Assembly: GCA_024639935.1 (NCBI GenBank)
Contig: JAHEFZ010000009.1
Span: 3,894 to 67,893 of the forward strand
Reading direction: 5' to 3'
DNA length: 64,000 nucleotides
Origin: Microbacteriaceae bacterium
GTDB lineage: Bacteria > Actinomycetota > Actinomycetes > Actinomycetales > Microbacteriaceae
Shown: positions 1 through 64,000 of the stretch, piece by piece
How positions within the stretch are numbered: position 1 is the stretch's first letter
How the letters are laid out: each line of letters opens with the position of its first letter
Position numbers and translations under genes: made by a program
The notes under the pieces: generated by a model
The model's database searches: none
The model's input: only the letters and a program-made list of their open reading frames with translations
Told to the model about the DNA's origin: nothing

Positions 1-339
1 GGTATCGGCAGTGACGTCACCGAACACGTGCGGATGGCGACCGACCATCTTGTCGCGAGCAACACGAGCAACATCCTCGATGGTGAACGGGTGGTCGGGG
101 TCGGCAGCCCCCAGGTCTGCGTGAAACAACACTTGGTACAACACGTCCCCGAGTTCTTCGATCATGTGCGTTCGATCGCCCGATTCGACGGCGTCGATGA
201 ACTCGTGACTTTCTTCAATCAAGTATTTGAGCAGCGACTCGTGGGTCTGTTCGCGGTCCCACGCACAGCCGTCCTCACCTCGCAGCCTCGCCATCACGGC
301 GATCAGGGCATCAAGTTCGGGGTGGGTGGGTTCGCTCAT
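1..339 (-). CDS. mazG: nucleoside triphosphate pyrophosphohydrolase MazG, N-terminal part (gene runs off the window start)
   Basis: Reverse-strand translation from the ATG at 339 gives MSEPTHPELDALIAVMARLRGEDGCAWDREQTHESLLKYLIEESHEFIDAVESGDRTHMIEELGDVLYQVLFHADL, which carries the MazG EELGD-L motif. ATGA overlap with the mfd stop. Absent from the ORF track because there is no stop inside the window. The + ORF 28..354 is its antisense shadow. Confidence 0.8.
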   Translation of the reverse strand, partial: MSEPTHPELDALIAVMARLRGEDGCAWDREQTHESLLKYLIEESHEFIDAVESGDRTHMIEELGDVLYQVLFHADLGAADPDHPFTIEDVARVARDKMVGRHPHVFGDVTADT

Positions 340-3300
340 GTGGTTTCACCATAGATGGCGTTGACAAGGTCGCGCACCCATTCGATGAGGTCGTCGCCTT
401 CGCGCGTCGACATCGGGATGAGCGCCGCCGACATCGCCTGCACGTATCGCGCGCCCGAATACAGGCGAACGAGCCTCGCTTGCCGCGAATCGAGAAGCTC
501 CGGTCCAACGATTCTCAGGTTCGGCCCAGCGGGGATGAGTTCGGTGATGCCGAGTTCAGCAATCTGACGGCGAAGCCTGGACACGTTCGCCAACGTCATC
601 ACTTGAGCCGGTGGCTCGCCATAACGGTCGCGCATCTCGTCGAGTTCGGTGTCGATTGCGTCGATGGCTGCCGTCGGGAACGACGCGGCAGACATCTTTT
701 GGTACGCCTCGAGGCGCAGGCGTTCGCTCTCGATGTAGTCCTCGGGAATTCGCGCATCGACGGGAATCTCGAGACGGAGGTCGTTCGACTCGGGGGCGGC
801 GTCGCCCTTGAATTCGCTGATGGCCTCGGAAATCATCCGCAGGTACAAATCGAAGCCGACACCGGCGATGTGGCCGGCCTGCTCGCCACCGAGCAGATTG
901 CCGGCTCCGCGCAGTTCGAGGTCTTTCAGGGCGATCGCCATTCCCCCGCCGAGATCCGAATTCTGGGCGATGGTCTTCAGGCGTTCGTAGGCGGTTTCGC
1001 TCAGTTCGTGGTCGCGGTCATACAGGAAATACGCATATGCCCGTTCGCGCGAACGGCCGACTCGTCCGCGCAACTGGTGCAATTGGCTCAACCCGTATTT
1101 GTCGGCGCGGTCGATGATGAGCGTGTTCGCGTTGGGGATGTCGAGTCCCGTCTCAACAATCGTCGTCGACACGAGCACATCGAATCGGCGTTCCCAGAAG
1201 TCGACCATGACTTTCTCCAGGGCCGCTTCCGGCATCTTTCCGTGGGCGACGGCGATGCGCGCATCGGGGACGAGTTCCGCCAGTTTCGCGGCGACCCCAG
1301 GAATTGTTGACACGCGATTGTGCACGTAGAACACTTGGCCTTCGCGCAACAGTTCGCGCTTGATGGCGGCGGCGACCTGTTCGTCCGAATACTGACCAAC
1401 ATAGGTGAGGACGGGGTGGCGTTCCTCGGGTGGGGTCGCCAGGGTCGACATCTCGCGAATCCCCGCAATCGCCATTTCGAGCGTGCGCGGAATCGGGGTC
1501 GCACTCATCGACAAGACGTCGACGTTCGTCTTGAGTTGTTTCAGCGTCTCCTTGTGCTCAACGCCAAATCGCTGTTCCTCGTCAATGACAACCAGCCCCA
1601 AGTCTTTGAACGAGATGCCCTTCGACAACAGGCGGTGAGTACCGATAACAACATCGAGTGAGCCGTCGGCGAGTGACGCCAACGTGTGTTTCGCCTCGGC
1701 GTCGGTTTGAAACCGCGACAGCGGCGCGAGCGTCACGGGGAACCCGGCGAATCGTTCGCGGAACGTTTCGATGTGCTGACGAACCAACAACGTGGTCGGA
1801 GCAATTATCGCGACCTGCTTGCCCGCCATGACCGCCTTGAACGCGGCGCGAACCGCGACCTCGGTCTTGCCGAACCCAACGTCCCCGGCCAAAAGGCGAT
1901 CCATCGGGATTTCGCTCTCCATGTCGGCTTTGACCTCGTCGATCGTCGTCAACTGGTCGGGCGTCTCGTGATACGGGAACGCGTCCTCGAGTTCGCGCTG
2001 CCACGGTGTGTCGGGCGGGAACGCAAACCCGCGGCTGGCCGCTCGGGCGGCATACAACTTGACGAGCCCGACCGCGATGTCGCGAACGGCCTTGCGCGCA
2101 CGACCCTTAGTCGACGACCAGTCCGACCCGCCCATCTTGGACAGGCTCGGGTCTTCGCCACCGACGTAACGCGAGACGAGCCCCAATTGGTCGGTGGGAA
2201 CGTACAACTTGTCACCGGGAAAACCGCGCTTGCTGGGTGCGTATTCCAAGACCAGGTATTCGCGCAGGGCTTTCTGCTTTGTCCTGGCCGAGATGACAAT
2301 TTCGCGTTCGACGAGTTCGAGAAACTTTCCGATTCCGTGTGTCTCGTGCACAACAAAGTCGCCCTTGGTCAATTGCAGCGGGTCTACGGTCGTCTTCCGT
2401 TTCGACGCGAGGCGAGTCGAGTCGCGCTGATTTCGAGTCTCGCGCCGCCCGAAGAATTCAGCCTCGCTCATGACCGTCAGTGACGCGTCGATGATTTCGA
2501 CACCGTGGTCGACGGTTCCCTGCACCAAATAGGCGACGCCGGTCTCTGGGTTGTCGGGAACGAACTCGACGGGACGGGCAGCGAGGCCCGCCTCGGCGAG
2601 CAGGTCGCGGGCACGTTCGAGCGTTCCGTGACCGGCGGCAACAACAATGACGATCCCCTTCGCCGCGAGCCTCTCGCCAACGAAGTTCACCGCGCCGTCT
2701 GGGTCTCCGACGAACGACGGGATCGGCTTGGATTCGACCCGCTCCTCGAGTCCCGAGTTCAGCGCCGTCATCGTGTAATAGTCGCGACGGGCGACATCAG
2801 CACGGAACTGGTCAAACTCGACGAAATCGGCCTTGTCGACGTTGATGGGCACCACGCCGCCATCCCCAACCTGATTCCAGGCGGCGGCAAGGAATTCTTG
2901 GTTCGTGATGCGCAGGCTCTCGGCTCGGGCGCGAACCCGGTCGGGTCCGACGACAATCACGGTTGCGGAGTCCGGGAAATAGTCCATGAGCGGAACGACC
3001 TCGTCGACGAGGACCGGCAAGAGCGACTCCATGCCGATGACTCCGATGCCCTCGGCGATGGGCTCGGCCATCGACCGCAGAGCCGGAATCGTGTCGGCCA
3101 GTTTCCGCGCCTTGGCCCGCACCGCGGCGGTCAACGCGATTTCGCGCACGGGGGTGATCTCGACCAATTTCACCTGACCGAGCGAGCGCTGGTCGGACAC
3201 CGCAAATTCACGGATCTCGTCGATGTCGTCGCCAAAGAAATCGACACGAACGGGATGGGCCGCGAGCGGGGGAAACACGTCGAGTATTCCGCCTCGCAGG

Positions 3301-3794
3301 GCAACCTCACCTCGGCGCGACACGAGGTCGACGCGTTGGTAACCCAGTTCGACGAGTGACCGTGACACTTCGAGCAGGTCGCGGCGTTCGCCGACCGAAA
3401 TCGTGAGGAGTGGCCGATCCGCTAGGTCAGCGGCGAGGGGCTGAAGGGCGGCGCGCACGCTCGCGATGACGACAAGGCTCTCGATGCCGTTCCAGGTGCT
3501 AAGTGCCCGCAGGGTTGCGATTCGATTCGCGACCGTTTCGCTCGACGGGCTCAGACGTTCATGCGGAAGCGTCTCCCACGACGGAAAAATAAGGGACCGG
3601 ACTCCCCACGTCGCGAGCGACTCTGACATCGCCTGGGCTTCGTTGCCCGTCGCGGTGACCAGCAACACGAGTTTTGGTTCGCGGCACATCGCGGCGATGA
3701 GGGGCGCGCGGGCACCGTCCTCGAGCGACAGAGCCGGGCCTCGAAGTTGGTTCGCGGCATCGACCAACACCGATGCCACTCCCCGAAGACTCAC
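336..3794 (-). CDS. mfd: transcription-repair coupling factor Mfd
   Basis: 1152-aa ORF. Has the CarD-like segment (GDFVVHETHGIGKF), SF2 helicase motifs (GDVGFGKTEVA, DEEQRFG, QLHQLRGRVGR) and the TRCF C-terminal domain. mfd-mazG order is typical of Actinobacteria. Confidence 0.95.
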   Translation of the reverse strand: MSLRGVASVLVDAANQLRGPALSLEDGARAPLIAAMCREPKLVLLVTATGNEAQAMSESLATWGVRSLIFPSWETLPHERLSPSSETVANRIATLRALSTWNGIESLVVIASVRAALQPLAADLADRPLLTISVGERRDLLEVSRSLVELGYQRVDLVSRRGEVALRGGILDVFPPLAAHPVRVDFFGDDIDEIREFAVSDQRSLGQVKLVEITPVREIALTAAVRAKARKLADTIPALRSMAEPIAEGIGVIGMESLLPVLVDEVVPLMDYFPDSATVIVVGPDRVRARAESLRITNQEFLAAAWNQVGDGGVVPINVDKADFVEFDQFRADVARRDYYTMTALNSGLEERVESKPIPSFVGDPDGAVNFVGERLAAKGIVIVVAAGHGTLERARDLLAEAGLAARPVEFVPDNPETGVAYLVQGTVDHGVEIIDASLTVMSEAEFFGRRETRNQRDSTRLASKRKTTVDPLQLTKGDFVVHETHGIGKFLELVEREIVISARTKQKALREYLVLEYAPSKRGFPGDKLYVPTDQLGLVSRYVGGEDPSLSKMGGSDWSSTKGRARKAVRDIAVGLVKLYAARAASRGFAFPPDTPWQRELEDAFPYHETPDQLTTIDEVKADMESEIPMDRLLAGDVGFGKTEVAVRAAFKAVMAGKQVAIIAPTTLLVRQHIETFRERFAGFPVTLAPLSRFQTDAEAKHTLASLADGSLDVVIGTHRLLSKGISFKDLGLVVIDEEQRFGVEHKETLKQLKTNVDVLSMSATPIPRTLEMAIAGIREMSTLATPPEERHPVLTYVGQYSDEQVAAAIKRELLREGQVFYVHNRVSTIPGVAAKLAELVPDARIAVAHGKMPEAALEKVMVDFWERRFDVLVSTTIVETGLDIPNANTLIIDRADKYGLSQLHQLRGRVGRSRERAYAYFLYDRDHELSETAYERLKTIAQNSDLGGGMAIALKDLELRGAGNLLGGEQAGHIAGVGFDLYLRMISEAISEFKGDAAPESNDLRLEIPVDARIPEDYIESERLRLEAYQKMSAASFPTAAIDAIDTELDEMRDRYGEPPAQVMTLANVSRLRRQIAELGITELIPAGPNLRIVGPELLDSRQARLVRLYSGARYVQAMSAALIPMSTREGDDLIEWVRDLVNAIYGETT

Positions 3795-3820
3795 CTCGAC
3801 AGTCTACGGCTGGCCAAAAA

Positions 3821-4399
3821 TCAGGACGGCGAGTGGTACCGCAGTTGCGCCTGGGCGAGGCCCTCGAGAACAATCGCCTCGACGGCACCCGCGGCGTCGG
3901 CGATGAGGCTCGGAACCGTTTCGCGTTCGACCTTGGTGAACGGCTCAAGGACGTGCACCGCCGTGTCCTTCTGTCCTGATGGTCGGCCGACGCCGACACG
4001 AACGCGAAGGAAATCCGCACCAATGTGGTCGATGGTGGAACGCACACCGTTTTGACCCCCGTGACCGCCACCCGCCTTGATGCGAACGGTGTCGAAGTCA
4101 AGGTCGATGTCGTCGTGAATCACGATGACGTGGTCGGGCTCGATGCCGAAGAATTTTGCGAGCTGCCCGATGGGCCCACCTGACAGGTTCATGAAACACA
4201 TCAGCGTCGCAAGAATCACCCGGTCGGTGCCGGGTCGAAATCGACCCTCGGCGACCATGGCGATGGACTTGTGACGCTTTGGCTTCTCGCCGAGCTGTTC
4301 AGCGAGGCTGTCGATCACGCGGTGACCAACAGAGTGACGATGCGCGGCGTAGTCAGGCCCGGGGTTCCCAAGCCCGACTACGAGCCACGCATCGGTCAT
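3821..4399 (-). CDS. pth: peptidyl-tRNA hydrolase
   Basis: 192 aa with N-terminal LVVGLGNPGPDYAAHRHSVGH, the Pth signature. Lies immediately downstream of rplY, as in other Actinobacteria. Confidence 0.95.
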   Translation of the reverse strand: MTDAWLVVGLGNPGPDYAAHRHSVGHRVIDSLAEQLGEKPKRHKSIAMVAEGRFRPGTDRVILATLMCFMNLSGGPIGQLAKFFGIEPDHVIVIHDDIDLDFDTVRIKAGGGHGGQNGVRSTIDHIGADFLRVRVGVGRPSGQKDTAVHVLEPFTKVERETVPSLIADAAGAVEAIVLEGLAQAQLRYHSPS

Positions 4400-4401
4400 G
4401 A

Positions 4402-5016
4402 TTATTCGGCAGCGCCTTCAGCTGCCGGTGCGGCCTCGGCGGCGGCAGGTGCAGCGTCAGTGCCCAGCGACTCGGCACTCGGCACAGCCTGGATAGCGAC
4501 GATGATCGCCTCGGGGTCGAGTTGCAGTTTGACTCCGGCGGGAAGAGTGACGTCTTTCGCCGAGATGTGGGTGTGCTCGAGCATTCCGGTGACGTCGACC
4601 TCGAGGTGCTCGGGAATCTGCGTCGCTTCGGCCTCGACCTGGATGGTCTGGTGCTCGAGCATCGCGACGGTTCCGGGGAACGGGTGACCGATAACCGAAA
4701 CGGGGATGTTGACCGTGACGGTCTCGCCCTTCTTGACGATGACGAGGTCAACGTGCTCGATGATCTGACGGACGTAGTCCTTCTGGACGTCCTTAACGAG
4801 AACGAGTTCTTTCTTGCCGTTCACGTCGAGGTCGATGAGGACGTTCTTGTGACGGACGAGGAGGCTCAGCTCGTGTGCGTTGACCATCACGTGACGCGGG
4901 TCTTCGCCGTGTCCGTAGATGACCGCGGGGACGTTTCCGAGTGCGCGCAGCTTGCGTGCAGCGCCCTTACCGAAGGACGCACGTTCTTCGCCCTTGAGTG
5001 CAAATTGTTCAGCCAT
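4402..5016 (-). CDS. rplY: 50S ribosomal protein L25 / general stress protein Ctc
   Basis: MAEQFALKGEERASFGKGAARKLRALGNVPAVIYGHG is a typical L25/Ctc N-terminus, and the tail is Ala/Glu-rich. I trimmed the start to the internal ATG at 5016. The track ORF extends to 5112 with a non-homologous leader. Confidence 0.9.
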   Translation of the reverse strand: MAEQFALKGEERASFGKGAARKLRALGNVPAVIYGHGEDPRHVMVNAHELSLLVRHKNVLIDLDVNGKKELVLVKDVQKDYVRQIIEHVDLVIVKKGETVTVNIPVSVIGHPFPGTVAMLEHQTIQVEAEATQIPEHLEVDVTGMLEHTHISAKDVTLPAGVKLQLDPEAIIVAIQAVPSAESLGTDAAPAAAEAAPAAEGAAE

Positions 5017-5215
5017 GATGTTGCCTTTCGCGGGGTGGTGACCCCTGGGTTGTGTTTCAACTCGAACGCCGGAAGCGTGAGGAAGACCAGGTCCGCCCAC
5101 CGCGTCGATCACGGACCCGTTGGTCCCTCGCCGAAGTTCGTTCTAACCCTATCGGATAGGCTGAAGGTTGATTTCCACGGGACTTCTTTCGGGGTCCCCC
5201 TCGAACGGAGTGTGC

Positions 5216-6655
5216 ATGTCTCACGCCAACATCGGTGTCGTCGGTCTCGCGGTTATGGGATCGAATCTGGCGCGCAACCTCGCCAGTCGCGAGGGAAACA
5301 GCGTCGCGGTGTACAACCGCTCGTGGGACAAGACGGAACACCTCGTCGAGGCACACCCCGAAGCGAACTTTGTCGCGGCGAAAACGATTCAGGAGTTCGC
5401 CGCGTCGCTCTCGAAACCCCGCACCGCAATCATCATGGTCAAGGCGGGCGCTGGAACTGACGCCGTCATCGACCAATTGTGCGAGGTCTTCGAGCCGGGC
5501 GACATCATCGTCGACGGCGGAAACGCGCTGTTCACGGACACGATTCGTCGCGAAAAAGCGGTCCGCGAGACGGGCATAAATTTTGTTGGCGCGGGCATTT
5601 CCGGTGGTGAAGAGGGCGCTCTGACCGGGCCGTCCATCATGCCCGGCGGTTCGGCCGAGGCGTGGGAGACGCTCGGGCCGATCCTCAAGTCAATCGCCGC
5701 TGTCGTGGACGGCGAACCCTGTGTCACCCACATCGGCACCGACGGCGCCGGCCACTTCGTCAAGATGATTCACAACGGCATCGAGTACGCCGACATGCAG
5801 TTGATCGCCGAGGCGTACGACCTCATCCGTCGCGGCACGGGCAAGTCCCCCGCGGAAATCGCCGACGTTTTCACCGAGTGGAACAAGGGCGAACTCGAGT
5901 CGTACCTGATCGAGATCACCGCCGAAGTTCTGCGCCAGGTCGACGCGTCCACCGGCAAGCCGCTCGTGGACGTCATTCTGGACGAGGCGGGTTCCAAAGG
6001 CACCGGTGTCTGGACTGTTCAGACAGCACTGTCTCTCGGAACTCCTGTGTCGGGAATCGCTGAGGCCGTGTTCGCGCGAGGGCTGTCTTCGCACCCCGAA
6101 CAGCGGACGCTGGCCAGCGGAATGCCTGGCCCCGACTCGTTCACGGTGAAAGACGCCGACGCATTTATCGAGGACGTTCGGCAAGCCCTGTATGCCTCCA
6201 AGATTGTGGCGTATTCACAGGGATTCGACGCGATTCGCGCCGGGGCTGCTGAATACAACTGGAACATCGACCTCGGCGAGGTCGCCCGCATTTGGCGCGG
6301 CGGCTGCATCATTCGCGCACAGTTCCTCAACCGCATAACAGAGGCGTATCGCGCCGACGAATCTCTCGCGCTCTTGATGGCCGCTCCGTATTTTGCGAAA
6401 GCCGTCTCGGGCGCTCAAGCCGCGTGGCGTCGTATCGTCATCGCCGCGACCGAGGCCGGAATCCCGGCCCCCGCGTTCGGATCGTCACTGTCGTACTACG
6501 ACGGACTGCGTGCCGACCGGCTGCCCGCCGCTGTCATCCAAGGCCAGCGCGACTTTTTCGGCGCCCACACTTACAAGCGAGCCGACAAGCCCGGCACGTT
6601 CCACACCCTCTGGTCGGGCGATCGCACCGAGGTCGCGGCGGAAGATACGCATTAG
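5216..6655 (+). CDS. gnd: NADP-dependent 6-phosphogluconate dehydrogenase (decarboxylating)
   Basis: IGVVGLAVMGSNLARNL Rossmann motif. The conserved GHFVKMIHNGIEYADMQLIAEAY and FFGAHTYKR blocks are diagnostic of Gnd. Start trimmed to MSHANIGVVG (the track ORF starts at 5168). Confidence 0.93.
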   Translation: MSHANIGVVGLAVMGSNLARNLASREGNSVAVYNRSWDKTEHLVEAHPEANFVAAKTIQEFAASLSKPRTAIIMVKAGAGTDAVIDQLCEVFEPGDIIVDGGNALFTDTIRREKAVRETGINFVGAGISGGEEGALTGPSIMPGGSAEAWETLGPILKSIAAVVDGEPCVTHIGTDGAGHFVKMIHNGIEYADMQLIAEAYDLIRRGTGKSPAEIADVFTEWNKGELESYLIEITAEVLRQVDASTGKPLVDVILDEAGSKGTGVWTVQTALSLGTPVSGIAEAVFARGLSSHPEQRTLASGMPGPDSFTVKDADAFIEDVRQALYASKIVAYSQGFDAIRAGAAEYNWNIDLGEVARIWRGGCIIRAQFLNRITEAYRADESLALLMAAPYFAKAVSGAQAAWRRIVIAATEAGIPAPAFGSSLSYYDGLRADRLPAAVIQGQRDFFGAHTYKRADKPGTFHTLWSGDRTEVAAEDTH

Positions 6656-6678
6656 ATACGGGTGTAACCCATTCTCAA

Positions 6679-6701
6679 GTGACAGCAGCTCACATTTTTT
6701 T
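6679..6701 (+). terminator. weak candidate intrinsic terminator after gnd (4-bp stem GTGA/TCAC followed by T7)
   Basis: The sequence gtgacagcagctcacattttttt lies 24 nt after the gnd stop. The stem is short, so this is weak. Confidence 0.3.
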
Positions 6702-6823
6702 GGGACCCACTCCCACATCCCTCGCCGTTCCCCTTTTCACAAACGTGGGGAAAAAGGTTTCGGCAGGAATTGAAACTTGCACCAAACGCCTTAGCTGAAG
6801 TGTGAACTTTACGTAATGCAGGG

Positions 6824-7669
6824 CTACCCGGGCAGTTCGGCCCAAATACTCCGAACGTCTTCCAGCGAGTTAAGCTCGCGGAGCGGGGTGAAATCAAAGG
6901 AGTCGCCTTCTTCGTCTAGGTGAATTCGAGTTCCTCTAGCGAAAGCTGGACGCGTAAGTTGGCTGAAGTGTCTCTCGCTGCCAAACTCGACAACATCGAT
7001 CAAGACTGCAATGGTCGACGCCGGTAAGCCCTCATCGTCTTCGATGGATTCATTAGTCCAGCCGTACCAGGGCCTGCCCTTCTTGTTCAAAACCTCTCCC
7101 GTCATAAGGTTGACGATTGCCTCGGGGTTCTCATCGTGAGTAAGTACCCACAACCAAGCCGACCACGAAGTCGATGCAGTTGGAGGGGTCATGCTCCTCC
7201 AACTTTCAGGAATGGAGAATTCTGACAGGAAAGGATGAACTTGTACGTCCTCAGCCTGAACAAAACAACCCCAAATTACGTCCCGGCACCTCGATCGGTC
7301 CTCGCAAAGGAATTGAGCAACTCTGATCGCACCTTTTATAGCTCCGAGATTGAAATCAGCACCTTCACCGGCTGGAACCTCCGACTCAGACATTATGTGC
7401 AACGCCGTTTCTCTGGGAGAGTAAGCCGCTCGTGACCAAATGAACTCGACCAGTTCACCCTCCGCTAGTGCATTTTCACCGAGCCGGTTGAGGAGAATTT
7501 GGTGCTGCTCGTCGTAACTGCTCAAGGTGAGGCAGTCATAATGACCGTCGAAAGGATGGGTGGCCAGTATCGCCCGCTGATTGTCAACCAACTTGAGAAG
7601 TTCAGCACTAACCATCCAAGACAGGATTTTCTTGGCATTACCACTGAGTTCAAAGTCGATTTCAAACAT
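6824..7669 (-). CDS. hypothetical protein (orphan, AT-rich islet)
   Basis: 281-aa ORF with no competing long ORF on the other strand. It lies in a region visibly AT-richer than its flanks. I recognise no family motif. Confidence 0.6.
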   Translation of the reverse strand: MFEIDFELSGNAKKILSWMVSAELLKLVDNQRAILATHPFDGHYDCLTLSSYDEQHQILLNRLGENALAEGELVEFIWSRAAYSPRETALHIMSESEVPAGEGADFNLGAIKGAIRVAQFLCEDRSRCRDVIWGCFVQAEDVQVHPFLSEFSIPESWRSMTPPTASTSWSAWLWVLTHDENPEAIVNLMTGEVLNKKGRPWYGWTNESIEDDEGLPASTIAVLIDVVEFGSERHFSQLTRPAFARGTRIHLDEEGDSFDFTPLRELNSLEDVRSIWAELPG

Positions 7670-7756
7670 ACATAGATTCTCTCATCCACCACCGACAATT
7701 CACGATGTCAGAGGGTGGTCGTAAAGTAACCAATCTCATCGAGAAGGAGGAAGCTT

Positions 7757-8089
7757 ATGTGGATATTTACAAGAGATGGATTCGTGAGCGCGGTTTACAA
7801 GTATGAAGGGGTGCAAGTTCGATCACGCGACAAACAATCGCTGAAGCGCAGTGCGAAATTTTGCGGTGTCGACGTTCGTCATTCACCAATGGCCGACTAT
7901 CCCTATCGGATCACCACGACCAGAGAAAATTTCGCAAATTGGCTGAGCTCTGAAGTCATGGAAATAGATTACTCGAACTTCAAGGCTGAGGTTCAAGTGG
8001 TTCGCGGGCTGAAATTCGTTCGACCGCTTCACTCCGTCTGGGATCTCATGCATGACGTTGAAGACGACAACGCTCGAAACAGTTGTTGA
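7757..8089 (+). CDS. hypothetical small protein (orphan, AT-rich islet)
   Basis: 110-aa ORF preceded by a strong Shine-Dalgarno (gaaggaggaagcttATG). Begins MWIFTRDGFVSAV and contains DYSNFK. Divergent from the 281-aa ORF across 87 bp. Confidence 0.6.
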   Translation: MWIFTRDGFVSAVYKYEGVQVRSRDKQSLKRSAKFCGVDVRHSPMADYPYRITTTRENFANWLSSEVMEIDYSNFKAEVQVVRGLKFVRPLHSVWDLMHDVEDDNARNSC

Positions 8090-8171
8090 CCCGATGTCAC
8101 TGATGTTCGGGCAGTGTGAACTCGATAATCTTGAGTTGTTGAGAATTCCGCGGGAAAAGTGAAGGAGACGA

Positions 8172-9164
8172 TTGATGGAACAAATCAAAAGACTTGCATG
8201 GGATATCTCAAACTGCACCGAAGTGCATAAGGCTCAGGCCGACGGTGCACATCCTTGCCATGGGGTTGTGGACTGGCAGTTCAAGGAATGGCAAAATCTT
8301 GATCCGTCACTGACCGCGGATGAAATATCCAAGAAAAAACTGCAACGCCCCGAAGCTTGGACAGGAGATTTGCAGGGCGCAAAAATTCTTTTCTTGGCGA
8401 GTAATCCGAGTTTTGATTCCAACGAACGATTCCCGACATGGGACGAAACTGGCAAAGCTTGGGATGGTCACTCGTGGGACAAGGAAAGCGTTGTGGCTTT
8501 TGCCTCACACCGATTCGTTGACAAAGGCTCTCGTGACTTCGGTGCTACAGATGGGCCGAATCCTGAAGACTTAGACAGAACCATTCTGGAAGACGGTAAT
8601 GTCTCAGCAAAGGTAAATCATTGGCGATGGGTGCGTAACTTGGCTGCGTTCATCCTTGAAAAATCGGCCGCGGAAACCTCCGCTCACTCTGATTATGTGA
8701 TGACGGAGATAGTGCATTGCAAGTCGACTTACGAGGCCGGGGTTCCCAAAGCCATTCCGAAATGCTCCGAGATGTGGCTAGATCGCATGTGGCAGAACAC
8801 TGGAGCGCGCATAATTATCGTCGCAGGTGCGAAAGCGGGAGAGGAATTTGCTCGGCTTTATGGAGACCAGCTCCCCGACGACTGGGGAAGTTGGACTTCT
8901 AAGCCGTCTTGCCCGTCTAAAGGAAAAGGAACTTGGCCCGCGTCTGTTGATGAACTTGAAAAGTGGGTGGCCGATGATATGTGGGGTGAGACTCAACAGC
9001 GCGCACATACGGCCTCGCTTGAACTCGGAGGCAAGGAACGACTGGTCATTTATTTTGCGCGACCAGGTGGAACAAGTCCGACCGCCCCTTGGAAGAATAA
9101 TTCGCTGTTAGACCAGAGAATCTTAGTTTCTTGGAGAGAAGCACTATCACGCCCCCGAGACTAA
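8172..9164 (+). CDS. hypothetical protein with uracil-DNA glycosylase superfamily-like motif layout (tentative)
   Basis: 330-aa ORF with SD gaaggagacgattgATG. Motif order is KILFLASNPS (aa 71-80; compare G-I/M-N-P-G of the MUG/SMUG families), then VMTEIVHCKS...C..WL...ARIIIVAGAKA (compare family-4 UDG NvvkCRP..C..wL...P.vIv.lG..A), then LVIYFARPGGTS (compare HPS/NPSG motif 2). Judged by eye only. Confidence 0.45.
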   Translation: MMEQIKRLAWDISNCTEVHKAQADGAHPCHGVVDWQFKEWQNLDPSLTADEISKKKLQRPEAWTGDLQGAKILFLASNPSFDSNERFPTWDETGKAWDGHSWDKESVVAFASHRFVDKGSRDFGATDGPNPEDLDRTILEDGNVSAKVNHWRWVRNLAAFILEKSAAETSAHSDYVMTEIVHCKSTYEAGVPKAIPKCSEMWLDRMWQNTGARIIIVAGAKAGEEFARLYGDQLPDDWGSWTSKPSCPSKGKGTWPASVDELEKWVADDMWGETQQRAHTASLELGGKERLVIYFARPGGTSPTAPWKNNSLLDQRILVSWREALSRPRD

Positions 9165-9340
9165 GACGCTCCACGAGCTTTCGTAAACGAATTGATAAAG
9201 TTCGAAAAAGGTGCGTTAATCTCAAATGTCTGACGAATTATTCGTTCCAAACAATTTGTCTAACGGCATCCTCGCGCAACGTTTCGAAATACAATGACCG
9301 TTGTCAATAATAGCGCTTCGGAATCTTCTAAAGTAGTGGC

Positions 9341-10660
9341 ATGAACGATTCGCTCCGCACCCCAACCACAAATGCCGCCGTCCGAACGGCCGACATTGGC
9401 AAGGTCTTTCATTCGTGGTCGGCCCAGTCGACTCTCGCGCCGTTCGTTATCGCCGGGGGTAAGGGCTGTGAGGTCTGGGATTACGAGGGCAACACGTACC
9501 TCGACTTCTCGAGCATGCTCGTCAACGTCAACATCGGGCACCAGCACCCCAAGGTTGTCGAGGCGATCAAGGCGCAAGCCGACATCCTCACCACTGTCGC
9601 TCCCGCTCATGCGAACAACATGCGCGCGCTTGCAGCCCAAAAGATTCTCGACCACGCGCCCGACACGTTCGCGCAGGTGTTCTTCACTAACGGTGGCGCA
9701 GACGCGAATGAAAACGCCATCCGCATGGCTCGCATTCACACGGGTCGCGACAAGGTCATCTCGTTCTACCGCTCGTATCACGGCAACACCGGTGCGGCCG
9801 TGGTCGCAACCGGCGACTGGCGCCGCATCCCCAACGAATATGCTCGCGGACACCTTCATGTCTTTGGCCCGCACCTTTACCGAACCGAATACTGGTCGAC
9901 CAGTCCGGAAATGGAAACAGAGCGCGCCCTGCACCACCTCGAGCGCGTCATCCAGGCACAAGGTTCCGAATCGATCGCGGCGTTCCTTATTGAGACGGTT
10001 CCCGGAACCGCGGGAATCCTGACCCCACCGCCCGGTTTCCTCAAGGGTGTTCGCGCTCTCGCAGACAAGTACGGCATCATCCTGATCCTCGACGAGGTCA
10101 TGGCCGGTTTCGGTCGAACCGGCGAGTGGTTCGCGTTCGATGCTTTCGATGTCGTGCCCGACCTCATCACGTTCGCCAAGGGCGTCAACTCGGGTTATGT
10201 TCCGGTCGGTGGCGTCATCATCTCGGGCGACATCGCAAAGACCTTTGATGACCGCGTCTTCCCCGGTGGACTGACCTATTCCGGCCACCCGCTCGCCGCC
10301 GCCAGCATCGTCGCCGCGATCACCGCGATGGAAAACGAAGGCGTCATCGAAAACGCTCGCTCCATCGGAGCCAACGTTCTAGGCCCTGGACTTCGCGAAT
10401 TGCAGGCGAAACACGACGTCATCGGCGACGTCCGCGGGTCCGGAGTCTTCTGGGCACTCGAGTTCGTCACCGACCGCGAGGCGCGCACCCCCGTTGATGC
10501 CGCCTGGATGGGGAAACTTCGGACAGCACTATTCGCCGCCAAACTCGTTCCGTTCATGGCCGACAACCGTCTGCACGTCGTACCGCCGTGTGTTGTCACC
10601 GAGGACGAGGCTCGTCGCGGACTGGCAATCATCGACCAGGTGTTGGCTGAGCTGAAATAG
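9341..10660 (+). CDS. class-III (omega) pyridoxal-phosphate aminotransferase
   Basis: 439 aa. FTNGGADANENAIRMAR, LDEVMAGFGRTGEWFA and the PLP-lysine context ITFAKG are typical of the aspartate-aminotransferase-family class III enzymes. Confidence 0.9.
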   Translation: MNDSLRTPTTNAAVRTADIGKVFHSWSAQSTLAPFVIAGGKGCEVWDYEGNTYLDFSSMLVNVNIGHQHPKVVEAIKAQADILTTVAPAHANNMRALAAQKILDHAPDTFAQVFFTNGGADANENAIRMARIHTGRDKVISFYRSYHGNTGAAVVATGDWRRIPNEYARGHLHVFGPHLYRTEYWSTSPEMETERALHHLERVIQAQGSESIAAFLIETVPGTAGILTPPPGFLKGVRALADKYGIILILDEVMAGFGRTGEWFAFDAFDVVPDLITFAKGVNSGYVPVGGVIISGDIAKTFDDRVFPGGLTYSGHPLAAASIVAAITAMENEGVIENARSIGANVLGPGLRELQAKHDVIGDVRGSGVFWALEFVTDREARTPVDAAWMGKLRTALFAAKLVPFMADNRLHVVPPCVVTEDEARRGLAIIDQVLAELK

Positions 10661-10682
10661 CCTCCGCCCGTCAAACGGCACA

Positions 10683-11417
10683 ATGGCACCTATGGACTCC
10701 TCCGAATTCAGCACGTTCCTCGCGTCACGTCGCAGCACCCGCGACTTCTTGCCGAAGCCGGTTCCGCAGAAAGCTATCGACGCGATTCTGACCGACGCGA
10801 TGACGGCCCCGAGCTGGTCGAACACCCGCCCTTACATGGTCGCGGTGGCGACGGGCGAAGTGCGCGATCGGATTTCTACCGAATTGCAGCGCCGGTGGGC
10901 GATTGCCGGCCACGCGATGCGTGGCTCGTGGTGGGACAAGGTGCTGTTCTTCCTCAAGCGCGACGGTCTGCCAACAAGCGACTATCAGGTGTGGCGACCG
11001 TACCCGAAAGACGTGCAGCCGCGCAGCCACAAGATCGGCCGTGACCTCTACGCGCACATCGGCGTCGCTCGCGGAGACAAGGTCGGTCGCGACGAACAAT
11101 GGGCACGAAACTTCGACATGTTCGGTGCCCCCGTTGCAATCTTCGTGTTCACACACAAGGGATTGCCGACCTACGCGGTATCCGACGCCGGGCTGTTCAT
11201 GCAAAACCTGATTTTGTCCGCCCACGCCCGCGGGCTCGGAACCTGCGCCCAGGGCGCTCTCGCCCTGTGGTCTGACCCAGTGAAAGCGGAATTCGACGTG
11301 CCGAAGCAATACAAGTTGCTGTGCGGCATCGCGCTGGGTTATCCCTCGAAAGACAAGGTCAACGGATTCCGTGCCGAGCGTCTGCCGATTGGTGACATCA
11401 CCCTCAACCCGCGTTAG
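10683..11417 (+). CDS. nitroreductase family protein
   Basis: 244 aa with N-terminal RRSTRDFLPKPVP...I..IL..A..APSWSNTRPY and C-terminal LGTCAQGAL, both typical of the NAD(P)H nitroreductase fold. Confidence 0.85.
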   Translation: MAPMDSSEFSTFLASRRSTRDFLPKPVPQKAIDAILTDAMTAPSWSNTRPYMVAVATGEVRDRISTELQRRWAIAGHAMRGSWWDKVLFFLKRDGLPTSDYQVWRPYPKDVQPRSHKIGRDLYAHIGVARGDKVGRDEQWARNFDMFGAPVAIFVFTHKGLPTYAVSDAGLFMQNLILSAHARGLGTCAQGALALWSDPVKAEFDVPKQYKLLCGIALGYPSKDKVNGFRAERLPIGDITLNPR

Positions 11418-12496
11418 CGGTCGCCATACAGCGCGGTGGCAAACGCGCGGTTGACGAAGAGCCGATCCCGACCCACCTTGTGCGATTCCAGCACACCAAT
11501 CGCCGCGAGCCGATCGAGCCACTTAGTTGCGGTTGGGCGGCTTACCTGGCATCGCGTGACGACATCGCGAATGCGCGAATACGGTTGCGTGAACAGCACC
11601 TCGATCAGGGCGGAATTAGTGGCCCCAAATTCGTCGCGAATTCGATCGCGAACGTCGAGATGAGCATGAAGAATGCGGTTGACCGTCGCCGTTGCCGACA
11701 CCGCCGTGGTCTCGACTCCACGGACAAAGTAAAGAATCCAGTCGTGCCATTCTCCCCGAGCGGTGACGCCCATCAGACGCTCGTAATACTCCGCCTTTGT
11801 GGCGATGAAGTATCGCGACAGATACAGCACGGGCATCTTAAGCAACCCCCACTCGGCGAGCAACAACAGGTTGAGGATGCGGCCCGTTCGACCATTTCCA
11901 TCGGGGAACGGGTGAATCGCCTCAAATTGATAGTGCGCAACGGCAAGGCGAACGAGTGGGTCGACCTCGTCGCGCCGGTGGATGTATTCCTCCCAGTTCG
12001 ACATGAGCCGAAGCACATTGTCACGACCGGTCGGAGGCGTGTAGGTCACGGTTTTTGTCAGCGGGTTTCCGATAAACGTCCCAGCATCAGTGCGAATCGC
12101 GGTGTCGTAGCCGAGGATTGCCGAGCAGATACTCGTTGCTGTGCTCGTCGAAAGCGGCCGCTGACCAATCGAGTCGAACCCAACTCGTAGCGCCGTGCGA
12201 TACCGCAGGGCTTCGCGCGTTGCGGGGTCTGCACCCGCAAGCCCCTGTATATCCGCCTGGAACATCTCGTCGTTCGTCGTGACGATGTTCTCAATCTCGG
12301 AACTGGCTTGTGCCTCGACAACGGGAATCGCGTTGATTAGAACCGCAGGGTTCGGGATGTATCGGCTTCGAGTGTCGAGTTCCATCAGTGCGACCCGCGC
12401 GGCGGTCGTCGCCCGCAACACCTCGATCGTCTCGACGACGAGGTTGGGTGGGATCAAGGGCAGGTCGTTGTGTGCGACCTCTGCGCGGAAAGACAT
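11414..12496 (-). CDS. Fic family protein (AMPylase-type, class II with N-terminal inhibitory motif)
   Basis: 360 aa. Fic active-site motif HPFPDGNGRTGR (HxFx[DE]GNGRxxR). Upstream SSEIEN matches the inhibitory [ST]xxxE[GN] helix. The C-terminal part looks winged-helix-like. Its stop overlaps the nitroreductase stop by 4 nt (convergent). Confidence 0.9.
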   Translation of the reverse strand: MSFRAEVAHNDLPLIPPNLVVETIEVLRATTAARVALMELDTRSRYIPNPAVLINAIPVVEAQASSEIENIVTTNDEMFQADIQGLAGADPATREALRYRTALRVGFDSIGQRPLSTSTATSICSAILGYDTAIRTDAGTFIGNPLTKTVTYTPPTGRDNVLRLMSNWEEYIHRRDEVDPLVRLAVAHYQFEAIHPFPDGNGRTGRILNLLLLAEWGLLKMPVLYLSRYFIATKAEYYERLMGVTARGEWHDWILYFVRGVETTAVSATATVNRILHAHLDVRDRIRDEFGATNSALIEVLFTQPYSRIRDVVTRCQVSRPTATKWLDRLAAIGVLESHKVGRDRLFVNRAFATALYGDR

Positions 12497-12528
12497 GTCA
12501 ACAGTCTATTGACACGTTCGGTAAACCT

Positions 12529-12553
12529 GTAAAAAATTGGACTGATTTTTTAC
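12529..12553. repeat. perfect 9-bp A/T-only inverted repeat (gtaaaaaat-N7-attttttac)
   Basis: Read directly. It lies 5 nt downstream of the EamA stop and upstream of the Fic start. It could be a weak terminator or an operator. Confidence 0.5.
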
Positions 12554-12557
12554 ATGT

Positions 12558-13433
12558 CTACGATTTGAGGCGTGTGCGCACCGCGAGAGCAGCACACGCG
12601 ATTACGACGGCACCACCGACGGCGATATCGAGGCTGATGACTTCGCCGAGCAACAATGCCGCCCACACGATCGACAAGACTGGCTGAATCAGTTGCACCT
12701 GGCTCACCGTGGTGATGGGGCCGATGGCGAGGCCGCGATACCACCCGAAAAACGACAAGTACATCGACACCGCGCCAAGGTACACGAATGCCGTCCACTG
12801 CCCCGGCGTCGCGGTGATGGGCTGGGTAGCGACCGAGACGGCAGTCATGATGATCATCACGGGCGACCAGATAACGAGCGTCCACGAAATCGTTTGCCAC
12901 GACCCGAGTTCACGCGAGACCACGGCACCTTCGCTGTAACCGATGGCCGAGGTGACGACCGCCCCGACCAACAGCAGGTCAGCCCAATCAAAGTGACCGA
13001 ATTCGCCGGCAGCGACGCTCGCGAACGAAATCGCTGCGACCGCTCCGAGTATCGCGAATACCCAGAATCGTCCGGGCACTCGCTCGTTGGTTCGAATTAC
13101 CGCGACCACTGCGGTTGCGGCGGGTAACAAACCGATGACAACCGCCGCATGTGAGGCGGGAACCGTCTCGAGCGCAAATGATGTGAAATACGGAAAGCCC
13201 ACGACAACACCAGCACCAACCACAACCAGGTGACGGAACTGCCGGGCGTTCGGCAGTTTCTGGCGGGTTGCGATCAAGACGGTGGTGGCAAGTATCGCCG
13301 CGAGAACCGCTCGACCCGAGCCGATAAACAGAGGGCTCATTCCTTCGACTGCGACGCGAGTTAGCGGAACGGTGAACGAGAACGCGAGAACTCCGAGGAA
13401 CCCCCAGCCGAGTCCCGAGCGTCGATTGGTCAA
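12558..13433 (-). CDS. EamA/DMT family transporter
   Basis: 291 aa, about 10 hydrophobic segments, with the two-repeat EamA-like organisation. Confidence 0.85.
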   Translation of the reverse strand: MTNRRSGLGWGFLGVLAFSFTVPLTRVAVEGMSPLFIGSGRAVLAAILATTVLIATRQKLPNARQFRHLVVVGAGVVVGFPYFTSFALETVPASHAAVVIGLLPAATAVVAVIRTNERVPGRFWVFAILGAVAAISFASVAAGEFGHFDWADLLLVGAVVTSAIGYSEGAVVSRELGSWQTISWTLVIWSPVMIIMTAVSVATQPITATPGQWTAFVYLGAVSMYLSFFGWYRGLAIGPITTVSQVQLIQPVLSIVWAALLLGEVISLDIAVGGAVVIACAALAVRTRLKS

Positions 13434-13436
13434 GGG

Positions 13437-14414
13437 TTATGCGGCCCCGTCGAACATTCCGGTGACCGAGCCCTCGCCGAAGACCTCGCGAATTGCGGTC
13501 GCGATGGTCGGCGCGATTGACAAGATTTCGAGGCGATCCCAGCGCTTCTCTTCCGGAATCGGCAGGGAGTCGGTGACGACGACCTTGTCGATGAAGTCCG
13601 ACTGCAAGATTTCAGTCGCGGGGTCCGAGAACACCGCGTGCGTTGCGGCCACGACAACTCCCTTGGCGCCGGCGTTCTTTAGCGCTTCGGCGGCCTTGAC
13701 GATGGTACGACCCGTGTCGATGAGGTCATCGACAATCAAACAGACGCGACCCTCAACCTCACCGACGATTTCGTGCACAGAAACCTGATTCGCGACCTTG
13801 GGGTCACGACGCTTGTGGATGAGAGCGAGGGGTGCGCCGAGCTTGTCGCTCCAGATGTCGGCAACACGAACACGGCCCATGTCGGGGCTCACCACAGTCA
13901 GAGTGGACGAATCCATTTGCGCGCGACAGTGTTCCAACAAAAGTGGCATCGCGAACAGGTGGTCAAACGGTCCGTCGAAGAATCCCTGAATCTGCGGAGC
14001 ATGAATGTCAACTGACATGATGCGATCGGCTCCGGCGGTCTTGAAGAGGTCAGCGATGAGGCGGGCAGAAATCGGCTCGCGGCCTCGGCTCTTCTTGTCT
14101 TGGCGGGCATAAGGGTAGAACGGCGCAACGACGGTGATGCGCTTTGCGCTCGCGCGCTTGAGCGCGTCGACCATGATGAGCTGTTCCATCAGCCATTCGT
14201 TGATGGGGTTGCAGTGCGACTGAATAACGAACGCGTCGGTGCCGCGCACGCTCTCGTCGAATCGCGCATAGATCTCGCCATTGGCAAAAGTGCGGGCATC
14301 CGTGGGCAACAAGGAAATTCCGAGTTGATCGGCGATGTCCTGTGAGAGTTGGGGGTGGGCCCGGCCCGAAATGAGAATGAGCTTCTTTTTGCCCGCCAAC
14401 TCCATGTTGTTCAT
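13437..14414 (-). CDS. prs: ribose-phosphate pyrophosphokinase
   Basis: KKKLILISGRAHPQLSQDIADQLG start. Has the PRPP-binding loop LIVDDLIDTGRT and DIHAPQIQGFF. Start trimmed to the ATG at 14414, just after the glmU stop (the track ORF extends to 14516). Confidence 0.93.
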   Translation of the reverse strand: MNNMELAGKKKLILISGRAHPQLSQDIADQLGISLLPTDARTFANGEIYARFDESVRGTDAFVIQSHCNPINEWLMEQLIMVDALKRASAKRITVVAPFYPYARQDKKSRGREPISARLIADLFKTAGADRIMSVDIHAPQIQGFFDGPFDHLFAMPLLLEHCRAQMDSSTLTVVSPDMGRVRVADIWSDKLGAPLALIHKRRDPKVANQVSVHEIVGEVEGRVCLIVDDLIDTGRTIVKAAEALKNAGAKGVVVAATHAVFSDPATEILQSDFIDKVVVTDSLPIPEEKRWDRLEILSIAPTIATAIREVFGEGSVTGMFDGAA

Positions 14415-14418
14415 CGGA

Positions 14419-15849
14419 CTACTCGCTTTCCTTTTTCGCGTGAATCGCGGCCTCGGCGGACGCAGTGCCTGATCGATTGTTTTCGACCCAACCTTCGACG
14501 TTGCGCTGTTGCACAACCGTCATTCCCAGCGACCCCGCTGGGACGTTTCGTCGAACGACGGTTCCGGCGGCCGTGTAGGCGCCGTCCGCAATCGTGACGG
14601 GAGCGACAAAGACATTGTGTGAGCCGGTGCGCACGTGCGATCCGATAACGGTCGGATGCTTGGCAACGCCGTCATAGTTCGCGGTGATTGTTCCGGCACC
14701 GATGTTCGAGTTTTCGCCGACCGTCGTGTCGCCAATGTATGACAAGTGCGGGACTTTACTGCCGCGACCGATCTGGGCGTTCTTGGTTTCAACGAACGCG
14801 CCGATCTTGCCGCCGTCGCCGAGGACGGTTCCGGGGCGCAGGTACGAAAACGGGCCGACCGTTGCGTTTGCTTCGATGACGGCGAGGGTCGCATCGGTTC
14901 GAGTGACGGTCGCGTTTTCGCCAATCTCGCAATCGCGCAGCGTCGTGTCGGGGCCGACCGTCGCGCAACACGCGATGCTCGTCGCACCCTTGAGAAACGT
15001 GCCGGGCAAGATGTGAGCGTCGGGCTCGATAGACACCCCGCGATCGATCCAGGTTGTTGACGGGTCATCAATGCTGACACCGTTCAGTTGGTGTCCGCGC
15101 ACAATCATCGCGTTGAGCCTCGCCTGCGCGTCAGAGAGCTGCGCACGGTCGTTCACCCCCGCGACGACCCACGATTCGTAAACGGGGTTCGCACCGACGG
15201 CGAGGCTGTCGGTCACGAGCAGTTCGATGACGTCCGTGAGATATTTTTCGCCCTGCGAATTCGCGGTGCCGACCTTGGCGAGCGACGCCTTGAGCGCGGA
15301 TGCCCGAAACACATACGTTCCGGAATTGATTTCAGAAATGCCGAGTTCATCCTCGGCGGCGTCTTTGTGTTCGACGATGCGACGGAATTCGCCGGCGTCG
15401 TCGCGCACGATTCGACCGTATCCCGACGGGTCGTCGACGAGCGCAGAGAGAACTGAAGCGGCACGTTCGCGCTGGCGATGCTCATCAATCAGGTCCGTCA
15501 ACGTCTCGGCGTCGAGCAACGGCACATCCCCCGAGACAACAACGATGTCCCCCTCGAAATCAGCGAGCGCAGCTATTGCGAGTTCGACCGCTCGACCCGT
15601 GCCGGGAACGTCGTCCTGGTCGACGATGACGACACCGTCGGACAATTCCGCAATCGCTTCGGCGACCGCGTCGCGCTCGTGGCGCACGACGGCGACAGTG
15701 TGTGCGGGGTGAAGAGCGGCGACCGCCGACAACACGTGGCCGATCATCGGAACACCCGCGATGGGGTGCAAAACCTTGGCCATGGCGGATTTCATCCGCG
15801 TTCCCTCACCGGCGGCGAGAATCACCACGGCAAGAGAAGCATCGGTCAT
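14419..15849 (-). CDS. glmU: bifunctional UDP-N-acetylglucosamine diphosphorylase / glucosamine-1-phosphate N-acetyltransferase
   Basis: 476 aa. N-terminal LAAGEGTRMKS nucleotidyltransferase motif and C-terminal left-handed beta-helix hexapeptide repeats. glmU-prs order is conserved. Confidence 0.95.
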   Translation of the reverse strand: MTDASLAVVILAAGEGTRMKSAMAKVLHPIAGVPMIGHVLSAVAALHPAHTVAVVRHERDAVAEAIAELSDGVVIVDQDDVPGTGRAVELAIAALADFEGDIVVVSGDVPLLDAETLTDLIDEHRQRERAASVLSALVDDPSGYGRIVRDDAGEFRRIVEHKDAAEDELGISEINSGTYVFRASALKASLAKVGTANSQGEKYLTDVIELLVTDSLAVGANPVYESWVVAGVNDRAQLSDAQARLNAMIVRGHQLNGVSIDDPSTTWIDRGVSIEPDAHILPGTFLKGATSIACCATVGPDTTLRDCEIGENATVTRTDATLAVIEANATVGPFSYLRPGTVLGDGGKIGAFVETKNAQIGRGSKVPHLSYIGDTTVGENSNIGAGTITANYDGVAKHPTVIGSHVRTGSHNVFVAPVTIADGAYTAAGTVVRRNVPAGSLGMTVVQQRNVEGWVENNRSGTASAEAAIHAKKESE

Positions 15850-15869
15850 GTGACCATTCTGGCACTAGG

Positions 15870-15899
15870 CACTCGGCGCGCCCGCCGAAGCGCCGAGTG
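15870..15899. repeat. perfect 10-bp GC-rich inverted repeat (cactcggcgc-N10-gcgccgagtg)
   Basis: Read directly. It lies 21 nt upstream of the glmU start codon and 41 nt upstream of tRNA-Gln. Function unknown. Confidence 0.5.
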
Positions 15900-15940
15900 T
15901 CGCCGAAATTCGGGCAGAATGGAAGAGCCCTTCGGGGCAA

Positions 15941-16012
15941 TGCCCCTTAGTGTAATGGCAGCACGGCATCCTTTGGAGATGTTCGGTCTTGGTTCGAATC
16001 CAGGAGGGGCAG
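15941..16012 (+). tRNA. tRNA-Gln (anticodon TTG)
   Basis: Hand-folded cloverleaf: acceptor TGCCCCT/AGGGGCA with the U1:A72 pair and G73 typical of tRNA-Gln, D stem GTGT/GCAC, anticodon loop CTTTGGA, T arm CTTGG-TTCGAAT-CCAGG. No encoded CCA. Confidence 0.85.
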
Positions 16013-16015
16013 CCG

Positions 16016-17794
16016 CTATTCGCCGAGTTTGTCGGCGACAACCAGCCACCGCGACTCGAGTGCATCGAGGTTCGTCGTCGCTAATCCGAGTTCACTACTG
16101 ATTCGGGCAAGACCCTCGTAGTCGCTCTGGTCGTGGTTCGCCATCTGAATATGAATTGTCTCTATTGACGCCTTGAGGTTCTGAATCTGTCGATCGAGCG
16201 ATTTGAATTCCTTGTCGAGAGCATGTCTTTCGGCTCCGCTCAGCTCCGTGGACTGGGATGCAGGCTTGGCAGGCGCCGCTGAAATCGGGGTGACGGGTCG
16301 AGAATCCAGACGCAGGTATTCGTCGACACCACCGGGAAGGTGGCGGAGGTGCTTTCCGATGACCGCGTACTGCTGGTCGGTCACGCGCTCGAGCAGGTAG
16401 CGATCGTGCGAAACGACGATCAGCGTTCCCGGCCACGAATCGAGGACGTCCTCGAGTGCCGCGAGCATATCGGTGTCGAGGTCGTTAGTTGGCTCGTCGA
16501 GAAGCAACACGTTCGGTTCGTCGAGAAGGATCAGCAAAATCTGAAGGCGACGCTTCTGCCCACCGGACAAGTCTTTGACGGGTGTTTGGATGTGCGCACT
16601 GGAAAATCCGAGGCGTTCGAGCAATTGACCGGGTGTCAATTCGATTCCGCCCGCATTGTAGGTCGTCTTGAATCCCGCAATCACGGCACTCACCCGATCA
16701 TTCAGATACTGCTCCAAACCCTCGAGGCGTTGGTCGAGTCGTCGAAGTTTGACCGTTTTTCCGGTCTTGACACGGCCACTCGTCGGGTGCAAGGTCTCGT
16801 CTATGAGCCCGAGCAGCGTCGATTTCCCCGCGCCGTTTCGACCCAAAATTCCCGTGCGTTCGCCAGGCGCGATTCGCCATTCGACATCCTCGAGAATGAC
16901 GTTGTCACCGAACGCAAAGCCGGCATCAAGCAAATCGACGACGTCCTTCCCCAAGCGTTGTGTCGCGAGTTTCGACAGCTCGATTCGATCGCGAGGCGGC
17001 GGGACATCAGCAATCAGCGCGGCCGCGGCATCGATACGGAACTTCGGCTTGGTCGTGCGAGCGGGGGCCCCGCGGCGCAACCACGCGAGTTCTTTTCGAA
17101 GGAGGTTCTGGCGCCGTTCCTCGCTCGCCGCCGATTGGCGCTGTCGCTCGACGCGCTGCAAAATGTAGGCCGCGTAGCCGCCCTCGAACCTGTCGACGAT
17201 GCCGTCGTGGACCTCCCAGGTGTCGGTCGAAATCGCGTCGAGGAACCACCGGTCGTGGGTGACGACAACGAGCGCACCGGTTCCGGTCGGCCAGCGGCGA
17301 ATCAGGTGCGCGGCCAGCCAATTGACCCCCGAGACATCGAGGTGGTTGGTTGGTTCGTCAAGAAGCAGCACGTCCCAGTCGCCAACGAGAAGGCGGGCGA
17401 GAGCGACCCGTCGGCGCTGGCCCCCCGACAAATCGCCGATTTGGGCGTTGACCTCGACGTCGCCGAGCAAACCGGCGAGCACATCGCGAATCAGCGGTGA
17501 CGATGCCCACTCGTGCGCGGGGCCTTCCCCGACCACCACGTTTCCGACCGTCTCGTCGTCACGGAAGTGATCGTCCTGCGTCAACATTCCAATCTGCGTC
17601 CCGCCCCGCACCGTTACTCGACCGGAATCCGGAACGAGTGATCCACCGATGATGGACATGAGCGTCGACTTGCCGTCGCCATTGCGACCGACGACACCGA
17701 TGCGGTCTCCCGCGTGAATTCCAATCGTGAGGTTGTCCAACACGACCCGGTTGGGGTACTCGTGAGAGATGCCTTCTAATCCGACCAGGTTCAC
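16016..17794 (-). CDS. ABC-F family ATPase (two tandem nucleotide-binding domains, no membrane domain)
   Basis: 592 aa. Two Walker A sites (GRNGDGKST, GRNGAGKST), two signature motifs (LSGGQRRR, LSGGQKRR), two Walker B sites (LLLDEPTN), and a C-terminal coiled-coil tail. Confidence 0.9.
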   Translation of the reverse strand: MNLVGLEGISHEYPNRVVLDNLTIGIHAGDRIGVVGRNGDGKSTLMSIIGGSLVPDSGRVTVRGGTQIGMLTQDDHFRDDETVGNVVVGEGPAHEWASSPLIRDVLAGLLGDVEVNAQIGDLSGGQRRRVALARLLVGDWDVLLLDEPTNHLDVSGVNWLAAHLIRRWPTGTGALVVVTHDRWFLDAISTDTWEVHDGIVDRFEGGYAAYILQRVERQRQSAASEERRQNLLRKELAWLRRGAPARTTKPKFRIDAAAALIADVPPPRDRIELSKLATQRLGKDVVDLLDAGFAFGDNVILEDVEWRIAPGERTGILGRNGAGKSTLLGLIDETLHPTSGRVKTGKTVKLRRLDQRLEGLEQYLNDRVSAVIAGFKTTYNAGGIELTPGQLLERLGFSSAHIQTPVKDLSGGQKRRLQILLILLDEPNVLLLDEPTNDLDTDMLAALEDVLDSWPGTLIVVSHDRYLLERVTDQQYAVIGKHLRHLPGGVDEYLRLDSRPVTPISAAPAKPASQSTELSGAERHALDKEFKSLDRQIQNLKASIETIHIQMANHDQSDYEGLARISSELGLATTNLDALESRWLVVADKLGE

Positions 17795-17819
17795 CTCGTC
17801 AGTTTAGACAGGTAATTCG

Positions 17820-18344
17820 TTGGAGAATGGAGAGGTGACTCGTCGCTCTCTCACCATCCTGACCTTTTCGCTGGCAGCATTCTGGATCGCTCTCGATCAA
17901 CTCACGAAACTGTGGGCCGAAACCGCGCTAGCGGGCCAACCCCGCACCCCGATCCTTGGCGGCTGGTTCGGATTCGTGCTCGTGTATAACCCCGGTGCCG
18001 CCTTCGGTTTGGGCACGGGATACGTTTGGGTCTTGACAGTTATCGCGGGCGTCACCGCCGTCGTGCTCGTCGTCGTCGCGGTTCGCACGCAAAACCTGTG
18101 GTGGGCATTGGCCGTTGGCTCGATGCTCGGCGGAGCGATCTCGCACTTCTTCGACCGGCTCGTGCGCGGCGACACAATCGGCTCCGGGAAAATCGTCGAC
18201 TTTATCGACTACGGCGGATTCTTTGTCGGCAACGTTGCCGACATAGCGCTGGTCGGTGCGGCAATCGGTTGCGTGCTTCTGAGCTTCTTCGGCGTTCCGT
18301 TCACATCACCCGAGCGCCCTGCACCGGCGCCGACACACACATAG
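17820..18344 (+). CDS. lspA: lipoprotein signal peptidase (signal peptidase II)
   Basis: 174 aa with four hydrophobic segments. Conserved NPGAAFG and VDFID...FNVADIAL-like block (here VDFIDYGGFFVGNVADIAL). The start could be a few codons later. Confidence 0.85.
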   Translation: MENGEVTRRSLTILTFSLAAFWIALDQLTKLWAETALAGQPRTPILGGWFGFVLVYNPGAAFGLGTGYVWVLTVIAGVTAVVLVVVAVRTQNLWWALAVGSMLGGAISHFFDRLVRGDTIGSGKIVDFIDYGGFFVGNVADIALVGAAIGCVLLSFFGVPFTSPERPAPAPTHT

Positions 18345-19218
18345 CCTTTCTGCCGTTCGCCACCAATGTCGCCGCGAGGTGGGTGGCGGAATTCTCATCG
18401 GCAGCAAGAAGTGCAATCGTCGGACCGCTGCCCGACACGATCCCCGCTAATGCTCCGTGAGTCTCGCCGAACTCAATCGTTTCACCCAGACTCGGCATGA
18501 GTTGAAGTGTCGCCGCCTGCAAATCGTTCCGCAAATGTTCAGCGAGCGCCGCGGCATCACCCGTCCGGAGGGCAAGCAACAACTCCGCGTCAACCGCGGG
18601 GTCGACCGCGACGGTTTCGATCTCGATCGAATGTTCCTCGCGATGTCGGTCAAGTTGGTGGAACACGTCGGGCGTAGACAACCCCTCCTCGTTCACCACC
18701 AGAACCCAGTGCAGTGCAGATTTGGCCATAACCGGCGAAAGAACGTCCCCTCGACCAAGTCCCAGGGCGGTTCCGCCGTGAAGAGCGAAAGGAACGTCGG
18801 CGCCGAGCGTCGCCGCGATTTCACTCAGTCGAGCCGCACCGAGGTTTGTTCCCCACAGCGCATCGACTGCGACCAAAGTTGCTGCGGCATCGGCTGATCC
18901 GCCGCCCATTCCCCCCGCGATTGGGACGCTTTTGACGACGTCGAGGCGCGCTCCGCCGGCAAAGCCTGAGGCAGCGGCAACGGCTCGAGCCGCACGAATA
19001 ACGAGGTTCGACTCATCCACCTTCAGGTGACTCGTGTCAATTGGGCCGGAGAAGCGCACCGAGAAATCGTCGGATTCCGTCACGGTGACTTCTTCAAAAA
19101 GGGACACGGCTTGATAAATCGTGGCGACGGTGTGGTATCCGTCCTCGCCGAGCGGTCCAACGCGAAGGTAGACGTTAATCTTGCCCGGCGCCACTGCGGT
19201 GACCGATTTCACGCTCAT
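18301..19218 (-). CDS. ispE: 4-diphosphocytidyl-2-C-methyl-D-erythritol kinase
   Basis: APGKINVYLRVG start block and the GHMP-kinase motif PIAGGMGGGSADAAA. Start trimmed to the ATG at 19218 (MSVKSVTAVAPGK). The track ORF runs to 19635 through repeat DNA (LSHTLSRTLSH...). Confidence 0.9.
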   Translation of the reverse strand: MSVKSVTAVAPGKINVYLRVGPLGEDGYHTVATIYQAVSLFEEVTVTESDDFSVRFSGPIDTSHLKVDESNLVIRAARAVAAASGFAGGARLDVVKSVPIAGGMGGGSADAAATLVAVDALWGTNLGAARLSEIAATLGADVPFALHGGTALGLGRGDVLSPVMAKSALHWVLVVNEEGLSTPDVFHQLDRHREEHSIEIETVAVDPAVDAELLLALRTGDAAALAEHLRNDLQAATLQLMPSLGETIEFGETHGALAGIVSGSGPTIALLAADENSATHLAATLVANGRKAMCVSAPVQGARVM

Positions 19219-19241
19219 ATCCTCGAGCCTAAACCCGCTCC

Positions 19242-19352
19242 CCCACCTGTTTCTGCAGACAATCCACAGCCTCCCACCCGTTCCTGCAGACATCTCCCCA
19301 AAAAGTTGAGCTAGGTGCCTAAATTTGCGAATTGTCTGCAGAAACAGGTGGG
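19242..19352. repeat. 22-bp perfect inverted repeat (cccacctgtttctgcagacaat ... attgtctgcagaaacaggtggg) with a 67-bp spacer and a third degenerate direct copy at 19274..19294
   Basis: Read directly. Arms are 19242..19263 and 19331..19352. Each copy contains CTGCAGACA. It sits in the rsmA-ispE junction. Confidence 0.8.
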
Positions 19353-20251
19353 AGAGGGTGCGGGAGAGAGTGTGGGAGAGGGTGCGGGAAAGAGTGTGGG
19401 AGAGAGGGTGGGAGAGGGTAGGGGACAGAGGCGAGGGCAACGAACTGAGCGAGAGTGAGCTGTTCGCCGCGCGCGCGCGAATCAATCCCGGCTGCCTCAC
19501 ACAGGTCAGCGGCGGCGGACGTTGAGCCGGCAAGAGCAGAGAGCGCTTGCCGAAGCGTCTTGCGGCGCTGTCCGAACGCGGCATCCACGACCGCGAAGGT
19601 ACGGCGGCGGAGTGACTCGTCCCCGGGTGTCGCACGGGCTGTCATTCCGACAAGCACTGAGTCCACGTTGGGTTCTGGCCAGAAGACTCGGCGGGAAATT
19701 GTTCCTTCGATGTTCCAATCACCCCACCACGCCACCTTGACGCTCGGAACGCCGTAGATCTTTGACCCGGGTTCGGCAGCGATGCGTTGCCCGACCTCGG
19801 CCTGCACCATGACCAAAACGCGGCGAATCGTCGGGAAAGTTTCAAGAAGGTGGATGAGCACGGGAACCGACACGTTGTAGGGCAGGTTCGCGACGACGGC
19901 GGTCGGCGGCGCAGTTAGTTCCGTAACGGAAAGTGCATCGCCGTGGACGACGGTCAACATGCCGGCGCGGGCGTCATGTTCCTCGACCGTCGCTGGCAAC
20001 TTCGCGGCGAGCCTTGGGTCGATTTCAATCGCGGTGACGGGGTGCCCCTGTTCAAGCAAACCGAGGGTCAGCGAACCGAGTCCAGGACCAATCTCGACGA
20101 CCGATTCCGCCGGCGAAAGTTTCGCCGCTGTCACAATCTTGCGAACCGTGTTGGCGTCGTGGACAAAATTCTGTCCCCACTTTTTCGTCGGTGAGACATC
20201 GAATCTTCCGGCGAGAGCGCGAATTTCGCCGGCGCCGAGAAGTTTTACCAC
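19319..20251 (-). CDS. rsmA: 16S rRNA (adenine1518-N6/adenine1519-N6)-dimethyltransferase
   Basis: 310 aa. KKWGQNFVHD and VVEIGPGLGSLT SAM-binding motifs, then NLPYNVSVP. The last ~35 aa (PYPLPPSLPHSFPHPLPHSLPHPLPPVSADNSQI) are encoded by the tandem and inverted repeat DNA. Confidence 0.9.
   Translation of the reverse strand: MVKLLGAGEIRALAGRFDVSPTKKWGQNFVHDANTVRKIVTAAKLSPAESVVEIGPGLGSLTLGLLEQGHPVTAIEIDPRLAAKLPATVEEHDARAGMLTVVHGDALSVTELTAPPTAVVANLPYNVSVPVLIHLLETFPTIRRVLVMVQAEVGQRIAAEPGSKIYGVPSVKVAWWGDWNIEGTISRRVFWPEPNVDSVLVGMTARATPGDESLRRRTFAVVDAAFGQRRKTLRQALSALAGSTSAAADLCEAAGIDSRARGEQLTLAQFVALASVPYPLPPSLPHSFPHPLPHSLPHPLPPVSADNSQI
19350..19424. repeat. 24-bp tandem repeat (gggagagggtgcgggagagagtgt, 2 full units plus a degenerate third), G-rich on the + strand
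   Basis: Units at 19350..19373 and 19374..19397 differ by one mismatch. 19398..19424 reads GGGagagaGGGtGGGagaGGGtaGGGG, a canonical G4 motif. On the minus strand it encodes the LPHS/LPHP tail of the rsmA ORF. Confidence 0.8.
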
Positions 20252-21123
20252 TTTCCGTAAACCGATTCCGTGTTGCGGGCCACATCAGCGCCCAACTCGT
20301 CCACCGACACCCCGAGGTGGTCGGCCATAAAACGCAACGTCAAGGGGATCAGATACGGACCGTTCGGCCTCCCGCGGAATGGTGTCGGTGTGAGGAACGG
20401 CGCGTCCGTTTCGACCAACACGAGTTCACGCGGTGCAACGGACAACGCAGCGCGAATTCCTGTGGCGTTGCTGAACGTCACCGTGCCCGCGAATGACATG
20501 TACCACCCGTTATCGGCACAAATTTTCGCGAGTTCCGAATCACCAGAGAAACAGTGGAAGACGGTTTTCTCCGGGGCGCCGACACGCAATAGTGTCTCCA
20601 CCACGGCGCCGTGCGCATCGCGGTCGTGAATCTGGAGTGCGAGACCGTTCGTCTTCGCGATGTCGATGTGCGCCTCGAATGAATGCAATTGCGGAACTCG
20701 ACCCGGCTCCTCGGTGCGAAAGAAGTCCAGTCCCGTTTCCCCGACCGCACGGACACGCTCGCGCCCGGCAAGCTCCGCGATTCCCGCGATGTGTTCATCG
20801 AGCACTCCGCGCTCGGCTAGCCGCGGTGCTTCGTTCGGGTGAATGGCAACCGCGGCGAGAACCCGCGGGTCGCTGTCGGCTAGGTCGGCCCCCCAACGCG
20901 AGGTTTCGAGGTCGGTTCCAACCTGAACGACTCCTTTTATGCCCACCTCGACGGCACGCCGCAGGTTCTCTTCGGGCGGGAGGGGATTCTCACCATCGGC
21001 AATTTCAAGGTGCGTGTGGTTGTCATAAACCGGAACGACCAGCGATTCAGGAAGTGGCGGAAATTCGAGGTCACGCGTGACGTCCCCGTCGGTGTCCTTT
21101 CGCGCCCGCAACGGTTTCGACAC
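20245..21123 (-). CDS. tatD: TatD family metal-dependent hydrolase (DNase)
   Basis: DNHTHLE metal-binding start. Also LQIHDRDAH, FHCFSG and VETDAPFLTP motifs. Start set to the GTG at 21123, just after the metG stop. The track ATG at 21195 would overlap metG by 70 nt. Confidence 0.85.
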   Translation of the reverse strand: MSKPLRARKDTDGDVTRDLEFPPLPESLVVPVYDNHTHLEIADGENPLPPEENLRRAVEVGIKGVVQVGTDLETSRWGADLADSDPRVLAAVAIHPNEAPRLAERGVLDEHIAGIAELAGRERVRAVGETGLDFFRTEEPGRVPQLHSFEAHIDIAKTNGLALQIHDRDAHGAVVETLLRVGAPEKTVFHCFSGDSELAKICADNGWYMSFAGTVTFSNATGIRAALSVAPRELVLVETDAPFLTPTPFRGRPNGPYLIPLTLRFMADHLGVSVDELGADVARNTESVYGKW

Positions 21124-21125
21124 CG

Positions 21126-22697
21126 CTACTCCTCGATGCGTGGGAAAAGAGAGTCGAGGCCCGACACGCGGATTCCCGCAGGTGCGATCCCCCACTGGCC
21201 CGCGCGCGAGAGGTTTTGGTCTGCCAACGCCCCGAGGGCCTCACCGAGCCCGAGTGCGTCCCACAACTTGTGGGTAGCGGTCGGCATCACGGGCGACAGT
21301 CCCACGGAAACGGCGCGAAGTCCCTCCACCGCCGTGTACAACACGGTGTTCACCCGGTCGCGATTTGCGTCGTCTTTCGCCAAAATCCATGGCTCTTGTT
21401 CCGTGATGTACAAGTTCAGTGCATCGACGATTGTCCACACCGCGTTGATGGCGTCGTGAATCGCGAGGCGATCAATCGCCTTATTCGCCGTCTCGAACGC
21501 CTTCGAAACGGTGTCGACGATCACGGAGTCAGCGTCATTGATTTCCGATGCGGAAGGGACGACATCGTCGCAGTATCTATTGACCATTGCGATGACGCGA
21601 CTCGCGAGGTTTCCGAAACCGTTCGCCAACTCGGCCTGATAACGAGCCGCAAGGTCCTCCCACGAGAATGACCCGTCCTGGCCGAAATTAATAGCGCTCA
21701 TGAAGTAATAGCGGAAAGCATCGGCGCCGAACACGTCCGTGATCTGATGGGGGGCGATACCGGTCAACTTGGATTTTGACATTTTTTCGCCACCGACGAG
21801 CAACCAGCCGTGCCCAAACACGCGTCTCGGGGGCTCCAGACCGGCGGCCATGAGCATCGCTGGCCAGATGACCGCGTGGAATCGGGCGATGTCTTTTCCA
21901 ACGATGTGGATCGCCGGCCAGCGCTGTGCGAATTCGTCGTTGTCCGAGCCCCACCCCGTCGCCGAGATGTAGTTGAGCAGTGCGTCGAACCAGACGTAGA
22001 CGACGTGGCTGTCGTCCCACGGGATCTTGACACCCCAGTCGAAAGTCGCCCGTGAAATCGAGAGGTCGTCGAGCCCTCGTCGAACGAACGACATGATTTC
22101 GTTGCGGACGCTTTCGGGCTGGATGAAATCGGGCCGAGATTCGTAAAGGTCGAGAAGTTTCTGCTGGAAGTCGCCCATCCGGAAGAAATAGTTCGACTCC
22201 TTGAGCGTTTCGATGGGACGCGTGTGAATCGCACAAACCTTTTCGCCCGGGAACTCGTCGCCTCCATCCAGCAGATCGCCCGGCTGCTTGTATTCTTCGC
22301 ACCCCACGCAGTAAAAACCTTCGTATTCGCCGGAGTAGATGAATCCGTCGTCTTTAAGTTTTTGCAGGAATGTCGAGACCGCCACCTCGTGTCGCTCTTC
22401 GGTCGTGCGGATGAAGTCATCGTTCTGAATCGTGATGGTGTCGAGCAACGGCAGCCACGCGTCGGCGACGAGTTTGTCGGCCCATTCCTTTGGCGAAACG
22501 CCGTTCGCGGTCGACGTTCGAAGGATCTTCTGGCCATGTTCGTCGGTGCCAGTCAAAAGCCACGTGTTTTTGCCGTTTTGTCGATTCCAACGAGCGAGGA
22601 CGTCGGCGGCCACCTCGGTATAGGCGTGTCCGATGTGCGGAACATCGTTGACGTAAAAAATCGGGGTGGTGATGAAGTAGTTTTCGGCGCTCGACAT
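21126..22697 (-). CDS. metG: methionine--tRNA ligase
   Basis: 523 aa. Class-I HIGH motif (PHIGHAYT) and KMSKS motif present. Confidence 0.95.
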   Translation of the reverse strand: MSSAENYFITTPIFYVNDVPHIGHAYTEVAADVLARWNRQNGKNTWLLTGTDEHGQKILRTSTANGVSPKEWADKLVADAWLPLLDTITIQNDDFIRTTEERHEVAVSTFLQKLKDDGFIYSGEYEGFYCVGCEEYKQPGDLLDGGDEFPGEKVCAIHTRPIETLKESNYFFRMGDFQQKLLDLYESRPDFIQPESVRNEIMSFVRRGLDDLSISRATFDWGVKIPWDDSHVVYVWFDALLNYISATGWGSDNDEFAQRWPAIHIVGKDIARFHAVIWPAMLMAAGLEPPRRVFGHGWLLVGGEKMSKSKLTGIAPHQITDVFGADAFRYYFMSAINFGQDGSFSWEDLAARYQAELANGFGNLASRVIAMVNRYCDDVVPSASEINDADSVIVDTVSKAFETANKAIDRLAIHDAINAVWTIVDALNLYITEQEPWILAKDDANRDRVNTVLYTAVEGLRAVSVGLSPVMPTATHKLWDALGLGEALGALADQNLSRAGQWGIAPAGIRVSGLDSLFPRIEE

Positions 22698-22709
22698 GTT
22701 GTGTCCAGT

Positions 22710-23528
22710 TTACGCGTCGCGGGAACGCGTCAGCGCGGCCGAGTAGAGGTCGCGCCCGGGAATTCCAGTCGCGTCGGCGACGGCGCGGCTCGCTTCCTTG
22801 AGCCTTTCACCCGAGGCAACACGGGCAACGACGTCGGAGACCGCGTCCTCGAGCGACATCACTACCACCTCGGCACCCGCCACGAGTAAGACGATCTCGC
22901 CGCGGTTCTCTCCCGCGAATTTTTCCGCAAGTTCCGCGAGTGTTCCCCTCACGATTTCCTCGTAAATCTTGGAAAGTTCCCGAACAACGGTGGCGAGCCG
23001 ATCTGGTCCGAACGAGTCCCGAGCGGCGACAAGAGTGTCCGTTAGTCGATGGGGCGATTCGTAGAAGATGAGCGTGCGAGGCTCGCGGGCGAGGCTCGCG
23101 AAATACTTGGACTGACCCTTTCGAGGTATGAACCCTTCGAACGCGAATCGGTCGGTCGGTAGCCCCGACGCGGCGAGTGCCGCAATGGCCGCGGACGGGC
23201 CGGGAATCACGGTGACGGCAACTCCGAATTCGTGGGCGGTTCGCACAACGACGTACCCGGGATCGCTAATCCCGGGCATTCCGGCATCGCTCACCATAAC
23301 GACATCGCTGTCCTGCGCAAGCCGAACAATATCGGCGGCTTTGGCGACCTCGTTGTGCTCGTGCAGCGCAATCAGTTTCGCGTTCGTTGTCACGCCGAGT
23401 GCGTTAAGGAGGTGCTTCGTGGTTCTGGTGTCCTCGGCCACAATGATGTTGGCGTTCGCGAGCGCTTCGCGCACGCGGGGTGATGCATCACCGAGATTGC
23501 CGATGGGGGTCGCCGCGAGGATGAGCAC
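22710..23528 (-). CDS. rsmI: 16S rRNA (cytidine1402-2'-O)-methyltransferase
   Basis: 272 aa. N-terminal ATPIGNLGD..R..E.L......AEDTR and later SDAGMPGISDPG are typical of the tetrapyrrole-methylase-fold RsmI. Confidence 0.9.
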   Translation of the reverse strand: MLILAATPIGNLGDASPRVREALANANIIVAEDTRTTKHLLNALGVTTNAKLIALHEHNEVAKAADIVRLAQDSDVVMVSDAGMPGISDPGYVVVRTAHEFGVAVTVIPGPSAAIAALAASGLPTDRFAFEGFIPRKGQSKYFASLAREPRTLIFYESPHRLTDTLVAARDSFGPDRLATVVRELSKIYEEIVRGTLAELAEKFAGENRGEIVLLVAGAEVVVMSLEDAVSDVVARVASGERLKEASRAVADATGIPGRDLYSAALTRSRDA

Positions 23529-23556
23529 ACGCCCATTCTCGCGTACCGTGTTGCCT

Positions 23557-24975
23557 ATGGCTGTCTCCGTCCGCCTCCGCGAGGTTTATGCTCGCATCGG
23601 CGCGTTGTCACCACGGCTTCACACCGTCCTTGTGTATGGACCGGTTCTGCTTATTGCTTCACTCATCCGCCTCGTCAATCTGCAGAGTCCCTCGGCACTT
23701 GTTTTCGACGAGGTGTACTACGTTCGGGACGCCTGGACACTCTGGAACCTCGGCTACGAGGCGGAATGGATTCCCACTGCCGATTTCGCGGGCGGCGATG
23801 TGAACGGCTTCACGCGTGTCGGTGATTTCATCGCGCACCCTCCACTCGGCAAATGGATCATCGGTTTCGGACTGGCGCTGTTCGGTCCTGAGAACCCGTT
23901 CGGGTGGCGCATCGCGACGGCAATTTCGGGAATCGTCGTCGTGTTTCTCGTCATGCTGATTGCTCGTCGCCTGTTCTCGTCGATCACCGCGGCGGCTGTC
24001 GCCGGTTTATTTGTCGCCATCGACGGAATCGCCATCACGATGAGTCGTACCGCTCTTCTCGACGGGATGCTCGCGATGTTCGTCCTCGCGGCATTCCTCG
24101 CCGTCCTTCGCCATCTCGACACCCCGGGGTGGGGTGGGTGGTTGTTGCTTATCGGTGTGCTTCTCGGTGCCGCGACGGCGGTGAAGTGGAGCGGACTTTT
24201 CGCGATCGCCGCCTTCGGGTTGTGGGTTGTCGTCGTCGAAACCATTCGAAGCCGTCACGCGGTCCGTGGCAGGTCTTTCTTCTGGCGCTCGGGTCTCCGA
24301 GCGATCCGTTCGTTCGCACTAGTTGTCCCCGCTGCATTCGTCGTGTACGTCGTGTCATGGTCAGGCTGGATCCTGTCGGCCGGCGGGTATTCGCGCGCGT
24401 GGGCGACCAAGGCTGGTTTCGACGACGATCCAATCGGGGTTGCGCGCTCACTGTGGAAGTATCACAACGACATTTACCTCTATAACATCGGTTTGGACTC
24501 GCCGCACGGCTATCAGGCGAGCCCTTTCGGTTGGCTCGCCATGGTTCGTCCGACAGCGTTTTATTACGAACCGGTGGGTAACGATGGTCTCGTCCAATAC
24601 ATCACCAGCATCGCCAACCCGGTCGTCTGGTGGGCTGGCTCACTCTCGCTCGTTGCCGTCATCGTCATGGTCATTCGAAAATCGACAGGGCAGAACATTG
24701 CCATTCTCGTCGGGGTCATCGCGACGTATGTTCCGTGGCTCTTTTTCTCACAGCGCACCGTTTTTCAGTTTTACACGGTCACTCTCGAGCCGTTCCTCGT
24801 TCTCGCGCTTGTGGCCGTCCTTGTGTGGCTATGGAAACACCAGCTTCGGGCGTTTGTGGTGAACTTTGTGATTGTCGTCCTCGCCGTCTCGACGTTCTTC
24901 CTGCCCGTGTGGATGGGCATTCCCATCCCCGAGTGGTTCGCGATCATTCACTACTGGTTTCCGAGTTGGATCTAG
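23557..24975 (+). CDS. pmt: dolichyl-phosphate-mannose--protein mannosyltransferase (GT39, Pmt-like)
   Basis: Polytopic membrane protein with VFDEVYYVRDAW (the DE motif of GT39/PMT) near the N-terminus. Divergent from rsmI, as in mycobacteria. Start trimmed to the ATG at 23557. The track ORF from 23128 is antisense to rsmI. Confidence 0.85.
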   Translation: MAVSVRLREVYARIGALSPRLHTVLVYGPVLLIASLIRLVNLQSPSALVFDEVYYVRDAWTLWNLGYEAEWIPTADFAGGDVNGFTRVGDFIAHPPLGKWIIGFGLALFGPENPFGWRIATAISGIVVVFLVMLIARRLFSSITAAAVAGLFVAIDGIAITMSRTALLDGMLAMFVLAAFLAVLRHLDTPGWGGWLLLIGVLLGAATAVKWSGLFAIAAFGLWVVVVETIRSRHAVRGRSFFWRSGLRAIRSFALVVPAAFVVYVVSWSGWILSAGGYSRAWATKAGFDDDPIGVARSLWKYHNDIYLYNIGLDSPHGYQASPFGWLAMVRPTAFYYEPVGNDGLVQYITSIANPVVWWAGSLSLVAVIVMVIRKSTGQNIAILVGVIATYVPWLFFSQRTVFQFYTVTLEPFLVLALVAVLVWLWKHQLRAFVVNFVIVVLAVSTFFLPVWMGIPIPEWFAIIHYWFPSWI

Positions 24976-25040
24976 TAACCATACTTTCTCTAGTCTTATG
25001 GTAGTGTTAGGGCAACCTTCGACCCCAAGGAGAACCCTCC

Positions 25041-25898
25041 ATGCTTGATCTCGCCCTCGCCGCCGAAGTGGCGCCCGCTCTCACCGGCATCGATTTCGGA
25101 TACACGCTGGCCGGAATCGTCACCGGCCTCGTCGTGGGAATAACGGGCGTGGGAGGCGGGGCGGTCATGACCCCAATCCTCATCTTGTTGTTGGGGGTCG
25201 CCCCCGCCACGGCGGTCGCAACCGACCTGTGGTTCGCGGCCATCACGAAACTCTTCGGGGCCGGAATCCACGGCGTCGGCGGAAACATTGACTGGCAAGT
25301 CGTGCGCCGATTGTGGATGGGCTCGATCCCGGTCGCAATCGCCGTTGCCGTGCTCGTGGCGATAAACGCGAAACCCGAAAAGGTGTCGTGGTTGACCACC
25401 GCCATCGGTGTCGTCATTCTGATCACCGCAATTGGCATGTTCCTTGCTCCGATTCTCATCAAAGCGGCACAAGCAAACCGCACCGAAACGCCCGCGAAGT
25501 TCCACAATTTCCAGGGGCCGGCGACCGTCTTTTCCGGCGGAGTAGTAGGCGGCCTTGTCGCACTCACCTCAGTCGGGGCTGGTGCTCTCGGGTCGGTGGC
25601 AATGACCGCCATCTATCCGTACCGGATGACTCCACACCGCCTTGTCGCGACCGATATCGCCCACGCCATTCCGCTCGCGGTTGTCGCGGGCACCGGGTAT
25701 ATCGTCACGGGTCTCATCGCGGGAATCGGAATCGTCGTCGATCCGTGGATGCTCGCCAGCATGCTCCTCGGGTCAATCCCCACCATCATCGCCGGATCAT
25801 TCCTCGCCCGCCGAGTAAAACCGCGCGCAATCCAAATCGCGCTGGCCTCCGTCCTACTCTTCGTGGCCATCAGCGCAATTTTCCCGTTCGCTGCCTAA
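25041..25898 (+). CDS. sulfite exporter TauE/SafE (TSUP) family membrane protein
   Basis: 285 aa, about 8 TM segments. Has the duplicated G-rich motif (GITGVGGGAVMTPILILLLG / ALTSVGAGALGS). Confidence 0.85.
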   Translation: MLDLALAAEVAPALTGIDFGYTLAGIVTGLVVGITGVGGGAVMTPILILLLGVAPATAVATDLWFAAITKLFGAGIHGVGGNIDWQVVRRLWMGSIPVAIAVAVLVAINAKPEKVSWLTTAIGVVILITAIGMFLAPILIKAAQANRTETPAKFHNFQGPATVFSGGVVGGLVALTSVGAGALGSVAMTAIYPYRMTPHRLVATDIAHAIPLAVVAGTGYIVTGLIAGIGIVVDPWMLASMLLGSIPTIIAGSFLARRVKPRAIQIALASVLLFVAISAIFPFAA

Positions 25899-26731
25899 TC
25901 CCAGTTTCCGTCGGCTGGCGCTGCTCCGACTCGGTGGCCTGCGTCGAATCCGCGAATTTCGTCCATGTCGTCGGCGCTGATCTCGAAATCAAATATCGAA
26001 AGGTTTTCGGCAAGCCGGTCTTTATGCGACGTCTTGGGGAAAACAATGAGACCCTCCTGGATGTGCCACCGCAACACCACCTGGGCAATCGTCTTCTCAT
26101 AACGTGCTGCTAAATTCGCGAGCGCCGGGATTTCGGTGCTCAGGTCGACCGACCCGTGCCCTAAGGGACCCCACGATTCCGTGGCGATGCCGCGCTTCGC
26201 GTGCTCGGCCCGCAGAGCCTTTTGTTGGAATAACGGATGCAATTCGACTTGATTCAACACGGGAACAACGTCGCTCACCGCGGCGATTGCGTCAAGATGT
26301 TCGGGCTCGAAGTTGCTGACGCCAATCGAGGTCGTGAGTCCGTCCTGCTTTAGGACCTCGAGTTGCTTCCACGCGTCGACATAGGTTCCGCGCTGTGGCG
26401 CCGGCCAGTGGATGAGGTAAAGATCGACGTGCTCCAGTCCGAGACGGTCGAGTGAGGAACTAATCGCGTCGCGCGCCTTGGGCTGGTCGCCGTTCCATAA
26501 TTTCGTGGTGATGTAGAGGTCATCGCGCGGGATTCCGCTCTCACGAATTGCTCGGCCGATTCCCGTCTCGTTTTTGTAGATGCGGGCAGTGTCGATGTGA
26601 CGGTAGCCGATTGCCAGTGCGTCGGATGCGACGCGGTAGGCATCGTCATCCTCCAGACGATAGGTACCAAGTCCTAACTGAGGAATCGAAGTGTCGTCGT
26701 TCAGCGAAATGGAGTTAACAGGAAACGTCAT
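25895..26731 (-). CDS. aldo/keto reductase (DkgA-like)
   Basis: 278 aa. IPQLGLGTY, GYRHIDTARIY, LWN, LDLYLIHWP and IPKS-like (FPKTSH) motifs. Confidence 0.9.
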   Translation of the reverse strand: MTFPVNSISLNDDTSIPQLGLGTYRLEDDDAYRVASDALAIGYRHIDTARIYKNETGIGRAIRESGIPRDDLYITTKLWNGDQPKARDAISSSLDRLGLEHVDLYLIHWPAPQRGTYVDAWKQLEVLKQDGLTTSIGVSNFEPEHLDAIAAVSDVVPVLNQVELHPLFQQKALRAEHAKRGIATESWGPLGHGSVDLSTEIPALANLAARYEKTIAQVVLRWHIQEGLIVFPKTSHKDRLAENLSIFDFEISADDMDEIRGFDAGHRVGAAPADGNWD

Positions 26732-26769
26732 GCCCCCAGTTTACTGAGGGCATGACGTCGTGACTCCGG

Positions 26770-27762
26770 TTAGGACGCTTTCGCCGTGGCGCCTGAGTTG
26801 ACCTCGTACGAGGTGTTGGTCGACTCGAAGAAGTTGACCAACTGCAGTGTGTCGTTGGCGGCGGCCATCCACTTGGCGGGGTTCGGCACCTTGTAGTGCG
26901 CTTCGAATCCGAGCTCTTCGAGACGGCGGTCGGCCATGTGCTTGGTGTACTGGGTGATGTATTCCGCGTTGAGACCAAGAATTCCGTTGGGAATCATCGC
27001 CTTGTTGTATTCCTCTTCCATCACCACAGAATCCAAAATCATCTGCTTGATTTCGTCCGCGAATTCTGCCGTGGCAATATCGGGGTTCTCTTCGAGGACC
27101 GTGAGGATGAGGTTGATTCCGAACTTGAGGTGCAGCGACTCGTCGCGAACAATCCAGTCAACGAGCGATCCGAAGTTGCGCAGCAGGTTGCGCTGGCGGA
27201 ACGACAGGGCGACCATGAATCCGGTGTAGAACCAGATACCTTCCATGATGACCGAGTACGCGACGAGGTTACGGACGAAGTCCTGCTTGCCCTCGGTGGT
27301 CGTGATGTCGAGGCTGCGTTCTGCCATGCGCTTGATGAATCTGACTTCGAACTCTTCCTTGGCGGCAATCGCAGGGTGATCGACGTGTTGAGCATAAATC
27401 TTTTCACGGTCAACCGGGAATGTTTCGAGAATGTACTCGAAGCTCATGCAGTGGTTCGCTTCTTCCCACATTTGCTTGGCGAGGTAGAGGTGCGCCTCGG
27501 CTGCGTTGAGGTACGGATAGACCCCGAACGCGAGCGCCTTGTTGACGATCAGTTCCGACGGGTTGAAGAAGGACATGAGGAACGTGATTGCTTGTTGTTC
27601 CTCGTCCGTCATTTTTTTGAAGTCGGCGATATCTTCGCCGAGCTGAATTTCGTTGGGGAACCATGTGTTCGCAACGGCCTGGTTGTACAGGTCCATCGCC
27701 CACTGGTATCGAACGGGCTTCAAGAGAAGGCCGTCCTGAATTCCTGTTCCGAGAATTCCCAT
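26770..27762 (-). CDS. nrdB: class I ribonucleotide reductase small (beta/R2) subunit
   Basis: 330 aa ferritin-like protein with the EE.NH and E..H di-metal ligand blocks (WEEANHCMSF, VIMEGIWFYTGF, RDESLHLKFG). Immediately downstream of nrdA. Confidence 0.92.
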   Translation of the reverse strand: MGILGTGIQDGLLLKPVRYQWAMDLYNQAVANTWFPNEIQLGEDIADFKKMTDEEQQAITFLMSFFNPSELIVNKALAFGVYPYLNAAEAHLYLAKQMWEEANHCMSFEYILETFPVDREKIYAQHVDHPAIAAKEEFEVRFIKRMAERSLDITTTEGKQDFVRNLVAYSVIMEGIWFYTGFMVALSFRQRNLLRNFGSLVDWIVRDESLHLKFGINLILTVLEENPDIATAEFADEIKQMILDSVVMEEEYNKAMIPNGILGLNAEYITQYTKHMADRRLEELGFEAHYKVPNPAKWMAAANDTLQLVNFFESTNTSYEVNSGATAKAS

Positions 27763-27846
27763 GATTGCTCCTTAAAAGTGTTGTGGTGAATGTTGTGATG
27801 CGGATATTAGCCGCGGGCGGTTTTTACTGGCACGATTCGCACTGGA

Positions 27847-27865
27847 GTAGATCCATGGGATCTAC
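27847..27865. repeat. 8-bp inverted repeat gtagatcc-atg-ggatctac in the nrdA-nrdB spacer
   Basis: Read directly. Possibly an intercistronic mRNA hairpin. Confidence 0.5.
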
Positions 27866-27903
27866 CGGTACCGAATATTCTCCTACCTGAGAGTCGAGCG
27901 GAT

Positions 27904-30372
27904 TCATGATTCACCGCCCGTCGATGCTGCTCCGCCGAAGCCGAAGCCTCGTCGAGGTGCGCCCGCCGCAACGGGTTCCGCTGCGAGTGACGGAGCGCCA
28001 GCGCTAGCGCCGAAGCCCTTTTTATTGCCGTCGACAATTGACTCGGCCTTGTTGACCTTTACTGTCGACTGTTCCGCTGTGTGGCGCGGTTTCATGTGCA
28101 AGTAGTACGTCGTCTTGACGCCTCGGTTCCACGCGCCCATGTAGATGTCGACCATCTCGTCAATGTCGCGGGTTTCGAGGTACATGTTTCGGCTGATGGC
28201 CTGGTCGATCCACTTCTGTGCCCGACCCGCGACCTCGAGGAAGGAGGAGGGGTCGAGTTGGAAGCTCGTCTTGTAGACCGCCTTGATGTCGTCCGGAATT
28301 GAGGGGATGCTCTGGATGTCGCCCTGCGAACGAAGAATGTCCTCGCGAACTGATTCCCACAGACCGCGGTCGGAGAGAGCGTCAACCAGGTTGCGGTTGA
28401 CTTCGAGGAACTTGCCGCTAGAGGTAGAGCGCGAGAAGATCTGTGAGAACTGAGGGTCGAGACCGGGGGTCGTTCCCGCGACAAGACCAATGGAGGCGGT
28501 GGGAGCAATCGCCATGAGGGTTGCGTTGCGAATTCCGCCTTTGACCTTGGCGCGCAGCGCATCCCAGTCGAGGCGCGTGGTGCGCGAAATCTCGATAGCG
28601 ACTCCACGGTCCTTTTCGGCCAGATCAATCGAATCGAACGGTACGAGTCCCTGAGACCAGCGCGAACCCTCAAAGTGGTCGTACGCCCCGCGTTCGCGGG
28701 CAAGATTTGCCGACTCGTCGATGGCCGAGTAGGAAATGCGCTCCGTGATTTCGTCGATGAGCTCGTACGCGGCGTCGCTGTCATACGAGATGCCGAGTCG
28801 CTCGCAGATGTCGGCGAATCCCATGATGCCCAGTCCGACTGCGCGGTTTTCCTTGTTCGCCTTATCGGCTTCGTTCACCGAGGAACGCGTGATGTCGATG
28901 AGGTTGTCGAGCTGACGAACGGCCACACGGGCGCTCTCGTCCATCTTGACCCAGTCGATTTTTCCGGCGACGAGATGCGTCGAGAGGTTTATCGAGGCGA
29001 GATTACAGACCGAGACGTTTTCGGCGTCCTGCGGGAGGCAGATTTCGGTGCAGAGGTTCGACGAGTGAATCGTTCCGGTGTTGTTGTTGAGGGCACGAAG
29101 GTTGATCGTGTCTTTCCAGGTCAACCACGGGTGCGACGTGGACTGCAGAGAAATAAGGATCTGCTTGAATTGTTCGCGCGCCGAGATTTTTTTGAAAAGG
29201 TTCATCTCGCCGTTTTCGGCCATCGTGATGTATTCGGCGTAACGCTGTGAGAAGGCGGCACCATACAGTTCGTTGAGATCCATGACCTCGAGCGGGTCAA
29301 ACAGGTACCAGTCGCCGTCATTCTGAACGCGTTTCATAAACTCGTCCGAAATCCATACGGCGGTGTTCGCGGTACGCGTGCGGCGGTAGGGGTCGCCCGA
29401 GTTTTGGCGAAGGTCGAGGAACTCGGGGAAGTCGAGGTGCCAGTTCTCCATGTAGAAGCAGAGCGCACCGAATTTCTTGCCCCCTCGCGAGATCGCACGA
29501 AGTACCGAGTCGATGGTGTGCATGAACGGAATCGGACCCGTCGACACCGTGTTGTTCGACCGGATAGGCGATCCCTGTGCGCGGAGCTTGGTAACCGAGA
29601 GACCAATTCCACCCGTTCCCTTGGTGAGCCACATCACGTCACGAGTGGTTTTTGCGATGTGCTCGATGTCGTCCTGCATCTCGAGAACGAAACAGTTGGC
29701 GAGTTGCGGGTAGGACGTGCCCGCGTTGACAAGAGTCGAGCCCGCCGCCAAATACTCGAGCGTCGACATCTTGCTGTAGAAACGCAGTGCGACTTCCGTG
29801 GGGTTCGCTTCGTTGAGCGACAAGCCCATCGCAATTCGCATCCAGAAATATTGAGGAACCTCGAGCGGGTCGCCGTTGCGACCTTTGACGCCATATCGGT
29901 TGTTCAGAGTGACGACGCCGATGTACTTGAGCAGTTCGTCGTTCGCGGGTTCGAGAGCCGCCGCGAGGACGTCGAAATCGAACATTTCAGCCAGTCGTGA
30001 ATCGAGGAGGCCTTCGTCGACGCCGCGGCGAACATTTGCCTCGAAGTGTTCGGCGTGCAACTTCTTAAGTTCGTCCTTCGACGAGTAGTCTCCGAGGACG
30101 TTTTTATAAATAGTCTTCAGCAGAAGGCGGGCCGCAATCGTGTCGAATCCGGGATAGTCCTTCACGTTTTGGAGCGCAACCTGGATGACGGCCTCGTCAA
30201 GCTGCTGCGACGAGATGCCGTCGAACAATGTTAATTCGAGTTCGGTTCCAATCTGCGTGACCCACGCAAGCTTGTCGGGAAAGCCTTCGGCCGCATCTTC
30301 GATCGCGAGGTTGATTTTGTTCGCGTCGTAGTTCTCGCGAGTTCCGTCTCGCTTGACAACCGTGATGTTCAT
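27904..30372 (-). CDS. nrdA: class I ribonucleotide reductase large (alpha/R1) subunit with N-terminal ATP-cone
   Basis: 822 aa. The ATP-cone start (VVKRDGTRENYDANKI) is present. Catalytic blocks are SNLCTEI and the C-terminal region, and the tail is Gly/Ala-rich. Confidence 0.95.
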   Translation of the reverse strand: MNITVVKRDGTRENYDANKINLAIEDAAEGFPDKLAWVTQIGTELELTLFDGISSQQLDEAVIQVALQNVKDYPGFDTIAARLLLKTIYKNVLGDYSSKDELKKLHAEHFEANVRRGVDEGLLDSRLAEMFDFDVLAAALEPANDELLKYIGVVTLNNRYGVKGRNGDPLEVPQYFWMRIAMGLSLNEANPTEVALRFYSKMSTLEYLAAGSTLVNAGTSYPQLANCFVLEMQDDIEHIAKTTRDVMWLTKGTGGIGLSVTKLRAQGSPIRSNNTVSTGPIPFMHTIDSVLRAISRGGKKFGALCFYMENWHLDFPEFLDLRQNSGDPYRRTRTANTAVWISDEFMKRVQNDGDWYLFDPLEVMDLNELYGAAFSQRYAEYITMAENGEMNLFKKISAREQFKQILISLQSTSHPWLTWKDTINLRALNNNTGTIHSSNLCTEICLPQDAENVSVCNLASINLSTHLVAGKIDWVKMDESARVAVRQLDNLIDITRSSVNEADKANKENRAVGLGIMGFADICERLGISYDSDAAYELIDEITERISYSAIDESANLARERGAYDHFEGSRWSQGLVPFDSIDLAEKDRGVAIEISRTTRLDWDALRAKVKGGIRNATLMAIAPTASIGLVAGTTPGLDPQFSQIFSRSTSSGKFLEVNRNLVDALSDRGLWESVREDILRSQGDIQSIPSIPDDIKAVYKTSFQLDPSSFLEVAGRAQKWIDQAISRNMYLETRDIDEMVDIYMGAWNRGVKTTYYLHMKPRHTAEQSTVKVNKAESIVDGNKKGFGASAGAPSLAAEPVAAGAPRRGFGFGGAASTGGES

Positions 30373-30456
30373 CAGATTGCGTCCCTTCGTTGCCTGAAAT
30401 GTGCCGTTCGACGGCGAAAATACGTGACGTGAGTCGTGAAAGTGTCTGGACTGAAA

Positions 30457-30504
30457 ACACTACATCTATGTGTCAGCTTTGAGCAAGAACACCATATGTT
30501 GTGG
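30457..30504 (-). promoter_or_regulatory. two NrdR-box-like palindromes upstream of nrdA
   Basis: ACACTACATCTATGTGT (30457..30473) and ACACCATATGTTGTGG (30489..30504) resemble the NrdR box acaCwAtATaTwGtgt. Centres are about 31 bp apart, roughly three helical turns as in known tandem NrdR sites. They lie 85-130 nt upstream of the nrdA start. Box 1 has one extra central nucleotide. Confidence 0.55.
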
Positions 30505-30631
30505 CGTGTCGTGCACAATTGGGGATAACTTGTCCACGCTATCCACAGGCTATTGCGGACCTCGGACGCAGAAAAACTGCGCGAACGCTGAAATCAAAAG
30601 TGACCGGCTCATTGGGACCTAGGCTTGGCGT

Positions 30632-31804
30632 ATGAAGCGATACGGCCAGTTACTCAGCACGCCGGGGGTCATCCCCGTCGTGCTCGCGCAACTGTTAGCG
30701 CGCTTCCCCGGTGGAATGCTCACCATCGGACTACTCATCCACTTTCAAAAACAGACCGGAAACTTCACCGTGCCAGGGCTGACGCTTGCCGCACTGTCGA
30801 TAGGTCAAGCAATTTCGATTCCCGTCGCGTCCCGAATGATCAGCAAGTACGGTATTCGACCTGTGCTGGGCACACTCATCACCGTGTGCACCGGGGCGAC
30901 GCTCGTTGCGGCACTCGTGGTGCTCGACACAATTCCCACGATTCTGCTCGGTTTCGTGATCGGGGCTTCGCTTGCCCCCATCCAGCCCGCTGCCCGAGCT
31001 GTGTATCCGTCTCTGGTACCGAAAAGACAACTGCAATCCCTCCAAGCACTCGATGCGAGCGTCCAAGAACTCATCTGGATCACTGGCCCGGTCATCACAG
31101 TTTTTCTCGCCACGCAGATTAGCTCGACCGCCGCAATCCTGTCCACGATCGTGTTCGGCGCGGGAGGCGGTTTTTGGTTCCTCAGCCGCAAAGAAGTCGG
31201 GGCCGCACAACTCGAAAAATCTACCGGACGCCTCGGTTCTGTCCTCAAAAATCGCGCGGTCATCATCGGAATTCTCAGTGGATTTCTCGTCGTCGGATCC
31301 TTCGGTGCAATCGAGGCAGGGACTGTCGCAGCATTCGGCAGCGAGAAAAATTCCATCGCCGGCGTCGTTCTCGGTCTATGGGCGCTGTCGTCGCTCATCG
31401 CTGGACTTGTGATGGGGCACACCCCCATGGGCCCGTGGTCTTTGTCTCGGAGACTCGGGGTAGTCGCGATCGGAACTGGACTCGCGATGTTCACTGTGGA
31501 CCCCATTTTGCTGACCATCGCGCTTTTCATATCGGGGCTTGGCGTCGCCCCAGCGATGACCGTTCAATATGCGATCGCCACCGAATCAGTCGAGAAAGGC
31601 AACATTCCCGAAAGCCTTGGTTGGCTCGGAACCGGGTGGGTCGGCGGAGCCGCAATGGCGAGCGCCGTGGCCGGCGTCTCTATCGACACGTGGGGCGCTA
31701 CCGGCGGTTTTGTCATCGCCACCGCCTTTGCGGCACTGGCCACTCTCGTCCCCGCCCTGTTCGTGAAATCGCTACCTGATCTGCGGCACTTAGCAGCTCA
31801 CTGA
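30632..31804 (+). CDS. MFS transporter
   Basis: 390 aa, about 12 hydrophobic segments. Substrate unknown. Confidence 0.8.
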   Translation: MKRYGQLLSTPGVIPVVLAQLLARFPGGMLTIGLLIHFQKQTGNFTVPGLTLAALSIGQAISIPVASRMISKYGIRPVLGTLITVCTGATLVAALVVLDTIPTILLGFVIGASLAPIQPAARAVYPSLVPKRQLQSLQALDASVQELIWITGPVITVFLATQISSTAAILSTIVFGAGGGFWFLSRKEVGAAQLEKSTGRLGSVLKNRAVIIGILSGFLVVGSFGAIEAGTVAAFGSEKNSIAGVVLGLWALSSLIAGLVMGHTPMGPWSLSRRLGVVAIGTGLAMFTVDPILLTIALFISGLGVAPAMTVQYAIATESVEKGNIPESLGWLGTGWVGGAAMASAVAGVSIDTWGATGGFVIATAFAALATLVPALFVKSLPDLRHLAAH

Positions 31805-31899
31805 TTGAGAAATCCTTCGACAAAAGCACCCCGATTTCTTTGACCATTCTTGGGTTAAGCCTTCGCATGATTCTGATGAACAGGCGTAACATCGCGACC

Positions 31900-32778
31900 A
31901 TGAAGATAAAGACACTTGCCGCCGTCCTCGCGTTGTCGGCAGTCACCCTTTCTGGCTGCGCCTACTCGGGCGGCGAGGTTGCCGTTTCTGATGTGGTGGG
32001 ATATGACCCTGGTGCCCCTGCCGTCGACGGGAAGGCAACCGATCTCGGATCCGCCGCAGGCATTTCGTCGGTTCGGGACGAATCCATCATCACCACGGCG
32101 TATGCGTTTATCACCGGGGACGACCCCGCTGCCGTCGCCGACGCGGTGGAGAGTCGAAGCACGGCAGCGCAAGGCAAAATTGATGGCCGGTCGGCGTACA
32201 GCGACAACGATGGAAAGATTACGTCGGTTTCGCTGACCGTTCGTGTACCCGCCGCAGCGGTCGATTCATTTCTCGCCGGACTGGACGAAATCGGAACGGT
32301 TCACAGCCTCAGCCAAAACTCGACCGACATAACGCTCACGGTCACCGACTACGAAGCGCGCATCTCGGCGCTGGAGTCTTCGATCGCTCGATTCACCGCC
32401 CTGGAAAAATCGGCAAAGACGACGCAAGACCTCATCGAGATCGAGTCTGCGCTTGCGGACCGTCAGGCTCAGCTCGAGCAGTTGCAATCCGAAATGCGGT
32501 ACTACAGCGATCAAGTCGCGCTGTCGACAATCCAAATCGACATCGGACTTCCCGACAGCGCAACAGACCCCATTCCCGACGACTTCTGGGGCGGAATCGT
32601 CGCCGGTTGGTACGGGCTCCTCGCGTTCTTTGGAGGGACTCTCGTCGCAATCGGAATGACCATCCCCTGGCTACCCGTTGTCGCGGCAATCACCTGGCTT
32701 GGCTGGTGGTTGGTGCGTCGAGTTGCCGCCCGTCAAACAGCGAAGTCAGCCTCGACGAAAAAACCGGCGAAGCGCTAG
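31900..32778 (+). CDS. DUF4349-like lipoprotein
   Basis: MKIKTLAAVLALSAVTLSGC lipobox. Has a central coiled-coil (ARISALESSIARFTALEKSAKTTQDLIEIESALADRQAQLEQLQSEM) and a C-terminal TM pair, the layout I recall for DUF4349. Start trimmed from 31840. Confidence 0.7.
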   Translation: MKIKTLAAVLALSAVTLSGCAYSGGEVAVSDVVGYDPGAPAVDGKATDLGSAAGISSVRDESIITTAYAFITGDDPAAVADAVESRSTAAQGKIDGRSAYSDNDGKITSVSLTVRVPAAAVDSFLAGLDEIGTVHSLSQNSTDITLTVTDYEARISALESSIARFTALEKSAKTTQDLIEIESALADRQAQLEQLQSEMRYYSDQVALSTIQIDIGLPDSATDPIPDDFWGGIVAGWYGLLAFFGGTLVAIGMTIPWLPVVAAITWLGWWLVRRVAARQTAKSASTKKPAKR

Positions 32779-33929
32779 TCCTCAGCAAGCCAACGCAAAA
32801 CGGCGTTGGTGTGCTCTCCCAGAGTCGGTGGCGCGGTGTGGCTCGACGGAGTAACCTCCCTTACTCCGTCGAACCACCGCAAGGCGGGCCCCGGAATCTC
32901 GATAGTCCCCAGTGTTGAGTGGTCCACCGTCACGACGAGACCCTGTGACCGTGTCTGGTCCCACGAATAGACGTCGTCCATAGTTCGAACTTTGCCCGCG
33001 GGTACACCGGCGACGGTGAGGGCATCGAGAACCTCTTCGAGCTTCCACACCGAAAGTGCTCTGTTGAGAGCACTGGTGAGGTCGTCAACGAACGCGACTC
33101 GGCCCGCGTTGCTGTCAAATCGTGAGTCAGGTTCGAGCCCGAGAACGCGACAGAGGGAGTCCCAGTGCCCTTCCGTTCCGACCGCAATCTGAACGAGGGA
33201 GTCAGCGCAGTGGAACAAGCCGTATGGCGCCAGTGAGGGGTGGTGATTTCCGCGGGCGACACCTGTGACTCCCGCAACCGTCTGTGCGGTGCCTTGGTAA
33301 ACGTGGGCGCCGACCGTCGCGGCAAGGAGCGAAGTGCGAATGATCTGGCCTTTACCCGTCTTTTCGCGGTCGAAGAGTGCGGTGACAACGCCGAACGCTC
33401 CATTCATTCCGGCGAGAACGTCAGCGATGGGCACCCCTACGCGTTGCGGGTCATTGGGCGACGAGCCCGTGACCGACATGAGCCCAGCCTCGCCTTGCGC
33501 AATCTGGTCATAGCCGGGCCGGGTTGCCTCTGGGCCGTCGTGTCCGAAGCCCGTGATTGACAACAATATGACGCGAGGGTTGAGCTCTTGAATTCTCGCA
33601 TCATCAAAGCCCAGGCGGGCGAGTGTTCCCACCCGGAAGTTCTCGATGAGAACGTCTGCCCTCTGGATGAGCGAAGTGAGAGTCGAGGTTCCCTCGGTGG
33701 TTTTAAGGTCAAGGACGACGGATTCCTTATTTCGATTGATCGACAAGAAATAAGTCGATTCGCCGCCGACAAAGGGTGGGCCCCAACGCCGTGAATCGTC
33801 ACCGTCAGGTGATTCGACCTTGATGACGCGCGCGCCGAGGTCGCCCAGCATTTGCCCGGCCTGAGGTCCAGCGACAGCCCGTGACAAATCGACGACGACA
33901 ACGTCAGCGAGTGGACCACACGAATTCAC
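32775..33929 (-). CDS. family III CoA-transferase (CaiB/BaiF type)
   Basis: GPLADVVVVDLSRAVAGPQAGQMLGDLGARVIKVE N-terminus and ENFRVGT are typical of this family. Start set to the GTG at 33929, directly after the DedA stop (the track ATG at 33980 overlaps DedA). Confidence 0.88.
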   Translation of the reverse strand: MNSCGPLADVVVVDLSRAVAGPQAGQMLGDLGARVIKVESPDGDDSRRWGPPFVGGESTYFLSINRNKESVVLDLKTTEGTSTLTSLIQRADVLIENFRVGTLARLGFDDARIQELNPRVILLSITGFGHDGPEATRPGYDQIAQGEAGLMSVTGSSPNDPQRVGVPIADVLAGMNGAFGVVTALFDREKTGKGQIIRTSLLAATVGAHVYQGTAQTVAGVTGVARGNHHPSLAPYGLFHCADSLVQIAVGTEGHWDSLCRVLGLEPDSRFDSNAGRVAFVDDLTSALNRALSVWKLEEVLDALTVAGVPAGKVRTMDDVYSWDQTRSQGLVVTVDHSTLGTIEIPGPALRWFDGVREVTPSSHTAPPTLGEHTNAVLRWLAED

Positions 33930-33930
33930 G

Positions 33931-34572
33931 TCAAATCTCCTCGACAGCTTTGTTGGCACGCCATGCGCGGTATCCGGCAATCAGCGAGAGCAAAATCACA
34001 ACAGCGGCGATGGCGTATGCGGCGGATTTCACGCCGGGAATGAAATGGGCACCGTAGCCGGCGAGGGTCAGCCCGATCCCCCACAGGATTGCCCCGGTGG
34101 CGTTAGAGGTGAGGAAACGTTGATAATCCATCCGCCCGATCCCAGCGACCCACGGAATGAAAACGCGGCCGTAGGGCACGAACCGCGCGACGACGACCGA
34201 CCACCACCCGTAACGGGAGTACATCACTTCTACGCCCGCGACAATTTTGGCCATTCTTTTGCTCGTTCGCGCGTCGAGATATGGTCTGCCCAAATTTTGA
34301 CCCATCACAAAACCCAGTTGATCACCCATAAACGCGGCGATCCCCGTTCCCATTGCCAACACGAAAACATCGACCCCGACGATTGTGGCGGCGAGCAATC
34401 CTGATGCGAATAACAACGTATCGCCCGTGATAAAAGGGATGAAAGCACCAACGAACAGGCCCGTTCCGGCGAAAACCAAACCCCACACCACGAGGTAAAA
34501 GGCGACGACGCCGGCCGTCGTGATGGTGTCGTTAAACCAGGGCAGCAAATCCTGAGAGGCCGCCATGATCAT
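33931..34572 (-). CDS. DedA family membrane protein
   Basis: 213 aa. Has the FIPFITGDTLLFASG and ARFVPYGRVFIPWVAG motifs characteristic of DedA/SNARE-associated proteins. Confidence 0.85.
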   Translation of the reverse strand: MIMAASQDLLPWFNDTITTAGVVAFYLVVWGLVFAGTGLFVGAFIPFITGDTLLFASGLLAATIVGVDVFVLAMGTGIAAFMGDQLGFVMGQNLGRPYLDARTSKRMAKIVAGVEVMYSRYGWWSVVVARFVPYGRVFIPWVAGIGRMDYQRFLTSNATGAILWGIGLTLAGYGAHFIPGVKSAAYAIAAVVILLSLIAGYRAWRANKAVEEI

Positions 34573-34613
34573 GGTTCTACCGTACCTCGTGCGATGCGGG
34601 CGCGTCGTTCGCT

Positions 34614-35789
34614 CTAGTTCGTTCCGAACAGGTCGCGAGTGTAGAGCTTGTCGCCAAATCCCGACAATTCCGGCGCTGCGCGGTTTGCGACAATGACGTC
34701 GGAACGCACGGCAAAATCGTCGAAGTCTCTGACAAGTTCAACTTCCGCGAAAGTGTCGTCATCCAGATTCGGTTCGTAGACAATCACTTCGGCGCCGTGC
34801 GCGCGAAGTCTCTCAATGATTCCGATGATGCTCGATTCGCGAAAGTTGTCGCTACCGGCCTTCATGATAAGGCGGAAGACACCGACGGTCGTAGGTTTGC
34901 GGGCGAGGATGTCCGATGCGATGAAATCCTTACGTTGCTCGTTCGCCTCGACGACGGCGCGAATGGTACTTTGCGGCACATCGCGATAGTTGGCGAGAAG
35001 CTGTTTAGTGTCTTTCGGCAGGCAATAACCGCCATAGCCGAATGACGGGTTGTTATACCCGCCACCGATTCGCGGGTCGAGGCTGACTCCATCGATGACC
35101 GAACGAGCGTCCAGCCCGCGGACGGCCGCAAACGTGTCAAGCTCGTTGAAAAAGGCGACCCGAAGTGCGAGATACGTGTTGGCGAACAACTTGATTGCTT
35201 CCGCTTCCGTCGACTCGGTGAGCAAAACGGGCGGATTTTCATCGAGAGACGCGGCGGCGAGAAGATCCGCAAAAGACTGCCCCCGAGCGGAATCCTCACC
35301 GACGATGATGCGCGACGGGTACAGATTGTCGTGTAACGCTCGGCCTTCACGAAGAAACTCGGGCGAAAACACGATGTTGTCCGAACCGAACGCCGCACGA
35401 ACTCGCTCGGTGAACCCGACGGGCACCGTCGATTTTACAACGACGAGCGCCGACGGGTTGTGTTCGACGACAAGCCCGATCACCGACTCGACACTCGACG
35501 TATCGAACGTGTCGGCCGTCTGGTCATAATTTGTTGGAGTCGCGACGATAACGATGTCGGCCGCAGAAATCGCGGGTACCACGTCGGTCGTGGCCGTGAG
35601 ATTCAGTTTCTTGTCGGCAAAGAACGCCGAAATTTCCCCGTCATCAATCGGCGACACGCGATTGTTGACTTTGTCGACTTTTGATTCGTCCAGATCAATC
35701 GCGATGACCTCATTTTGCTGTGACAACAACACTGCGAGCGAAAGACCGACGTAGCCGATTCCGACGACGACGATGCGCTGGGAGGACAT
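34614..35789 (-). CDS. ugd: UDP-glucose 6-dehydrogenase / nucleotide-sugar dehydrogenase
   Basis: IVVVGIGYVGLSLAVLL Rossmann start and the catalytic-Cys block GYGGYCLPKD. Start trimmed to the ATG at 35789 (the track ORF runs to 36026). Confidence 0.88.
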   Translation of the reverse strand: MSSQRIVVVGIGYVGLSLAVLLSQQNEVIAIDLDESKVDKVNNRVSPIDDGEISAFFADKKLNLTATTDVVPAISAADIVIVATPTNYDQTADTFDTSSVESVIGLVVEHNPSALVVVKSTVPVGFTERVRAAFGSDNIVFSPEFLREGRALHDNLYPSRIIVGEDSARGQSFADLLAAASLDENPPVLLTESTEAEAIKLFANTYLALRVAFFNELDTFAAVRGLDARSVIDGVSLDPRIGGGYNNPSFGYGGYCLPKDTKQLLANYRDVPQSTIRAVVEANEQRKDFIASDILARKPTTVGVFRLIMKAGSDNFRESSIIGIIERLRAHGAEVIVYEPNLDDDTFAEVELVRDFDDFAVRSDVIVANRAAPELSGFGDKLYTRDLFGTN

Positions 35790-35872
35790 TCGGCAAGTAT
35801 ATCCAGCGGTCGCTAGCGGGAGCAGGCGGGATGCGACTAGTGTGACGAGGGGTTCTTGCGAAAGAGGTACAC

Positions 35873-37189
35873 ATGTCCGAACCAGTCCTTCCCGGCGATG
35901 CGACACTCCGTTCCACCGCGGAAGCGCTTGACACGGCCGATTCTCTCGCGCATTTTCGAGATCAGTTCTATATCGATGACGATGACGTCTGTTACGTGGA
36001 TGGGAACTCCCTCGGTCGACTTCCACTGGGAACGGTATCCGCCGTCGGCGAGTTTATGAACGACGAGTGGGGCGCCGAGGTGGTTGATGGCTGGTCTCAC
36101 TGGGTTGACGAGGCGGGCAGTGTTGGAGACGTGCTCGCAGCGGCCGCCTTGGGAACCGGCCCTGGTCAAACACTCGTGTGCGACACCACGAGTGTCAATC
36201 TTTACCAGCTGATCGGTGCCGCAATTCGTGCGAACTCGACCCGAAAGACAATCATCGTCGATTCCGCAAATTTCCCCACCGACCGATACATCGTCCAGGG
36301 GCTTGCTGAGGCGAATGGGATGACACTCGTCACGCTCGACAACGACGGGTCGGGCGGGCCTGGAGCCGTCGACATCGTCGCGCCGGACGAACGAATCACC
36401 GCGGCCGCACTCGAACCGTTCCTCACGGACGACGTGGCCGTGATCACCCTTCAAGCGGTGCAGTACCGTAGCGGAGCTCGTTCCGACATCAAGGCGATCA
36501 ATGATCTCGCACGCTCCCGCGGCATTTTTGTTGTCTGGGATTGCGCACACGCAATCGGGTCAATCGAGCTCGACTTCGACGCCAACGGTGTCGACCTTGC
36601 CGTAGGGTGCACCTATAAATACGGTAACAGTGGACCCGGCGCGCCCGCTTGGCTGTTTGTTCGCAAGGAACTCCAAGCCGTTTTCCAGCCTCCGATTCAA
36701 GGGTGGTTCGCTCAAGAGGATCAATTTGCGATGGGTCCGGTGTTTGCGCCGACCGCCACCATCCGCCGATTCCAAATTGCCTCACCGTCCATCATGGGAT
36801 TGCGATCGGTACGCGTCGCGTTTGACATGATCAGCGAAGCCGGTATTTCGGCGATCGCCCGAAAAGCCGAACTCGGTACCGAACTGATGATCCAGCTCGT
36901 GGAGAAGTGGCTAGTACCTCTCGGTTTCCGATTGGGAACACCGCGCGAGGCACTCCACCGCGGCGGGCACATCACCATTCACCATCCCGACGCCAAACAA
37001 ATTGCTCGAGCCATGCGCACGATTTCCAAGGTTATCCCAGACTTCCGGATGCCCGACGGAATTCGAATGGCGATGGCACCGCTTCCCACCTCGTTCGTCG
37101 AAGTCTGGGATGGACTGGCGCGAACTCGTGATTTGGTTGCGAGTGGCGCCTATCGAAACGTCACAAACGAAGGAAACCGCGTCACATGA
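35873..37189 (+). CDS. kynU: kynureninase
   Basis: 438 aa. N-terminal FRDQFYI...YVDGNSLG and the class-V aminotransferase fold, with the PLP-Lys region (GCTYKYGNSGPGAPA). ATGA overlap with the downstream TDO gene. Confidence 0.88.
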   Translation: MSEPVLPGDATLRSTAEALDTADSLAHFRDQFYIDDDDVCYVDGNSLGRLPLGTVSAVGEFMNDEWGAEVVDGWSHWVDEAGSVGDVLAAAALGTGPGQTLVCDTTSVNLYQLIGAAIRANSTRKTIIVDSANFPTDRYIVQGLAEANGMTLVTLDNDGSGGPGAVDIVAPDERITAAALEPFLTDDVAVITLQAVQYRSGARSDIKAINDLARSRGIFVVWDCAHAIGSIELDFDANGVDLAVGCTYKYGNSGPGAPAWLFVRKELQAVFQPPIQGWFAQEDQFAMGPVFAPTATIRRFQIASPSIMGLRSVRVAFDMISEAGISAIARKAELGTELMIQLVEKWLVPLGFRLGTPREALHRGGHITIHHPDAKQIARAMRTISKVIPDFRMPDGIRMAMAPLPTSFVEVWDGLARTRDLVASGAYRNVTNEGNRVT

Positions 37190-38004
37190 CTACTCAGGCC
37201 CTCACCTACACCCAATATCTCAAGATTGACGAGTTGCTGTCGCTCAATCAACCGCAGTCCGACGAACATGACGAACCACTGTTCATCGCGATTCACCAAG
37301 TTTACGAACTGTGGTTCAAGCAGATTCTGCACGAGTTCGCCGCCGCACAGCGTGCTCTCGAATTGGGCGACACCTTCGCATCCTTGGCAACCCTTGGCCG
37401 AATTCGGACGATCCTCAAAACGTGCGTGAGTCAGCTCGACATACTCGAAACGATGACCCCGTTGCAGTTCAATTCGTTTCGCGACAGATTGACATCGGGG
37501 TCCGGTTTTCAATCGGCTCAGTTCCGCGAGCTCGAGGCGGTTCTCGGCCGGCGGGATCATGCGGGGGCGAGTGCCCGTTCAGGGACGGGAATGGGCATGA
37601 GCGAACACCTCGTTCACGGGTCCCCCGCGCGTCAGCGCGTGGAAAACGCCATGGCGCGCCGTTCGGTTTGGGATTCTACGCTTCGTTACCTTGCCGTCCG
37701 TGATCACACAGTGCCCGCCGACGTTCTCGATCGTGACGCTTCTGCGCCATACAGTGGGGACGAACGAGTTCAAGAACTCTTGCTCGTCGTCCACCGCAAA
37801 GACCCCGAGGCTGGACTCGTGTGTGAGTCACTCGTCGACATCGACGAGGGGATGCAGGAGTGGAGATACCGTCACGTCAAGATGGTTGAACGCACAATCG
37901 GAAACAAGCCGGGAACGGGCGGTTCGAGCGGAGTCGGATATTTGCAGTCGACCTTGTTTCACTCCGTATTCCCCGATCTGTGGGCCATTCGCACTAAGTT
38001 CTAG
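37186..38004 (+). CDS. kynA: tryptophan 2,3-dioxygenase
   Basis: 272 aa. YTQYLKIDELLSLQ-type start, HQVYELWFKQILHE, SGFQSAQFRELE and HVKMVERTIG (haem His region) are diagnostic of bacterial TDO. Confidence 0.9.
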   Translation: MTTQALTYTQYLKIDELLSLNQPQSDEHDEPLFIAIHQVYELWFKQILHEFAAAQRALELGDTFASLATLGRIRTILKTCVSQLDILETMTPLQFNSFRDRLTSGSGFQSAQFRELEAVLGRRDHAGASARSGTGMGMSEHLVHGSPARQRVENAMARRSVWDSTLRYLAVRDHTVPADVLDRDASAPYSGDERVQELLLVVHRKDPEAGLVCESLVDIDEGMQEWRYRHVKMVERTIGNKPGTGGSSGVGYLQSTLFHSVFPDLWAIRTKF

Positions 38005-38015
38005 CCCCCGTCAAC

Positions 38016-38705
38016 TCAGGGAACACGCGCCGATTCAACGGAAGTTCTCACTACCGGCAGGTAAGTGAAAGCGGTACCGGTCAACCTGCAGGAGAGAATC
38101 TTCCCGCGTTGCTTGGCGGTCACCCAAAAATAATAATCCGTGGCCCCTTTGATTGCTTTTCCGTTAGCCAGCCATTGATAGGAATACTCAACAGTCTGTC
38201 CCGGTGCGGACCAACCCGAAGATATGCCCGAAACCAACTGCTGACCGACAGCCGCGGTGCCAGTGAGAGTGGGGTCCGAGGTACTAGCAAATGTTCGGCC
38301 CGAAGAGACCGCTTCCGTTGAATCGGACAACTCGGTCGTCGTGATGTACGTAGCCCGAGACCCGACCACTCGAGCAGTAATTTGCCGCCCAACGTCCTTC
38401 GAGGTAACGGTGTAGGTCGAACTAGTGGCACCCTTAATTGCTTTCCCCGCCGCAAGCCACTGGTATTTCATCAGGGTGGGGGTTGGATCCCACCCTCCAT
38501 AAAAAATAGTTTTCGCTTCGAGGGTTTCGCCCACATAAGGCACACCGACGAGGTCATCATTCTTCTGAATCACCGGTTTTGCATGAAACGTGAATGGTGA
38601 GTCAACCGGCTCAACTGACGCTTGGGCAATCGATGAACTACCCAGAGTAAATAGTGCGCACAGTACGGCTAGCCCTGTGAGAGCCCGTGATTTTAAGGTG
38701 TACAT
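38016..38705 (-). CDS. secreted protein with two Ig-like 'YQWL..GKAIKGAT' repeats
   Basis: Signal peptide MYTLKSRALTGLAVLCALFTLGSSSIAQA. Has internal repeats KYQWLAAGKAIKGATSSTYTVTSKDVGRQITARV and YSYQWLANGKAIKGATDYYFWVTAKQRGKILSCRL. Start trimmed to 38705 because the track ORF runs into tRNA-Ala. The gene is visibly AT-richer than its neighbours. Confidence 0.65.
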   Translation of the reverse strand: MYTLKSRALTGLAVLCALFTLGSSSIAQASVEPVDSPFTFHAKPVIQKNDDLVGVPYVGETLEAKTIFYGGWDPTPTLMKYQWLAAGKAIKGATSSTYTVTSKDVGRQITARVVGSRATYITTTELSDSTEAVSSGRTFASTSDPTLTGTAAVGQQLVSGISSGWSAPGQTVEYSYQWLANGKAIKGATDYYFWVTAKQRGKILSCRLTGTAFTYLPVVRTSVESARVP

Positions 38706-38753
38706 GCTTTTCCTTTCGACACCGTAAGGCAAACCTACCAGCGAAGAGCCCGG

Positions 38754-38826
38754 TGGAGCTAAGGGGATTCGAACCCCTGGCCTTCTCATTGCGAACGAGA
38801 CGCGCTACCAACTGCGCCATAGCCCC
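38754..38826 (-). tRNA. tRNA-Ala (anticodon CGC)
   Basis: Hand-folded: acceptor GGGGCTA/TAGCTCC with the G3:U70 alanine identity pair, D arm GCGC-AGTTGGTA-GCGC, anticodon loop TTCGCAA, T arm AGGGG-TTCGAAT-CCCCT, A73. Confidence 0.9.
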
Positions 38827-38867
38827 CGAGTGTTCAGGATAGCACCGAGGTCATTGGTGCAAAAAAT

Positions 38868-39638
38868 TTAGTTTGCGCGTCGCGCTCGCAGTGCCGCGGT
38901 GATGTCGAACGTTCCAGTTTTCTCGATGTCGATGGATGGCTCGGTGAAACGAGGGTCCGCGGCGACGCCGGGTTGCGACGCACGTGCCGCTTGTTCGCGG
39001 ATACGCGAAGCTCGTTCGCGGGCTGCGATGGCTTTCGCGTGTTCCTCCGTGACGATGAGCCCCGCGCCATCTGGAATGGAGCGATGCACGGGAGGAGTGC
39101 GAATCGGTGTCCACGTTTCGTCGACGGCGACTCCGCGAGGGACACGAGCACGGGCCGTCACTCGAGTAGCGGCGGGCGCGTCCGCGGTGTTTACCGCAAC
39201 CAAACCAATCAGCGCAAGCAATCCGAACCCCGAAGCGACCGCCAGGTAGGGCCAGGCTGCGTAAAACGATGCCCATCCCGAACCTGCAATCGATAACACC
39301 AGCGTCAAAGCCAACCCCCGTTTCATGGCGTGGTGACGGGCAGCAACTTTCGGCAAACTGTCAAAGGCGACTTGTCGTTTAGCCCGCTCCGTGTGGCGAT
39401 CTGTGGCACGGGCGAGGCGTTCCAATTCGCGTCGGTGCTCAACCAGTTCCCGTGTCGACATCTCGTTCATCGGCGTTTGCGAACGAATTCCCAAGTCCTG
39501 GGTGGTGGCACTGATGCGCCGCGCGTTGCGCTCGATTGTTCGCGATTCGTGCCGGTCGCGCAGGCCGGGTGCCAGATACACGAGCCACAGGATTCCACCG
39601 ATGATCAGCGTCACGGTAGGTCCAAGGCCACTTTCCAC
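38868..39638 (-). CDS. hypothetical membrane protein
   Basis: Hydrophobic segments (TVTLIIGGILWLVYLAPGL; LALTLVLSIAGSGWASFYAAWPYLAVASGFGLLALIGLVAV) flank a charged coiled region. The start is uncertain. I chose the GTG at 39638 to avoid overlapping the GNAT gene (the track ORF runs to 39836). Confidence 0.5.
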   Translation of the reverse strand: MESGLGPTVTLIIGGILWLVYLAPGLRDRHESRTIERNARRISATTQDLGIRSQTPMNEMSTRELVEHRRELERLARATDRHTERAKRQVAFDSLPKVAARHHAMKRGLALTLVLSIAGSGWASFYAAWPYLAVASGFGLLALIGLVAVNTADAPAATRVTARARVPRGVAVDETWTPIRTPPVHRSIPDGAGLIVTEEHAKAIAARERASRIREQAARASQPGVAADPRFTEPSIDIEKTGTFDITAALRARRAN

Positions 39639-39696
39639 GTTTTCTAGGCTAAATCGCGAAGGGGGCTTCGGTCCCGAGGCGCGCGCGGTGTGTTGT

Positions 39697-40341
39697 TTAG
39701 CGAATGGGGGTGCGGGACGCGATGAGGTCGACCTCGGGAATATCCGCGAGACTTGCGTTTGCCGTTCCCCGTGTGAGTTGCGCGAGCATCCCACCAGGCA
39801 CCTCGTCGATGGTTGTGGCGAAACAAAAGTGGTCACGCCAATCGCCGTCGATGTGGATGTAACGACGCCGAAGTCCTTCGTAACGCATCCCCAGTTTTCG
39901 CACTATTCGAAGCGAGGACACGTTTTCGGGGCGAATGCAGATCTCGATGCGATGTATTCCGAGTCCGGTGAAACACCAATCCATGACAAGTGCAACGGCG
40001 ATTGGTGTGATTCCCTTGCCGGCACGATCTCGCGAAATCCAATATCCGATTGAACCCGACGAGAGTGACCCGAACGATAATCCACTAACTGTAATCTGAC
40101 CAACGACCTCCCCGTCGTGTTCGATGACAAACGGTGCCGCGTGATTCTGCCTAGCGAGTCTCAAAAGCGAACGGATGAGGTCCCCGACCGGAGGCAACGC
40201 GGAATATCCGGGGATAGTTGCTTCCCACTTCTCGAGCCATGCGCGATTGTCCGTCAGCAGTTTTCGCAACGGCCGCGCATCACGAGGGCGAATCGAACGA
40301 ACGTAAACGCCCCCGTGGCTAAGAGACGGGACAAAAATCAC
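39697..40341 (-). CDS. GNAT family N-acetyltransferase (RimJ/RimL-like)
   Basis: IRPRDARPLRKLL...W, GYWISRDRAGKGITPIA and HRIEICIRPENVSSLRIVRKLGMRYEG are typical of ribosomal-protein acetyltransferases. GTGA overlap with the galU stop. galU-rimJ proximity is conserved in mycobacteria. Confidence 0.8.
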   Translation of the reverse strand: MIFVPSLSHGGVYVRSIRPRDARPLRKLLTDNRAWLEKWEATIPGYSALPPVGDLIRSLLRLARQNHAAPFVIEHDGEVVGQITVSGLSFGSLSSGSIGYWISRDRAGKGITPIAVALVMDWCFTGLGIHRIEICIRPENVSSLRIVRKLGMRYEGLRRRYIHIDGDWRDHFCFATTIDEVPGGMLAQLTRGTANASLADIPEVDLIASRTPIR

Positions 40342-41228
40342 GGACGGCGGTGGGCTTCGACGTCGAGCCATCTCTCGAGTGCCGGCCCAAGGTCAGGGCG
40401 CTGCAACGCGAGCCGAACGATGGCTTTGATGTAGTCGAGCTTGTCCCCCGTGTCATAACGGCGGCCACGAAAAACAATCCCCAAGACTCCCCCTGCGATG
40501 TTGCTGGTTGCCATGTGGCGCAGAGCGTCCGTGAGTTGAATTTCGTTACCTTTACCCGGTTCGGTGTCCTCAAGGATGCCGTAGATTTCGGGACGCAAGA
40601 CATACCTGCCGATGACGGCAAAATTAGACGGGGCATCCTTGGGGTCCGGTTTTTCGACGAGATCAACGATACGCACAACGTCCCCCTCTCCGATGTCGAC
40701 AATGGTCGCAATGCCGTAATGGTCGGTCATGTCGGCGGGCACCTCCATGAGGGCAACGACCGACGCGTGGTGCGCATCGTGCGCGGTGATCATCGGTCCG
40801 AGTACGTTGTCTCGTTCGTCGATGAGGTCGTCACCGAGCAAAACGGCAAACGATTCGTTTCCGACGTGCATTTTCGATCGAAGCACGGCGTGCCCGAGTC
40901 CACGCGGTTCGCCCTGTCGGACGTAGTGCATGTCGGCAAGTTCGGTAGATTTTTCGACGGACGCGAGTCGCGTCGAGTCACCCTTTTTTCGAAGGACGCT
41001 TTCGAGTTCTGGGGCATTATCGAAATGGTTTTCGAGTGCGTTCTTGTTTCGGCCCGTGACCATCAGCACATCGGTGAGGCCATTGCGCACGGCTTCTTCG
41101 ACAACGTACTGGATCGCGGGCTTGTCCACGACGGGAAGCATTTCTTTTGGCATCGCCTTGGTGGCGGGAAGAAATCGAGTACCCAATCCGGCGGCGGGGA
41201 TAACCGCCTTGGTGATGTGAGATGACAT
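40338..41228 (-). CDS. galU: UTP--glucose-1-phosphate uridylyltransferase
   Basis: 296 aa. KAVIPAAGLGTRFLPATKAMPKEMLPVVDKP signature. Confidence 0.93.
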   Translation of the reverse strand: MSSHITKAVIPAAGLGTRFLPATKAMPKEMLPVVDKPAIQYVVEEAVRNGLTDVLMVTGRNKNALENHFDNAPELESVLRKKGDSTRLASVEKSTELADMHYVRQGEPRGLGHAVLRSKMHVGNESFAVLLGDDLIDERDNVLGPMITAHDAHHASVVALMEVPADMTDHYGIATIVDIGEGDVVRIVDLVEKPDPKDAPSNFAVIGRYVLRPEIYGILEDTEPGKGNEIQLTDALRHMATSNIAGGVLGIVFRGRRYDTGDKLDYIKAIVRLALQRPDLGPALERWLDVEAHRRP

Positions 41229-41269
41229 TGGTTAAGGATACCGTTGCGGGTCCTCTTTAGGATGGGCAC

Positions 41270-41848
41270 ATGACCACCCGTGACGACAAGGCGGAATTGC
41301 GCGCGTTTGTGCGCTTGACTCGGTCTGCCCGTTCGAGCGAGGAAATCGAATCCGTTGCGGACAGCTTTGAACAGTTTCTTGCCCATCTAGCGGACCAATA
41401 CGAGTGGCGCCGTATCGGCGCGTTCATTCCGACGCCAACCGAACCGCCCATCGCGAGGGGTCTCAACTCACTGGTCCTGGCAGGCGTTTCCGTGATTGTC
41501 CCCGTCTCGGGCGCCGATGGGCTGATGGATTGGATGGAACTCGGTCGTGACACAATTTGGTCGACCACCAGCGATTCGATGGGGATGCCGATTCCGTCGA
41601 CGGGCTCGAGCGCGTTGCCTCTTGACCTTGATGCGGTGCTGATTCCCGCCGCCGCCGTCGACCGCGAGGGAAACCGGCTCGGGTGGGGGAAAGGATTTTA
41701 TGACCGTTTTCTTGCAATCCTTGAAGGAAAGCCCCTGGTGATCGCCGTGGTGTTTGATTCCGATTGCGTTGACGAAGTCCCGACGGACGCCCACGACGCA
41801 TCGGTTGGGGCAATTCTCACCGAAACCGAAATCTCGTTCACTCAATAG
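41270..41848 (+). CDS. 5-formyltetrahydrofolate cyclo-ligase
   Basis: 192 aa. KAELR start. The C-terminal GNRLGWGKGFYDRFL motif is diagnostic. Divergent from galU, as in mycobacteria. Confidence 0.85.
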   Translation: MTTRDDKAELRAFVRLTRSARSSEEIESVADSFEQFLAHLADQYEWRRIGAFIPTPTEPPIARGLNSLVLAGVSVIVPVSGADGLMDWMELGRDTIWSTTSDSMGMPIPSTGSSALPLDLDAVLIPAAAVDREGNRLGWGKGFYDRFLAILEGKPLVIAVVFDSDCVDEVPTDAHDASVGAILTETEISFTQ

Positions 41849-41962
41849 TGAGGTGGTTTCTCGGCCTTGAGCCGCTCGTCGTTATCCGTCTCTGAGTGAC
41901 GCTCGGGTTCCGGTTCCGGTGTCGGGTCAGTCCCAAGTGGGGCCGGACGAACAACTCGACGC

Positions 41963-44900
41963 CTAGGCGGCTTCTTGTCCGTCACGAAGAATTCTCTCGA
42001 TCTGGTCCGCGACGAGGTCCGGGCTGAGGAACAACTGAAGTTCGTGAATTCGGACATATCTCCAACCGCAGTGGGCCAGCATTTCTGGTCGAATTCGAAG
42101 TCCCTCCCGCAGCGTCATCGGCATGATGTTGTCGTCAATATCAATCGCGACACAGTTGTCCCCCATTCGCGCTGCGAGCGGAATCCCCGGCACGTCGGTG
42201 AGAAGAGTCATGCCACGAGCACGGAGTCGCGTGCCGAGGTCGTGCATGAGTGGGTGCTGTTCGCTCTGGCGCGGAACGAACGCGAGAGTGTCATCGATAA
42301 ACCGACCGAGAGCATTGACGCCTATTGACATTCGCTCGTCACGGAGTTCGGCGGTGCTCAGAGCCGAAATCACGGTGAGGTGCCGTGTAGCCCGGGTCAT
42401 CGCGACCGCGATCAGTCGTTCGCCGTCTGGTGTTGACAGTGCGCCGAGGTCACTGAGAACGCGACCGTGGGGGCTACGCCCAAAACCCAGAGCAAAAATA
42501 ACGCGATCTCGAGTTACCGCCGATGCTTGCTGCAAGCTGAGCACCACGAACGGCGCATCCGAGTGTCGCGTAAAGAAATCCTGCAACGTCCGATTGGCCG
42601 GTAACGCGCTGTGGATTGCGTCCTGGACACGCGCCACGGTCACGGGTGACGCGCTGATGACCATGAGCGAATGCTCGGGGTGAAGCGTCGCGTGTTCGAC
42701 AACATTGGCAACGATGGCATCAAGTTCGGAAGGGGTCGCTTCGATACGGCCGGTCTTTTCGTCGAGCGGGCCTTTCCCCTCGATGTTGATAAACGACAAG
42801 CCACTTTCACCGAGCGAGGCCGACGCGAGTGGCCACGAACGTAAGCCATTCACATAAAACTGTGCTGAAATCTGCGCGGCGAGTCCGGTTCCCAAAGGGC
42901 GATAGGACAATGTCATCGCGTGGGTCGGCAGAATTTGCGCGAGTTCAGCGAGTATCGAGCGCGAACCCAAACCGGCGTCGACGGAATCGTCTGGTGTCAC
43001 GGTAAACGAGGTCGGACGATCGGTGACCGGGTCACCGAATGTGACAATCTGGTCGCCCCGGGAAATGGCGGGCGCAACTTCTGCGACCGACATCGCTCCG
43101 GCGTCGACAAGAATTACGACATCGAATCGTTGGGTGGTCGCAAGTGTTCCGACTTCGTAGGGGGAAATACACCAGATAGGCGCCAGAATGTCGGTCAACG
43201 TCGGTGCAACCGACACGAGGTTCGAAATGGACGTCGGACCTACGGTCAGCGCAGTCTTGATCGCAGAAGTCTCGTCAGGAAGGTCGGTGATGGCGATTCG
43301 CCAGGCTTCGGCCAGTGAATGCGCAAGCTTTTGGGCGTTACCGGCAATGTGGGCCTGATCGACAAGACGGAAATCATGTTCCAGGCGGTCCAGAATTGTC
43401 GTATCGGCACCCAGCAACTGACCGCGATCCGCGATGATCGCTTCGAGAGCCCCCCGCCACCACGCAAGTTGAAGTTCGGCGGTGATGATCTCGCGCGTGA
43501 CAATTCGCCCTGCAAAAACCTGCAGAAGGCTTTCAAGACCCCGTTCGCGCATGGCATCGACAATTGCACTGCGTTCGTGAACGGTATCGATGCTCGTGCT
43601 GTCAGCGGCAAGCGCCGCGACCAACTCGGATACGGCCCCCCGAGGCTCCGTTTCCAGCCGGCGAGCGAGCGGATCGTTGAGCAACGCAATGTCAGAGAGT
43701 ACCTGGTCAAGTTGTTCGCCGAGTCCGACAAACCCAGCCGGTACCGAGGGCCGGTAAGCAGCATTTACCAGGGTGTTCCACTGGGTACGTGCGTCGCGTG
43801 CGGTAGTGAGCGCGGTAAGCATATCGGGAACGTGTGCACCGGGGCGAACGAACTCTTTCGCGAGTTTCTTGAGTCGGCGCCTCTGGGCTGCGGGGATCTC
43901 GTCGTCGCGCGACTTGGGCGTGAAGGCGGCAACGAAGTCCTCGATTGACCTGTCAAAAAGTTCGGGCGTGAATCGGTCCAGAGTGGCGCTCACACCACGC
44001 AAGGTATCCATCCGATATCGAAGATCGTCGAGTGTGGAACCCGCTCCGACCGGGGATGGTTCGAGAATCTCGGTCGCCATGCTCTCGAGCGTTGCGAGGC
44101 TTATCGTGTCGAGTCGAATAGCCGCCTGCAATGCCGCGGAAGCCTGATTCGCATTGTCAAAATGAGCCGTCGCCCATGGTGAGGCTGCGCGAGCGGATTG
44201 GAATTGCCCGAGGTCAGCGGCAGCGAGAATCGTACTCACGACATCGTCCATCGTGGATGTCAGAGCGATGACCGATTCGACATCAAGCGACACTTCGTTG
44301 GTGGCGTCGGTTGTATTTGCCAAACGCGCGAGTTCACGAATTGCGTCCAGCACGCTGACCCGGAAACGCGGATCGGGTTGGTTAAGCGCCGTCCGGTAAT
44401 CACCGATCACACTTCGCATTCGAAGGAGCGCCGCGTCGACATCCATTGTGTTGGGCGTGGGTGTTTTTTCGATTCGACTGATCGAACGAATGAGGTCGGC
44501 CTTGATGGTGGATGGCGACGCGCCCAGACCGTCAAGCCCCAAGGTTCCAAGGGTTCGCCGGATATCGTCCAGGCGTGCCCGACGTGGTCCGGCAACAAGG
44601 ACTCGTTTGCCCGAACGAATGAGTTCGCCCACTGCGTTGACAATGGTTTGTGTCGCACCCGAACCAGACGGGGTGCCGACGACAATCGAGTTTCCGGCAA
44701 CAATATGAGCGACGATTCGTTCCTGTTCGGCATCTGCGTCCAGTAAAAGACTGTCTGTGTCAAGGCTTCGGGTGTCCGAATTTCCCGGGTCCACGGCGGC
44801 GTGGCTCTCGGAAACAAGTACTCGGGCGTTCGGGTTCCCACCGATCGTATCGAGGAGTGGATGGTCAAGATTTCGGGCGGCGCTCACCATGTTCGATGCA

Positions 44901-45598
44901 ACATCACTCAGATTGGCGATCGCAAGCGTGGGAACGACCATCGCCCCGTCGATGTGCGCGATGAGCCCGTGCAATCGATCGAGCGCGCCGTTCGGGCGAA
45001 ACGACCCGTTGTCATTGGTCAAGGCAACGAATGCTCGCTCATCCAATGCGATACCGAATTGGTAAGCGAGTTCGCGGGCGAGAGCCGGGTTTAGGTGCAA
45101 AGCGCCCGTCAACTGAACTTCGAGATCATCCCCTTTACGGTGCATCGAAATGGGACGCAACAGCATTGGCGCCGTGAAATGATCATCGCCGTTCGTCCAG
45201 GAGACGAGACCGACAGCGAGGAATACGGAGTCGATTCCGCGTGCGGCGGCAAGTTCGACCGCTTTGTCGTTGATGCGTGACGCATGCTGGCGGGCGCGAT
45301 GAAGTGCAACATCGTCACGAACGAGATTTCGCAAAAGAGTCGGAGTGCCCGCGAAGAATCGAGCGAGGCCGCCGGGGTGGCCCGTACTCAGTTCGATCGC
45401 GACATGGCTGGGAAAATGCAACAGCGGGTTGGTGCCACCAAGTTTCGACAGTTCTCGTCGCCACTCTTCCCACACGCTGTCAGCGATGTTGGCGATGGTC
45501 GTCGTGGGGTTGCCGGTGGCAAGGTTTGACGGGTCAGCAAATGCTGACAGCCCGAGCGAAACGTCGCCTGCCCAGTCGCTTTCGTCCGACCCCAACAC
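41963..45598 (-). CDS. DUF4011 / SF1 (Upf1-like) helicase-like protein with C-terminal restriction-endonuclease-like/DUF3320-type region; catalytic motifs degenerate
   Basis: 1211 aa. The N-terminal block (GTNPLLHF...LLRP, LAVGLVSWT) is DUF4011-like. The Walker A position reads GTPSGSGATQT (nt 44648..44680) in place of GxxGTGKS/T. The Walker B position reads FDVVILVDAGAM (nt 43091..43126) in place of hhhhDEAS. The C-terminal tail WRYVRIHELQLF resembles the DUF559/MTES endonuclease-like end. Confidence 0.75.
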   Translation of the reverse strand: MLGSDESDWAGDVSLGLSAFADPSNLATGNPTTTIANIADSVWEEWRRELSKLGGTNPLLHFPSHVAIELSTGHPGGLARFFAGTPTLLRNLVRDDVALHRARQHASRINDKAVELAAARGIDSVFLAVGLVSWTNGDDHFTAPMLLRPISMHRKGDDLEVQLTGALHLNPALARELAYQFGIALDERAFVALTNDNGSFRPNGALDRLHGLIAHIDGAMVVPTLAIANLSDVASNMVSAARNLDHPLLDTIGGNPNARVLVSESHAAVDPGNSDTRSLDTDSLLLDADAEQERIVAHIVAGNSIVVGTPSGSGATQTIVNAVGELIRSGKRVLVAGPRRARLDDIRRTLGTLGLDGLGASPSTIKADLIRSISRIEKTPTPNTMDVDAALLRMRSVIGDYRTALNQPDPRFRVSVLDAIRELARLANTTDATNEVSLDVESVIALTSTMDDVVSTILAAADLGQFQSARAASPWATAHFDNANQASAALQAAIRLDTISLATLESMATEILEPSPVGAGSTLDDLRYRMDTLRGVSATLDRFTPELFDRSIEDFVAAFTPKSRDDEIPAAQRRRLKKLAKEFVRPGAHVPDMLTALTTARDARTQWNTLVNAAYRPSVPAGFVGLGEQLDQVLSDIALLNDPLARRLETEPRGAVSELVAALAADSTSIDTVHERSAIVDAMRERGLESLLQVFAGRIVTREIITAELQLAWWRGALEAIIADRGQLLGADTTILDRLEHDFRLVDQAHIAGNAQKLAHSLAEAWRIAITDLPDETSAIKTALTVGPTSISNLVSVAPTLTDILAPIWCISPYEVGTLATTQRFDVVILVDAGAMSVAEVAPAISRGDQIVTFGDPVTDRPTSFTVTPDDSVDAGLGSRSILAELAQILPTHAMTLSYRPLGTGLAAQISAQFYVNGLRSWPLASASLGESGLSFINIEGKGPLDEKTGRIEATPSELDAIVANVVEHATLHPEHSLMVISASPVTVARVQDAIHSALPANRTLQDFFTRHSDAPFVVLSLQQASAVTRDRVIFALGFGRSPHGRVLSDLGALSTPDGERLIAVAMTRATRHLTVISALSTAELRDERMSIGVNALGRFIDDTLAFVPRQSEQHPLMHDLGTRLRARGMTLLTDVPGIPLAARMGDNCVAIDIDDNIMPMTLREGLRIRPEMLAHCGWRYVRIHELQLFLSPDLVADQIERILRDGQEAA

Positions 45599-45658
45599 AC
45601 TTTTACGTTATCGGGAACCCCAAAAAATCCGGGGAACCACTCCGATGGCGAAATATTC

Positions 45659-45820
45659 GAGTGCCCTTGGAGCGGGAAAGTCCCGCGGACTCTCCCGTCT
45701 TATTCACCGTGCACCAAGTCGCGTCTGTTAAGGAGTGCCCTTGGAGCGGGAAAGTCCCGCGGACTCTCCCGTCTTATTCACCGTGCACCAAGTCGCGTCT
45801 GTTAAGGAGTGCCCTTGGAG
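45659..45820. repeat. 74-bp tandem direct repeat (2 units), each starting with the 14-nt tRNA-Arg 3' end; the third 14-mer copy is the tRNA itself
   Basis: gagtgcccttggag occurs at 45659, 45733 and 45807 (period 74 bp). The two 60-bp spacers (cgggaaagtcccgcggactctcccgtcttattcaccgtgcaccaagtcgcgtctgttaag) look identical by eye. Confidence 0.85.
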
Positions 45821-45881
45821 GGACTCGAACCCCCAACCCTTTCCTTAGGACGGAACTGCTCTTCCATTGAGCTACAAAGGC
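45810..45881 (-). tRNA. tRNA-Arg (anticodon CCT)
   Basis: Hand-folded: acceptor GCCTTTG/CAAGGGC, D arm GCTC-AATGGAA-GAGC, anticodon loop GTCCTAA, T arm GGGGG-TTCGAGT-CCCTC, A73. One G:A mismatch at the top of the anticodon stem. Confidence 0.8.
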
Positions 45882-45909
45882 GATGCAATCAGTAAACCAC
45901 GGGTGGTGG

Positions 45910-46401
45910 TTACGCCGCGAGATAATCGTTCCACGCTGGAACATCGCGGTCGATTCCGCGCACCAGCCATGCCGTTCCGTGAGGTTGCCTCGGTTGGGTG
46001 GAAAGCGACCAGCCGAGTTCGCGCAGAGTTCGATCCGCTTTGTGGTTGTTGCAGCGCACACAACACGCGACGAGGTTTTCCCAACTGTCCGATCCGCCTC
46101 GCGATTTGGGTTGGACGTGGTCGATTGTGTTGGCGCTTTTACCGCAATAAGCACATCGGTGGTTGTCGCGACGCAGCACGCCACGTCTCGTCAACGGCAC
46201 ACCACTGGTCATGGGGACGCGGACGTAGCGGCTCAAGATAATGACGCTGGGTCGGTCCCACAATCCCGAGATTCCGAACACCGGGTGATCTGCTTCGTGG
46301 GCAAGAATGTTCGCTTTGCCTGTCATCACGAGGACGATCGCACGGCGATCCGAAACGACGGCAAGCGGCTCATAGCCCGCGTTGAGGACGAGAGTTCTCA
46401 T
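45910..46401 (-). CDS. HNH endonuclease family protein
   Basis: 163 aa. RDNHRCAYCGKSANTIDHVQPKSRGGSDSWENLVACCVRCNNHK is a complete HNH/CCCC-zinc nuclease motif. Confidence 0.85.
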   Translation of the reverse strand: MRTLVLNAGYEPLAVVSDRRAIVLVMTGKANILAHEADHPVFGISGLWDRPSVIILSRYVRVPMTSGVPLTRRGVLRRDNHRCAYCGKSANTIDHVQPKSRGGSDSWENLVACCVRCNNHKADRTLRELGWSLSTQPRQPHGTAWLVRGIDRDVPAWNDYLAA

Positions 46402-46470
46402 ATTTTTCCTTTCGGCCCCACATGGTGTGCGGGTTTTCGGGGTTCAGCCACCTTGCCTCGATTCGGGCAC

Positions 46471-46499
46471 AAAAAAAGCACCGTCTTCACAGACGATGC
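46471..46499 (-). terminator. intrinsic (rho-independent) terminator
   Basis: The minus-strand RNA is GCAUCGUCU-GUGA-AGACGGUGC followed by UUUUUUU. This is a 9-bp stem with one G.U pair, a tetraloop and a U7 tract. Confidence 0.75.
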
Positions 46500-46515
46500 C
46501 TTCCGTTGTCGCAAC

Positions 46516-46659
46516 CGTGACGGAGCGAAACGAGGCTCGGACTTATCGGGTGTTCCCAGTCGAATCCTCGGGGGGAGGCTCTATGGGCACCCGTCAAACC
46601 GAAAACGATTCGAGTTGGGATGGTCACCCGTTCAGACTACGCCTGCGATTCTCATCACG
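46516..46659 (-). ncRNA. candidate structured RNA domain (nested helices closed by a 9-bp P1), possibly a ydaO/c-di-AMP-riboswitch-like aptamer
   Basis: Hand-folded on the minus strand. P1 is CGUGAUGAG/CUCCGUCACG with 1 bulge. Then AAUCGC, hairpin CAG-GCGUAGU-CUG, and ACGGGUGACCA. Then hairpin UCGAAUCG-UUUU-CGGUUUGA, ACGGGUGCCCA, and hairpin CCUC-CCCCC-GAGG. Then GGGAACACCCGAUAAGUCCGAGCCUCGU. The terminator, RBS and HNH ORF follow. The element order resembles the ydaO consensus, but the CAGCUAACC block is not conserved. Confidence 0.35.
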
Positions 46660-46672
46660 CGGTATTGGCGCG

Positions 46673-47299
46673 CTAATCAATTCCGATTCGAACGATATAG
46701 AAATTGGTTGTCCAGATGTCGCGAATGCTGACGAATCCACCTGCCGCCGGGGCATCGAGGATTTTTCCATTGCCCGCATAGATCCCGTCATGGCCCGCCA
46801 TGATGACCAGGTCACCGGGCTTGGCGTCGGCGAGGCGAATCGGTCGACCCATCATCGCTTGCGCGCTGGCACTGTGAGGAAGTTGAACACCGAACTGCGC
46901 GTAAACAAATTCGACAAGTCCCGAGCAATCGAAGCCGGCAGGGGACGCGCCACCGTAGCGATAGGGGACACCTATGTATTGCGTGGCAACGTCGAAAACT
47001 TTCGCCAGGCTGAAGTCGGGATAGCGCGGGTTTTTGAGATAGTCCTCGACGGACGGCCCGAGGTAACTGGGATACACGATGCCTGCCATGGCAGCACTCT
47101 GAATTTCGGCAAAAGTGGATGCTCGGAATTGTGATTGATCAACGGCGAGCGACGTATCGCTGGTCACAACAATGTCCTGGGTGGCTTCATCAGTGGTGAC
47201 TATTTCGGCTTTGAAGGCATAGGCAGGCAACGCAACTGTTCCCACCAACGCCGCTACTAGTGCGAAAACCGAAGCGCGCCGAGCCTTTTCGCCGACCAT
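46673..47299 (-). CDS. NlpC/P60 (C40) family peptidoglycan endopeptidase
   Basis: Signal peptide MVGEKARRASVFALVAALVGTVALPAYA. The catalytic block is GVPYRYGGASPAGFDCSGLVEFVYAQ with a downstream His (GHDGIY). The start is uncertain. The track ORF extends to 47479 with a basic, non-signal-like extension. Confidence 0.85.
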   Translation of the reverse strand: MVGEKARRASVFALVAALVGTVALPAYAFKAEIVTTDEATQDIVVTSDTSLAVDQSQFRASTFAEIQSAAMAGIVYPSYLGPSVEDYLKNPRYPDFSLAKVFDVATQYIGVPYRYGGASPAGFDCSGLVEFVYAQFGVQLPHSASAQAMMGRPIRLADAKPGDLVIMAGHDGIYAGNGKILDAPAAGGFVSIRDIWTTNFYIVRIGID

Positions 47300-47640
47300 C
47301 GCACGACCTGCCCTGTGGGCAGTTGGACGTATTCCACGAATGACGCGGGCGATGAATCGAACGACGTCACCGATTGCGAGGGCTGTGGTGTGGCCGATCC
47401 GAAAGAAAGCGTTATCCAAGAGTTTTCTCCTGAGCCCGAGGCGCTTTACCTCCCCGTCATTCCGTTTGTTTAACCTCACACAGACGGGGAATTCGGGCCG
47501 TGTGCAGCTGTTCTGTGAGCGCGGTGGCGCGTGTGGAACATTGTTAGTTTATCAATCGAGCCACTCCGCGAGCACACCGAGCCTTTCGGCGTGGCACAAC
47601 TAACGAATTTAGGACCGTGTGGATTGTTTAGACTTAGGCG

Positions 47641-48747
47641 ATGGCCGACTTCCAACTCCCCCCCGCGCTCGTCCCCGATGACGGCCGGTTTGGCTGTGGT
47701 CCATCGAAAATTAGACCAGAGCAAGTCGACCACCTAGTTGCGCATGCGCATCTATTGGGAACGTCCCATCGCCAGAAGCCCGTCCGTGAACTCGTTGGTC
47801 GAGTGCGCGCGGGCCTCGCGGACCTGTATCGATTGGCCGACGGCTACGAAGTGGTTCTCGGGAATGGCGGCTCGACTGCTTTTTGGGACGCGGCGGCCTT
47901 TTCGCTCATCGAAAAGCGCAGCGCGCATCTTTCTTTTGGAGAGTTCGGGCAGAAATTCGCGACAGCGGCGAGCGCACCGTGGCTCAGCGCTCCTGCTGTC
48001 GTGAGGGGCGATCCGGGAACCGTCGCGGCGTTCGCGGGTGACGAGGAAGCGGATATTTTCGCCTACCCCCACAACGAAACGTCAACCGGCGCGATGGCAG
48101 CGGTCAGCCGTCACGGTTCGGAAGGTGCGCTCACCGTTGTTGATGGAACGAGCGCGGCCGGCGGTGTCGCTATCGATGCACGCGCGACTGATGTGTATTA
48201 CTTCGCTCCGCAAAAGAACTTCGCGAGCGACGGCGGCCTGTGGTTCGCCCTCATGTCCCCCAAAGCCATCGATCGGATCGGGCGCGTCGCCTCGAGCGAT
48301 CGCTATATCCCCGAGTTCTTGTCGCTCAACATCGCGGTCGAAAACTCGCGACTCGATCAAACTCTCAACACTCCTGCCATAGCGACACTTCTGTTAATGG
48401 ACGCACAAATCCAGTGGATCGCCGAAAACGGCGGACTGGACTGGGCACACGCACGGACAAAGAATTCCTCCGACCTTGTTTACGCGTGGGCAGAAGCACA
48501 CCCGACCGCGTCGCCGTTCGTCTCCAATCCCGAACATCGTTCGCAGGTGGTCGCGACCATTGACTTCGATGGGAGCGTCGATGCGAGCAAAATTTCGGCG
48601 ATGTTGCGGTCGAACGGAATTGTCGATATTGACCCATACCGGAAACTCGGACGCAATCAACTTCGAATCGCGACATTCACCGCAATTGAACCGAGTGACG
48701 TCTCGCGCCTGCTCGGCGCGATTGATGCGGCAATCGCGGCGCTCTAG
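47641..48747 (+). CDS. serC: phosphoserine aminotransferase (actinobacterial type)
   Basis: 368 aa. DGRFGCGPSKIRPEQ start and the NETSTG and FAPQKNFASDGG (PLP-Lys) blocks are typical of the mycobacterial-type SerC. Confidence 0.92.
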   Translation: MADFQLPPALVPDDGRFGCGPSKIRPEQVDHLVAHAHLLGTSHRQKPVRELVGRVRAGLADLYRLADGYEVVLGNGGSTAFWDAAAFSLIEKRSAHLSFGEFGQKFATAASAPWLSAPAVVRGDPGTVAAFAGDEEADIFAYPHNETSTGAMAAVSRHGSEGALTVVDGTSAAGGVAIDARATDVYYFAPQKNFASDGGLWFALMSPKAIDRIGRVASSDRYIPEFLSLNIAVENSRLDQTLNTPAIATLLLMDAQIQWIAENGGLDWAHARTKNSSDLVYAWAEAHPTASPFVSNPEHRSQVVATIDFDGSVDASKISAMLRSNGIVDIDPYRKLGRNQLRIATFTAIEPSDVSRLLGAIDAAIAAL

Positions 48748-49217
48748 TCGTCATCGATACCGTCAAAAACGTCCGAGTCGGCGAACGGCGATTCAACGAC
48801 ATCCGCAAGATCAACTGAGTCGACGTCGTCGTCGAAATCATCATCGTCGTCAACATCGTCATCGTCATCGTCGAGGTCATCGACTTCATCATCGGGAACG
48901 ACCACAATGGCGTCTTCGATTCCCGCGGCGATCGATTCCTCATACTCGCGCAGGCGATCCGCCCACGGAACCCAGTCGGGTGCCTGAATTGCCGTATCAC
49001 CTGCAAGAAGTTCGGTCTCGAGAATCGTCGTCGAGTTGCCGTCCACGGCGAGCGAGGTGACCCAGTCCCACCCGACATAGCCGGGAAGGTTGGAGCCGAA
49101 ACGCACGTTCACGATTCCGTCCGATTCTTCGGACGAAAGCACCGAGCCGATTGAGTCAGCCGAGGTAATGGTCTCGAGGGCAGCGCGCGCCGCCTGCTCA
49201 AGGGCTTTAGGCGTCAA
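48744..49217 (-). CDS. DUF3027-like acidic protein
   Basis: The block WDWVTSLAV...LLAGDTAIQAPDWVPWADRL resembles my recollection of DUF3027. The csp / DUF3027 / serC gene order is common in Actinobacteria. The tail is extremely acidic, a run of D residues. The start is uncertain: TTG at 49217, ATG at 49268, or the track ATG at 49379, which overlaps csp. Confidence 0.5.
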   Translation of the reverse strand: MTPKALEQAARAALETITSADSIGSVLSSEESDGIVNVRFGSNLPGYVGWDWVTSLAVDGNSTTILETELLAGDTAIQAPDWVPWADRLREYEESIAAGIEDAIVVVPDDEVDDLDDDDDDVDDDDDFDDDVDSVDLADVVESPFADSDVFDGIDDD

Positions 49218-49587
49218 AGTTATCCGCAACCTTCCGGAGCACGGCAGCGATCTTGCGCGCGTGAGCATTTGCCGGGTAATGCCCGCGCCGCAAATCAGAG
49301 CTGGCAGATTCCAACATCCGGATGACATCTTCGACGATGACCACCATGTCGTCTGCCGGTCGGCGACGGCTGCGCACAACCGATTGCGGTTCGTCGAGGA
49401 TCAGGACACCGTGTGCTTGGAGTCCCCGTTTACCGTCGACAGTGCCATACTCGACCCGCGCACCGGGTTGAACGGTGATTCCCGTCGGTAAGCCCGAGGC
49501 GTGCAAAAATACCTCGACACCGTCATCGCCTTGGATGAATCCAAAACCCTTTTCTTCGTCGAAGAACTTCACTTTTCCGGTTGGCAT
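49207..49587 (-). CDS. cold-shock domain protein with C-terminal extension (CspB-like)
   Basis: MPTGKVKFFDEEKGFGFIQGDDG..VFLH carries the RNP1 (KGFGFI) and RNP2-like motifs. About 126 aa from the ATG at 49587 (the track ORF starts 15 codons earlier). Confidence 0.85.
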   Translation of the reverse strand: MPTGKVKFFDEEKGFGFIQGDDGVEVFLHASGLPTGITVQPGARVEYGTVDGKRGLQAHGVLILDEPQSVVRSRRRPADDMVVIVEDVIRMLESASSDLRRGHYPANAHARKIAAVLRKVADNFDA

Positions 49588-49640
49588 TTCTCTCCTTGTA
49601 AACAGACCCTTACCGAGGATACCTGTCGGCACGATAAACT

Positions 49641-51260
49641 ATGCGGATGCCTTCTTCTCATGACGCGTCGACACGCCTGGGAACGATGACTTACAGCCAG
49701 CTCGAATCGCTTGTCGTGACGCGTCACTGGCAATTGGGTAAACAGCACGATCTGCACGACCTCGCTGACACCCTCCTTTCCACCGAATCCATCGTGCCCA
49801 CCCTTCGGTCGCTCGCGCGCCCCGAGCTTGTCGCCCTTGCCTCGGGAACGGCGGGTGCCTATGCACAGAACATTTTGCTGGCCGATGCGACCGGGTTGCC
49901 CTACCCCGAGGTTGGGTCGTTACTACCCGCGCTTCTTGACCAGCCCGCTCCTGTCGAAATGGAAACCGCCGGGGACAGCTCTAACATCGCGTTGCACAGT
50001 GTCGTCGCACTTCGCGATCTAGTCGAATGGGTCTCCCACGACCCGCTCACGATGGGGGCGACCGGTGGCTTACTCCGAGCCGAAGAGAAGGTCCTCGCCG
50101 CTGGACTCGTCGTGTCCGAGGACGATGCCATCGCGATAGCCCGAATCGCCGAGGCCGCCGGACTCGTACGAACCATCGACCGCCGAATGTATGCAACAAC
50201 TCGTGGGATGGCACTTTCCGACGATCTCGTCGCGCTCTGGACCGCGGCCTTCGGCGGAATCGTGGCCGATCTCGGAACCTCCGTACTCGAAAACTGTGCG
50301 ATGGTTGGTCGTCTCGACCTGCCGTTCTTGGAATGGCTGCTCCCGCTACGCGACACTCGCGAATCCTTCATACTGAACCGCGTCGCAACCGAGTCACAAC
50401 TTTTTGGCTTGACCGCCGGCGGAACAACCGACCTCGGTCGGATTGCAATCGCGGGCATCGACTCGGTTGCCAAATTTTTCGACCCGCTACTGCCGGAATT
50501 GCAGACCTCGGTTTATGTGCTCGATGACCTGAGCATCATCGCGCCGGGTCCTATAACGACCGACACCGCGAAGTTTCTCGCCCAGATATCGCGTCTCGAA
50601 ACACGAGGACTAGCGCCGAAGAGGCGTCTCGACCCCGCACTACTCTTGCGTGCGGTTGCCACAGGGACGACGGTCGATTCCATTGTTACGCGTCTCACCG
50701 AACTGTCGCTCACGCCGGTGTCGGCAGCGGTAACGTCAACGATTGCGGACATCGCAAATAATGGGCGGTACATCACCCTCAACGGAACAGGAACAGATAC
50801 CGCCGCCAAGGCCTCGCATCCTGAACTCGGTGAAATGCTTTTGTCCGACCCACGACTGCAGCGACTCGCTCCGGTGAAGATCGATGCCCTGTCAGTGCTC
50901 TACGGCGCATCGCGGTTGCGCGTCGAAACTACGCTCGTTGAAAATCGCTACACCGTCGTCGCGCCGGCGGCGGAACCCGTCATTGTCGAACCCAGTATCC
51001 CGACGTCATTGGTAGAACTTGCGCAACGCCTGTTCGAGACAGGGCTCGGGTCCACCCACCTTGAACGCGCACTAATTACGGCGGGCAAAACTCGCAGCAA
51101 AGTAACTCTGCTGGTTGAAACGAGCGCGGGAAACAAAACAATCACCCTCGAACCCCGTCATGTTGCAAACGGACGCGTCCGTGGTCTTGATACCGTTGCC
51201 GACGTGGAACGCACGCTACCCATTTCAGCCATTCTCGAACTTCTTGCAGTCGGAGAGTAA
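49641..51260 (+). CDS. conserved hypothetical protein co-operonic with XPB helicase (helicase-associated partner)
   Basis: 539-aa ORF ending 3 nt before the XPB gene start. I recall an equivalent partner ORF next to mycobacterial XPB. I recognise no catalytic motif. An alternative start is the ATG at 49686 (MTYSQLESL), which would leave more room for the divergent csp 5' UTR. Confidence 0.65.
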   Translation: MRMPSSHDASTRLGTMTYSQLESLVVTRHWQLGKQHDLHDLADTLLSTESIVPTLRSLARPELVALASGTAGAYAQNILLADATGLPYPEVGSLLPALLDQPAPVEMETAGDSSNIALHSVVALRDLVEWVSHDPLTMGATGGLLRAEEKVLAAGLVVSEDDAIAIARIAEAAGLVRTIDRRMYATTRGMALSDDLVALWTAAFGGIVADLGTSVLENCAMVGRLDLPFLEWLLPLRDTRESFILNRVATESQLFGLTAGGTTDLGRIAIAGIDSVAKFFDPLLPELQTSVYVLDDLSIIAPGPITTDTAKFLAQISRLETRGLAPKRRLDPALLLRAVATGTTVDSIVTRLTELSLTPVSAAVTSTIADIANNGRYITLNGTGTDTAAKASHPELGEMLLSDPRLQRLAPVKIDALSVLYGASRLRVETTLVENRYTVVAPAAEPVIVEPSIPTSLVELAQRLFETGLGSTHLERALITAGKTRSKVTLLVETSAGNKTITLEPRHVANGRVRGLDTVADVERTLPISAILELLAVGE

Positions 51261-51263
51261 AAC

Positions 51264-52892
51264 GTGAACGGTCCTCTTATTGTCCAAAGCGATCGAACGG
51301 TGCTACTCGAAGTTGGTCATGAACACGCAACGGACGCGCGTCACGCGTTGGCCGTTTTCGCCGAATTGGAACGTGCACCCGAACACATTCACACCTATCG
51401 AATCACGCGACTGGGACTGTGGAACGCGCGAGCGGCCGGTCACACCGCTGAAGAAATGCTCGCGACTCTCGAGACATATTCGAAATTCCCGGTCCCTCAG
51501 GTTGTAGCGACCGACATCGTGGACACCGTTTCACGCTATGGTCGAATTGTCGTCGAACGCGATGCGGACGGGCTATTCCTCGAAGCACAGTCTCCGCAAA
51601 TCCTCGCCGAGGTTGTCCGAACCACGAAGCTCGCACCGTTGCTCGGGGAGGTCATGAGCGGAACTGTCGTGCGGCTCAACGATTGGGCGCGTGGAATCGT
51701 AAAACAAGAACTTTTGGGTATCGGCTGGCCAGCCGAGGACCGTGCCGGATTCACCGAGGGAACACCCATGACTGTCGCCCTCGACAACACCTCCTGGGAT
51801 CTGCGCGGTTACCAACGCGAAGCCATCGACCTTTTCGATAAGTCGGGGGCGGGTGTCGTCGTTCTACCGTGTGGCGCGGGTAAAACCGTCGTCGGAATCG
51901 GCGCGATGGTCGAGGGGCAATCCTCGACACTCATACTCGTGACAAACTCGGTGTCCGCTCGCCAATGGCGCGACGAAATCCTTGCGCGCACGACCTTGAC
52001 CGCCGATGACATCGGCGAGTATTCGGGTGAAAAAAAGGAAATCAAGCCCGTGACCATCGCGACGTATCACATTCTCACTGCCAAACGGCGCGGTTCGTTC
52101 GCGCACTTGCCGCTGTTGGACGCAAACAACTGGGGACTCATTATTTACGATGAAGTCCATTTGTTGCCCGCGCCGGTGTTCAAACTGACGGCCGATTTGC
52201 AAGCCCGTCGACGTCTCGGATTGACCGCGACGCTGGTGCGTGAGGATGGGAAAGAGGGCGATGTTTTTAGCCTGATTGGTCCCAAACGTTTTGATGCACC
52301 GTGGAAAGAAATCGAGGCTCAAGGGTTCATTGCACCGGCGCGGTGTGTCGAGGTGCGTGTGTTGCTCGAACCCGACGAGCGTATGGATTACGCGGTCGCG
52401 AACGAGCGGCAACGGTTCCGAATCGCGGCAACGAGCCCGGCGAAACGTCCCATCATTTCACGATTGATAGAGCAGCACCCCGACGACCAAATCCTTGTCA
52501 TCGCCCAGTATCTCGACCAGATTGACGACGTGTCCGACACGCTCGGGCTTCCGACCATTACAGGGGCGACTCCCGTCGACGAACGCGAAGTGCTCTACGA
52601 CAAGTTCCGCACCGGTGAAATTCGCGTTTTACTCGTCTCGAAAGTCGCAAATTTTTCGGTCGACCTGCCCGACGCGTCCGTGGCGATTCAGATATCGGGG
52701 TCTTTTGGATCTCGACAAGAGGAGGCCCAGCGTCTCGGTCGAATCTTGCGCCCGAAGAGCGATGGTCGAAGCGCCGTTTTTTACACCGTTGTCGCTCGCG
52801 ACACTGTTGAACAAGATTTTGCTCAGAACCGCCAGCGATTCCTCACCGAACAGGGCTATGCCTACGAGATTGTCGACGAAGGCGCGATTTAG
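51264..52892 (+). CDS. DNA repair helicase XPB/ERCC3 (SF2)
   Basis: 542 aa with a GTG start. Motif I VLPCGAGKTVVG, motif II IYDEVHLL, motif III TATLVRED, and motif VI QRLGRILR. The N-terminal damage-recognition-like domain is present. Confidence 0.9.
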   Translation: MNGPLIVQSDRTVLLEVGHEHATDARHALAVFAELERAPEHIHTYRITRLGLWNARAAGHTAEEMLATLETYSKFPVPQVVATDIVDTVSRYGRIVVERDADGLFLEAQSPQILAEVVRTTKLAPLLGEVMSGTVVRLNDWARGIVKQELLGIGWPAEDRAGFTEGTPMTVALDNTSWDLRGYQREAIDLFDKSGAGVVVLPCGAGKTVVGIGAMVEGQSSTLILVTNSVSARQWRDEILARTTLTADDIGEYSGEKKEIKPVTIATYHILTAKRRGSFAHLPLLDANNWGLIIYDEVHLLPAPVFKLTADLQARRRLGLTATLVREDGKEGDVFSLIGPKRFDAPWKEIEAQGFIAPARCVEVRVLLEPDERMDYAVANERQRFRIAATSPAKRPIISRLIEQHPDDQILVIAQYLDQIDDVSDTLGLPTITGATPVDEREVLYDKFRTGEIRVLLVSKVANFSVDLPDASVAIQISGSFGSRQEEAQRLGRILRPKSDGRSAVFYTVVARDTVEQDFAQNRQRFLTEQGYAYEIVDEGAI

Positions 52893-52975
52893 CAACGGAG
52901 GCACAAAGACCCGGGTTTTCCACAGATTGCCGTCGAAGTCGAGCCAGCGCGAAGGTCGTGCGCGAGGCTCGAAGG

Positions 52976-53266
52976 ATGACAAGTTTCCACGTTGACGCCC
53001 ACGCTCTCGACGATGCCGCGTCGCACATTACTCGAACAATCGAATCAATTCACGCCGACATCGCTAGCCTCACAAGTCAACTTCGGGGGCTCGACGGTTC
53101 CTGGTCAGGTCCAGCGGCACTCGCTTTCGCGGGAGTCGTCGATGAATGGATGGCGGCCAGTACGCGCGTGACCGAGTCATTGAGTGATATTGGCGCTGCA
53201 CTACGCCAGATTCAGGCGCACTATCTCGAAACGGAACAGGCGAACGTGCGAATTCTCGGCCGTTAA
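52976..53266 (+). CDS. WXG100 family (Esx-like) small protein
   Basis: About 96 aa and helical, with a central W-S-G (LDGSWSGPAALAF) between two helices. Start trimmed to MTSFHVD. Confidence 0.7.
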   Translation: MTSFHVDAHALDDAASHITRTIESIHADIASLTSQLRGLDGSWSGPAALAFAGVVDEWMAASTRVTESLSDIGAALRQIQAHYLETEQANVRILGR

Positions 53267-53271
53267 TAAAA

Positions 53272-53301
53272 GGACGGGGATGGCTTTCACCATCCCCGTC
53301 C
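53272..53301. terminator. strong hairpin terminator between the WXG100 gene and groEL (convergent)
   Basis: ggacggggatgg-ctttca-ccatccccgtcc is a perfect 12-bp stem. On the minus strand it is followed by TTTTATT, so it best serves groEL. Confidence 0.8.
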
Positions 53302-53313
53302 AAATTAAGTGAA

Positions 53314-54966
<1,653 letters not shown>

Positions 54967-54969
54967 TTA

Positions 54970-54996
54970 TTGGCACTCACGGTATGCGAGTGCTAA
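54970..54996 (-). promoter_or_regulatory. CIRCE (HrcA operator) element 1
   Basis: TTGGCACTC-ACGGTATGC-GAGTGCTAA versus the consensus TTAGCACTC-N9-GAGTGCTAA (1 mismatch). It lies 37 nt upstream of the groEL start. Confidence 0.88.
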
Positions 54997-55004
54997 CTCT
55001 CAGT

Positions 55005-55031
55005 TTGGCACTCACAGTAAGAGAGTGCAAA
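55005..55031 (-). promoter_or_regulatory. CIRCE (HrcA operator) element 2
   Basis: TTGGCACTC-ACAGTAAGA-GAGTGCAAA (2 mismatches to consensus). In tandem with element 1. Confidence 0.8.
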
Positions 55032-55046
55032 TTGACTGTGGAAAAC

Positions 55047-56072
55047 CTAGCGGCGCTTTGCTTCGAAATAACCGCTCGTCGTCGGAACTAACTCGATCCA
55101 CGTTCGACCAGGGGCCAGTTTAATAGTTTCGCCATTCGCCAAAGTGAAGACAGTCATCGAATCTGGTTGCGACTTAGTCCAGATTGCCTCGACTGTCTTG
55201 CCACCGGTGGAAATCCACGCGACACCTGTGCCGACCACGCGGGCGTGAGGGACATATCCATACTCACTCGACTCATCGACTAATTGCGCAACGACATTTC
55301 GAGCGGTCAATTGCTGCTGATTCTGGTCAACATCAGCTTGTCCGCCCGCCTGGAGACGGCCGTACATGCCTGATTCAGAGTCGAATTCCCACGAGGGGGA
55401 ATTGTAGGCGGAGAACGACGTGACCAATCGCCCGGCTTCCTTACCCTGCTCCATGGCAGTCGGGGTGGCCCCGTCACCAGCAAATTCAAATGCTGGGGCC
55501 GGCGGAGCGAGGTCAGAGAGTGTTTCCATCAAACTTTTTGCACGAACAATCACGTCGTGCGGAGAAACCATGGTGTCTGAGCGATAGATGTAGGCATCCG
55601 TGCCCGATTGCCCGTGAATAACGTTGTCCAATCCGGTATCAATCATCATCTGAACAAACCGTTGCTGACCACCGGAATACGTGATCGCGCCGCCAAACGG
55701 CGCTGCGATTTCAGGATCCATGGGCCGAATTGAACGAATTGGCCCGATCTCCGTCGGAATCACCGAATGCCATACGACCAGGTAGCGGGAAAGCCCTCCT
55801 TCGACAAGTTCCTCGAACACGATGTCCGCCTCATTAAGTCCGACTTGGGGACGTGCCTCGGGACTATTGTCAATCTTTGCCATTAACACCGGCTGGTCAA
55901 GTGAACCAACGGGAACGGGAGCACCCGAGAGTGGTGCGTTTTCCACTGCCGCCGGATTTGCGGACGGTGTGGAATTCGGGTCGAGGTCTTGCCCAGACAA
56001 CTGATTTCCGCCACAACCCGCAAGGGATGCGACCACGACCGCGCTCAGGGCGATGAAGAATTTCTTTTTCAT
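55047..56072 (-). CDS. DUF3048-like lipoprotein
   Basis: [22 protein letters not shown] lipobox. The block [43 protein letters not shown] matches my recollection of DUF3048. Confidence 0.75.
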
Positions 56073-56096
56073 TCGAATACGTCCAATCCGAGTGGG

Positions 56097-56654
56097 TTAG
56101 CGAACAAAGTCTTTTCCTACCAGCACAGTAACGGTCGCGCCGGGGTAAGTATCGGATTGTTTCACCGCCGCGATTCCGAGGCTGTCCGCGACACTCGTTG
56201 CGAGCGAAAGGTTTCGGTTCGGGCCATACACAACAACGCTGACCGTGATGGTGGAATCCGCCGCATCCGCAGTCGAAATGTTCGGCCAGCCCTGAGTCGT
56301 CAGGATAGCGGCAACGTCCTCAGCAAGCGTGGCTGATGTCGTCCCGTTGAGCACCGTGATGGTGATTTGTTGAAGTTCCTCCTCGGTGAGGAGTGTCGGG
56401 TCAACGCCCGTGATCTGTGGAGCCGGAGCCGCCGTGATACCCAACGCCGAGATATCGATTGGCTGAAGGTTCCGTGCATCGAGAACTGCGACGCCCGCCA
56501 TCGCGGCAAGAATCAGCCCCGCTGTTACCCCAATCGAAATGAGTGTCGTTACCCACCAAGGTCGGCGCGAAATGGGCTGGCGGTGAGCCCCCGCCCGCCC
56601 AAGGTAGGAACTCTCATCGTCAAATCGGTCCTGTGGTTTTTTTGCCACGTGCAC
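56097..56654 (-). CDS. LytR C-terminal (LytR_C) domain membrane-anchored protein
   Basis: One TM segment (WWVTTLISIGVTAGLILAAMAGVAV). Followed by ITVLNGTTSATLAEDVAAILTTQGW...VVVYG, typical of LytR_C domains. Confidence 0.72.
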   Translation of the reverse strand: MHVAKKPQDRFDDESSYLGRAGAHRQPISRRPWWVTTLISIGVTAGLILAAMAGVAVLDARNLQPIDISALGITAAPAPQITGVDPTLLTEEELQQITITVLNGTTSATLAEDVAAILTTQGWPNISTADAADSTITVSVVVYGPNRNLSLATSVADSLGIAAVKQSDTYPGATVTVLVGKDFVR

Positions 56655-56680
56655 GTCACATCCGTCTGCAGTCGTTCGGC

Positions 56681-57880
56681 CTAAAGTTCGCTCGTTTTGG
56701 CGAAACTTTTTACCAAAATCGGGTCATACCGCCTCGCAGCGGTGATTTCCATTATCCCGTAAAGGAGTTGGTAATAGCGCACAAGTGGCAGATCCCACAC
56801 TTTTCGCACGAGTGATTCTTTCGACGGCGAAGGTCCCCAGTTCTGCCGCTCAAACTCAATCATGTCAATGTCCCTCGGCGACAATCCCGATGCTCCATAA
56901 ACGATGGCATTCCTGCCGAGTGGGTCGATCGCGGCGATAGGCACACCGTCCAGGCTCAAAAGAAAATCGCCCTCGATTCCCAACTCGTCCGCTGCTGTAC
57001 CAATGTGGGGAATGACTTGACGGCCGTCCACGGAAATCCATCGCACTTTCGCCCGCGCGCAATACTTCACAAATTTGTCACGCTCGAGCGGATCGAGATA
57101 CACAAGGACAGCGGGTGACGACACCACAATTGTCGCGGCGGGTGCGGCCTTTCGGGCACGCGCAACAGCGGAACGAATTTCCGCTACCGCGTCACCAGCG
57201 GTCAGTCTCGGCGAAGACTTCGCGACGATCCCTGCCGCCACCCGCACCAGGTCTAGGCGTTCGGCTTGCTCGGGCCACACCAGTGCCTCGAGCCAATCGC
57301 GATCGTCCGGGTTGTTCACGTCGAGCGGGCTCAGGTCGATTCCTTCACGGTGCACGATGTTCGGTCGACGAGGCGGTCTTGCCCCCCAGCCCGCAATGTC
57401 CGCTTCGAGGGACACCGGCGACGGGCCGTCCGCAGGATGAGACGTAATGGAGCGCCCCGGCGCATTCCAGTTGTAGGAATAGCGATCGGGGAAAAGCGTC
57501 AAACCGGCCGACGCGCCGACTTCGACCAGGGCAATGGGTCCGCCAATTCTGTCGAGCGCAATGAGAAGGGGGGTGCATCGACGGGGGTCATTGGTTTGGG
57601 TCGATCGCCTCTCTGCCAACGTCGCAATCGTCGGCCACAACGCGAAAAAATCGGCGCGTGCCGTTTCGAACGGTCGAAATGGAACCCCCGCGACTCGGGC
57701 GCAGGTCAGAATAAGAACGGGTTGACGTTTCGAGAGCGGAAGCGTCACGATGAGAGCAAGGATTTCCTCGTCATCCGCGATTCCACGAGCCCAATCGCGA
57801 TATCGCGGTGACTCGGCGCCTTCGGCGTTTGCGAAGCGGCGAAACCAGTCGGCGGCCCTTTCCCGCTCGCTGTTCCCCAT
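56681..57880 (-). CDS. DUF2332-like protein fused in frame to a DUF3263-like C-terminal module
   Basis: From MGNSERERAADWF. The blocks SPRYRDWARGIADDEEILALI...KRQPVLIL and LVEVGASAGLTLFPDRYSY fit DUF2332 as I recall it. The last ~67 aa (LSPRDIDMIEFERQNWGPSPSKESLVRKVWDLPLVRYYQLLYGIMEITAARRYDPILVKSF) fit DUF3263. No stop codon separates them. A possible internal TTG start lies at 56884. The track ORF continues to 58099, antisense to msrB. Confidence 0.65.
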   Translation of the reverse strand: MGNSERERAADWFRRFANAEGAESPRYRDWARGIADDEEILALIVTLPLSKRQPVLILTCARVAGVPFRPFETARADFFALWPTIATLAERRSTQTNDPRRCTPLLIALDRIGGPIALVEVGASAGLTLFPDRYSYNWNAPGRSITSHPADGPSPVSLEADIAGWGARPPRRPNIVHREGIDLSPLDVNNPDDRDWLEALVWPEQAERLDLVRVAAGIVAKSSPRLTAGDAVAEIRSAVARARKAAPAATIVVSSPAVLVYLDPLERDKFVKYCARAKVRWISVDGRQVIPHIGTAADELGIEGDFLLSLDGVPIAAIDPLGRNAIVYGASGLSPRDIDMIEFERQNWGPSPSKESLVRKVWDLPLVRYYQLLYGIMEITAARRYDPILVKSFAKTSEL

Positions 57881-57901
57881 GTTTCCGAGTTTAATGGTGA
57901 C

Positions 57902-58309
57902 ATGAGCGATAACCCGATGGAACGTACCGAAGCGGAATGGCGAGAAGCACTCACCCCCGAACAATTTCACGTGTTGCGTGAGGCGGGGACCGAGCGACCC
58001 TGGACGGGCGAACTCCTCGAAGAAGATCGTGCGGGGCTCTACACGTGTGGCGGATGTCATGCCGAGCTCTTCGTCGCCGGCACGAAATTTGACAGCCACT
58101 GCGGTTGGCCGTCGTTCTACGACACGATCAACCCCGATGCTGTCCTACTGCTCGACGACAACACCCTGGGACAAACCCGAACCGAGGTGCGGTGCGCCTC
58201 GTGCAACGGTCACCTGGGCCACGTTTTCCCCGACGGTTTCGGCACTCCGACGGGACTCCGATACTGCATGAACTCCGTGTCGTTGGCGTTCACGCCCGAG
58301 ACTCCATAA
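57902..58309 (+). CDS. msrB: peptide-methionine (R)-S-oxide reductase
   Basis: 135 aa. CxxC...CxxC zinc site (CGGC, CASC) and the GHLGHVF and RYCMNS catalytic blocks. Confidence 0.93.
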   Translation: MSDNPMERTEAEWREALTPEQFHVLREAGTERPWTGELLEEDRAGLYTCGGCHAELFVAGTKFDSHCGWPSFYDTINPDAVLLLDDNTLGQTRTEVRCASCNGHLGHVFPDGFGTPTGLRYCMNSVSLAFTPETP

Positions 58310-58663
58310 ATGACAAAGCATCGAATTTTCGGGACTTCATTCTCCGTTGTTTATCCGTTGTATCGTGCCAAATTGATTCGCAAGGGGCACACCGAGCAGG
58401 AATTGCGGATAGTCATCACCTGGCTCACGGGGTTCACCGACACCGAAATCGACGACCACCTCGAACGCGAGACGAACTTCGCCGACTTCTTCGCGGCAGC
58501 CAGACTCAACGTCAATGCGTCAGATATTCGTGGTGTCATCTGCGGGATACGCGTGGAAGAGATTAGCGATCCGCTGATGCAGAAAATCCGTTTTCTCGAC
58601 AAATTGGTCGACGAGGTCGGAAACGGCAAAAAGATGACGTCCATCTTGCGAGGCTCGAACTAA
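58310..58663 (+). CDS. DUF2200-like protein
   Basis: 117 aa. HRIFGTSFSVVYPLYRAKLIRKGHTEQELRIVITWLTGF matches my recollection of DUF2200. The start abuts the msrB stop (TAAATG). Confidence 0.7.
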   Translation: MTKHRIFGTSFSVVYPLYRAKLIRKGHTEQELRIVITWLTGFTDTEIDDHLERETNFADFFAAARLNVNASDIRGVICGIRVEEISDPLMQKIRFLDKLVDEVGNGKKMTSILRGSN

Positions 58664-58664
58664 C

Positions 58665-58739
58665 TGGAGCCTCGAGTGAGGATTGAACTCACGACCCCTT
58701 CATTACGAGTGAAGTGCTCTACCACTGAGCTATCGAGGC
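58665..58739 (-). tRNA. tRNA-Thr (anticodon CGT), CCA encoded
   Basis: Hand-folded: acceptor GCCTCGA/TCGAGGC, D arm GCTC-AGTGGTA-GAGC, anticodon loop CTCGTAA, T arm GTGAG-TTCAATC-CTCAC, then T73 and CCA. Confidence 0.9.
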
Positions 58740-58788
58740 ATCGCCGTTTCGGCAACCGCATTAGGTTATCACGGGCGCGCGCCGGAGA

Positions 58789-59928
58789 TTAAAGAGTTGC
58801 AACTCCACTGGCCTCGACGAATAAGGCCTCGAGCGACAACAGCGGGGTCACGTTTCGTTCGATTCGTCCGCGTGCCACATCGATTGCGTCCAGAACTCGA
58901 ACCGCGTGAGCCGCATCGTGATGGGTGAGCCAGGCGGCGATACCGTCGGCACATTCGGGGTTGGTGAGAGGCACCTCTCCACCGAGCGCGACGACGAGAA
59001 TGTCACGGTACAGCGATTCGAGGTCAGTCAGCACTCGATCGACTCCGTCCCGCAATGATCGGGTCGACCTGCGTTTTTGGTTCTCTTCAAGATTTTTGAC
59101 CTGAGGTCGGAGACCGATGGGGACCGCCTCGCCGGGAGCGAGCCCGAGCGAACCCAGAAATTCCGAACGTTCTGATTCGTCGCGTGCTTCGGTGTACGCC
59201 GTTGCGTCATCGGTGGCAAGCCTGACGATCTCGGCCGCCGCGTTGACGGCTTCCGACACGGCTCGGATTCCGAGAACAAGGGCCAGGCTGCGAGATCGAC
59301 GCTCGCGAGCCTCTGGTGCCGTTGCAAGGCGACGAGCCATCCCGATGTGACCCTGGGCATGACGCGCCGACTGTTCGGCGATCGCCGCGTCGACTCCGTC
59401 ACGCACAACGAGCATTGCCGCGATATCGGCGATGGGCGGAACCCCTAGACGCACACTGTGGACACGGGATCGAACAGTGGGAATCACGTCCGCTTCGCTT
59501 GGTGCACACAGTATCCAAATTGTTCGCGCGGCTGGCTCCTCTAGTGCCTTGAGGAGGACATTTGAGGTACGTTCCGCCATCCGGTCAGAATCTTCGATAA
59601 TGATGATTCGCCACGACGAGGCAACGGGTGAACGATACGACGCTTCGACGAGGTCTCGAACCTCATCAATGGGAATCAAAACCCGATCGGTTGCGAGAAC
59701 GGTAAGGTCCGGGTGGGTGAGCCCGCGCACTTGCCGGTCTACGACGTCCGTCTCTGCGCCCGCGCCCAAAAGTTCGGCCGCAAACGCCCTGGCGACCAAC
59801 GACCGGCCGGAGCCAGCGGGGCCGGTGATGAGCCATGCCTGGGCAAGCGTGTCGGGGCTCGCAGCCGAGGCACGCATCTGTGCGATGACGGCATCGTGTC
59901 CGACGAGGTCATCCCACAGATTTGTCAC
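58789..59928 (-). CDS. holB: DNA polymerase III subunit delta'
   Basis: 379 aa. AWLITGPAGSGRS Walker-A-like clamp-loader motif, then IIIIEDSDRM and the SRVHSVRL sensor. tmk-holB order with a 4-nt overlap. Confidence 0.88.
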   Translation of the reverse strand: MTNLWDDLVGHDAVIAQMRASAASPDTLAQAWLITGPAGSGRSLVARAFAAELLGAGAETDVVDRQVRGLTHPDLTVLATDRVLIPIDEVRDLVEASYRSPVASSWRIIIIEDSDRMAERTSNVLLKALEEPAARTIWILCAPSEADVIPTVRSRVHSVRLGVPPIADIAAMLVVRDGVDAAIAEQSARHAQGHIGMARRLATAPEARERRSRSLALVLGIRAVSEAVNAAAEIVRLATDDATAYTEARDESERSEFLGSLGLAPGEAVPIGLRPQVKNLEENQKRRSTRSLRDGVDRVLTDLESLYRDILVVALGGEVPLTNPECADGIAAWLTHHDAAHAVRVLDAIDVARGRIERNVTPLLSLEALFVEASGVATL

Positions 59929-60542
59929 GACAATTCGTCCAAACGCGCGATGATCGCATCGCGAATCATCTCGCGATCCAAGGTCGCATCGATGACCAGG
60001 AAACGCTCGGGCTCTTCGGCGGCCATCGCCAGATAAGCACCGCGCACTCGCGTGTGGAATTCCAACGCTTCTGCCTCAAGTCGATCGAATTCCTTATTCG
60101 CGGCATCCAATCGGTCTCGTCCAATCGTCGGATCGAGATCGAGTACCACCGTGACATCGGGGACGAGTCCCTCGGTCGCCCACATGCTCACGTGACGCAC
60201 TTCGGCCGGATCGAGCACGCGCCCTGCCCCCTGATAGGCAACGGAGGAATCGAGGTAACGATCTTGAATCACGACGGCCCCGCGTTCAAGAGCTGGACGA
60301 ACAACCGTCGCGACGTGATGGGCGCGATCCGCCGCATACAGCAAGGCCTCAGCGCGCGGTGCAATGTGCCCCCGCGAATGCAACACGATTTCGCGCAATT
60401 CGTTTCCCAGATCGGTCCCACCCGGTTCACGTGTGAAAACGACCTCTCGTCCCTTTGCGGTGAACCAGTCTCCGATGAGTGCGGACTGGGTGCTTTTGCC
60501 CGTCCCGTCGCCACCCTCGAGCGTGATAAAAAGTCCGGTCAT
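59925..60542 (-). CDS. tmk: dTMP (thymidylate) kinase
   Basis: 205 aa. FITLEGGDGTGKSTQ P-loop, then REPGGT and DRYLDSSVAYQG. Confidence 0.92.
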   Translation of the reverse strand: MTGLFITLEGGDGTGKSTQSALIGDWFTAKGREVVFTREPGGTDLGNELREIVLHSRGHIAPRAEALLYAADRAHHVATVVRPALERGAVVIQDRYLDSSVAYQGAGRVLDPAEVRHVSMWATEGLVPDVTVVLDLDPTIGRDRLDAANKEFDRLEAEALEFHTRVRGAYLAMAAEEPERFLVIDATLDREMIRDAIIARLDELS

Positions 60543-63208
60543 TTCTTGGCTCGGGTTACTCGACGGATGGGCGTCCTTTTCGGTGCAGGACCTTTGGCGC
60601 GACGGTCGGCGATGAGTTCGACCGCGCGCTCGTGCGAGACCTCTTCCGGGACCTCACCGGCAGGAATCGTCGCGTTAGTCTCGCCATCCGTCACATACGG
60701 GCCGAATTTACCGCTCTTGACCTTGATCGGCTTTCCGCTCACCGGATCGGGCTCAAGTTCCTTGATGCTCGACGCCGAACGAGAGCCATATTTAGGTTGA
60801 GCAAACAGTTCAAGCGCTTGCTCAAGAGTCACATCAAAGATGGCCTGTTCGTTCTCGAGCGAACGCGAGTCGGTTCCCTTCTTGAGGTAAGGACCGTATG
60901 GACCATTCTGTGCTGTGATCGGCTTCTCTGTTTCCGGGTCGGTTCCCACAATGCGGGGTAGTTCAAACAACCGGATGCATGTTTCCAGGTCGACCGCGGT
61001 CGGGTCCATCGTCGAGAACAACGACGCGGTTCGCGGTTTCGGATCTTTGCCCTTGATCTTGCGTGGAGTGTATTCGGGCAGAGAGTACACCGGCTCGTTG
61101 CCCTCGAGTATTTCCGGGTCGATCGGGCTTTCTTGGATATACCCACCGAATCGCCCGACGCGGGCCGTGATCATATTGGTCCCGTCAGCACTCACGCCGA
61201 TTGCACGGGAACCCGGCTCGGGGGCGTCCCGCAGCTCGCGCGCTTTCTCGAGCGTCAATTCATCAGGAGCAAGTCCATCCGGTACCGAAACATTTCGCTT
61301 TTCCTCTTCGCCAGTCTGGATTTCGAGGTACGGCCCGAATTTGCCACTTCGGACGACAATGCCGTCACCCAGCGGAAAGGAGTTTGCCTCGCGCGCGTCG
61401 ATAGTGGCCTTCCAGTCGACACAGGTGTTGACAAGGCCAGCGTGCTCGCCAGTGCCGAAGTACCACTGCTGTAGGTAATCAGTTCCCTTGAGTTCCCCAA
61501 CCGAGATGCGGTCGAGGTCGTTTTCGAGTTCGGCGGTGAAGTCATATTCGACGAAGTCCGTGTAGAAGCGTTCGAGCAACGAGATCACAGCGAATGCCGT
61601 CCAGCCGGGAACGAGAGCGGTCCCACGCTTTGTCACATATCCGCGTTCGAAGAGAACTCCGATGATCGAGGCATAAGTGGACGGACGGCCTATGCCCCTT
61701 TCTTCGAGTGCCTTGACGAGGCTGGCCTCGGTGAATCTCGGTGGCGGTGACGTTTCATGCGGTTTAGGAGTCACGTCGGGAACGGTGAGAAGGTCACCGA
61801 CCGAAAGGTTTGGAATCTTGGCGTCGTCGTCGGAATCGTCGTCATTACGGTCGAGGTCTTGGCCTTCTTCGTAGGCGGCGAGGAATCCGCGAATCGTGAT
61901 GGTCGTGCCCGCGGCGGACATCGTCACGTTTCCGAGCAGTCCGACGGGTGCCGTCATCGTGACGGAAACGGTTTCACCGGTCGCGTCAACCATCTGCGAG
62001 GCCACGGTTCGCTTCCAAATCAAGTCATACAGCCGAAACTCGTCTGCGGACAGCAGTTTGCGCATGTCGTCGGGAGTTTTGAACGTATCCCCCGCCGGTC
62101 GAATGGCCTCGTGTGCTTCTTGTGCGTTCTTAACTTTGGACTGGTACGTACGGGGCTGAGCGGGAATCGACGCCTCGCCATACAGAGCTACCGCCTGTGC
62201 GCGAGCCGCCGAGACAGCTTGTGCCGACAGTGAAATCGAGTCGGTTCGCATGTACGTGATGTGGCCGTTTTGGTAAAGGCTCTGTGCGACGCGCATGGTG
62301 TCACGCGAGCCGAGACGTAACTTGCGACCAGCCTCTTGCTGCAATGTCGACGTCGTGAATGGCGCCGCGGGGCGGCGTGTGTAGGGCTTCGCCTCGATGG
62401 CGGACACGGTCGGGACAGCGATCTCGAGGGATTGGGCTAACTGCCGTGCCGTCGCCTCGTCAAGAACTGTCGCCGTCGTGGTCAGTTTTCCGTTGTCATC
62501 AAAGTCGCGGCCGGTGGCAAGCTTGGCGTCGGCCAATTTGGTCACCTTCACGCCGAATGATTCACCCTGCTTAGTCATAACCGTTGCCACAACATCCCAA
62601 TACGACGCCGCGGTAAACGCTTGTCGTTCACGCTCGCGCTCTACGATGAGGCGCAACGCCGGCGATTGCACTCGGCCCGCGCTCAGCCCACGTCCAACTT
62701 TGCTCCAGAGCACGGGCGACAGCTGGTACCCGAAAAGCCGGTCGAGAATTCGACGGGTTTCCTGCGCGTCGACGAGCGGCATGTCGATTTCACGGGGGTT
62801 TTCCACCGCCGCCGTGATCGCGTCGTTGGTGATTTCGTGAAACACCATTCGTTTAACGGGCACCTTTGGCTTCAAAATCTCGAGCAGGTGCCACGCGATG
62901 GATTCCCCCTCGCGGTCTTCATCGGTTGCGAGAAGCAATTGGTCGGCGTTTTTCAGCGCTTTTTTGATTTCCGTGATCGTTGACTTGGCTCTTGGTGTCT
63001 CTATATATAAAGGTGAGAATCCGTGTTCAATATCAACACCGAATTGGCCGTGCGTCGGTTTGAGTTCCGCCGGCACTTCCTTGGGCTGCACAAGATCTCG
63101 GACATGGCCGACCGAGGCCAAAACCTCGTACCCATCGCCAAGGTATTTCGCGATGGTTTTCGCCTTCGCGGGTGATTCCACGATGACGAGCGTGTGCTTA
63201 TCAGCCAC
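60539..63208 (-). CDS. topA: DNA topoisomerase I (type IA)
   Basis: 889 aa. TOPRIM start LVIVESPAKAKTI, the DEDREGE acidic cluster, the active-site region ITYMRTDS, and a basic C-terminal tail typical of actinobacterial TopA. Confidence 0.96.
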   Translation of the reverse strand: MADKHTLVIVESPAKAKTIAKYLGDGYEVLASVGHVRDLVQPKEVPAELKPTHGQFGVDIEHGFSPLYIETPRAKSTITEIKKALKNADQLLLATDEDREGESIAWHLLEILKPKVPVKRMVFHEITNDAITAAVENPREIDMPLVDAQETRRILDRLFGYQLSPVLWSKVGRGLSAGRVQSPALRLIVERERERQAFTAASYWDVVATVMTKQGESFGVKVTKLADAKLATGRDFDDNGKLTTTATVLDEATARQLAQSLEIAVPTVSAIEAKPYTRRPAAPFTTSTLQQEAGRKLRLGSRDTMRVAQSLYQNGHITYMRTDSISLSAQAVSAARAQAVALYGEASIPAQPRTYQSKVKNAQEAHEAIRPAGDTFKTPDDMRKLLSADEFRLYDLIWKRTVASQMVDATGETVSVTMTAPVGLLGNVTMSAAGTTITIRGFLAAYEEGQDLDRNDDDSDDDAKIPNLSVGDLLTVPDVTPKPHETSPPPRFTEASLVKALEERGIGRPSTYASIIGVLFERGYVTKRGTALVPGWTAFAVISLLERFYTDFVEYDFTAELENDLDRISVGELKGTDYLQQWYFGTGEHAGLVNTCVDWKATIDAREANSFPLGDGIVVRSGKFGPYLEIQTGEEEKRNVSVPDGLAPDELTLEKARELRDAPEPGSRAIGVSADGTNMITARVGRFGGYIQESPIDPEILEGNEPVYSLPEYTPRKIKGKDPKPRTASLFSTMDPTAVDLETCIRLFELPRIVGTDPETEKPITAQNGPYGPYLKKGTDSRSLENEQAIFDVTLEQALELFAQPKYGSRSASSIKELEPDPVSGKPIKVKSGKFGPYVTDGETNATIPAGEVPEEVSHERAVELIADRRAKGPAPKRTPIRRVTRAKK

Positions 63209-63440
63209 AGTTCTCCTTTTTCTGCCCTACGGCGAGAGTACCCCGAGCCTCCGAGATGCCCCTCCCGCCAGAGCGCAACTTGTTTGCGATTAGCGACTAT
63301 ACACAGCCTGTCAACGCCAATGAACAATCGACTATTCCCGTGGCGTGGCGAAATGGTCGCTGGGCGGCAATGTTTCAGGAGGGCTTTTGTTTCGCTAAGG
63401 TAGTGAGAAATATGCGCAACGACGCGTGAGGAGAAGTGGC

Positions 63441-64000
63441 ATGAGCACCCAACCGGCGATTCGCCTGACTGGTTTGACGAAGTCTTTTAGCTCGGTCAAT
63501 GCCGTCAACGGAGTCACTCTAGACATCGCCCCCGGGGAGTTCTTTTCCATGCTCGGACCATCCGGCTCGGGAAAAACAACAGTGCTTCGCATGATTGCTG
63601 GTTTCGAGACGCCGACCTCGGGGACCGTCGAATTGTTTGGAAGAGATGTGACAAAAGACGCGCCGTTTGACCGCGATGTCAATACTGTCTTCCAGGATTA
63701 TGCCTTGTTTCCTCACATGAGCGTTCTCGAAAATGTTGCCTACGGGCTTCGTGTCCGCGGAGTCAAAGTCGACGCACGCAACAACGCCGCTCGAGATGCC
63801 CTCGCACTTGTTCGCCTCGAGGGCTTCGGTAACCGTAAACCGACTCAGCTCTCTGGCGGACAACGCCAACGTGTCGCTCTGGCCCGTGCGTTAGTCGTTG
63901 AACCGAAAGTGTTGCTCCTTGACGAACCACTGGGTGCGCTTGACCTCAAATTGCGCGAACAGATGCAGGTCGAACTGAAAGAAATCCAACGCCGTCTGGG
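63441..64000 (+). CDS. ABC importer ATP-binding protein (PotA/CysA-like), N-terminal part; runs off the window end
   Basis: Translation from the ATG at 63441 gives [16 protein letters not shown]...GPSGSGKTT (Walker A), [11 protein letters not shown] (Q-loop), [15 protein letters not shown] (signature) and LLLDEP (Walker B). No stop within the window. Confidence 0.88.

Follow-up and report, generated by a model that had tools for sequence, protein, structure and literature searches.

A horizontally acquired three-gene islet encoding a predicted DNA glycosylase-like protein and a TY-Chap2 family protein in a Microbacteriaceae bacterium

Gene content and layout of the islet

The window analysed here, a stretch of 64,000 nucleotides (64 kb) from a Microbacteriaceae bacterium, carries three genes between gnd and an aminotransferase gene (Table 1). 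An earlier note on this DNA had described the place as an AT-rich islet of three "orphan" ORFs and as its best candidate for an undescribed system. The ORFs were as described, with 281 aa on the minus strand and 110 and 330 aa on the plus strand; the last length results from a start at TTG 8172, whereas the database protein starts at ATG 8175 and has 329 aa. ORF2 lies directly upstream of ORF3 in one operon. Shine-Dalgarno sequences, claimed before for both plus-strand ORFs, were found ahead of them and are of the GGAGG type (GAAGGAGGAAG at 7744-7754 for ORF2 and GAAGGAG at 8160-8166 for ORF3). ORF1 diverges from this operon, and the promoters placed in the intergenic region were presumed from the gene arrangement only, since a consensus promoter scan of the region revealed nothing above chance.

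Table 1. Features of the islet in the 64-kb window.
Feature	Position	Strand	Length	Basis
Acquired segment, allelic replacement at the gnd / aminotransferase junction	6652..9309		2,658 bp	BLASTN against L013
ORF1, TY-Chap2 family, divergent from ORF2	6824..7669	-	281 aa	Pfam PF22553
Divergent intergenic region, presumed promoters for ORF1 and ORF2-ORF3	7670..7756	.	87 bp	gene arrangement
ORF2, small alpha/beta protein, very large unnamed family	7757..8089	+	110 aa	no library match; AF2 model
ORF3 (ATG 8175), UDG-superfamily, predicted Fe-S DNA glycosylase-like	8175..9164	+	329 aa	AF2, Foldseek

Composition and boundaries

The islet is foreign, horizontally acquired DNA. Its GC content (0.500) was the lowest of all 2,658-bp segments in the 64 kb (mean 0.588, sd 0.020), about 4.4 sd below the mean, and the sliding profile stayed at 0.47-0.52 at ~6.75-9.25 kb versus 0.60-0.65 on either side. 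The low GC noted earlier was thus borne out, and the hand counts behind it were exact (41.7% at 8281-8340, 63.3% at 5401-5460). GC3 was 0.553 in ORF1, 0.523 in ORF2 and 0.495 in ORF3 (~0.50-0.55), whereas the flanking genes ranged from ~0.73 to 0.78 (gnd 0.773, aminotransferase 0.745). In a BLASTN comparison with a relative of 85.6% nucleotide identity (L013), the sequences aligned from 119 to 6651 and resumed at 9310, which places the islet limits at 6652 and 9309, 4 and 31 bases away from the coordinates in the earlier note. At the same junction L013 has 1,436 bp bearing an amine-oxidase gene instead. In relatives whose gnd or aminotransferase gene is at least 90% identical, other, unrelated genes occupy the site; the junction comparison proposed in the earlier note revealed an islet specific to the strain, and the site downstream of gnd would be a hypervariable one. 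In addition, the islet genes fell into 90%-identity clusters of 3-5 members, compared with 137-186 for the flanking genes. Foreign composition, exact breakpoints, the other genes in relatives and the rarity of the islet genes in the population together indicate acquisition. It had been suggested that this acquisition was old, which is unlikely because GC3 has not been ameliorated and the clusters are so small.

We could not detect an integrase or a transposase at the islet, flanking direct or inverted repeats that were convincing or beyond chance, or Rfam families in or beside it, and the nearest tRNA was 15.9 kb away; for integrase, transposase, tRNA and direct repeats this confirmed the earlier reading by eye. 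Promoter and terminator scans of the islet were at chance level.

ORF3 resembles the UDG superfamily

The 330-aa ORF had been taken for a putative DNA-acting enzyme, and Pfam, profile, AF2 and Foldseek results agreed with this, pointing to a UDG-superfamily-like protein. Its match to the Pfam UDG family PF03167 (E 6.4e-4, 20.3 bits) was under the curated cut-off of 24.3. In the AF2 model (pLDDT 90.1, pTM 0.90) ORF3 has the alpha/beta UDG fold: the top 35 Foldseek matches in the PDB were all UDG-superfamily proteins, including family 4, family 5 and UdgX, with 1ui1 as the best match (E 9e-4) and a target-normalised TM-score of 0.62 for 4zbx. Against Fe-S UDGs the Foldseek probability reached 1.0, and target-normalised TM-scores were 0.54-0.62.

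More than 150 ORF3 homologues were found at word-index sensitivity, and C15, C29, C183, C198, S77-N78-P79-S80, E179, H182 and R290 are invariant in the family. The four residues S77-S80 form motif A, which was invariant in 49 sequences, directly follows strand 72-75 and matches the register of the LNPG motif of Brig1 in a profile alignment. At the position of motif B, placed by eye, the sequence reads A-R290-P-G-G with an invariant Arg and no His; with Arg-Pro-Gly in place of the canonical His-Pro-Ser, the protein could have changed or lost its catalytic activity. The family profile aligns with the Thermus family-4 UDG 1ui0 in a stretch that takes in both C-terminal cysteines, with C183 and C198 on both Cys of its segment 77-100 ('TNIVKC...C'). 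The N-terminal pair is 13 residues apart, whereas the spacing in family-4 UDGs is C-x2-C. ORF3 probably carries a 4Fe-4S cluster.

The invariant Glu179 aligns with Asn80 of 1ui0, the uracil-reading Asn of the T-N-x-V-K-C strand, so that this Asn is absent from ORF3. In both single-sequence and family alignments it also aligns with Glu147 of Brig1, an essential residue at the position of Asn82 of S. tokodaii UDG (PMC11078745). A Glu at the base-reading position suggests a modified, perhaps cytosine-derived, base as the target rather than uracil.

Some members of the ORF3 family are fused to TIR domains, and one homologue lies among AAA_15, GmrSD, DndB and SNF2 genes (L007). Elsewhere ORF3 is most often accompanied by an HDAC-like deacetylase, and no such gene lies in the islet. 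No ORF3 was found in the phage and plasmid collections, and there was no match in PADLOC, NCBIfam or PHROGs. We predict that ORF3 represents a new family of the UDG superfamily, encoding a DNA glycosylase-like effector.

ORF1 and ORF2

The word "orphan" did not hold for any of the three ORFs, as ORF1 belongs to the Pfam family TY-Chap2, described in 2022, and ORF2 and ORF3 to large families. ORF1 matched PF22553 at residues 16-89 (E 3.9e-10, 40.3 bits, gathering cut-off 27), which covers only its N-terminal third, and its homologues at other loci have the same precomputed match. These homologues stand divergent beside ORF2 homologues at L008, L009, L011, L021, L022, L031, L039, L196 and L197. 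A search of PDB sequences with the ORF1 profile gave no match, and ORF1 itself had none in NCBIfam or PHROGs. ORF1 is predicted to be a chaperone that binds peptides, within the T3SS/YbjN superfamily of chaperones.

ORF2 is the best-conserved gene of the cassette; among the triads it evolved slowest and ORF1 fastest. The word-index search yielded 188 homologues, and the exhaustive search 6,176 representative clusters at 50% identity. No match was obtained in Pfam, NCBIfam, PHROG or PADLOC. Foldseek found nothing significant in the PDB for the AF2 model (pLDDT 92; best E 0.43), weak T3SS-chaperone structure matches had probabilities of at most 0.35, two phage proteins resembled the model (TM 0.74-0.77), and a sequence-profile search of the PDB returned noise only. 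That ORF2 might be a divergent TY-chaperone unit was rejected after a negative profile comparison with ORF1 homologues.

One protein (P0311) fuses ORF2 to an ORF1-like TY-Chap2 domain (BLASTP E 8e-13), and in other fusions ORF2 is joined to TY-Chap3, NUDIX or a domain that we call 'GINPS'. The fusions to TY-Chap2, TY-Chap3 and GINPS speak for a physical link of ORF2 to such partners. On Burkholderia and Aeromonas plasmids, ORF2::NUDIX is the gene that follows the one for ADP-ribosylglycohydrolase (ARG), accompanied by a YbjN chaperone and by regulators of the NrtR-like or WYL type. At 38 loci in GTDB representative genomes, the neighbours of ORF2 were DSPc (16), vWA (10), ARPP-1 (9) and HDAC (8), and more rarely NrtR_WHD (6), HD_4 (4) and calcineurin-like phosphatase (3); ARG was not among the 25 listed neighbour families of ORF2 in actinobacterial loci. 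As far as sequence can tell, ORF2 recurs as a part of conflict systems with a link to ADP-ribose. In phages its homologues are abundant and solitary (119 IMG/VR matches, 0 with partner domains), have no match in PHROGs, and in freshwater actinophages are conserved just upstream of lysis and terminase genes.

The triad in other genomes

The earlier note had asked whether homologues of the three genes occur together elsewhere, and they do. At 56-74% identity the triad was present in two other contexts, after an SF1-helicase-like gene (L196) and, in L197, flanked by a resolvase-like gene on one side and an MmeI-type RM gene on the other. More divergent triads were found beside an N6_Mtase/Mrr/HIRAN island (L008) and with DSPc, TY-Chap3 and SNF2 (L009/L010). 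The unit is kept across five contexts, with identity down to 28-33%, and this recurrence removes the objection, raised in the earlier note, that the homologues might never co-occur outside this genome. ORF2 was present at 12 of 51 metagenome loci with ORF3, and ORF3 at 0 of the 38 ORF2 loci in GTDB representative genomes; the link between the two is facultative.

The gene after the divergent TY-Chap2 / ORF2 pair differed between loci. In the islet and in L008, L009, L196 and L197 it encodes the predicted Fe-S UDG. In L021 and L031 its product has 200-216 aa and an HD...EGK motif, and no third gene follows the pair in L011 and L022. The 200-216-aa protein may be called REase-like only by this motif, and one sequence in the HD...EGK alignment (L041) is an unrelated HD-domain protein. 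In L039 the pair is followed by the fused, Brig-like GINPS domain. As a motif-level lead, this domain (alignment A5) appears UDG/Brig-like, with GINPS versus GLNPG and HLDLxxWAT versus FELYPWHS; its comparison with ORF3 was not significant, that with Brig1 gave a probability of 9.7%, and a PDB sequence search had no match.

The three proteins were also searched against PADLOC-DB 2.0 at E up to 0.1. As the earlier note would have it, no known defence model matched any of them, and a PADLOC search of the recurrent partners of the triad had no match either. PADLOC-DB 2.0 dates from 2023 and therefore predates the Brig enzymes.

Proposed function

We consider it fairly probable that the islet is a horizontally acquired three-gene conflict cassette, with phage as its likeliest target. 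ORF3 would be the effector, flipping a non-canonical base from invading DNA and cutting its N-glycosidic bond; the abasic sites left behind would block phage replication, as with Brig1, Brig2 and Brig3. ORF1 and ORF2 would form a conserved, physically interacting core which controls or targets the effector, and which would be retained while the third gene, encoding a DNA-attacking effector, is exchanged between genomes. The role of ORF2 as regulator or targeter is a guess, given that the protein lacks any analogue in structure or function and that homologues are frequent in phage genomes. In favour of the conflict cassette are the evidence for acquisition, the recurrence of the triad, the UDG fold of ORF3 with its Cys positions and Glu179, the TIR fusions and defence-gene neighbours of the ORF3 family, the lack of ORF3 in phage and plasmid collections, the changing third gene, the ORF2 fusions and the precedent of the Brig enzymes. 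Several observations speak against a conflict cassette: no PADLOC match, a sub-threshold UDG score, an altered motif B, the facultative ORF2-ORF3 link, ORF3 standing outside the Brig1 family at sequence level, the absence of the usual HDAC-like partner, and an ORF2 lacking an analogue.

An unlikely alternative, derived from the Iyer-Aravind model of ARG-centred systems, is that the cassette deals with the aftermath of phage attack, repairing or sensing host macromolecules that have been ADP-ribosylated. In this case ADP-ribose itself or a target bearing it would be the ligand of ORF2, and TY-Chap2 would keep hold of proteins so modified. ORF3 would stand in for the ADP-ribosylglycohydrolase, either excising ADP-ribosylated bases from DNA or breaking the ADPr-base N-glycosidic link. 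It was precisely in the ARG-centred systems that TY-Chap2 was defined, the plasmid-borne ORF2::NUDIX genes downstream of ARG and the neighbours of ORF2 at the 38 loci, from DSPc to calcineurin-like phosphatase, fit in with this, and TIR fusions tie the ORF3 family to NAD+ chemistry. However, the search of the 64 kb found neither ARG nor a phosphatase, vWA, ARPP or Nudix/WYL regulator, and activity on ADP-ribosylated bases is not known for any enzyme with the UDG fold. The model of ARG-centred systems is itself a prediction, and the ARG genes beside Brig1 and Brig3 are dispensable for defence against T4.

It is more doubtful still that the islet is a toxin-antitoxin or abortive infection module, in which a self-toxic ORF3 glycosylase is restrained by ORF2 (as a Ugi-like inhibitor or antitoxin) and/or TY-Chap2 and freed by infection, and the solitary ORF2 homologues of phages are anti-defence inhibitors of ORF3-like enzymes. 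A small, highly conserved gene immediately upstream of the enzyme gene in one operon would suit such a module, as would ORF2 being the slowest and ORF1 the fastest to evolve and the abundance of solitary ORF2 in phages from which ORF3 is absent. But most ORF2 homologues have no UDG-like partner and are accompanied by phosphatases, vWA, ARPP or HDAC; covalent fusion to enzyme domains, as seen for ORF2, would be uncommon in an inhibitor; and many ORF3 homologues have no ORF2. An ordinary accessory repair UDG that by chance has two unrelated hypothetical genes as neighbours within a variable region is hardly credible, for although the closest solved structures are repair UDGs (families 4, 5 and UdgX) and variable repair complements are common in streamlined freshwater Actinobacteria, the triad is kept in five contexts with partner domain fusions, Glu takes the place of the uracil-reading Asn, the ORF3 family has TIR fusions and defence-island settings elsewhere, and the distribution is sporadic and the composition of the islet foreign.

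A wider reading of ORF2, which we put forward as speculation with a low chance of being correct, is that it may be a small-ligand- or modified-nucleic-acid-binding hub, the sensor or targeter of a large immune class linked to ADP-ribose or DNA modification, with the phage copies as viral decoys or sponges. The ORF2 domain is always N-terminal or stand-alone across ~6,000 clusters, and the class would comprise ARG-, HDAC-, ARPP-, Nudix- and UDG-containing variants. If so, the islet cassette, made up of a sensor, a chaperone and a glycosylase, would be the minimal form and the one most readily reconstituted.

Returning to the anti-phage cassette, DNA glycosylases of this kind are a very recent finding (Brig1 in 2024, Brig2 in 2025, Brig3-BapA in 2026) with few sequence families so far. 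ORF3 would add a separate, populous glycosylase-like family, probably with an Fe-S cluster, found mainly in abundant freshwater Actinobacteria, whose defence systems are poorly charted. Its two dedicated partners suggest that not all glycosylase effectors act on their own and that some may be under regulation or directed to a target. The cassette also ties Brig-type enzymes to the predicted ARG/TY-chaperone network, to which three genes in 2.7 kb offer a tractable entry. ORF2, a widespread unnamed domain common to hosts and phages, is the piece most worth characterising.

Comparison with known systems

The Fe-S UDGs (family 4 UDGa, family 5 UDGb and UdgX) match ORF3 in fold and in the two C-terminal Cys. 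Their motif A is G-E-A-P-G, whereas ORF3 has S-N-P-S with a MUG/SMUG-like Asn, and in ORF3 the base-reading Asn is changed to Glu and the His of motif B to Arg. Furthermore, ORF3 is ~130 residues longer, and its context is mobile and non-housekeeping.

Brig1, Brig2 and Brig3-BapA are UDG-like glycosylases experimentally shown to be anti-phage (Hossain et al., 2024, PMC11078745, for Brig1; Getz et al., 2025, bioRxiv 10.1101/2025.10.29.685425; 10.64898/2026.02.25.707755). Brig3 acts with the accessory protein BapA from the same operon, and Brig1 and Brig3 adjoin ARG genes. ORF3 likewise has a UDG fold, with archaeal/Thermus family-4 UDGs as best structural matches, and its Glu179 corresponds to Glu147 of Brig1 at the base-reading position; both proteins have a P-E-x-W/Y-x-G-D-L stretch followed by an x-N-P-x motif. 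Both also occur sporadically in low-GC, defence-island settings, mostly in Actinobacteria, share links to ARG neighbourhoods, and BapA shows that such an enzyme can have an accessory gene in its operon. However, membership of ORF3 in the Brig1 family was rejected (HMM 0.5 bits; hhalign probability 19%, E 1.2e-3 over 137 columns; disjoint homologue sets). Brig1 lacks the four invariant Cys of ORF3, which is ~70 residues longer, and the partners of ORF3 are TY-Chap2 and ORF2 instead of an ASCH-like hydrolase. The sequence comparison covered Brig1, and Brig3-BapA was compared by its published description. The claim of an undescribed system therefore stands in part: this ORF3 family and this triad are absent from the literature, whereas Brig1/2/3 and the TY-Chap/ARG network have been published.

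The ARG-centred conflict systems (Iyer, Burroughs, Anantharaman and Aravind, 2022, PMC9503650) are computational predictions, and the TY-Chap2 family, defined there, includes ORF1. The paper does not speak of UDGs or glycosylases and, in the text considered here, of nothing that corresponds to ORF2 (PMC9503650). ORF2 homologues are found inside canonical versions of these systems (NrtR/WYL / YbjN-ARG-ORF2::NUDIX), and ORF2 loci share their accessory set of R-P phosphatase, vWA, ARPP, HD, calcineurin-like phosphatase, helicases and HIRAN. A tblastn search of the 64-kb window with an ARG query found none; the phosphatase (R-P, HD or calcineurin-like) and the Nudix/WYL-HTH regulator are absent from the window and present in related loci. 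The predicted chaperone (vWA, SseB or TY-Chap1-3) is present here as ORF1, and a conserved core with variable effectors is the architecture of the ARG-centred systems and the cassette alike. Going by sequence, the cassette is most likely a variant of these two recently recognised kinds of bacterial immunity.

The islet and its acquisition

The earlier note had singled out an AT-rich islet of three ORFs between gnd and an aminotransferase gene. The sliding GC profile confirmed this drop, with values of 0.47-0.52 at about 6.75-9.25 kb versus 0.60-0.65 alongside, and the islet segment (GC 0.500) was the minimum among all 2,658-bp windows of the 64 kb (mean 0.588, sd 0.020). The hand-counted GC of two sample lines was exact (41.7% and 63.3%), an ORF scan returned the three ORFs where the note had placed them, and the strong Shine-Dalgarno sequences it had seen before both plus-strand ORFs were indeed GGAGG-type ribosome binding sites. 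ORF3 most likely starts at ATG 8175, giving a product of 329 aa that matches the form in the protein collection. As the note had judged by eye, no tRNA or integrase was found in or beside the islet, nor any Rfam family or meaningful flanking repeat. Third-position GC (GC3) was 0.50-0.55 for the three islet ORFs versus 0.73-0.78 for six flanking genes (mfd, pth, gnd, aminotransferase, nitroreductase and prs). The only other place where a 2,658-bp window dipped under GC 0.56 was at about 54100-56900 (0.556-0.559), a far weaker dip than that of the islet.

Identical copies of window proteins occurred in lake metagenomes and a 69-kb NCBI MAG contig; the host is an uncultured freshwater actinobacterium. 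When the gnd-aminotransferase junction was compared in relatives, the islet was absent and other genes were found instead. In BLASTN against the relative L013 (85.6% nucleotide identity), the alignment stopped at 6651/6652 and restarted at 9310. L013 and the loci L014-L017, with aminotransferases at least 90% identical, carried a 463-aa amine oxidase between gnd and aminotransferase. In L012, whose gnd is at least 90% identical, unrelated genes (a 176-aa ORF, a 1,369-aa RCC1/WD40 protein and a 585-aa ORF) filled the entire interval down to nitroreductase. The islet is a strain-specific replacement within a hypervariable slot, and comparison with L012 and L013 revealed the whole gnd-to-prs interval as a hypervariable hotspot of this lineage. 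Between aminotransferase and nitroreductase, which a mere 26 bp separate in the window, L013 had an additional gene for an uncharacterised 336-aa protein; it also had 69 bp in place of a 2-kb insertion holding a SoFic gene and an EamA-type transporter. Given the SoFic model match, this variable interval thus contains a second defence gene, which is a known one, at 2.2 kb from the islet. At 90% identity, the clusters of the islet genes had 3-5 members each, and those of gnd, aminotransferase and SoFic had 137, 186 and 102. The note had supposed an old or non-canonical acquisition; GC3 that is still unameliorated, and the scarcity of the islet genes, speak for a recent event rather than an old one.

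A 342-aa antisense ORF runs across the high-GC aminotransferase gene. In two short metagenome contigs (L004, L005), gene callers chose this spurious minus-strand ORF and missed the aminotransferase, which is relevant wherever contexts are compared by gene calls alone.

Coordinates and context of features in the window and in compared loci
Feature	Locus	Coordinates	Strand	Remarks
Islet	window	6652-9309
ORF1	window	6824-7669	minus	TY-Chap2
ORF2	window	7757-8089	plus	110 aa
ORF3	window	8175-9164	plus	UDG-like
gnd-to-prs interval	window	6652-13428
Antisense ORF	window	9260-10288	minus
Aminotransferase-nitroreductase spacer	window	10665-10690
SoFic (Fic-domain gene)	window	11414-12496	minus	PADLOC SoFic model, E 1.3e-107
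EamA-type transporter	window	12558-13433	minus
SoFic and EamA insertion	window	11406-13428		relative to L013
Triad	L196			ORF1/ORF2/ORF3 56/73/67% identical to window; after SF1-helicase-like and DUF805 genes
Triad	L197			65/68/74%; resolvase-like C-terminus before, MmeI-type RM gene after
Triad	L008			33/60/43%; two small ORFs inserted; beside N6_Mtase, Mrr, HIRAN
Triad	L009/L010			29/57/28%; then sigma-like protein, DSPc, TY-Chap3-HNH_repeat, SNF2
Third gene after core	window, L196, L197, L008, L009			predicted Fe-S UDG
Third gene after core	L039			fused GINPS domain and Cas4/RNase-H-like nuclease
Third gene after core	L021, L031			200-216-aa protein, HD...EGK motif, REase-like by motif only
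Third gene after core	L011, L022			none
ORF2-GINPS fusion	L039	4744-5859
GINPS gene beside ORF2	L023	7113-7955
GINPS gene beside ORF2	L036	6231-7034
GINPS gene beside ORF2	L038	8687-9427
HDAC-like gene	L007	7070-7876
Small-gene pair upstream of ORF3	L006	5131-6011
Small-gene pair upstream of ORF3	L008	7380-8391
Small-gene pair upstream of ORF3	L061, L062, L080, L084, L085, L104, L107-L109
Phage ORF2 homologue	L019	5001-5354		Actinomycetia phage DSL-LC01; protein WJZ48496
Phage ORF2 homologue	L020	4001-4372		Morganella phage Mecenats66; adjoins NUDIX hydrolase

The three proteins

The largest ORF had been proposed to encode a DNA-acting enzyme, and at fold level our results agreed. The Pfam UDG match of ORF3 was under threshold. 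Its family profile selected the Thermus family-4 UDG 1ui0, in which 'ITNIVKCRP...C' paired with 'MTEIVHCKS...C' of ORF3; both Cys coincided and Glu179 fell at the uracil-reading Asn. The 35 top PDB matches of the AlphaFold2 model (pLDDT 90, pTM 0.90) were UDG-superfamily enzymes only, with UdgX and the Fe-S families 4 and 5 at the top. On the strength of this alignment, the model and its matches, ORF3 represents a new, enlarged family of the UDG superfamily (330 versus ~190 residues). C15, C29, C183, C198, S77-N78-P79-S80, E179, H182 and R290 were invariant in a 49-sequence alignment. The protein has a MUG/SMUG-like Asn-Pro motif A and a changed base-reading residue, and it probably carries an Fe-S cluster. 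The family comprises more than 150 clusters, none Pfam-annotated, chiefly from freshwater metagenomes and Nanopelagicaceae-type MAGs. Four homologues of 471-489 aa (P0027, P0031, P0036, P0041) have an N-terminal TIR domain (TIR_2), and such TIR-ORF3 fusions (L190-L192) adjoin proteins in which DUF6884 and DUF7669/DUF7662 occur together with a GIY_YIG_2 nuclease.

ORF1 matched Pfam TY-Chap2 over threshold (40.3 bits versus 27). TY-Chap2 was defined by Iyer et al. (2022; PMC9503650) as a predicted peptide-binding chaperone of conflict systems centred on ADP-ribosylglycohydrolase (ARG). The three genes are therefore not orphans as the note had called them, since ORF1 is a TY-Chap2 protein and both ORF2 and ORF3 belong to large families.

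Searches of Pfam, NCBIfam, PHROGs and PADLOC gave nothing for ORF2. Its model (pLDDT 92) consists of three strands, a helix, a strand and three helices in order; no significant neighbour was found in PDB, and the fold was present in two BFVD phage proteins (TM 0.74-0.77). An exhaustive profile search gave 6,176 representative clusters at E <=1e-3 and 2,920 at E <=1e-10, and the domain was N-terminal in nearly all of the best 150 matches listed. Because many polar and aromatic residues are invariant (R22, R24, D25, D47-Y-P-Y-R51, W62, K76, W95, D103), a ligand pocket or active site would be expected, not merely a structural role. Common to hosts and phages, very widespread and unnamed, ORF2 is the most interesting element of the cassette.

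A conserved core with variable partners

TY-Chap2 on one strand, with ORF2 and then ORF3 on the other, recurred in four further contexts (Table). In those hosts the GC of the triad equalled that of its flanks (0.43-0.53), making a donor of about 50% GC plausible for the window cassette. Across the triads ORF1 diverged fastest and ORF2 slowest. Furthermore, ORF2 was fused to an ORF1-like TY-Chap2 in P0311 (BLASTP E 8e-13, ORF1 residues 7-248), to TY-Chap3 in P0317, to a sigma-70 region-4 HTH in P0335, to NUDIX, and to a ~240-aa 'GINPS' domain in P0300, P0316 and L039; these fusions reinforce the linkage of the cassette genes. The GINPS domain also occurred as its own gene beside ORF2.

The ORF2-ORF3 linkage is facultative, not obligate: ORF2 lay on the same contig in 12 of 51 metagenome ORF3 loci and was present in 7 of the 25 having at least 1.4 kb downstream; among GTDB representative genomes, ORF3 accompanied none of 38 ORF2 loci and TY-Chap2 four. 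The divergent TY-Chap2/ORF2 pair behaves as a conserved core after which the third gene varies. Conflict systems are usually built like this, from a core that stays the same and DNA-directed effectors that can be exchanged. The data establish the foreign origin, the fold, the motifs, the linkages and the fusions. We consider it fairly probable that the islet is an acquired anti-phage cassette, in which ORF3 would excise a modified base from invading DNA and the TY-Chap2/ORF2 pair would regulate or target ORF3.

The commonest partner of ORF3 was an HDAC-like gene (23 of 55 loci), followed by ORF2 (16), DSPc (13) and vWA (7). This Hist_deacetyl gene, found in L007 and 22 other ORF3 loci (L059-L106), was mostly directly downstream of the ORF3-family gene, frequently with ORF2 after it; it is absent from the window. 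Two small genes (~128-171 aa and ~167-228 aa), unannotated and without Pfam match, repeatedly came directly before an ORF3-family gene, and stop and start codons frequently overlapped; they are possibly another accessory pair for the glycosylase.

The ARG-linked network and phage homologues

At 44 ORF2 loci, DSPc phosphatase (18), vWA (16), ARPP-1 (11), HDAC-like deacetylase (10), TY-Chap2 (8) and an NrtR-like Nudix-wHTH regulator (7) recurred as neighbours, besides phosphatases of the HD_4 and calcineurin-like types, HIRAN and SNF2 helicases. A Pfam census of 150 neighbour ORFs, covering 38 genome loci, gave DSPc (16), vWA (10), ARPP-1 (9), HDAC (8), NrtR_WHD (6), HD_4 (4) and calcineurin-like phosphatase (3). 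On proteobacterial plasmids, ORF2::NUDIX directly followed an ARG gene; a YbjN chaperone was also present, and an NrtR-like or WYL regulator lay divergently. This layout is the canonical ARG-centred system of Iyer et al. (2022; PMC9503650), whose available text mentions neither ORF2 nor any glycosylase. The recurrent neighbours and the place after ARG identify ORF2 as an unnamed regular of the ARG network. Its recurrent partners matched no PADLOC model and none was present anywhere within the 64-kb window, so the window cassette is a minimal, ARG-less form. An ADP-ribosylation countermeasure following the 2022 model would suit the membership of ORF2 in this network; it would require ORF3 to stand in ARG's place, and we regard it as unlikely.

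A search of 50,697 phage genomes and of IMG/VR gave no relative of ORF3. ORF2 had 119 relatives in IMG/VR (L110-L189 among the loci) and a few in GenBank phages, covered by no PHROG and always solitary, with no host partner domain within 6 kb. In freshwater actinophages the homologue occupied a conserved site directly upstream of endolysin-like, peptidoglycan-binding and large terminase genes. Such a position would suit a viral decoy or sponge, or else a general role in the handling of nucleic acids. We think a toxin-antitoxin or abortive logic, in which ORF2 would be the inhibitor and its phage homologues anti-defence, improbable. That ORF3 is simply an accessory repair UDG to which its neighbours are unrelated, a reading which the UDG fold would allow, is very unlikely beside the recurrent triads and fusions.

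Comparison with known systems

The anti-phage cassette that we favour was compared with the Brig glycosylases. Brig1, a UDG-superfamily enzyme, cuts alpha-glucosyl-5hmC out of T-even DNA; structurally it comes closest to the S. tokodaii family-4 UDG, it has an essential Glu147 in place of the usual Asn, its known homologues are mostly actinobacterial, and an ARG gene adjoins both its native locus and that of a Nocardioides homologue (Hossain et al., 2024; PMC11078745). Brig2, another UDG-like enzyme, targets modified thymidines (bioRxiv 10.1101/2025.10.29.685425). Brig3 (GenBank PX942695) is a third, likewise adjoined by an ARG gene, whose operon partner BapA strips the base glucose (bioRxiv 10.64898/2026.02.25.707755). 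The pairing of HDAC-like enzyme and ORF3 could parallel this combination of de-modifying enzyme and glycosylase; by analogy with BapA, the HDAC-like partner could take off an acyl group and thereby let the glycosylase work.

The Brig1 sequence used here is the one in the supplement of Hossain et al. (2024), in which Y121, N145 and E147 were confirmed to carry the published numbering. The ORF3 profile scored ~0 bits against it, and profile-profile comparison with 35 Brig1 homologues gave a probability of 19% (E 1.2e-3, 137 columns, consistent register). In this 19%-probability alignment, PEAWTGDL of ORF3 fell on PEPYxGDL, SNPS on LNPG and 'TEIVHCKS' on 'FELYPWHS', placing Glu179 on Glu147. The ~0-bit score and the 19% probability rule out membership of the Brig1 family at sequence level, and ORF3 is a parallel UDG-superfamily lineage beside it. 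Both share the hallmark substitution, Glu at the base-reading position, whereas the cysteines of ORF3 are absent from Brig1. The unannotated GINPS domain (alignment A5), with motifs GINPS ... HLDLxxWAT versus GLNPG ... FELYPWHS in Brig1, may be another defence-glycosylase family; its profile comparisons with Brig1 (9.7%) and with ORF3 were not significant.

The note had seen in the islet its best candidate for an undescribed system. This variant is new, but the system is not categorically so: the cassette joins two recently recognised kinds, defence glycosylases of the Brig type on one side and the predicted ARG/TY-chaperone systems on the other.

Follow-up and report, generated by a model that had tools for sequence, protein, structure and literature searches.

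A divergent uracil-DNA-glycosylase-fold protein, candidate anti-phage effector, encoded in a small recurring cassette on a genomic islet of a Microbacteriaceae bacterium

The window analysed here, a stretch of 64,000 nucleotides from a Microbacteriaceae bacterium, contains a low-GC islet of 2.66 kb (positions 6656..9319) located between the gnd gene, which codes for 6-phosphogluconate dehydrogenase and ends at 6655, and an aminotransferase gene that starts at 9341. The GC content of the islet is 0.50, as compared to 0.63 and 0.61 in its flanks. In the sister Microbacteriaceae genomes L098, L099, L100, L101 and L104 the site is empty, with a gap of 53-107 bp between gnd and the aminotransferase gene, and other sister genomes carry different cargo at the same place. 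A reading of the DNA made from the sequence only had described the islet as foreign, and both the base composition and the direct adjacency of the two flanking genes in sister genomes bear this out. Neither an integrase nor flanking or att-type direct repeats nor a tRNA-like target was found at the islet borders, where only short chance repeats were seen, and a scan for promoters and terminators gave background level.

Three genes were identified in the islet. The first (6824..7669, minus strand), divergent from the other two, codes for a 281-aa TY-Chap2 protein of the T3SS/YbjN chaperone-like type (PF22553, E 3.9e-10). It is separated from the second by an 87-bp divergent intergenic region (7670..7756), recognised by reading the sequence and presumed to hold a shared promoter/operator, in which the promoter scan found no sigma-70-like consensus. 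A strong GGAGG Shine-Dalgarno sequence precedes ATG 7757 of the second gene (7757..8089, plus strand). Its product is a 110-aa protein with the conserved pattern MWIFT..GF.SAV...VRxRD...ADYPYR...NFK...VED..AR, including 25 invariant residues, and has at least 188 homologues (47-75% identity), none of which is annotated. Pfam assignments within this family were inconsistent, with DUF7870 matching 1 of 38 members and LpxC 3 of 38. An AF2 model of the protein (pLDDT 90.7) gave nothing significant in a Foldseek search of the PDB; the best E value was 0.28, and the best folds, LAGLIDADG and T3SS chaperone, scored E values of about 0.3-0.8, which are not significant. The last of the three genes codes for a glycosylase-like protein of the uracil-DNA glycosylase (UDG) superfamily. 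No further recognisable defence gene is present in the window islet besides this cassette.

The 330-aa open reading frame of the UDG-like gene first reported (8172..9164, plus strand, from TTG) is present; however, ATG 8175 is probably the true start rather than TTG 8172, since an AAGGAG Shine-Dalgarno sequence lies 8 nt upstream of it and the resulting 329-aa protein (8175..9164) matches the database protein P0001. All the motifs of this gene lie on the plus strand. Two stretches singled out in the sequence-only reading, KILFLASNPS and VMTEIVHCKS, are real, but their coordinates had to be corrected: by translation the former spans 8382-8411, one codon off from the 8385 claimed, and the latter 8697-8726, two codons off from the claimed start at 8703. 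The third, LVIYFARPGGTS, is exactly at 9042-9077.

On the basis of conservation and of an alignment to the anti-phage DNA glycosylase Brig1, whose relatives are Brig2 and Brig3 (Hossain et al., Nature 2024, PMC11078745), the segment RPEAWTGD ... KILFLA-SNPS (8346..8411) was assigned as the lead-in and motif A, with N78 as the candidate catalytic Asn. Alignment to 1ui0 and Brig1 placed H150-W151 (8619..8624; family consensus F/Y-W) at the position of the base-stacking aromatic residue, where 1ui0 has its stacking Phe (RPFVG). Motif 3 (8703..8765), defined by HMMER alignments to 1ui0 and 4zbx, reads T-E179-IV-H-C183-K-S ... C198-xx-WL, with C198 at nt 8763; it has Glu where family 4 has Asn and includes two Cys that are the candidate central ligands of a cluster. 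The motif B position (9057..9071, from hhalign) is occupied by A-R297-P-G-G, with Arg in place of the His of H-P, followed by a Gly-rich loop.

The conservation of these residues was analysed in three alignments, A1 (45 sequences, the window's clade of about 315 aa), Tk (37 sequences) and A3 (60 sequences, the wider family with the short clade described below). N78, P79, H182, C183, K184, S185 and C198 are invariant in all three, which cover many phyla, so that the motifs stand far above chance. In Tk, P60, E61, W63, G65, N78 and P79 are invariant across the superfamily, and E179 is almost invariant (35 of 37 sequences).

The AF2 model of the UDG-like protein (pLDDT 88.9, pTM 0.90) was compared to the PDB with Foldseek, and all 38 top matches belong to the UDG superfamily. 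Family 4 came first (1ui1 with E 2.9e-4, 4zbx and 1ui0, with a probability of 1.00), followed by family 5 (2d3y), UdgX and TDG/MUG/SMUG; the target-normalised TM scores of the matches were 0.44-0.55. COG1573 UDGs were also returned from the Foldseek viral library. In the model, the SNPS of motif A, which is invariant, comes after a predicted strand (residues 72-75).

At the sequence level, the window protein alone matched Pfam PF03167 with an E value of 6.4e-4 and 20.3 bits, under the gathering threshold of 24.3, and 20 of 45 family members were matched by this model. A single-sequence phmmer search against the PDB gave zero matches, the NCBIfam search nothing but a spurious OXA match, and the PADLOC and PHROGs searches of the window protein no match. 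The A3 profile, searched against the 177,635 sequences of the PDB, retrieved 4zbx (E 4.2e-6), 1ui0 (E 2.6e-5) and 1l9g/1vk2 (about 4e-3), in alignments that cover both central Cys of the family-4 structures and, for 4zbx, the His-Pro of motif B as well. The homology between A1 and A3 is unambiguous (E 4.5e-65). Thus the membership in the UDG superfamily that had been proposed holds, and similarity to the UDG fold, whose absence from profile and structure comparisons had been named beforehand as refuting it, was present in both. Two of the motif assignments made at the outset were likewise recovered: HCKS...C..WL aligns with the family-4 core VKCRPP...C..WL in HMMER, and the ARP of ARPGG with the HP of motif B. 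By both structure and profile comparison, the 329-aa protein is a divergent UDG-fold protein.

Four Cys (C15, C29, C183 and C198) are invariant in the 45, 37 and 60 sequences of the three alignments. C183 and C198 are in register with the cluster-ligand Cys of family 4 (VKCRPP and C..WL), and C15 ... H27-P-C29 (8214..8258) forms an N-terminal pair of candidate [4Fe-4S] ligands, whose correspondence to the N-terminal ligands of family 4 is one of position only. This pattern suggests that the protein probably carries an iron-sulfur cluster. The first 70 residues or so had been taken for an extension; an extra domain is ruled out, since this region is conserved family-wide and bears C15 and C29, two of the four invariant Cys. 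Neither the Fe-S signature nor the conserved partner genes had been reported in the earlier reading.

When clustered at 50% identity, the superfamily to which the protein belongs forms about 1,160 clusters; none is annotated, and 848 have E<=1e-10. Two clades can be distinguished, the window's clade of about 315 aa and short relatives of about 250 aa. Motif A is [AS]SNPS family-wide. The short clade has TE.VHCKS as motif 3 and HPNAR as motif B, and the latter pairs with HPAA of 4zbx; in the clade of about 315 aa, an Arg/Lys and a Gly-rich loop are found where His stands canonically, and hhalign of A1 with A3 pairs ARPGG with PHPNA. An insert of about 41 aa (8880..9002; DWGSW...GKGTWP...W...QQR) is present in the longer clade only and missing from the short one, as seen in hhalign and MAFFT alignments; it bears the clade-invariant residues W238, G253, W255, P256 and W271 (A1). 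In most UDGs the motif-B His stabilises the leaving group. Since the window clade lacks it, its proteins could be inactive or could act on a substrate other than DNA. Taken together with the 41-aa insert, the replacement of His by Arg and a Gly-rich loop would point to a leaving group or substrate other than uracil.

The three-gene arrangement of the islet recurs elsewhere. Copies of the cassette with 67-74% identity and different flanks lie next to DUF805 and MmeI-type restriction-modification (RM) genes, and in expanded copies Mrr, HIRAN, DSPc, TY-Chap3-HNH and SNF2 are added. The TY-Chap2 gene holds its place in L084-L091 and also, in a more diverged form, in L092-L096; TY-Chap2/3 proteins adjoin or are fused to the UDG-like protein in L003, L006 and L090-L095 and in the proteins P0267 and P0296, both TY-Chap3 fusions, and P0380. 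Among seven distinct contexts, the 110-aa gene accompanies TY-Chap2 in six (the exception being L002) and the UDG-like gene in six (the exception being L096). TY-Chap2 and the 110-aa protein make up a conserved pair of their own, whose role is probably to regulate, restrain or sense for the enzyme.

No universal partner exists across the superfamily, as shown by ORF clustering of 80 loci and by a Pfam/PADLOC census of 118 neighbours, and the cassette and the defence signal are therefore confined to the clade of about 315 aa and to the fusions. The short relatives lie mostly amid housekeeping or metabolic genes, without a conserved defence partner, which argues that a defence role is not general to the superfamily; in Dehalococcoidia their chromosomal surroundings are stable (SDR-T-c19-c24). 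This setting, together with the fact that the closest solved structures are family-4 UDGs, would fit an ordinary, horizontally transferred repair glycosylase with uracil, hypoxanthine or oxidised pyrimidines as substrates; the family would then simply be one more UDG family of base-excision repair, the seventh. For the window protein we consider this quite unlikely, because its gene sits on a 2.66-kb low-GC insertion missing from sister genomes and, accompanied by TY-Chap2 and the 110-aa gene, moves into varied loci adjoining RM systems, because TIR and SIR2 fusions exist, and because motifs A, 3 and B are all unlike those of uracil-specific families.

In those fusions, found among the relatives, the UDG-like domain is joined to TIR, SIR2_2, TY-Chap3 or TY-Chap2. 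The TIR fusions adjoin GIY-YIG proteins and, at one locus, an ExoIII-family nuclease as well. Other neighbours of the relatives include DSPc phosphatase, vWA, peptidase, RM and GmrSD genes, in part ordered as VWA-DSPc-(S8)-TY-Chap3-UDGl-HDAC-trypsin/NERD, with GmrSD/DndB neighbours also seen. In defence proteins TIR and SIR2 domains are usually the effectors and another domain does the sensing, so that the UDG-like domain might sense unusual DNA, or bind it tightly, without excision and report to the partner modules (TY-Chap2/110-aa protein, or TIR/SIR2), which respond. The absence of the motif-B His from the window clade would agree with this, and a precedent is offered by UdgX, a member of the same Fe-S branch which binds its lesion without release (PMC4787834) and is among the Foldseek matches. 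Such a role is nevertheless unlikely: the UDG-like protein is the sole recognisable enzyme of the window cassette, N78 is invariant, E179 is present in 35 of 37 sequences and matches the catalytic-pocket E147 of the active Brig1, and the KRRIH loop of the UdgX type is absent.

The accessory genes recall a further class of systems. TY-Chap1-3, vWA and phosphatases of the rhodanese-phosphatase type have been described as companions of the ADP-ribosylglycohydrolase (ARG) in conflict systems (Iyer, Burroughs, Anantharaman, Aravind 2022, PMC9503650), and L002, L003, L006 and L093 have those partners beside the UDG-like gene, without ARG. An enzyme that replaces ARG in phosphatase-plus-chaperone systems, and acts on ADP-ribose-linked substrates such as ADP-ribosylated DNA/RNA bases or an NAD-derived N-glycosidic adduct, can be envisaged from this, the more so as TIR and SIR2, to which members of the family are fused, consume NAD and Brig1 itself adjoins ARG. 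We regard this as very unlikely, given that its whole basis is genomic context, that all characterised UDG-fold proteins act on DNA bases, that Brig1 functions without its ARG neighbour, and that both a phosphatase and ARG are missing from the window islet.

We consider it moderately probable that the UDG-like protein, a remote relative of Brig1, serves in defence as the DNA glycosylase effector of a small mobile anti-phage cassette. The base that such an effector would flip out of the DNA is a non-canonical one, most probably a modified pyrimidine specific to phages, and the pocket that receives it would be made up of SNPS (motif A), E179 (motif 3) and, for stacking, H150-W151. The N-glycosidic bond would then be cleaved, with the water positioned by N78 and/or E179, and the resulting abasic sites would stop phage replication, an outcome demonstrated for Brig1. 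A bolder version of the glycosylase effector, which seems possible though doubtful, is a new three-component immune system in which TY-Chap2 and the 110-aa protein gate an Fe-S UDG-fold enzyme; motif B and the 41-aa insert would fit a bulky adduct that is new as a glycosylase substrate, such as an ADP-ribosylated or hypermodified base, the enzyme would take over the function of ARG in the ARG-centred systems, and the family would bridge family-4 UDGs and Brig1 in evolution.

To our knowledge, anti-phage DNA glycosylases (Brig1, Brig2, Brig3 and the Dag proteins) have been known as a class since 2024, each of them targeting a different phage base modification. A large unannotated UDG-fold family is a source of candidates for new base specificities, and new modified-base glycosylases would be of practical use in mapping DNA modifications. 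The repeated coupling to TY chaperones, by adjacency and by fusion, and to TIR/SIR2 suggests a regulated or multi-effector glycosylase immunity, not yet described, and would give a concrete role to the TY-Chap families, hitherto known from predictions only. In the literature searched on TY-Chap, YbjN and UDG in connection with glycosylase, defence or TIR, no account of the UDG-like family was found.

As far as its sequence motifs can tell, the protein fits no described UDG family. MUG/TDG and SMUG have GINPG and GMNPG as motif A (PMC4787834), with an Asn-Pro in the same register as SSNPS of the UDG-like family. This N-P core is all that is common: MUG/TDG and SMUG have no Fe-S cluster and another motif B, whereas the UDG-like family has four invariant Cys, and their Foldseek matches are much weaker (E 0.07-0.3 vs. 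3e-4 for family 4). Membership in these families is thus ruled out.

Family-4 UDGs (UDGa; 1UI0 of T. thermophilus, 4ZBX of S. tokodaii and 1VK2 of T. maritima) are the best matches in both structure and sequence. The alpha/beta fold is common to them and to the UDG-like family; four Cys are conserved in each, the middle two (xxC[RK]x ... C..[WY]L) being in register with the Fe-S ligands, and the short clade has the H-P of motif B as well. Family-4 membership proper is excluded by motif A (GE[AG]PG in family 4, [AS]SNPS in the UDG-like family and A-S-N-P-S in the window protein), by motif 3 (Asn in the family-4 TN[IV]VKCRP, Glu in the UDG-like family) and by motif B (HP[SA]xxLR vs. A-R297-PGG). 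Furthermore, the N-terminal Cys are spaced C-x13-C instead of C-x2-C, the UDG-like protein exceeds those of family 4 in length by about 120 aa and contains inserts, and its gene lies on a mobile islet instead of a housekeeping locus.

ARG-centred systems use the same accessories as the UDG-like loci, namely TY-Chap2/3, vWA, rhodanese-phosphatase/DSPc phosphatases and variable nuclease/helicase add-ons. More than 42% of them have a Nudix or WYL regulator, and the paper on TY-Chap makes no mention of a UDG-fold component (PMC9503650). Neither ARG nor Nudix nor WYL was found in the window islet or in any of the loci examined.

Brig1 also has a UDG fold, and its best structural match is likewise the S. 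tokodaii family-4 UDG. A defining trait of the Brig1 family is that it excises alpha-glucosyl-hmC and protects against T-even phages. It has in common with the UDG-like family the lead-in P-[DE]-P-[WY]-x-G-D-L, motif A (xNPx), the motif-3 Glu and the aromatic-Trp stacking position: RPEAWTGD...SNPS aligns with PDPWVGDL...GLNPG of Brig1, E179 with E147 and H150-W151 with Y121-W122, and Y121 and E147 are essential in Brig1 (PMC11078745). Both families are actinobacterial and cyanobacterial and lie in defence islands, with neighbours that include SIR2, vWA, S8 peptidase and NERD. The Brig1 sequence used for comparison was verified. In hhalign, A3 matched the Brig1 family with 88.4% probability (E 2.8e-6, 149 columns) and A1, the window clade, with 18% (E 1.3e-3; about 1.5 bits in HMMER). 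The parallel with Brig1 drawn in the sequence-only reading therefore goes beyond analogy, with the two essential residues on conserved positions. Sequence scores against Brig1 did not exceed 11.8 bits in HMMER and about 15 bits in phmmer, and none of 52 Brig1 homologues overlaps with the UDG-like family, which rules out membership in the Brig1 family proper; by these comparisons the UDG-like family is a remote relative of Brig1. Brig1 lacks all four Cys that the UDG-like family has (PWHS for HCKS) and is a single gene acting alone, with no TY-Chap2 or 110-aa partner reported, whereas the window gene belongs to a three-gene cassette. With a family-4 Fe-S signature and Brig1-like pocket residues, the family appears to link the housekeeping Fe-S UDGs to Brig1.

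The sequence-only reading had described an open reading frame at positions 8172-9164 (+) for a protein resembling uracil-DNA glycosylases (UDGs); this frame is present and its translation agrees with that description. Translation of the DNA also recovered the three peptides quoted. LVIYFARPGGTS was located at 9042-9077, and KILFLASNPS (8382-8411) and VMTEIVHCKS (8697-8726) had been placed one or two codons off. The ATG at 8175 is the likely start, considering that an AAGGAG Shine-Dalgarno sequence lies 8 nt before it and that the resulting 329-aa product is identical to a protein found in public metagenomes (P0001).

When the window protein was searched alone, the Pfam UDG profile PF03167 scored 20.3 bits (E 6.4e-4), below its GA of 24.3, and no match was observed in NCBIfam, PADLOC, PHROGs or PDB sequences. 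A set of 5.8 billion proteins contained 156 full-length homologues, every one labelled 'hypothetical'. In an alignment of 45 sequences of its ~315-aa clade, conservation was very strong, and it yielded a confident AlphaFold2 model (pLDDT 88.9, pTM 0.90). The top Foldseek matches of this model in the PDB were exclusively UDG-superfamily structures, from family 4 (1ui1, E 2.9e-4; 4zbx, 1ui0 and 1vk2), family 5 (2d3y) and UdgX, followed with weaker scores by TDG, MUG and SMUG; in a viral structure library, the matches were COG1573 UDGs. An exhaustive profile search gave 1,163 clusters (50% identity) with E<=1e-3, of which 848 reach E<=1e-10; most of the 1,163 are about 250 aa long. The profile of 60 such short relatives matched, by sequence alone, 4zbx (E 4.2e-6), 1ui0 (E 2.6e-5) and 1l9g/1vk2 (about 4e-3). 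These alignments with family 4 span the base-stacking region, TE.VHCKS / TN.VKCRP and C..[WY]L, and the one with 4zbx extends to the motif-B His-Pro. Judged by their profiles (hhalign 100%, E 4.5e-65), the long and short clades clearly form one superfamily. The proposed UDG-superfamily membership is therefore supported by both the fold matches and the short-clade profile, and chance can effectively be excluded as the cause of the resemblance. Of the 80 loci that the genome collection returned, a single one is archaeal: a 304-aa member (L078:2826-3479) with all four cysteines, SNPS and HCKS, whose contig is assigned to a Heimdallarchaeota MAG.

Residues invariant across phyla, numbered as in the window protein, are C15, C29, Q36, P60, E61, W63, G65, N78, P79, V181, H182, C183, K184, S185, C198 and G219, with exactly four cysteines among them. 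C183 and C198 align with the conserved family-4 cysteines in VKCRPP and C..WL, and the N-terminal helical region, which in family 4 carries the other Cys pair, contains C15 and C29. Since the 4Fe-4S UDGs are family 4, family 5 and UdgX (PMC4787834), we infer from these matching positions a putative [4Fe-4S] cluster. Motif A, [AS]-S-N-P-S, has the same Asn-Pro register as MUG (GINPG), SMUG (GMNPG) and Brig1 (GLNPG), unlike the GE[AG]PG of family 4, and a nearly invariant Glu (E179) replaces the family-4 motif-3 Asn. Motif B is canonical in the short clade (L-P-H-P-N-A-R); the ~315-aa clade has A/S-R/K-P/S and then a Gly-rich loop (ARPGG in the window protein), together with an insert of about 41 aa (residues 237-277) that is specific to this clade and has its own invariant Trp/Gly/Pro residues. 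As a result of the deviations in motifs A, 3 and B, the window protein does not carry the defining motifs of families 1-5, although by fold and profile it falls within the superfamily; its residues do diverge, as had been noted, from the known UDG families.

The supplement of Hossain et al. (2024) provided the sequence of the anti-phage glycosylase Brig1, in which Y121, N145 and E147 were confirmed at their published positions. Over 136-149 columns, the short-clade profile aligned with Brig1 and with a 37-homologue Brig1 alignment at 86-88% probability (E 5e-6 and 3e-6), pairing PEPWnGdi...SSNPS with PDPWVGDL...GLNPG, the F/Y-W position with Y121-W, and T-E-VVHCKS with F-E147-LYPWHS. As aligned, this register makes chemical sense; mutation of Y121 or E147 abolishes Brig1 activity (PMC11078745). 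The profile of the window protein's own clade gave the same register with a weak probability (11-18%). Membership of the Brig1 family was rejected, since HMMER scores against Brig1 are marginal, the 52 Brig1 homologues have zero overlap with the window-protein family, and Brig1 lacks all four cysteines; from its sequence, this family looks like a remote relative. Considering also that the Brig1 profile found no PDB UDG by sequence, whereas that of the window-protein family does, the latter, with its putative Fe-S cluster, seems to be intermediate between family-4 UDGs and Brig1.

The foreign origin suggested for this islet agrees with the 50% GC of the gene's stretch, against 61-63% in the flanks. 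The host is a freshwater Microbacteriaceae, whose neighbouring aminotransferase is 92% identical to that in MAGs of the family. The gap between gnd and the aminotransferase gene is 53-107 bp in five related genomes; the window has an insertion of 2.66 kb at this site (about 6656-9319), with neither flanking repeats nor an integrase found at the borders. This insert encodes a TY-Chap2 protein (6824-7669, -; PF22553, E 3.9e-10), a 110-aa protein (7757-8089) and the UDG-like protein. The same trio occurs elsewhere at 67% and 74% identity with entirely different neighbours (DUF805; an MmeI-type RM enzyme), and the UDG-like gene belongs to a three-gene cassette that is mobile. In this Microbacteriaceae lineage, the spacer is a hot spot of repeated insertion and is empty in some genomes; no integrase or repeats were found to account for the targeting. 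It holds a 251-aa YVTN beta-propeller repeat protein in L097:1500-2457 and an insert of ~1.5 kb in three genomes (L102, L103, L105), which in L103:4538-6000 encodes a 463-aa amine-oxidase-like flavoprotein. Two kb downstream of the islet, beyond the aminotransferase and a nitroreductase-like gene, a 360-aa Fic-domain protein with the motif HPFPDGNGRTGR is encoded at 11414-12496 (-), where GC is slightly lower (0.57-0.59).

An expanded cassette (TY-Chap2, small protein, 171 aa, 167 aa, UDG-like) lies in an island that also carries Mrr, HIRAN and type-I/IIG RM genes. In L001:5131-6011, L004 and L092:6380-7391 (Nanopelagicaceae and a JGI contig), two further uncharacterised proteins (124-171 aa and 167 aa) are encoded ahead of the UDG-like gene; their homology across loci is seen at 35-38% identity, and a Pfam search gave no match. 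Another expanded version, the elaborate island at L093:4967-12378 (also L094 and L095), comprises TY-Chap2, a 125-aa protein, a divergent UDG-like protein (28% identity), a 179-aa protein whose C-terminus resembles sigma-70 region 4, a DSPc phosphatase, TY-Chap3 fused to HNH repeats, a 180-aa REase-like protein and an SNF2 helicase; it adjoins the riboflavin operon. Because L096:5044-6330 carries a divergent TY-Chap2 and 110-aa gene pair and no UDG-like gene, the pair is separable and appears to be an independent two-gene core to which varying downstream genes are attached. The 110-aa protein is more conserved than the glycosylase, with at least 188 homologues (47-75% identity) and 25 invariant residues, including W2, R22, R24, D25, ADYPYR 46-51, N74, K76 and D103. 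Its homologues gave no consistent Pfam match, and its confident model (pLDDT 90.7; a beta-sheet and three helices) has no significant PDB neighbour.

The glycosylase interpretation is thus supported and sharpened: the window protein is predicted to belong among UDG-fold, defence-type glycosylases. It is probably a base-flipping enzyme acting against a phage-specific modified base, whose removal would leave abasic sites that block replication, as with Brig1. N78 and E179 would lie in the active site, H150/W151 would stack on the base, a structural Fe-S cluster would be present, and the remodelled motif-B loop and insert would confer a novel specificity; regulation or sensing would fall to TY-Chap2 and the 110-aa protein as a pair.

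Other ~315-aa-clade members lie in VWA-DSPc-(S8 peptidase)-TY-Chap3-UDG-like-HDAC-(small protein)-trypsin/NERD arrays, and also adjoin GmrSD and DndB. On two unrelated contigs (L002:7070-8222, L003:6944-8182), a histone-deacetylase-family gene (PF00850) is directly 3' of the UDG-like gene, followed in L002 by a homologue (45% identity) of the 110-aa protein; beside a glycosylase, an amidohydrolase could hint at base modification by acylation. Fusions with TY-Chap3 (P0267, P0296), TY-Chap2 (weak; P0380), TIR (P0027, P0031, P0036, P0041) and SIR2 (P0305) confirm the links to partner domains. That the UDG-like domain is a sensor which excises no base and instead signals to TIR, SIR2 or partner effectors seems unlikely. 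At L177:468-6112 and L178:710-4229, TIR fusions adjoin large proteins that have both DUF6884 and GIY_YIG_2 (with DUF7662 or DUF7669/MIT_C), and L177, one locus only, has an Exo_endo_phos (ExoIII/APE-type) gene; such neighbours may form with the fusion a glycosylase-plus-nuclease module.

Around short-clade genes no partner is conserved and the neighbours are mostly metabolic, so the defence role is not to be extended to the whole superfamily. For the window protein, within its mobile cassette, a horizontally moving repair enzyme is slightly less probable still than a sensor. In Dehalococcoidia (L039, L055, L067, L074; L071, L075), the short ~240-260-aa HPNAR form has a stable neighbourhood, with a short-chain dehydrogenase upstream and conserved clusters c19, c24, c51 and c52 downstream, and is tandemly duplicated in two genomes (L071, L075; 8001-9327); this form resembles a resident repair gene more than one for defence.

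The window protein belongs to a large family, so far without annotation, that has an iron-sulfur signature and a chaperone-like partner module that is conserved. Conflict systems centred on ADP-ribosylglycohydrolase (ARG) have been described with TY-Chap1-3, vWA and rhodanese-phosphatase-type enzymes as their accessories, a description that makes no mention of a UDG component (PMC9503650). That the protein takes the place of ARG, acting on ADP-ribose-linked adducts, is the least probable of the readings considered and seems improbable; in the three-gene Brig1 operon, ARG adjoins the glycosylase. The neighbours of Brig1 homologues include SIR2, vWA, S8 peptidase and NERD, and, together with the TY-Chap and vWA context, this places Brig1 and the window-protein family in the same ecological setting.
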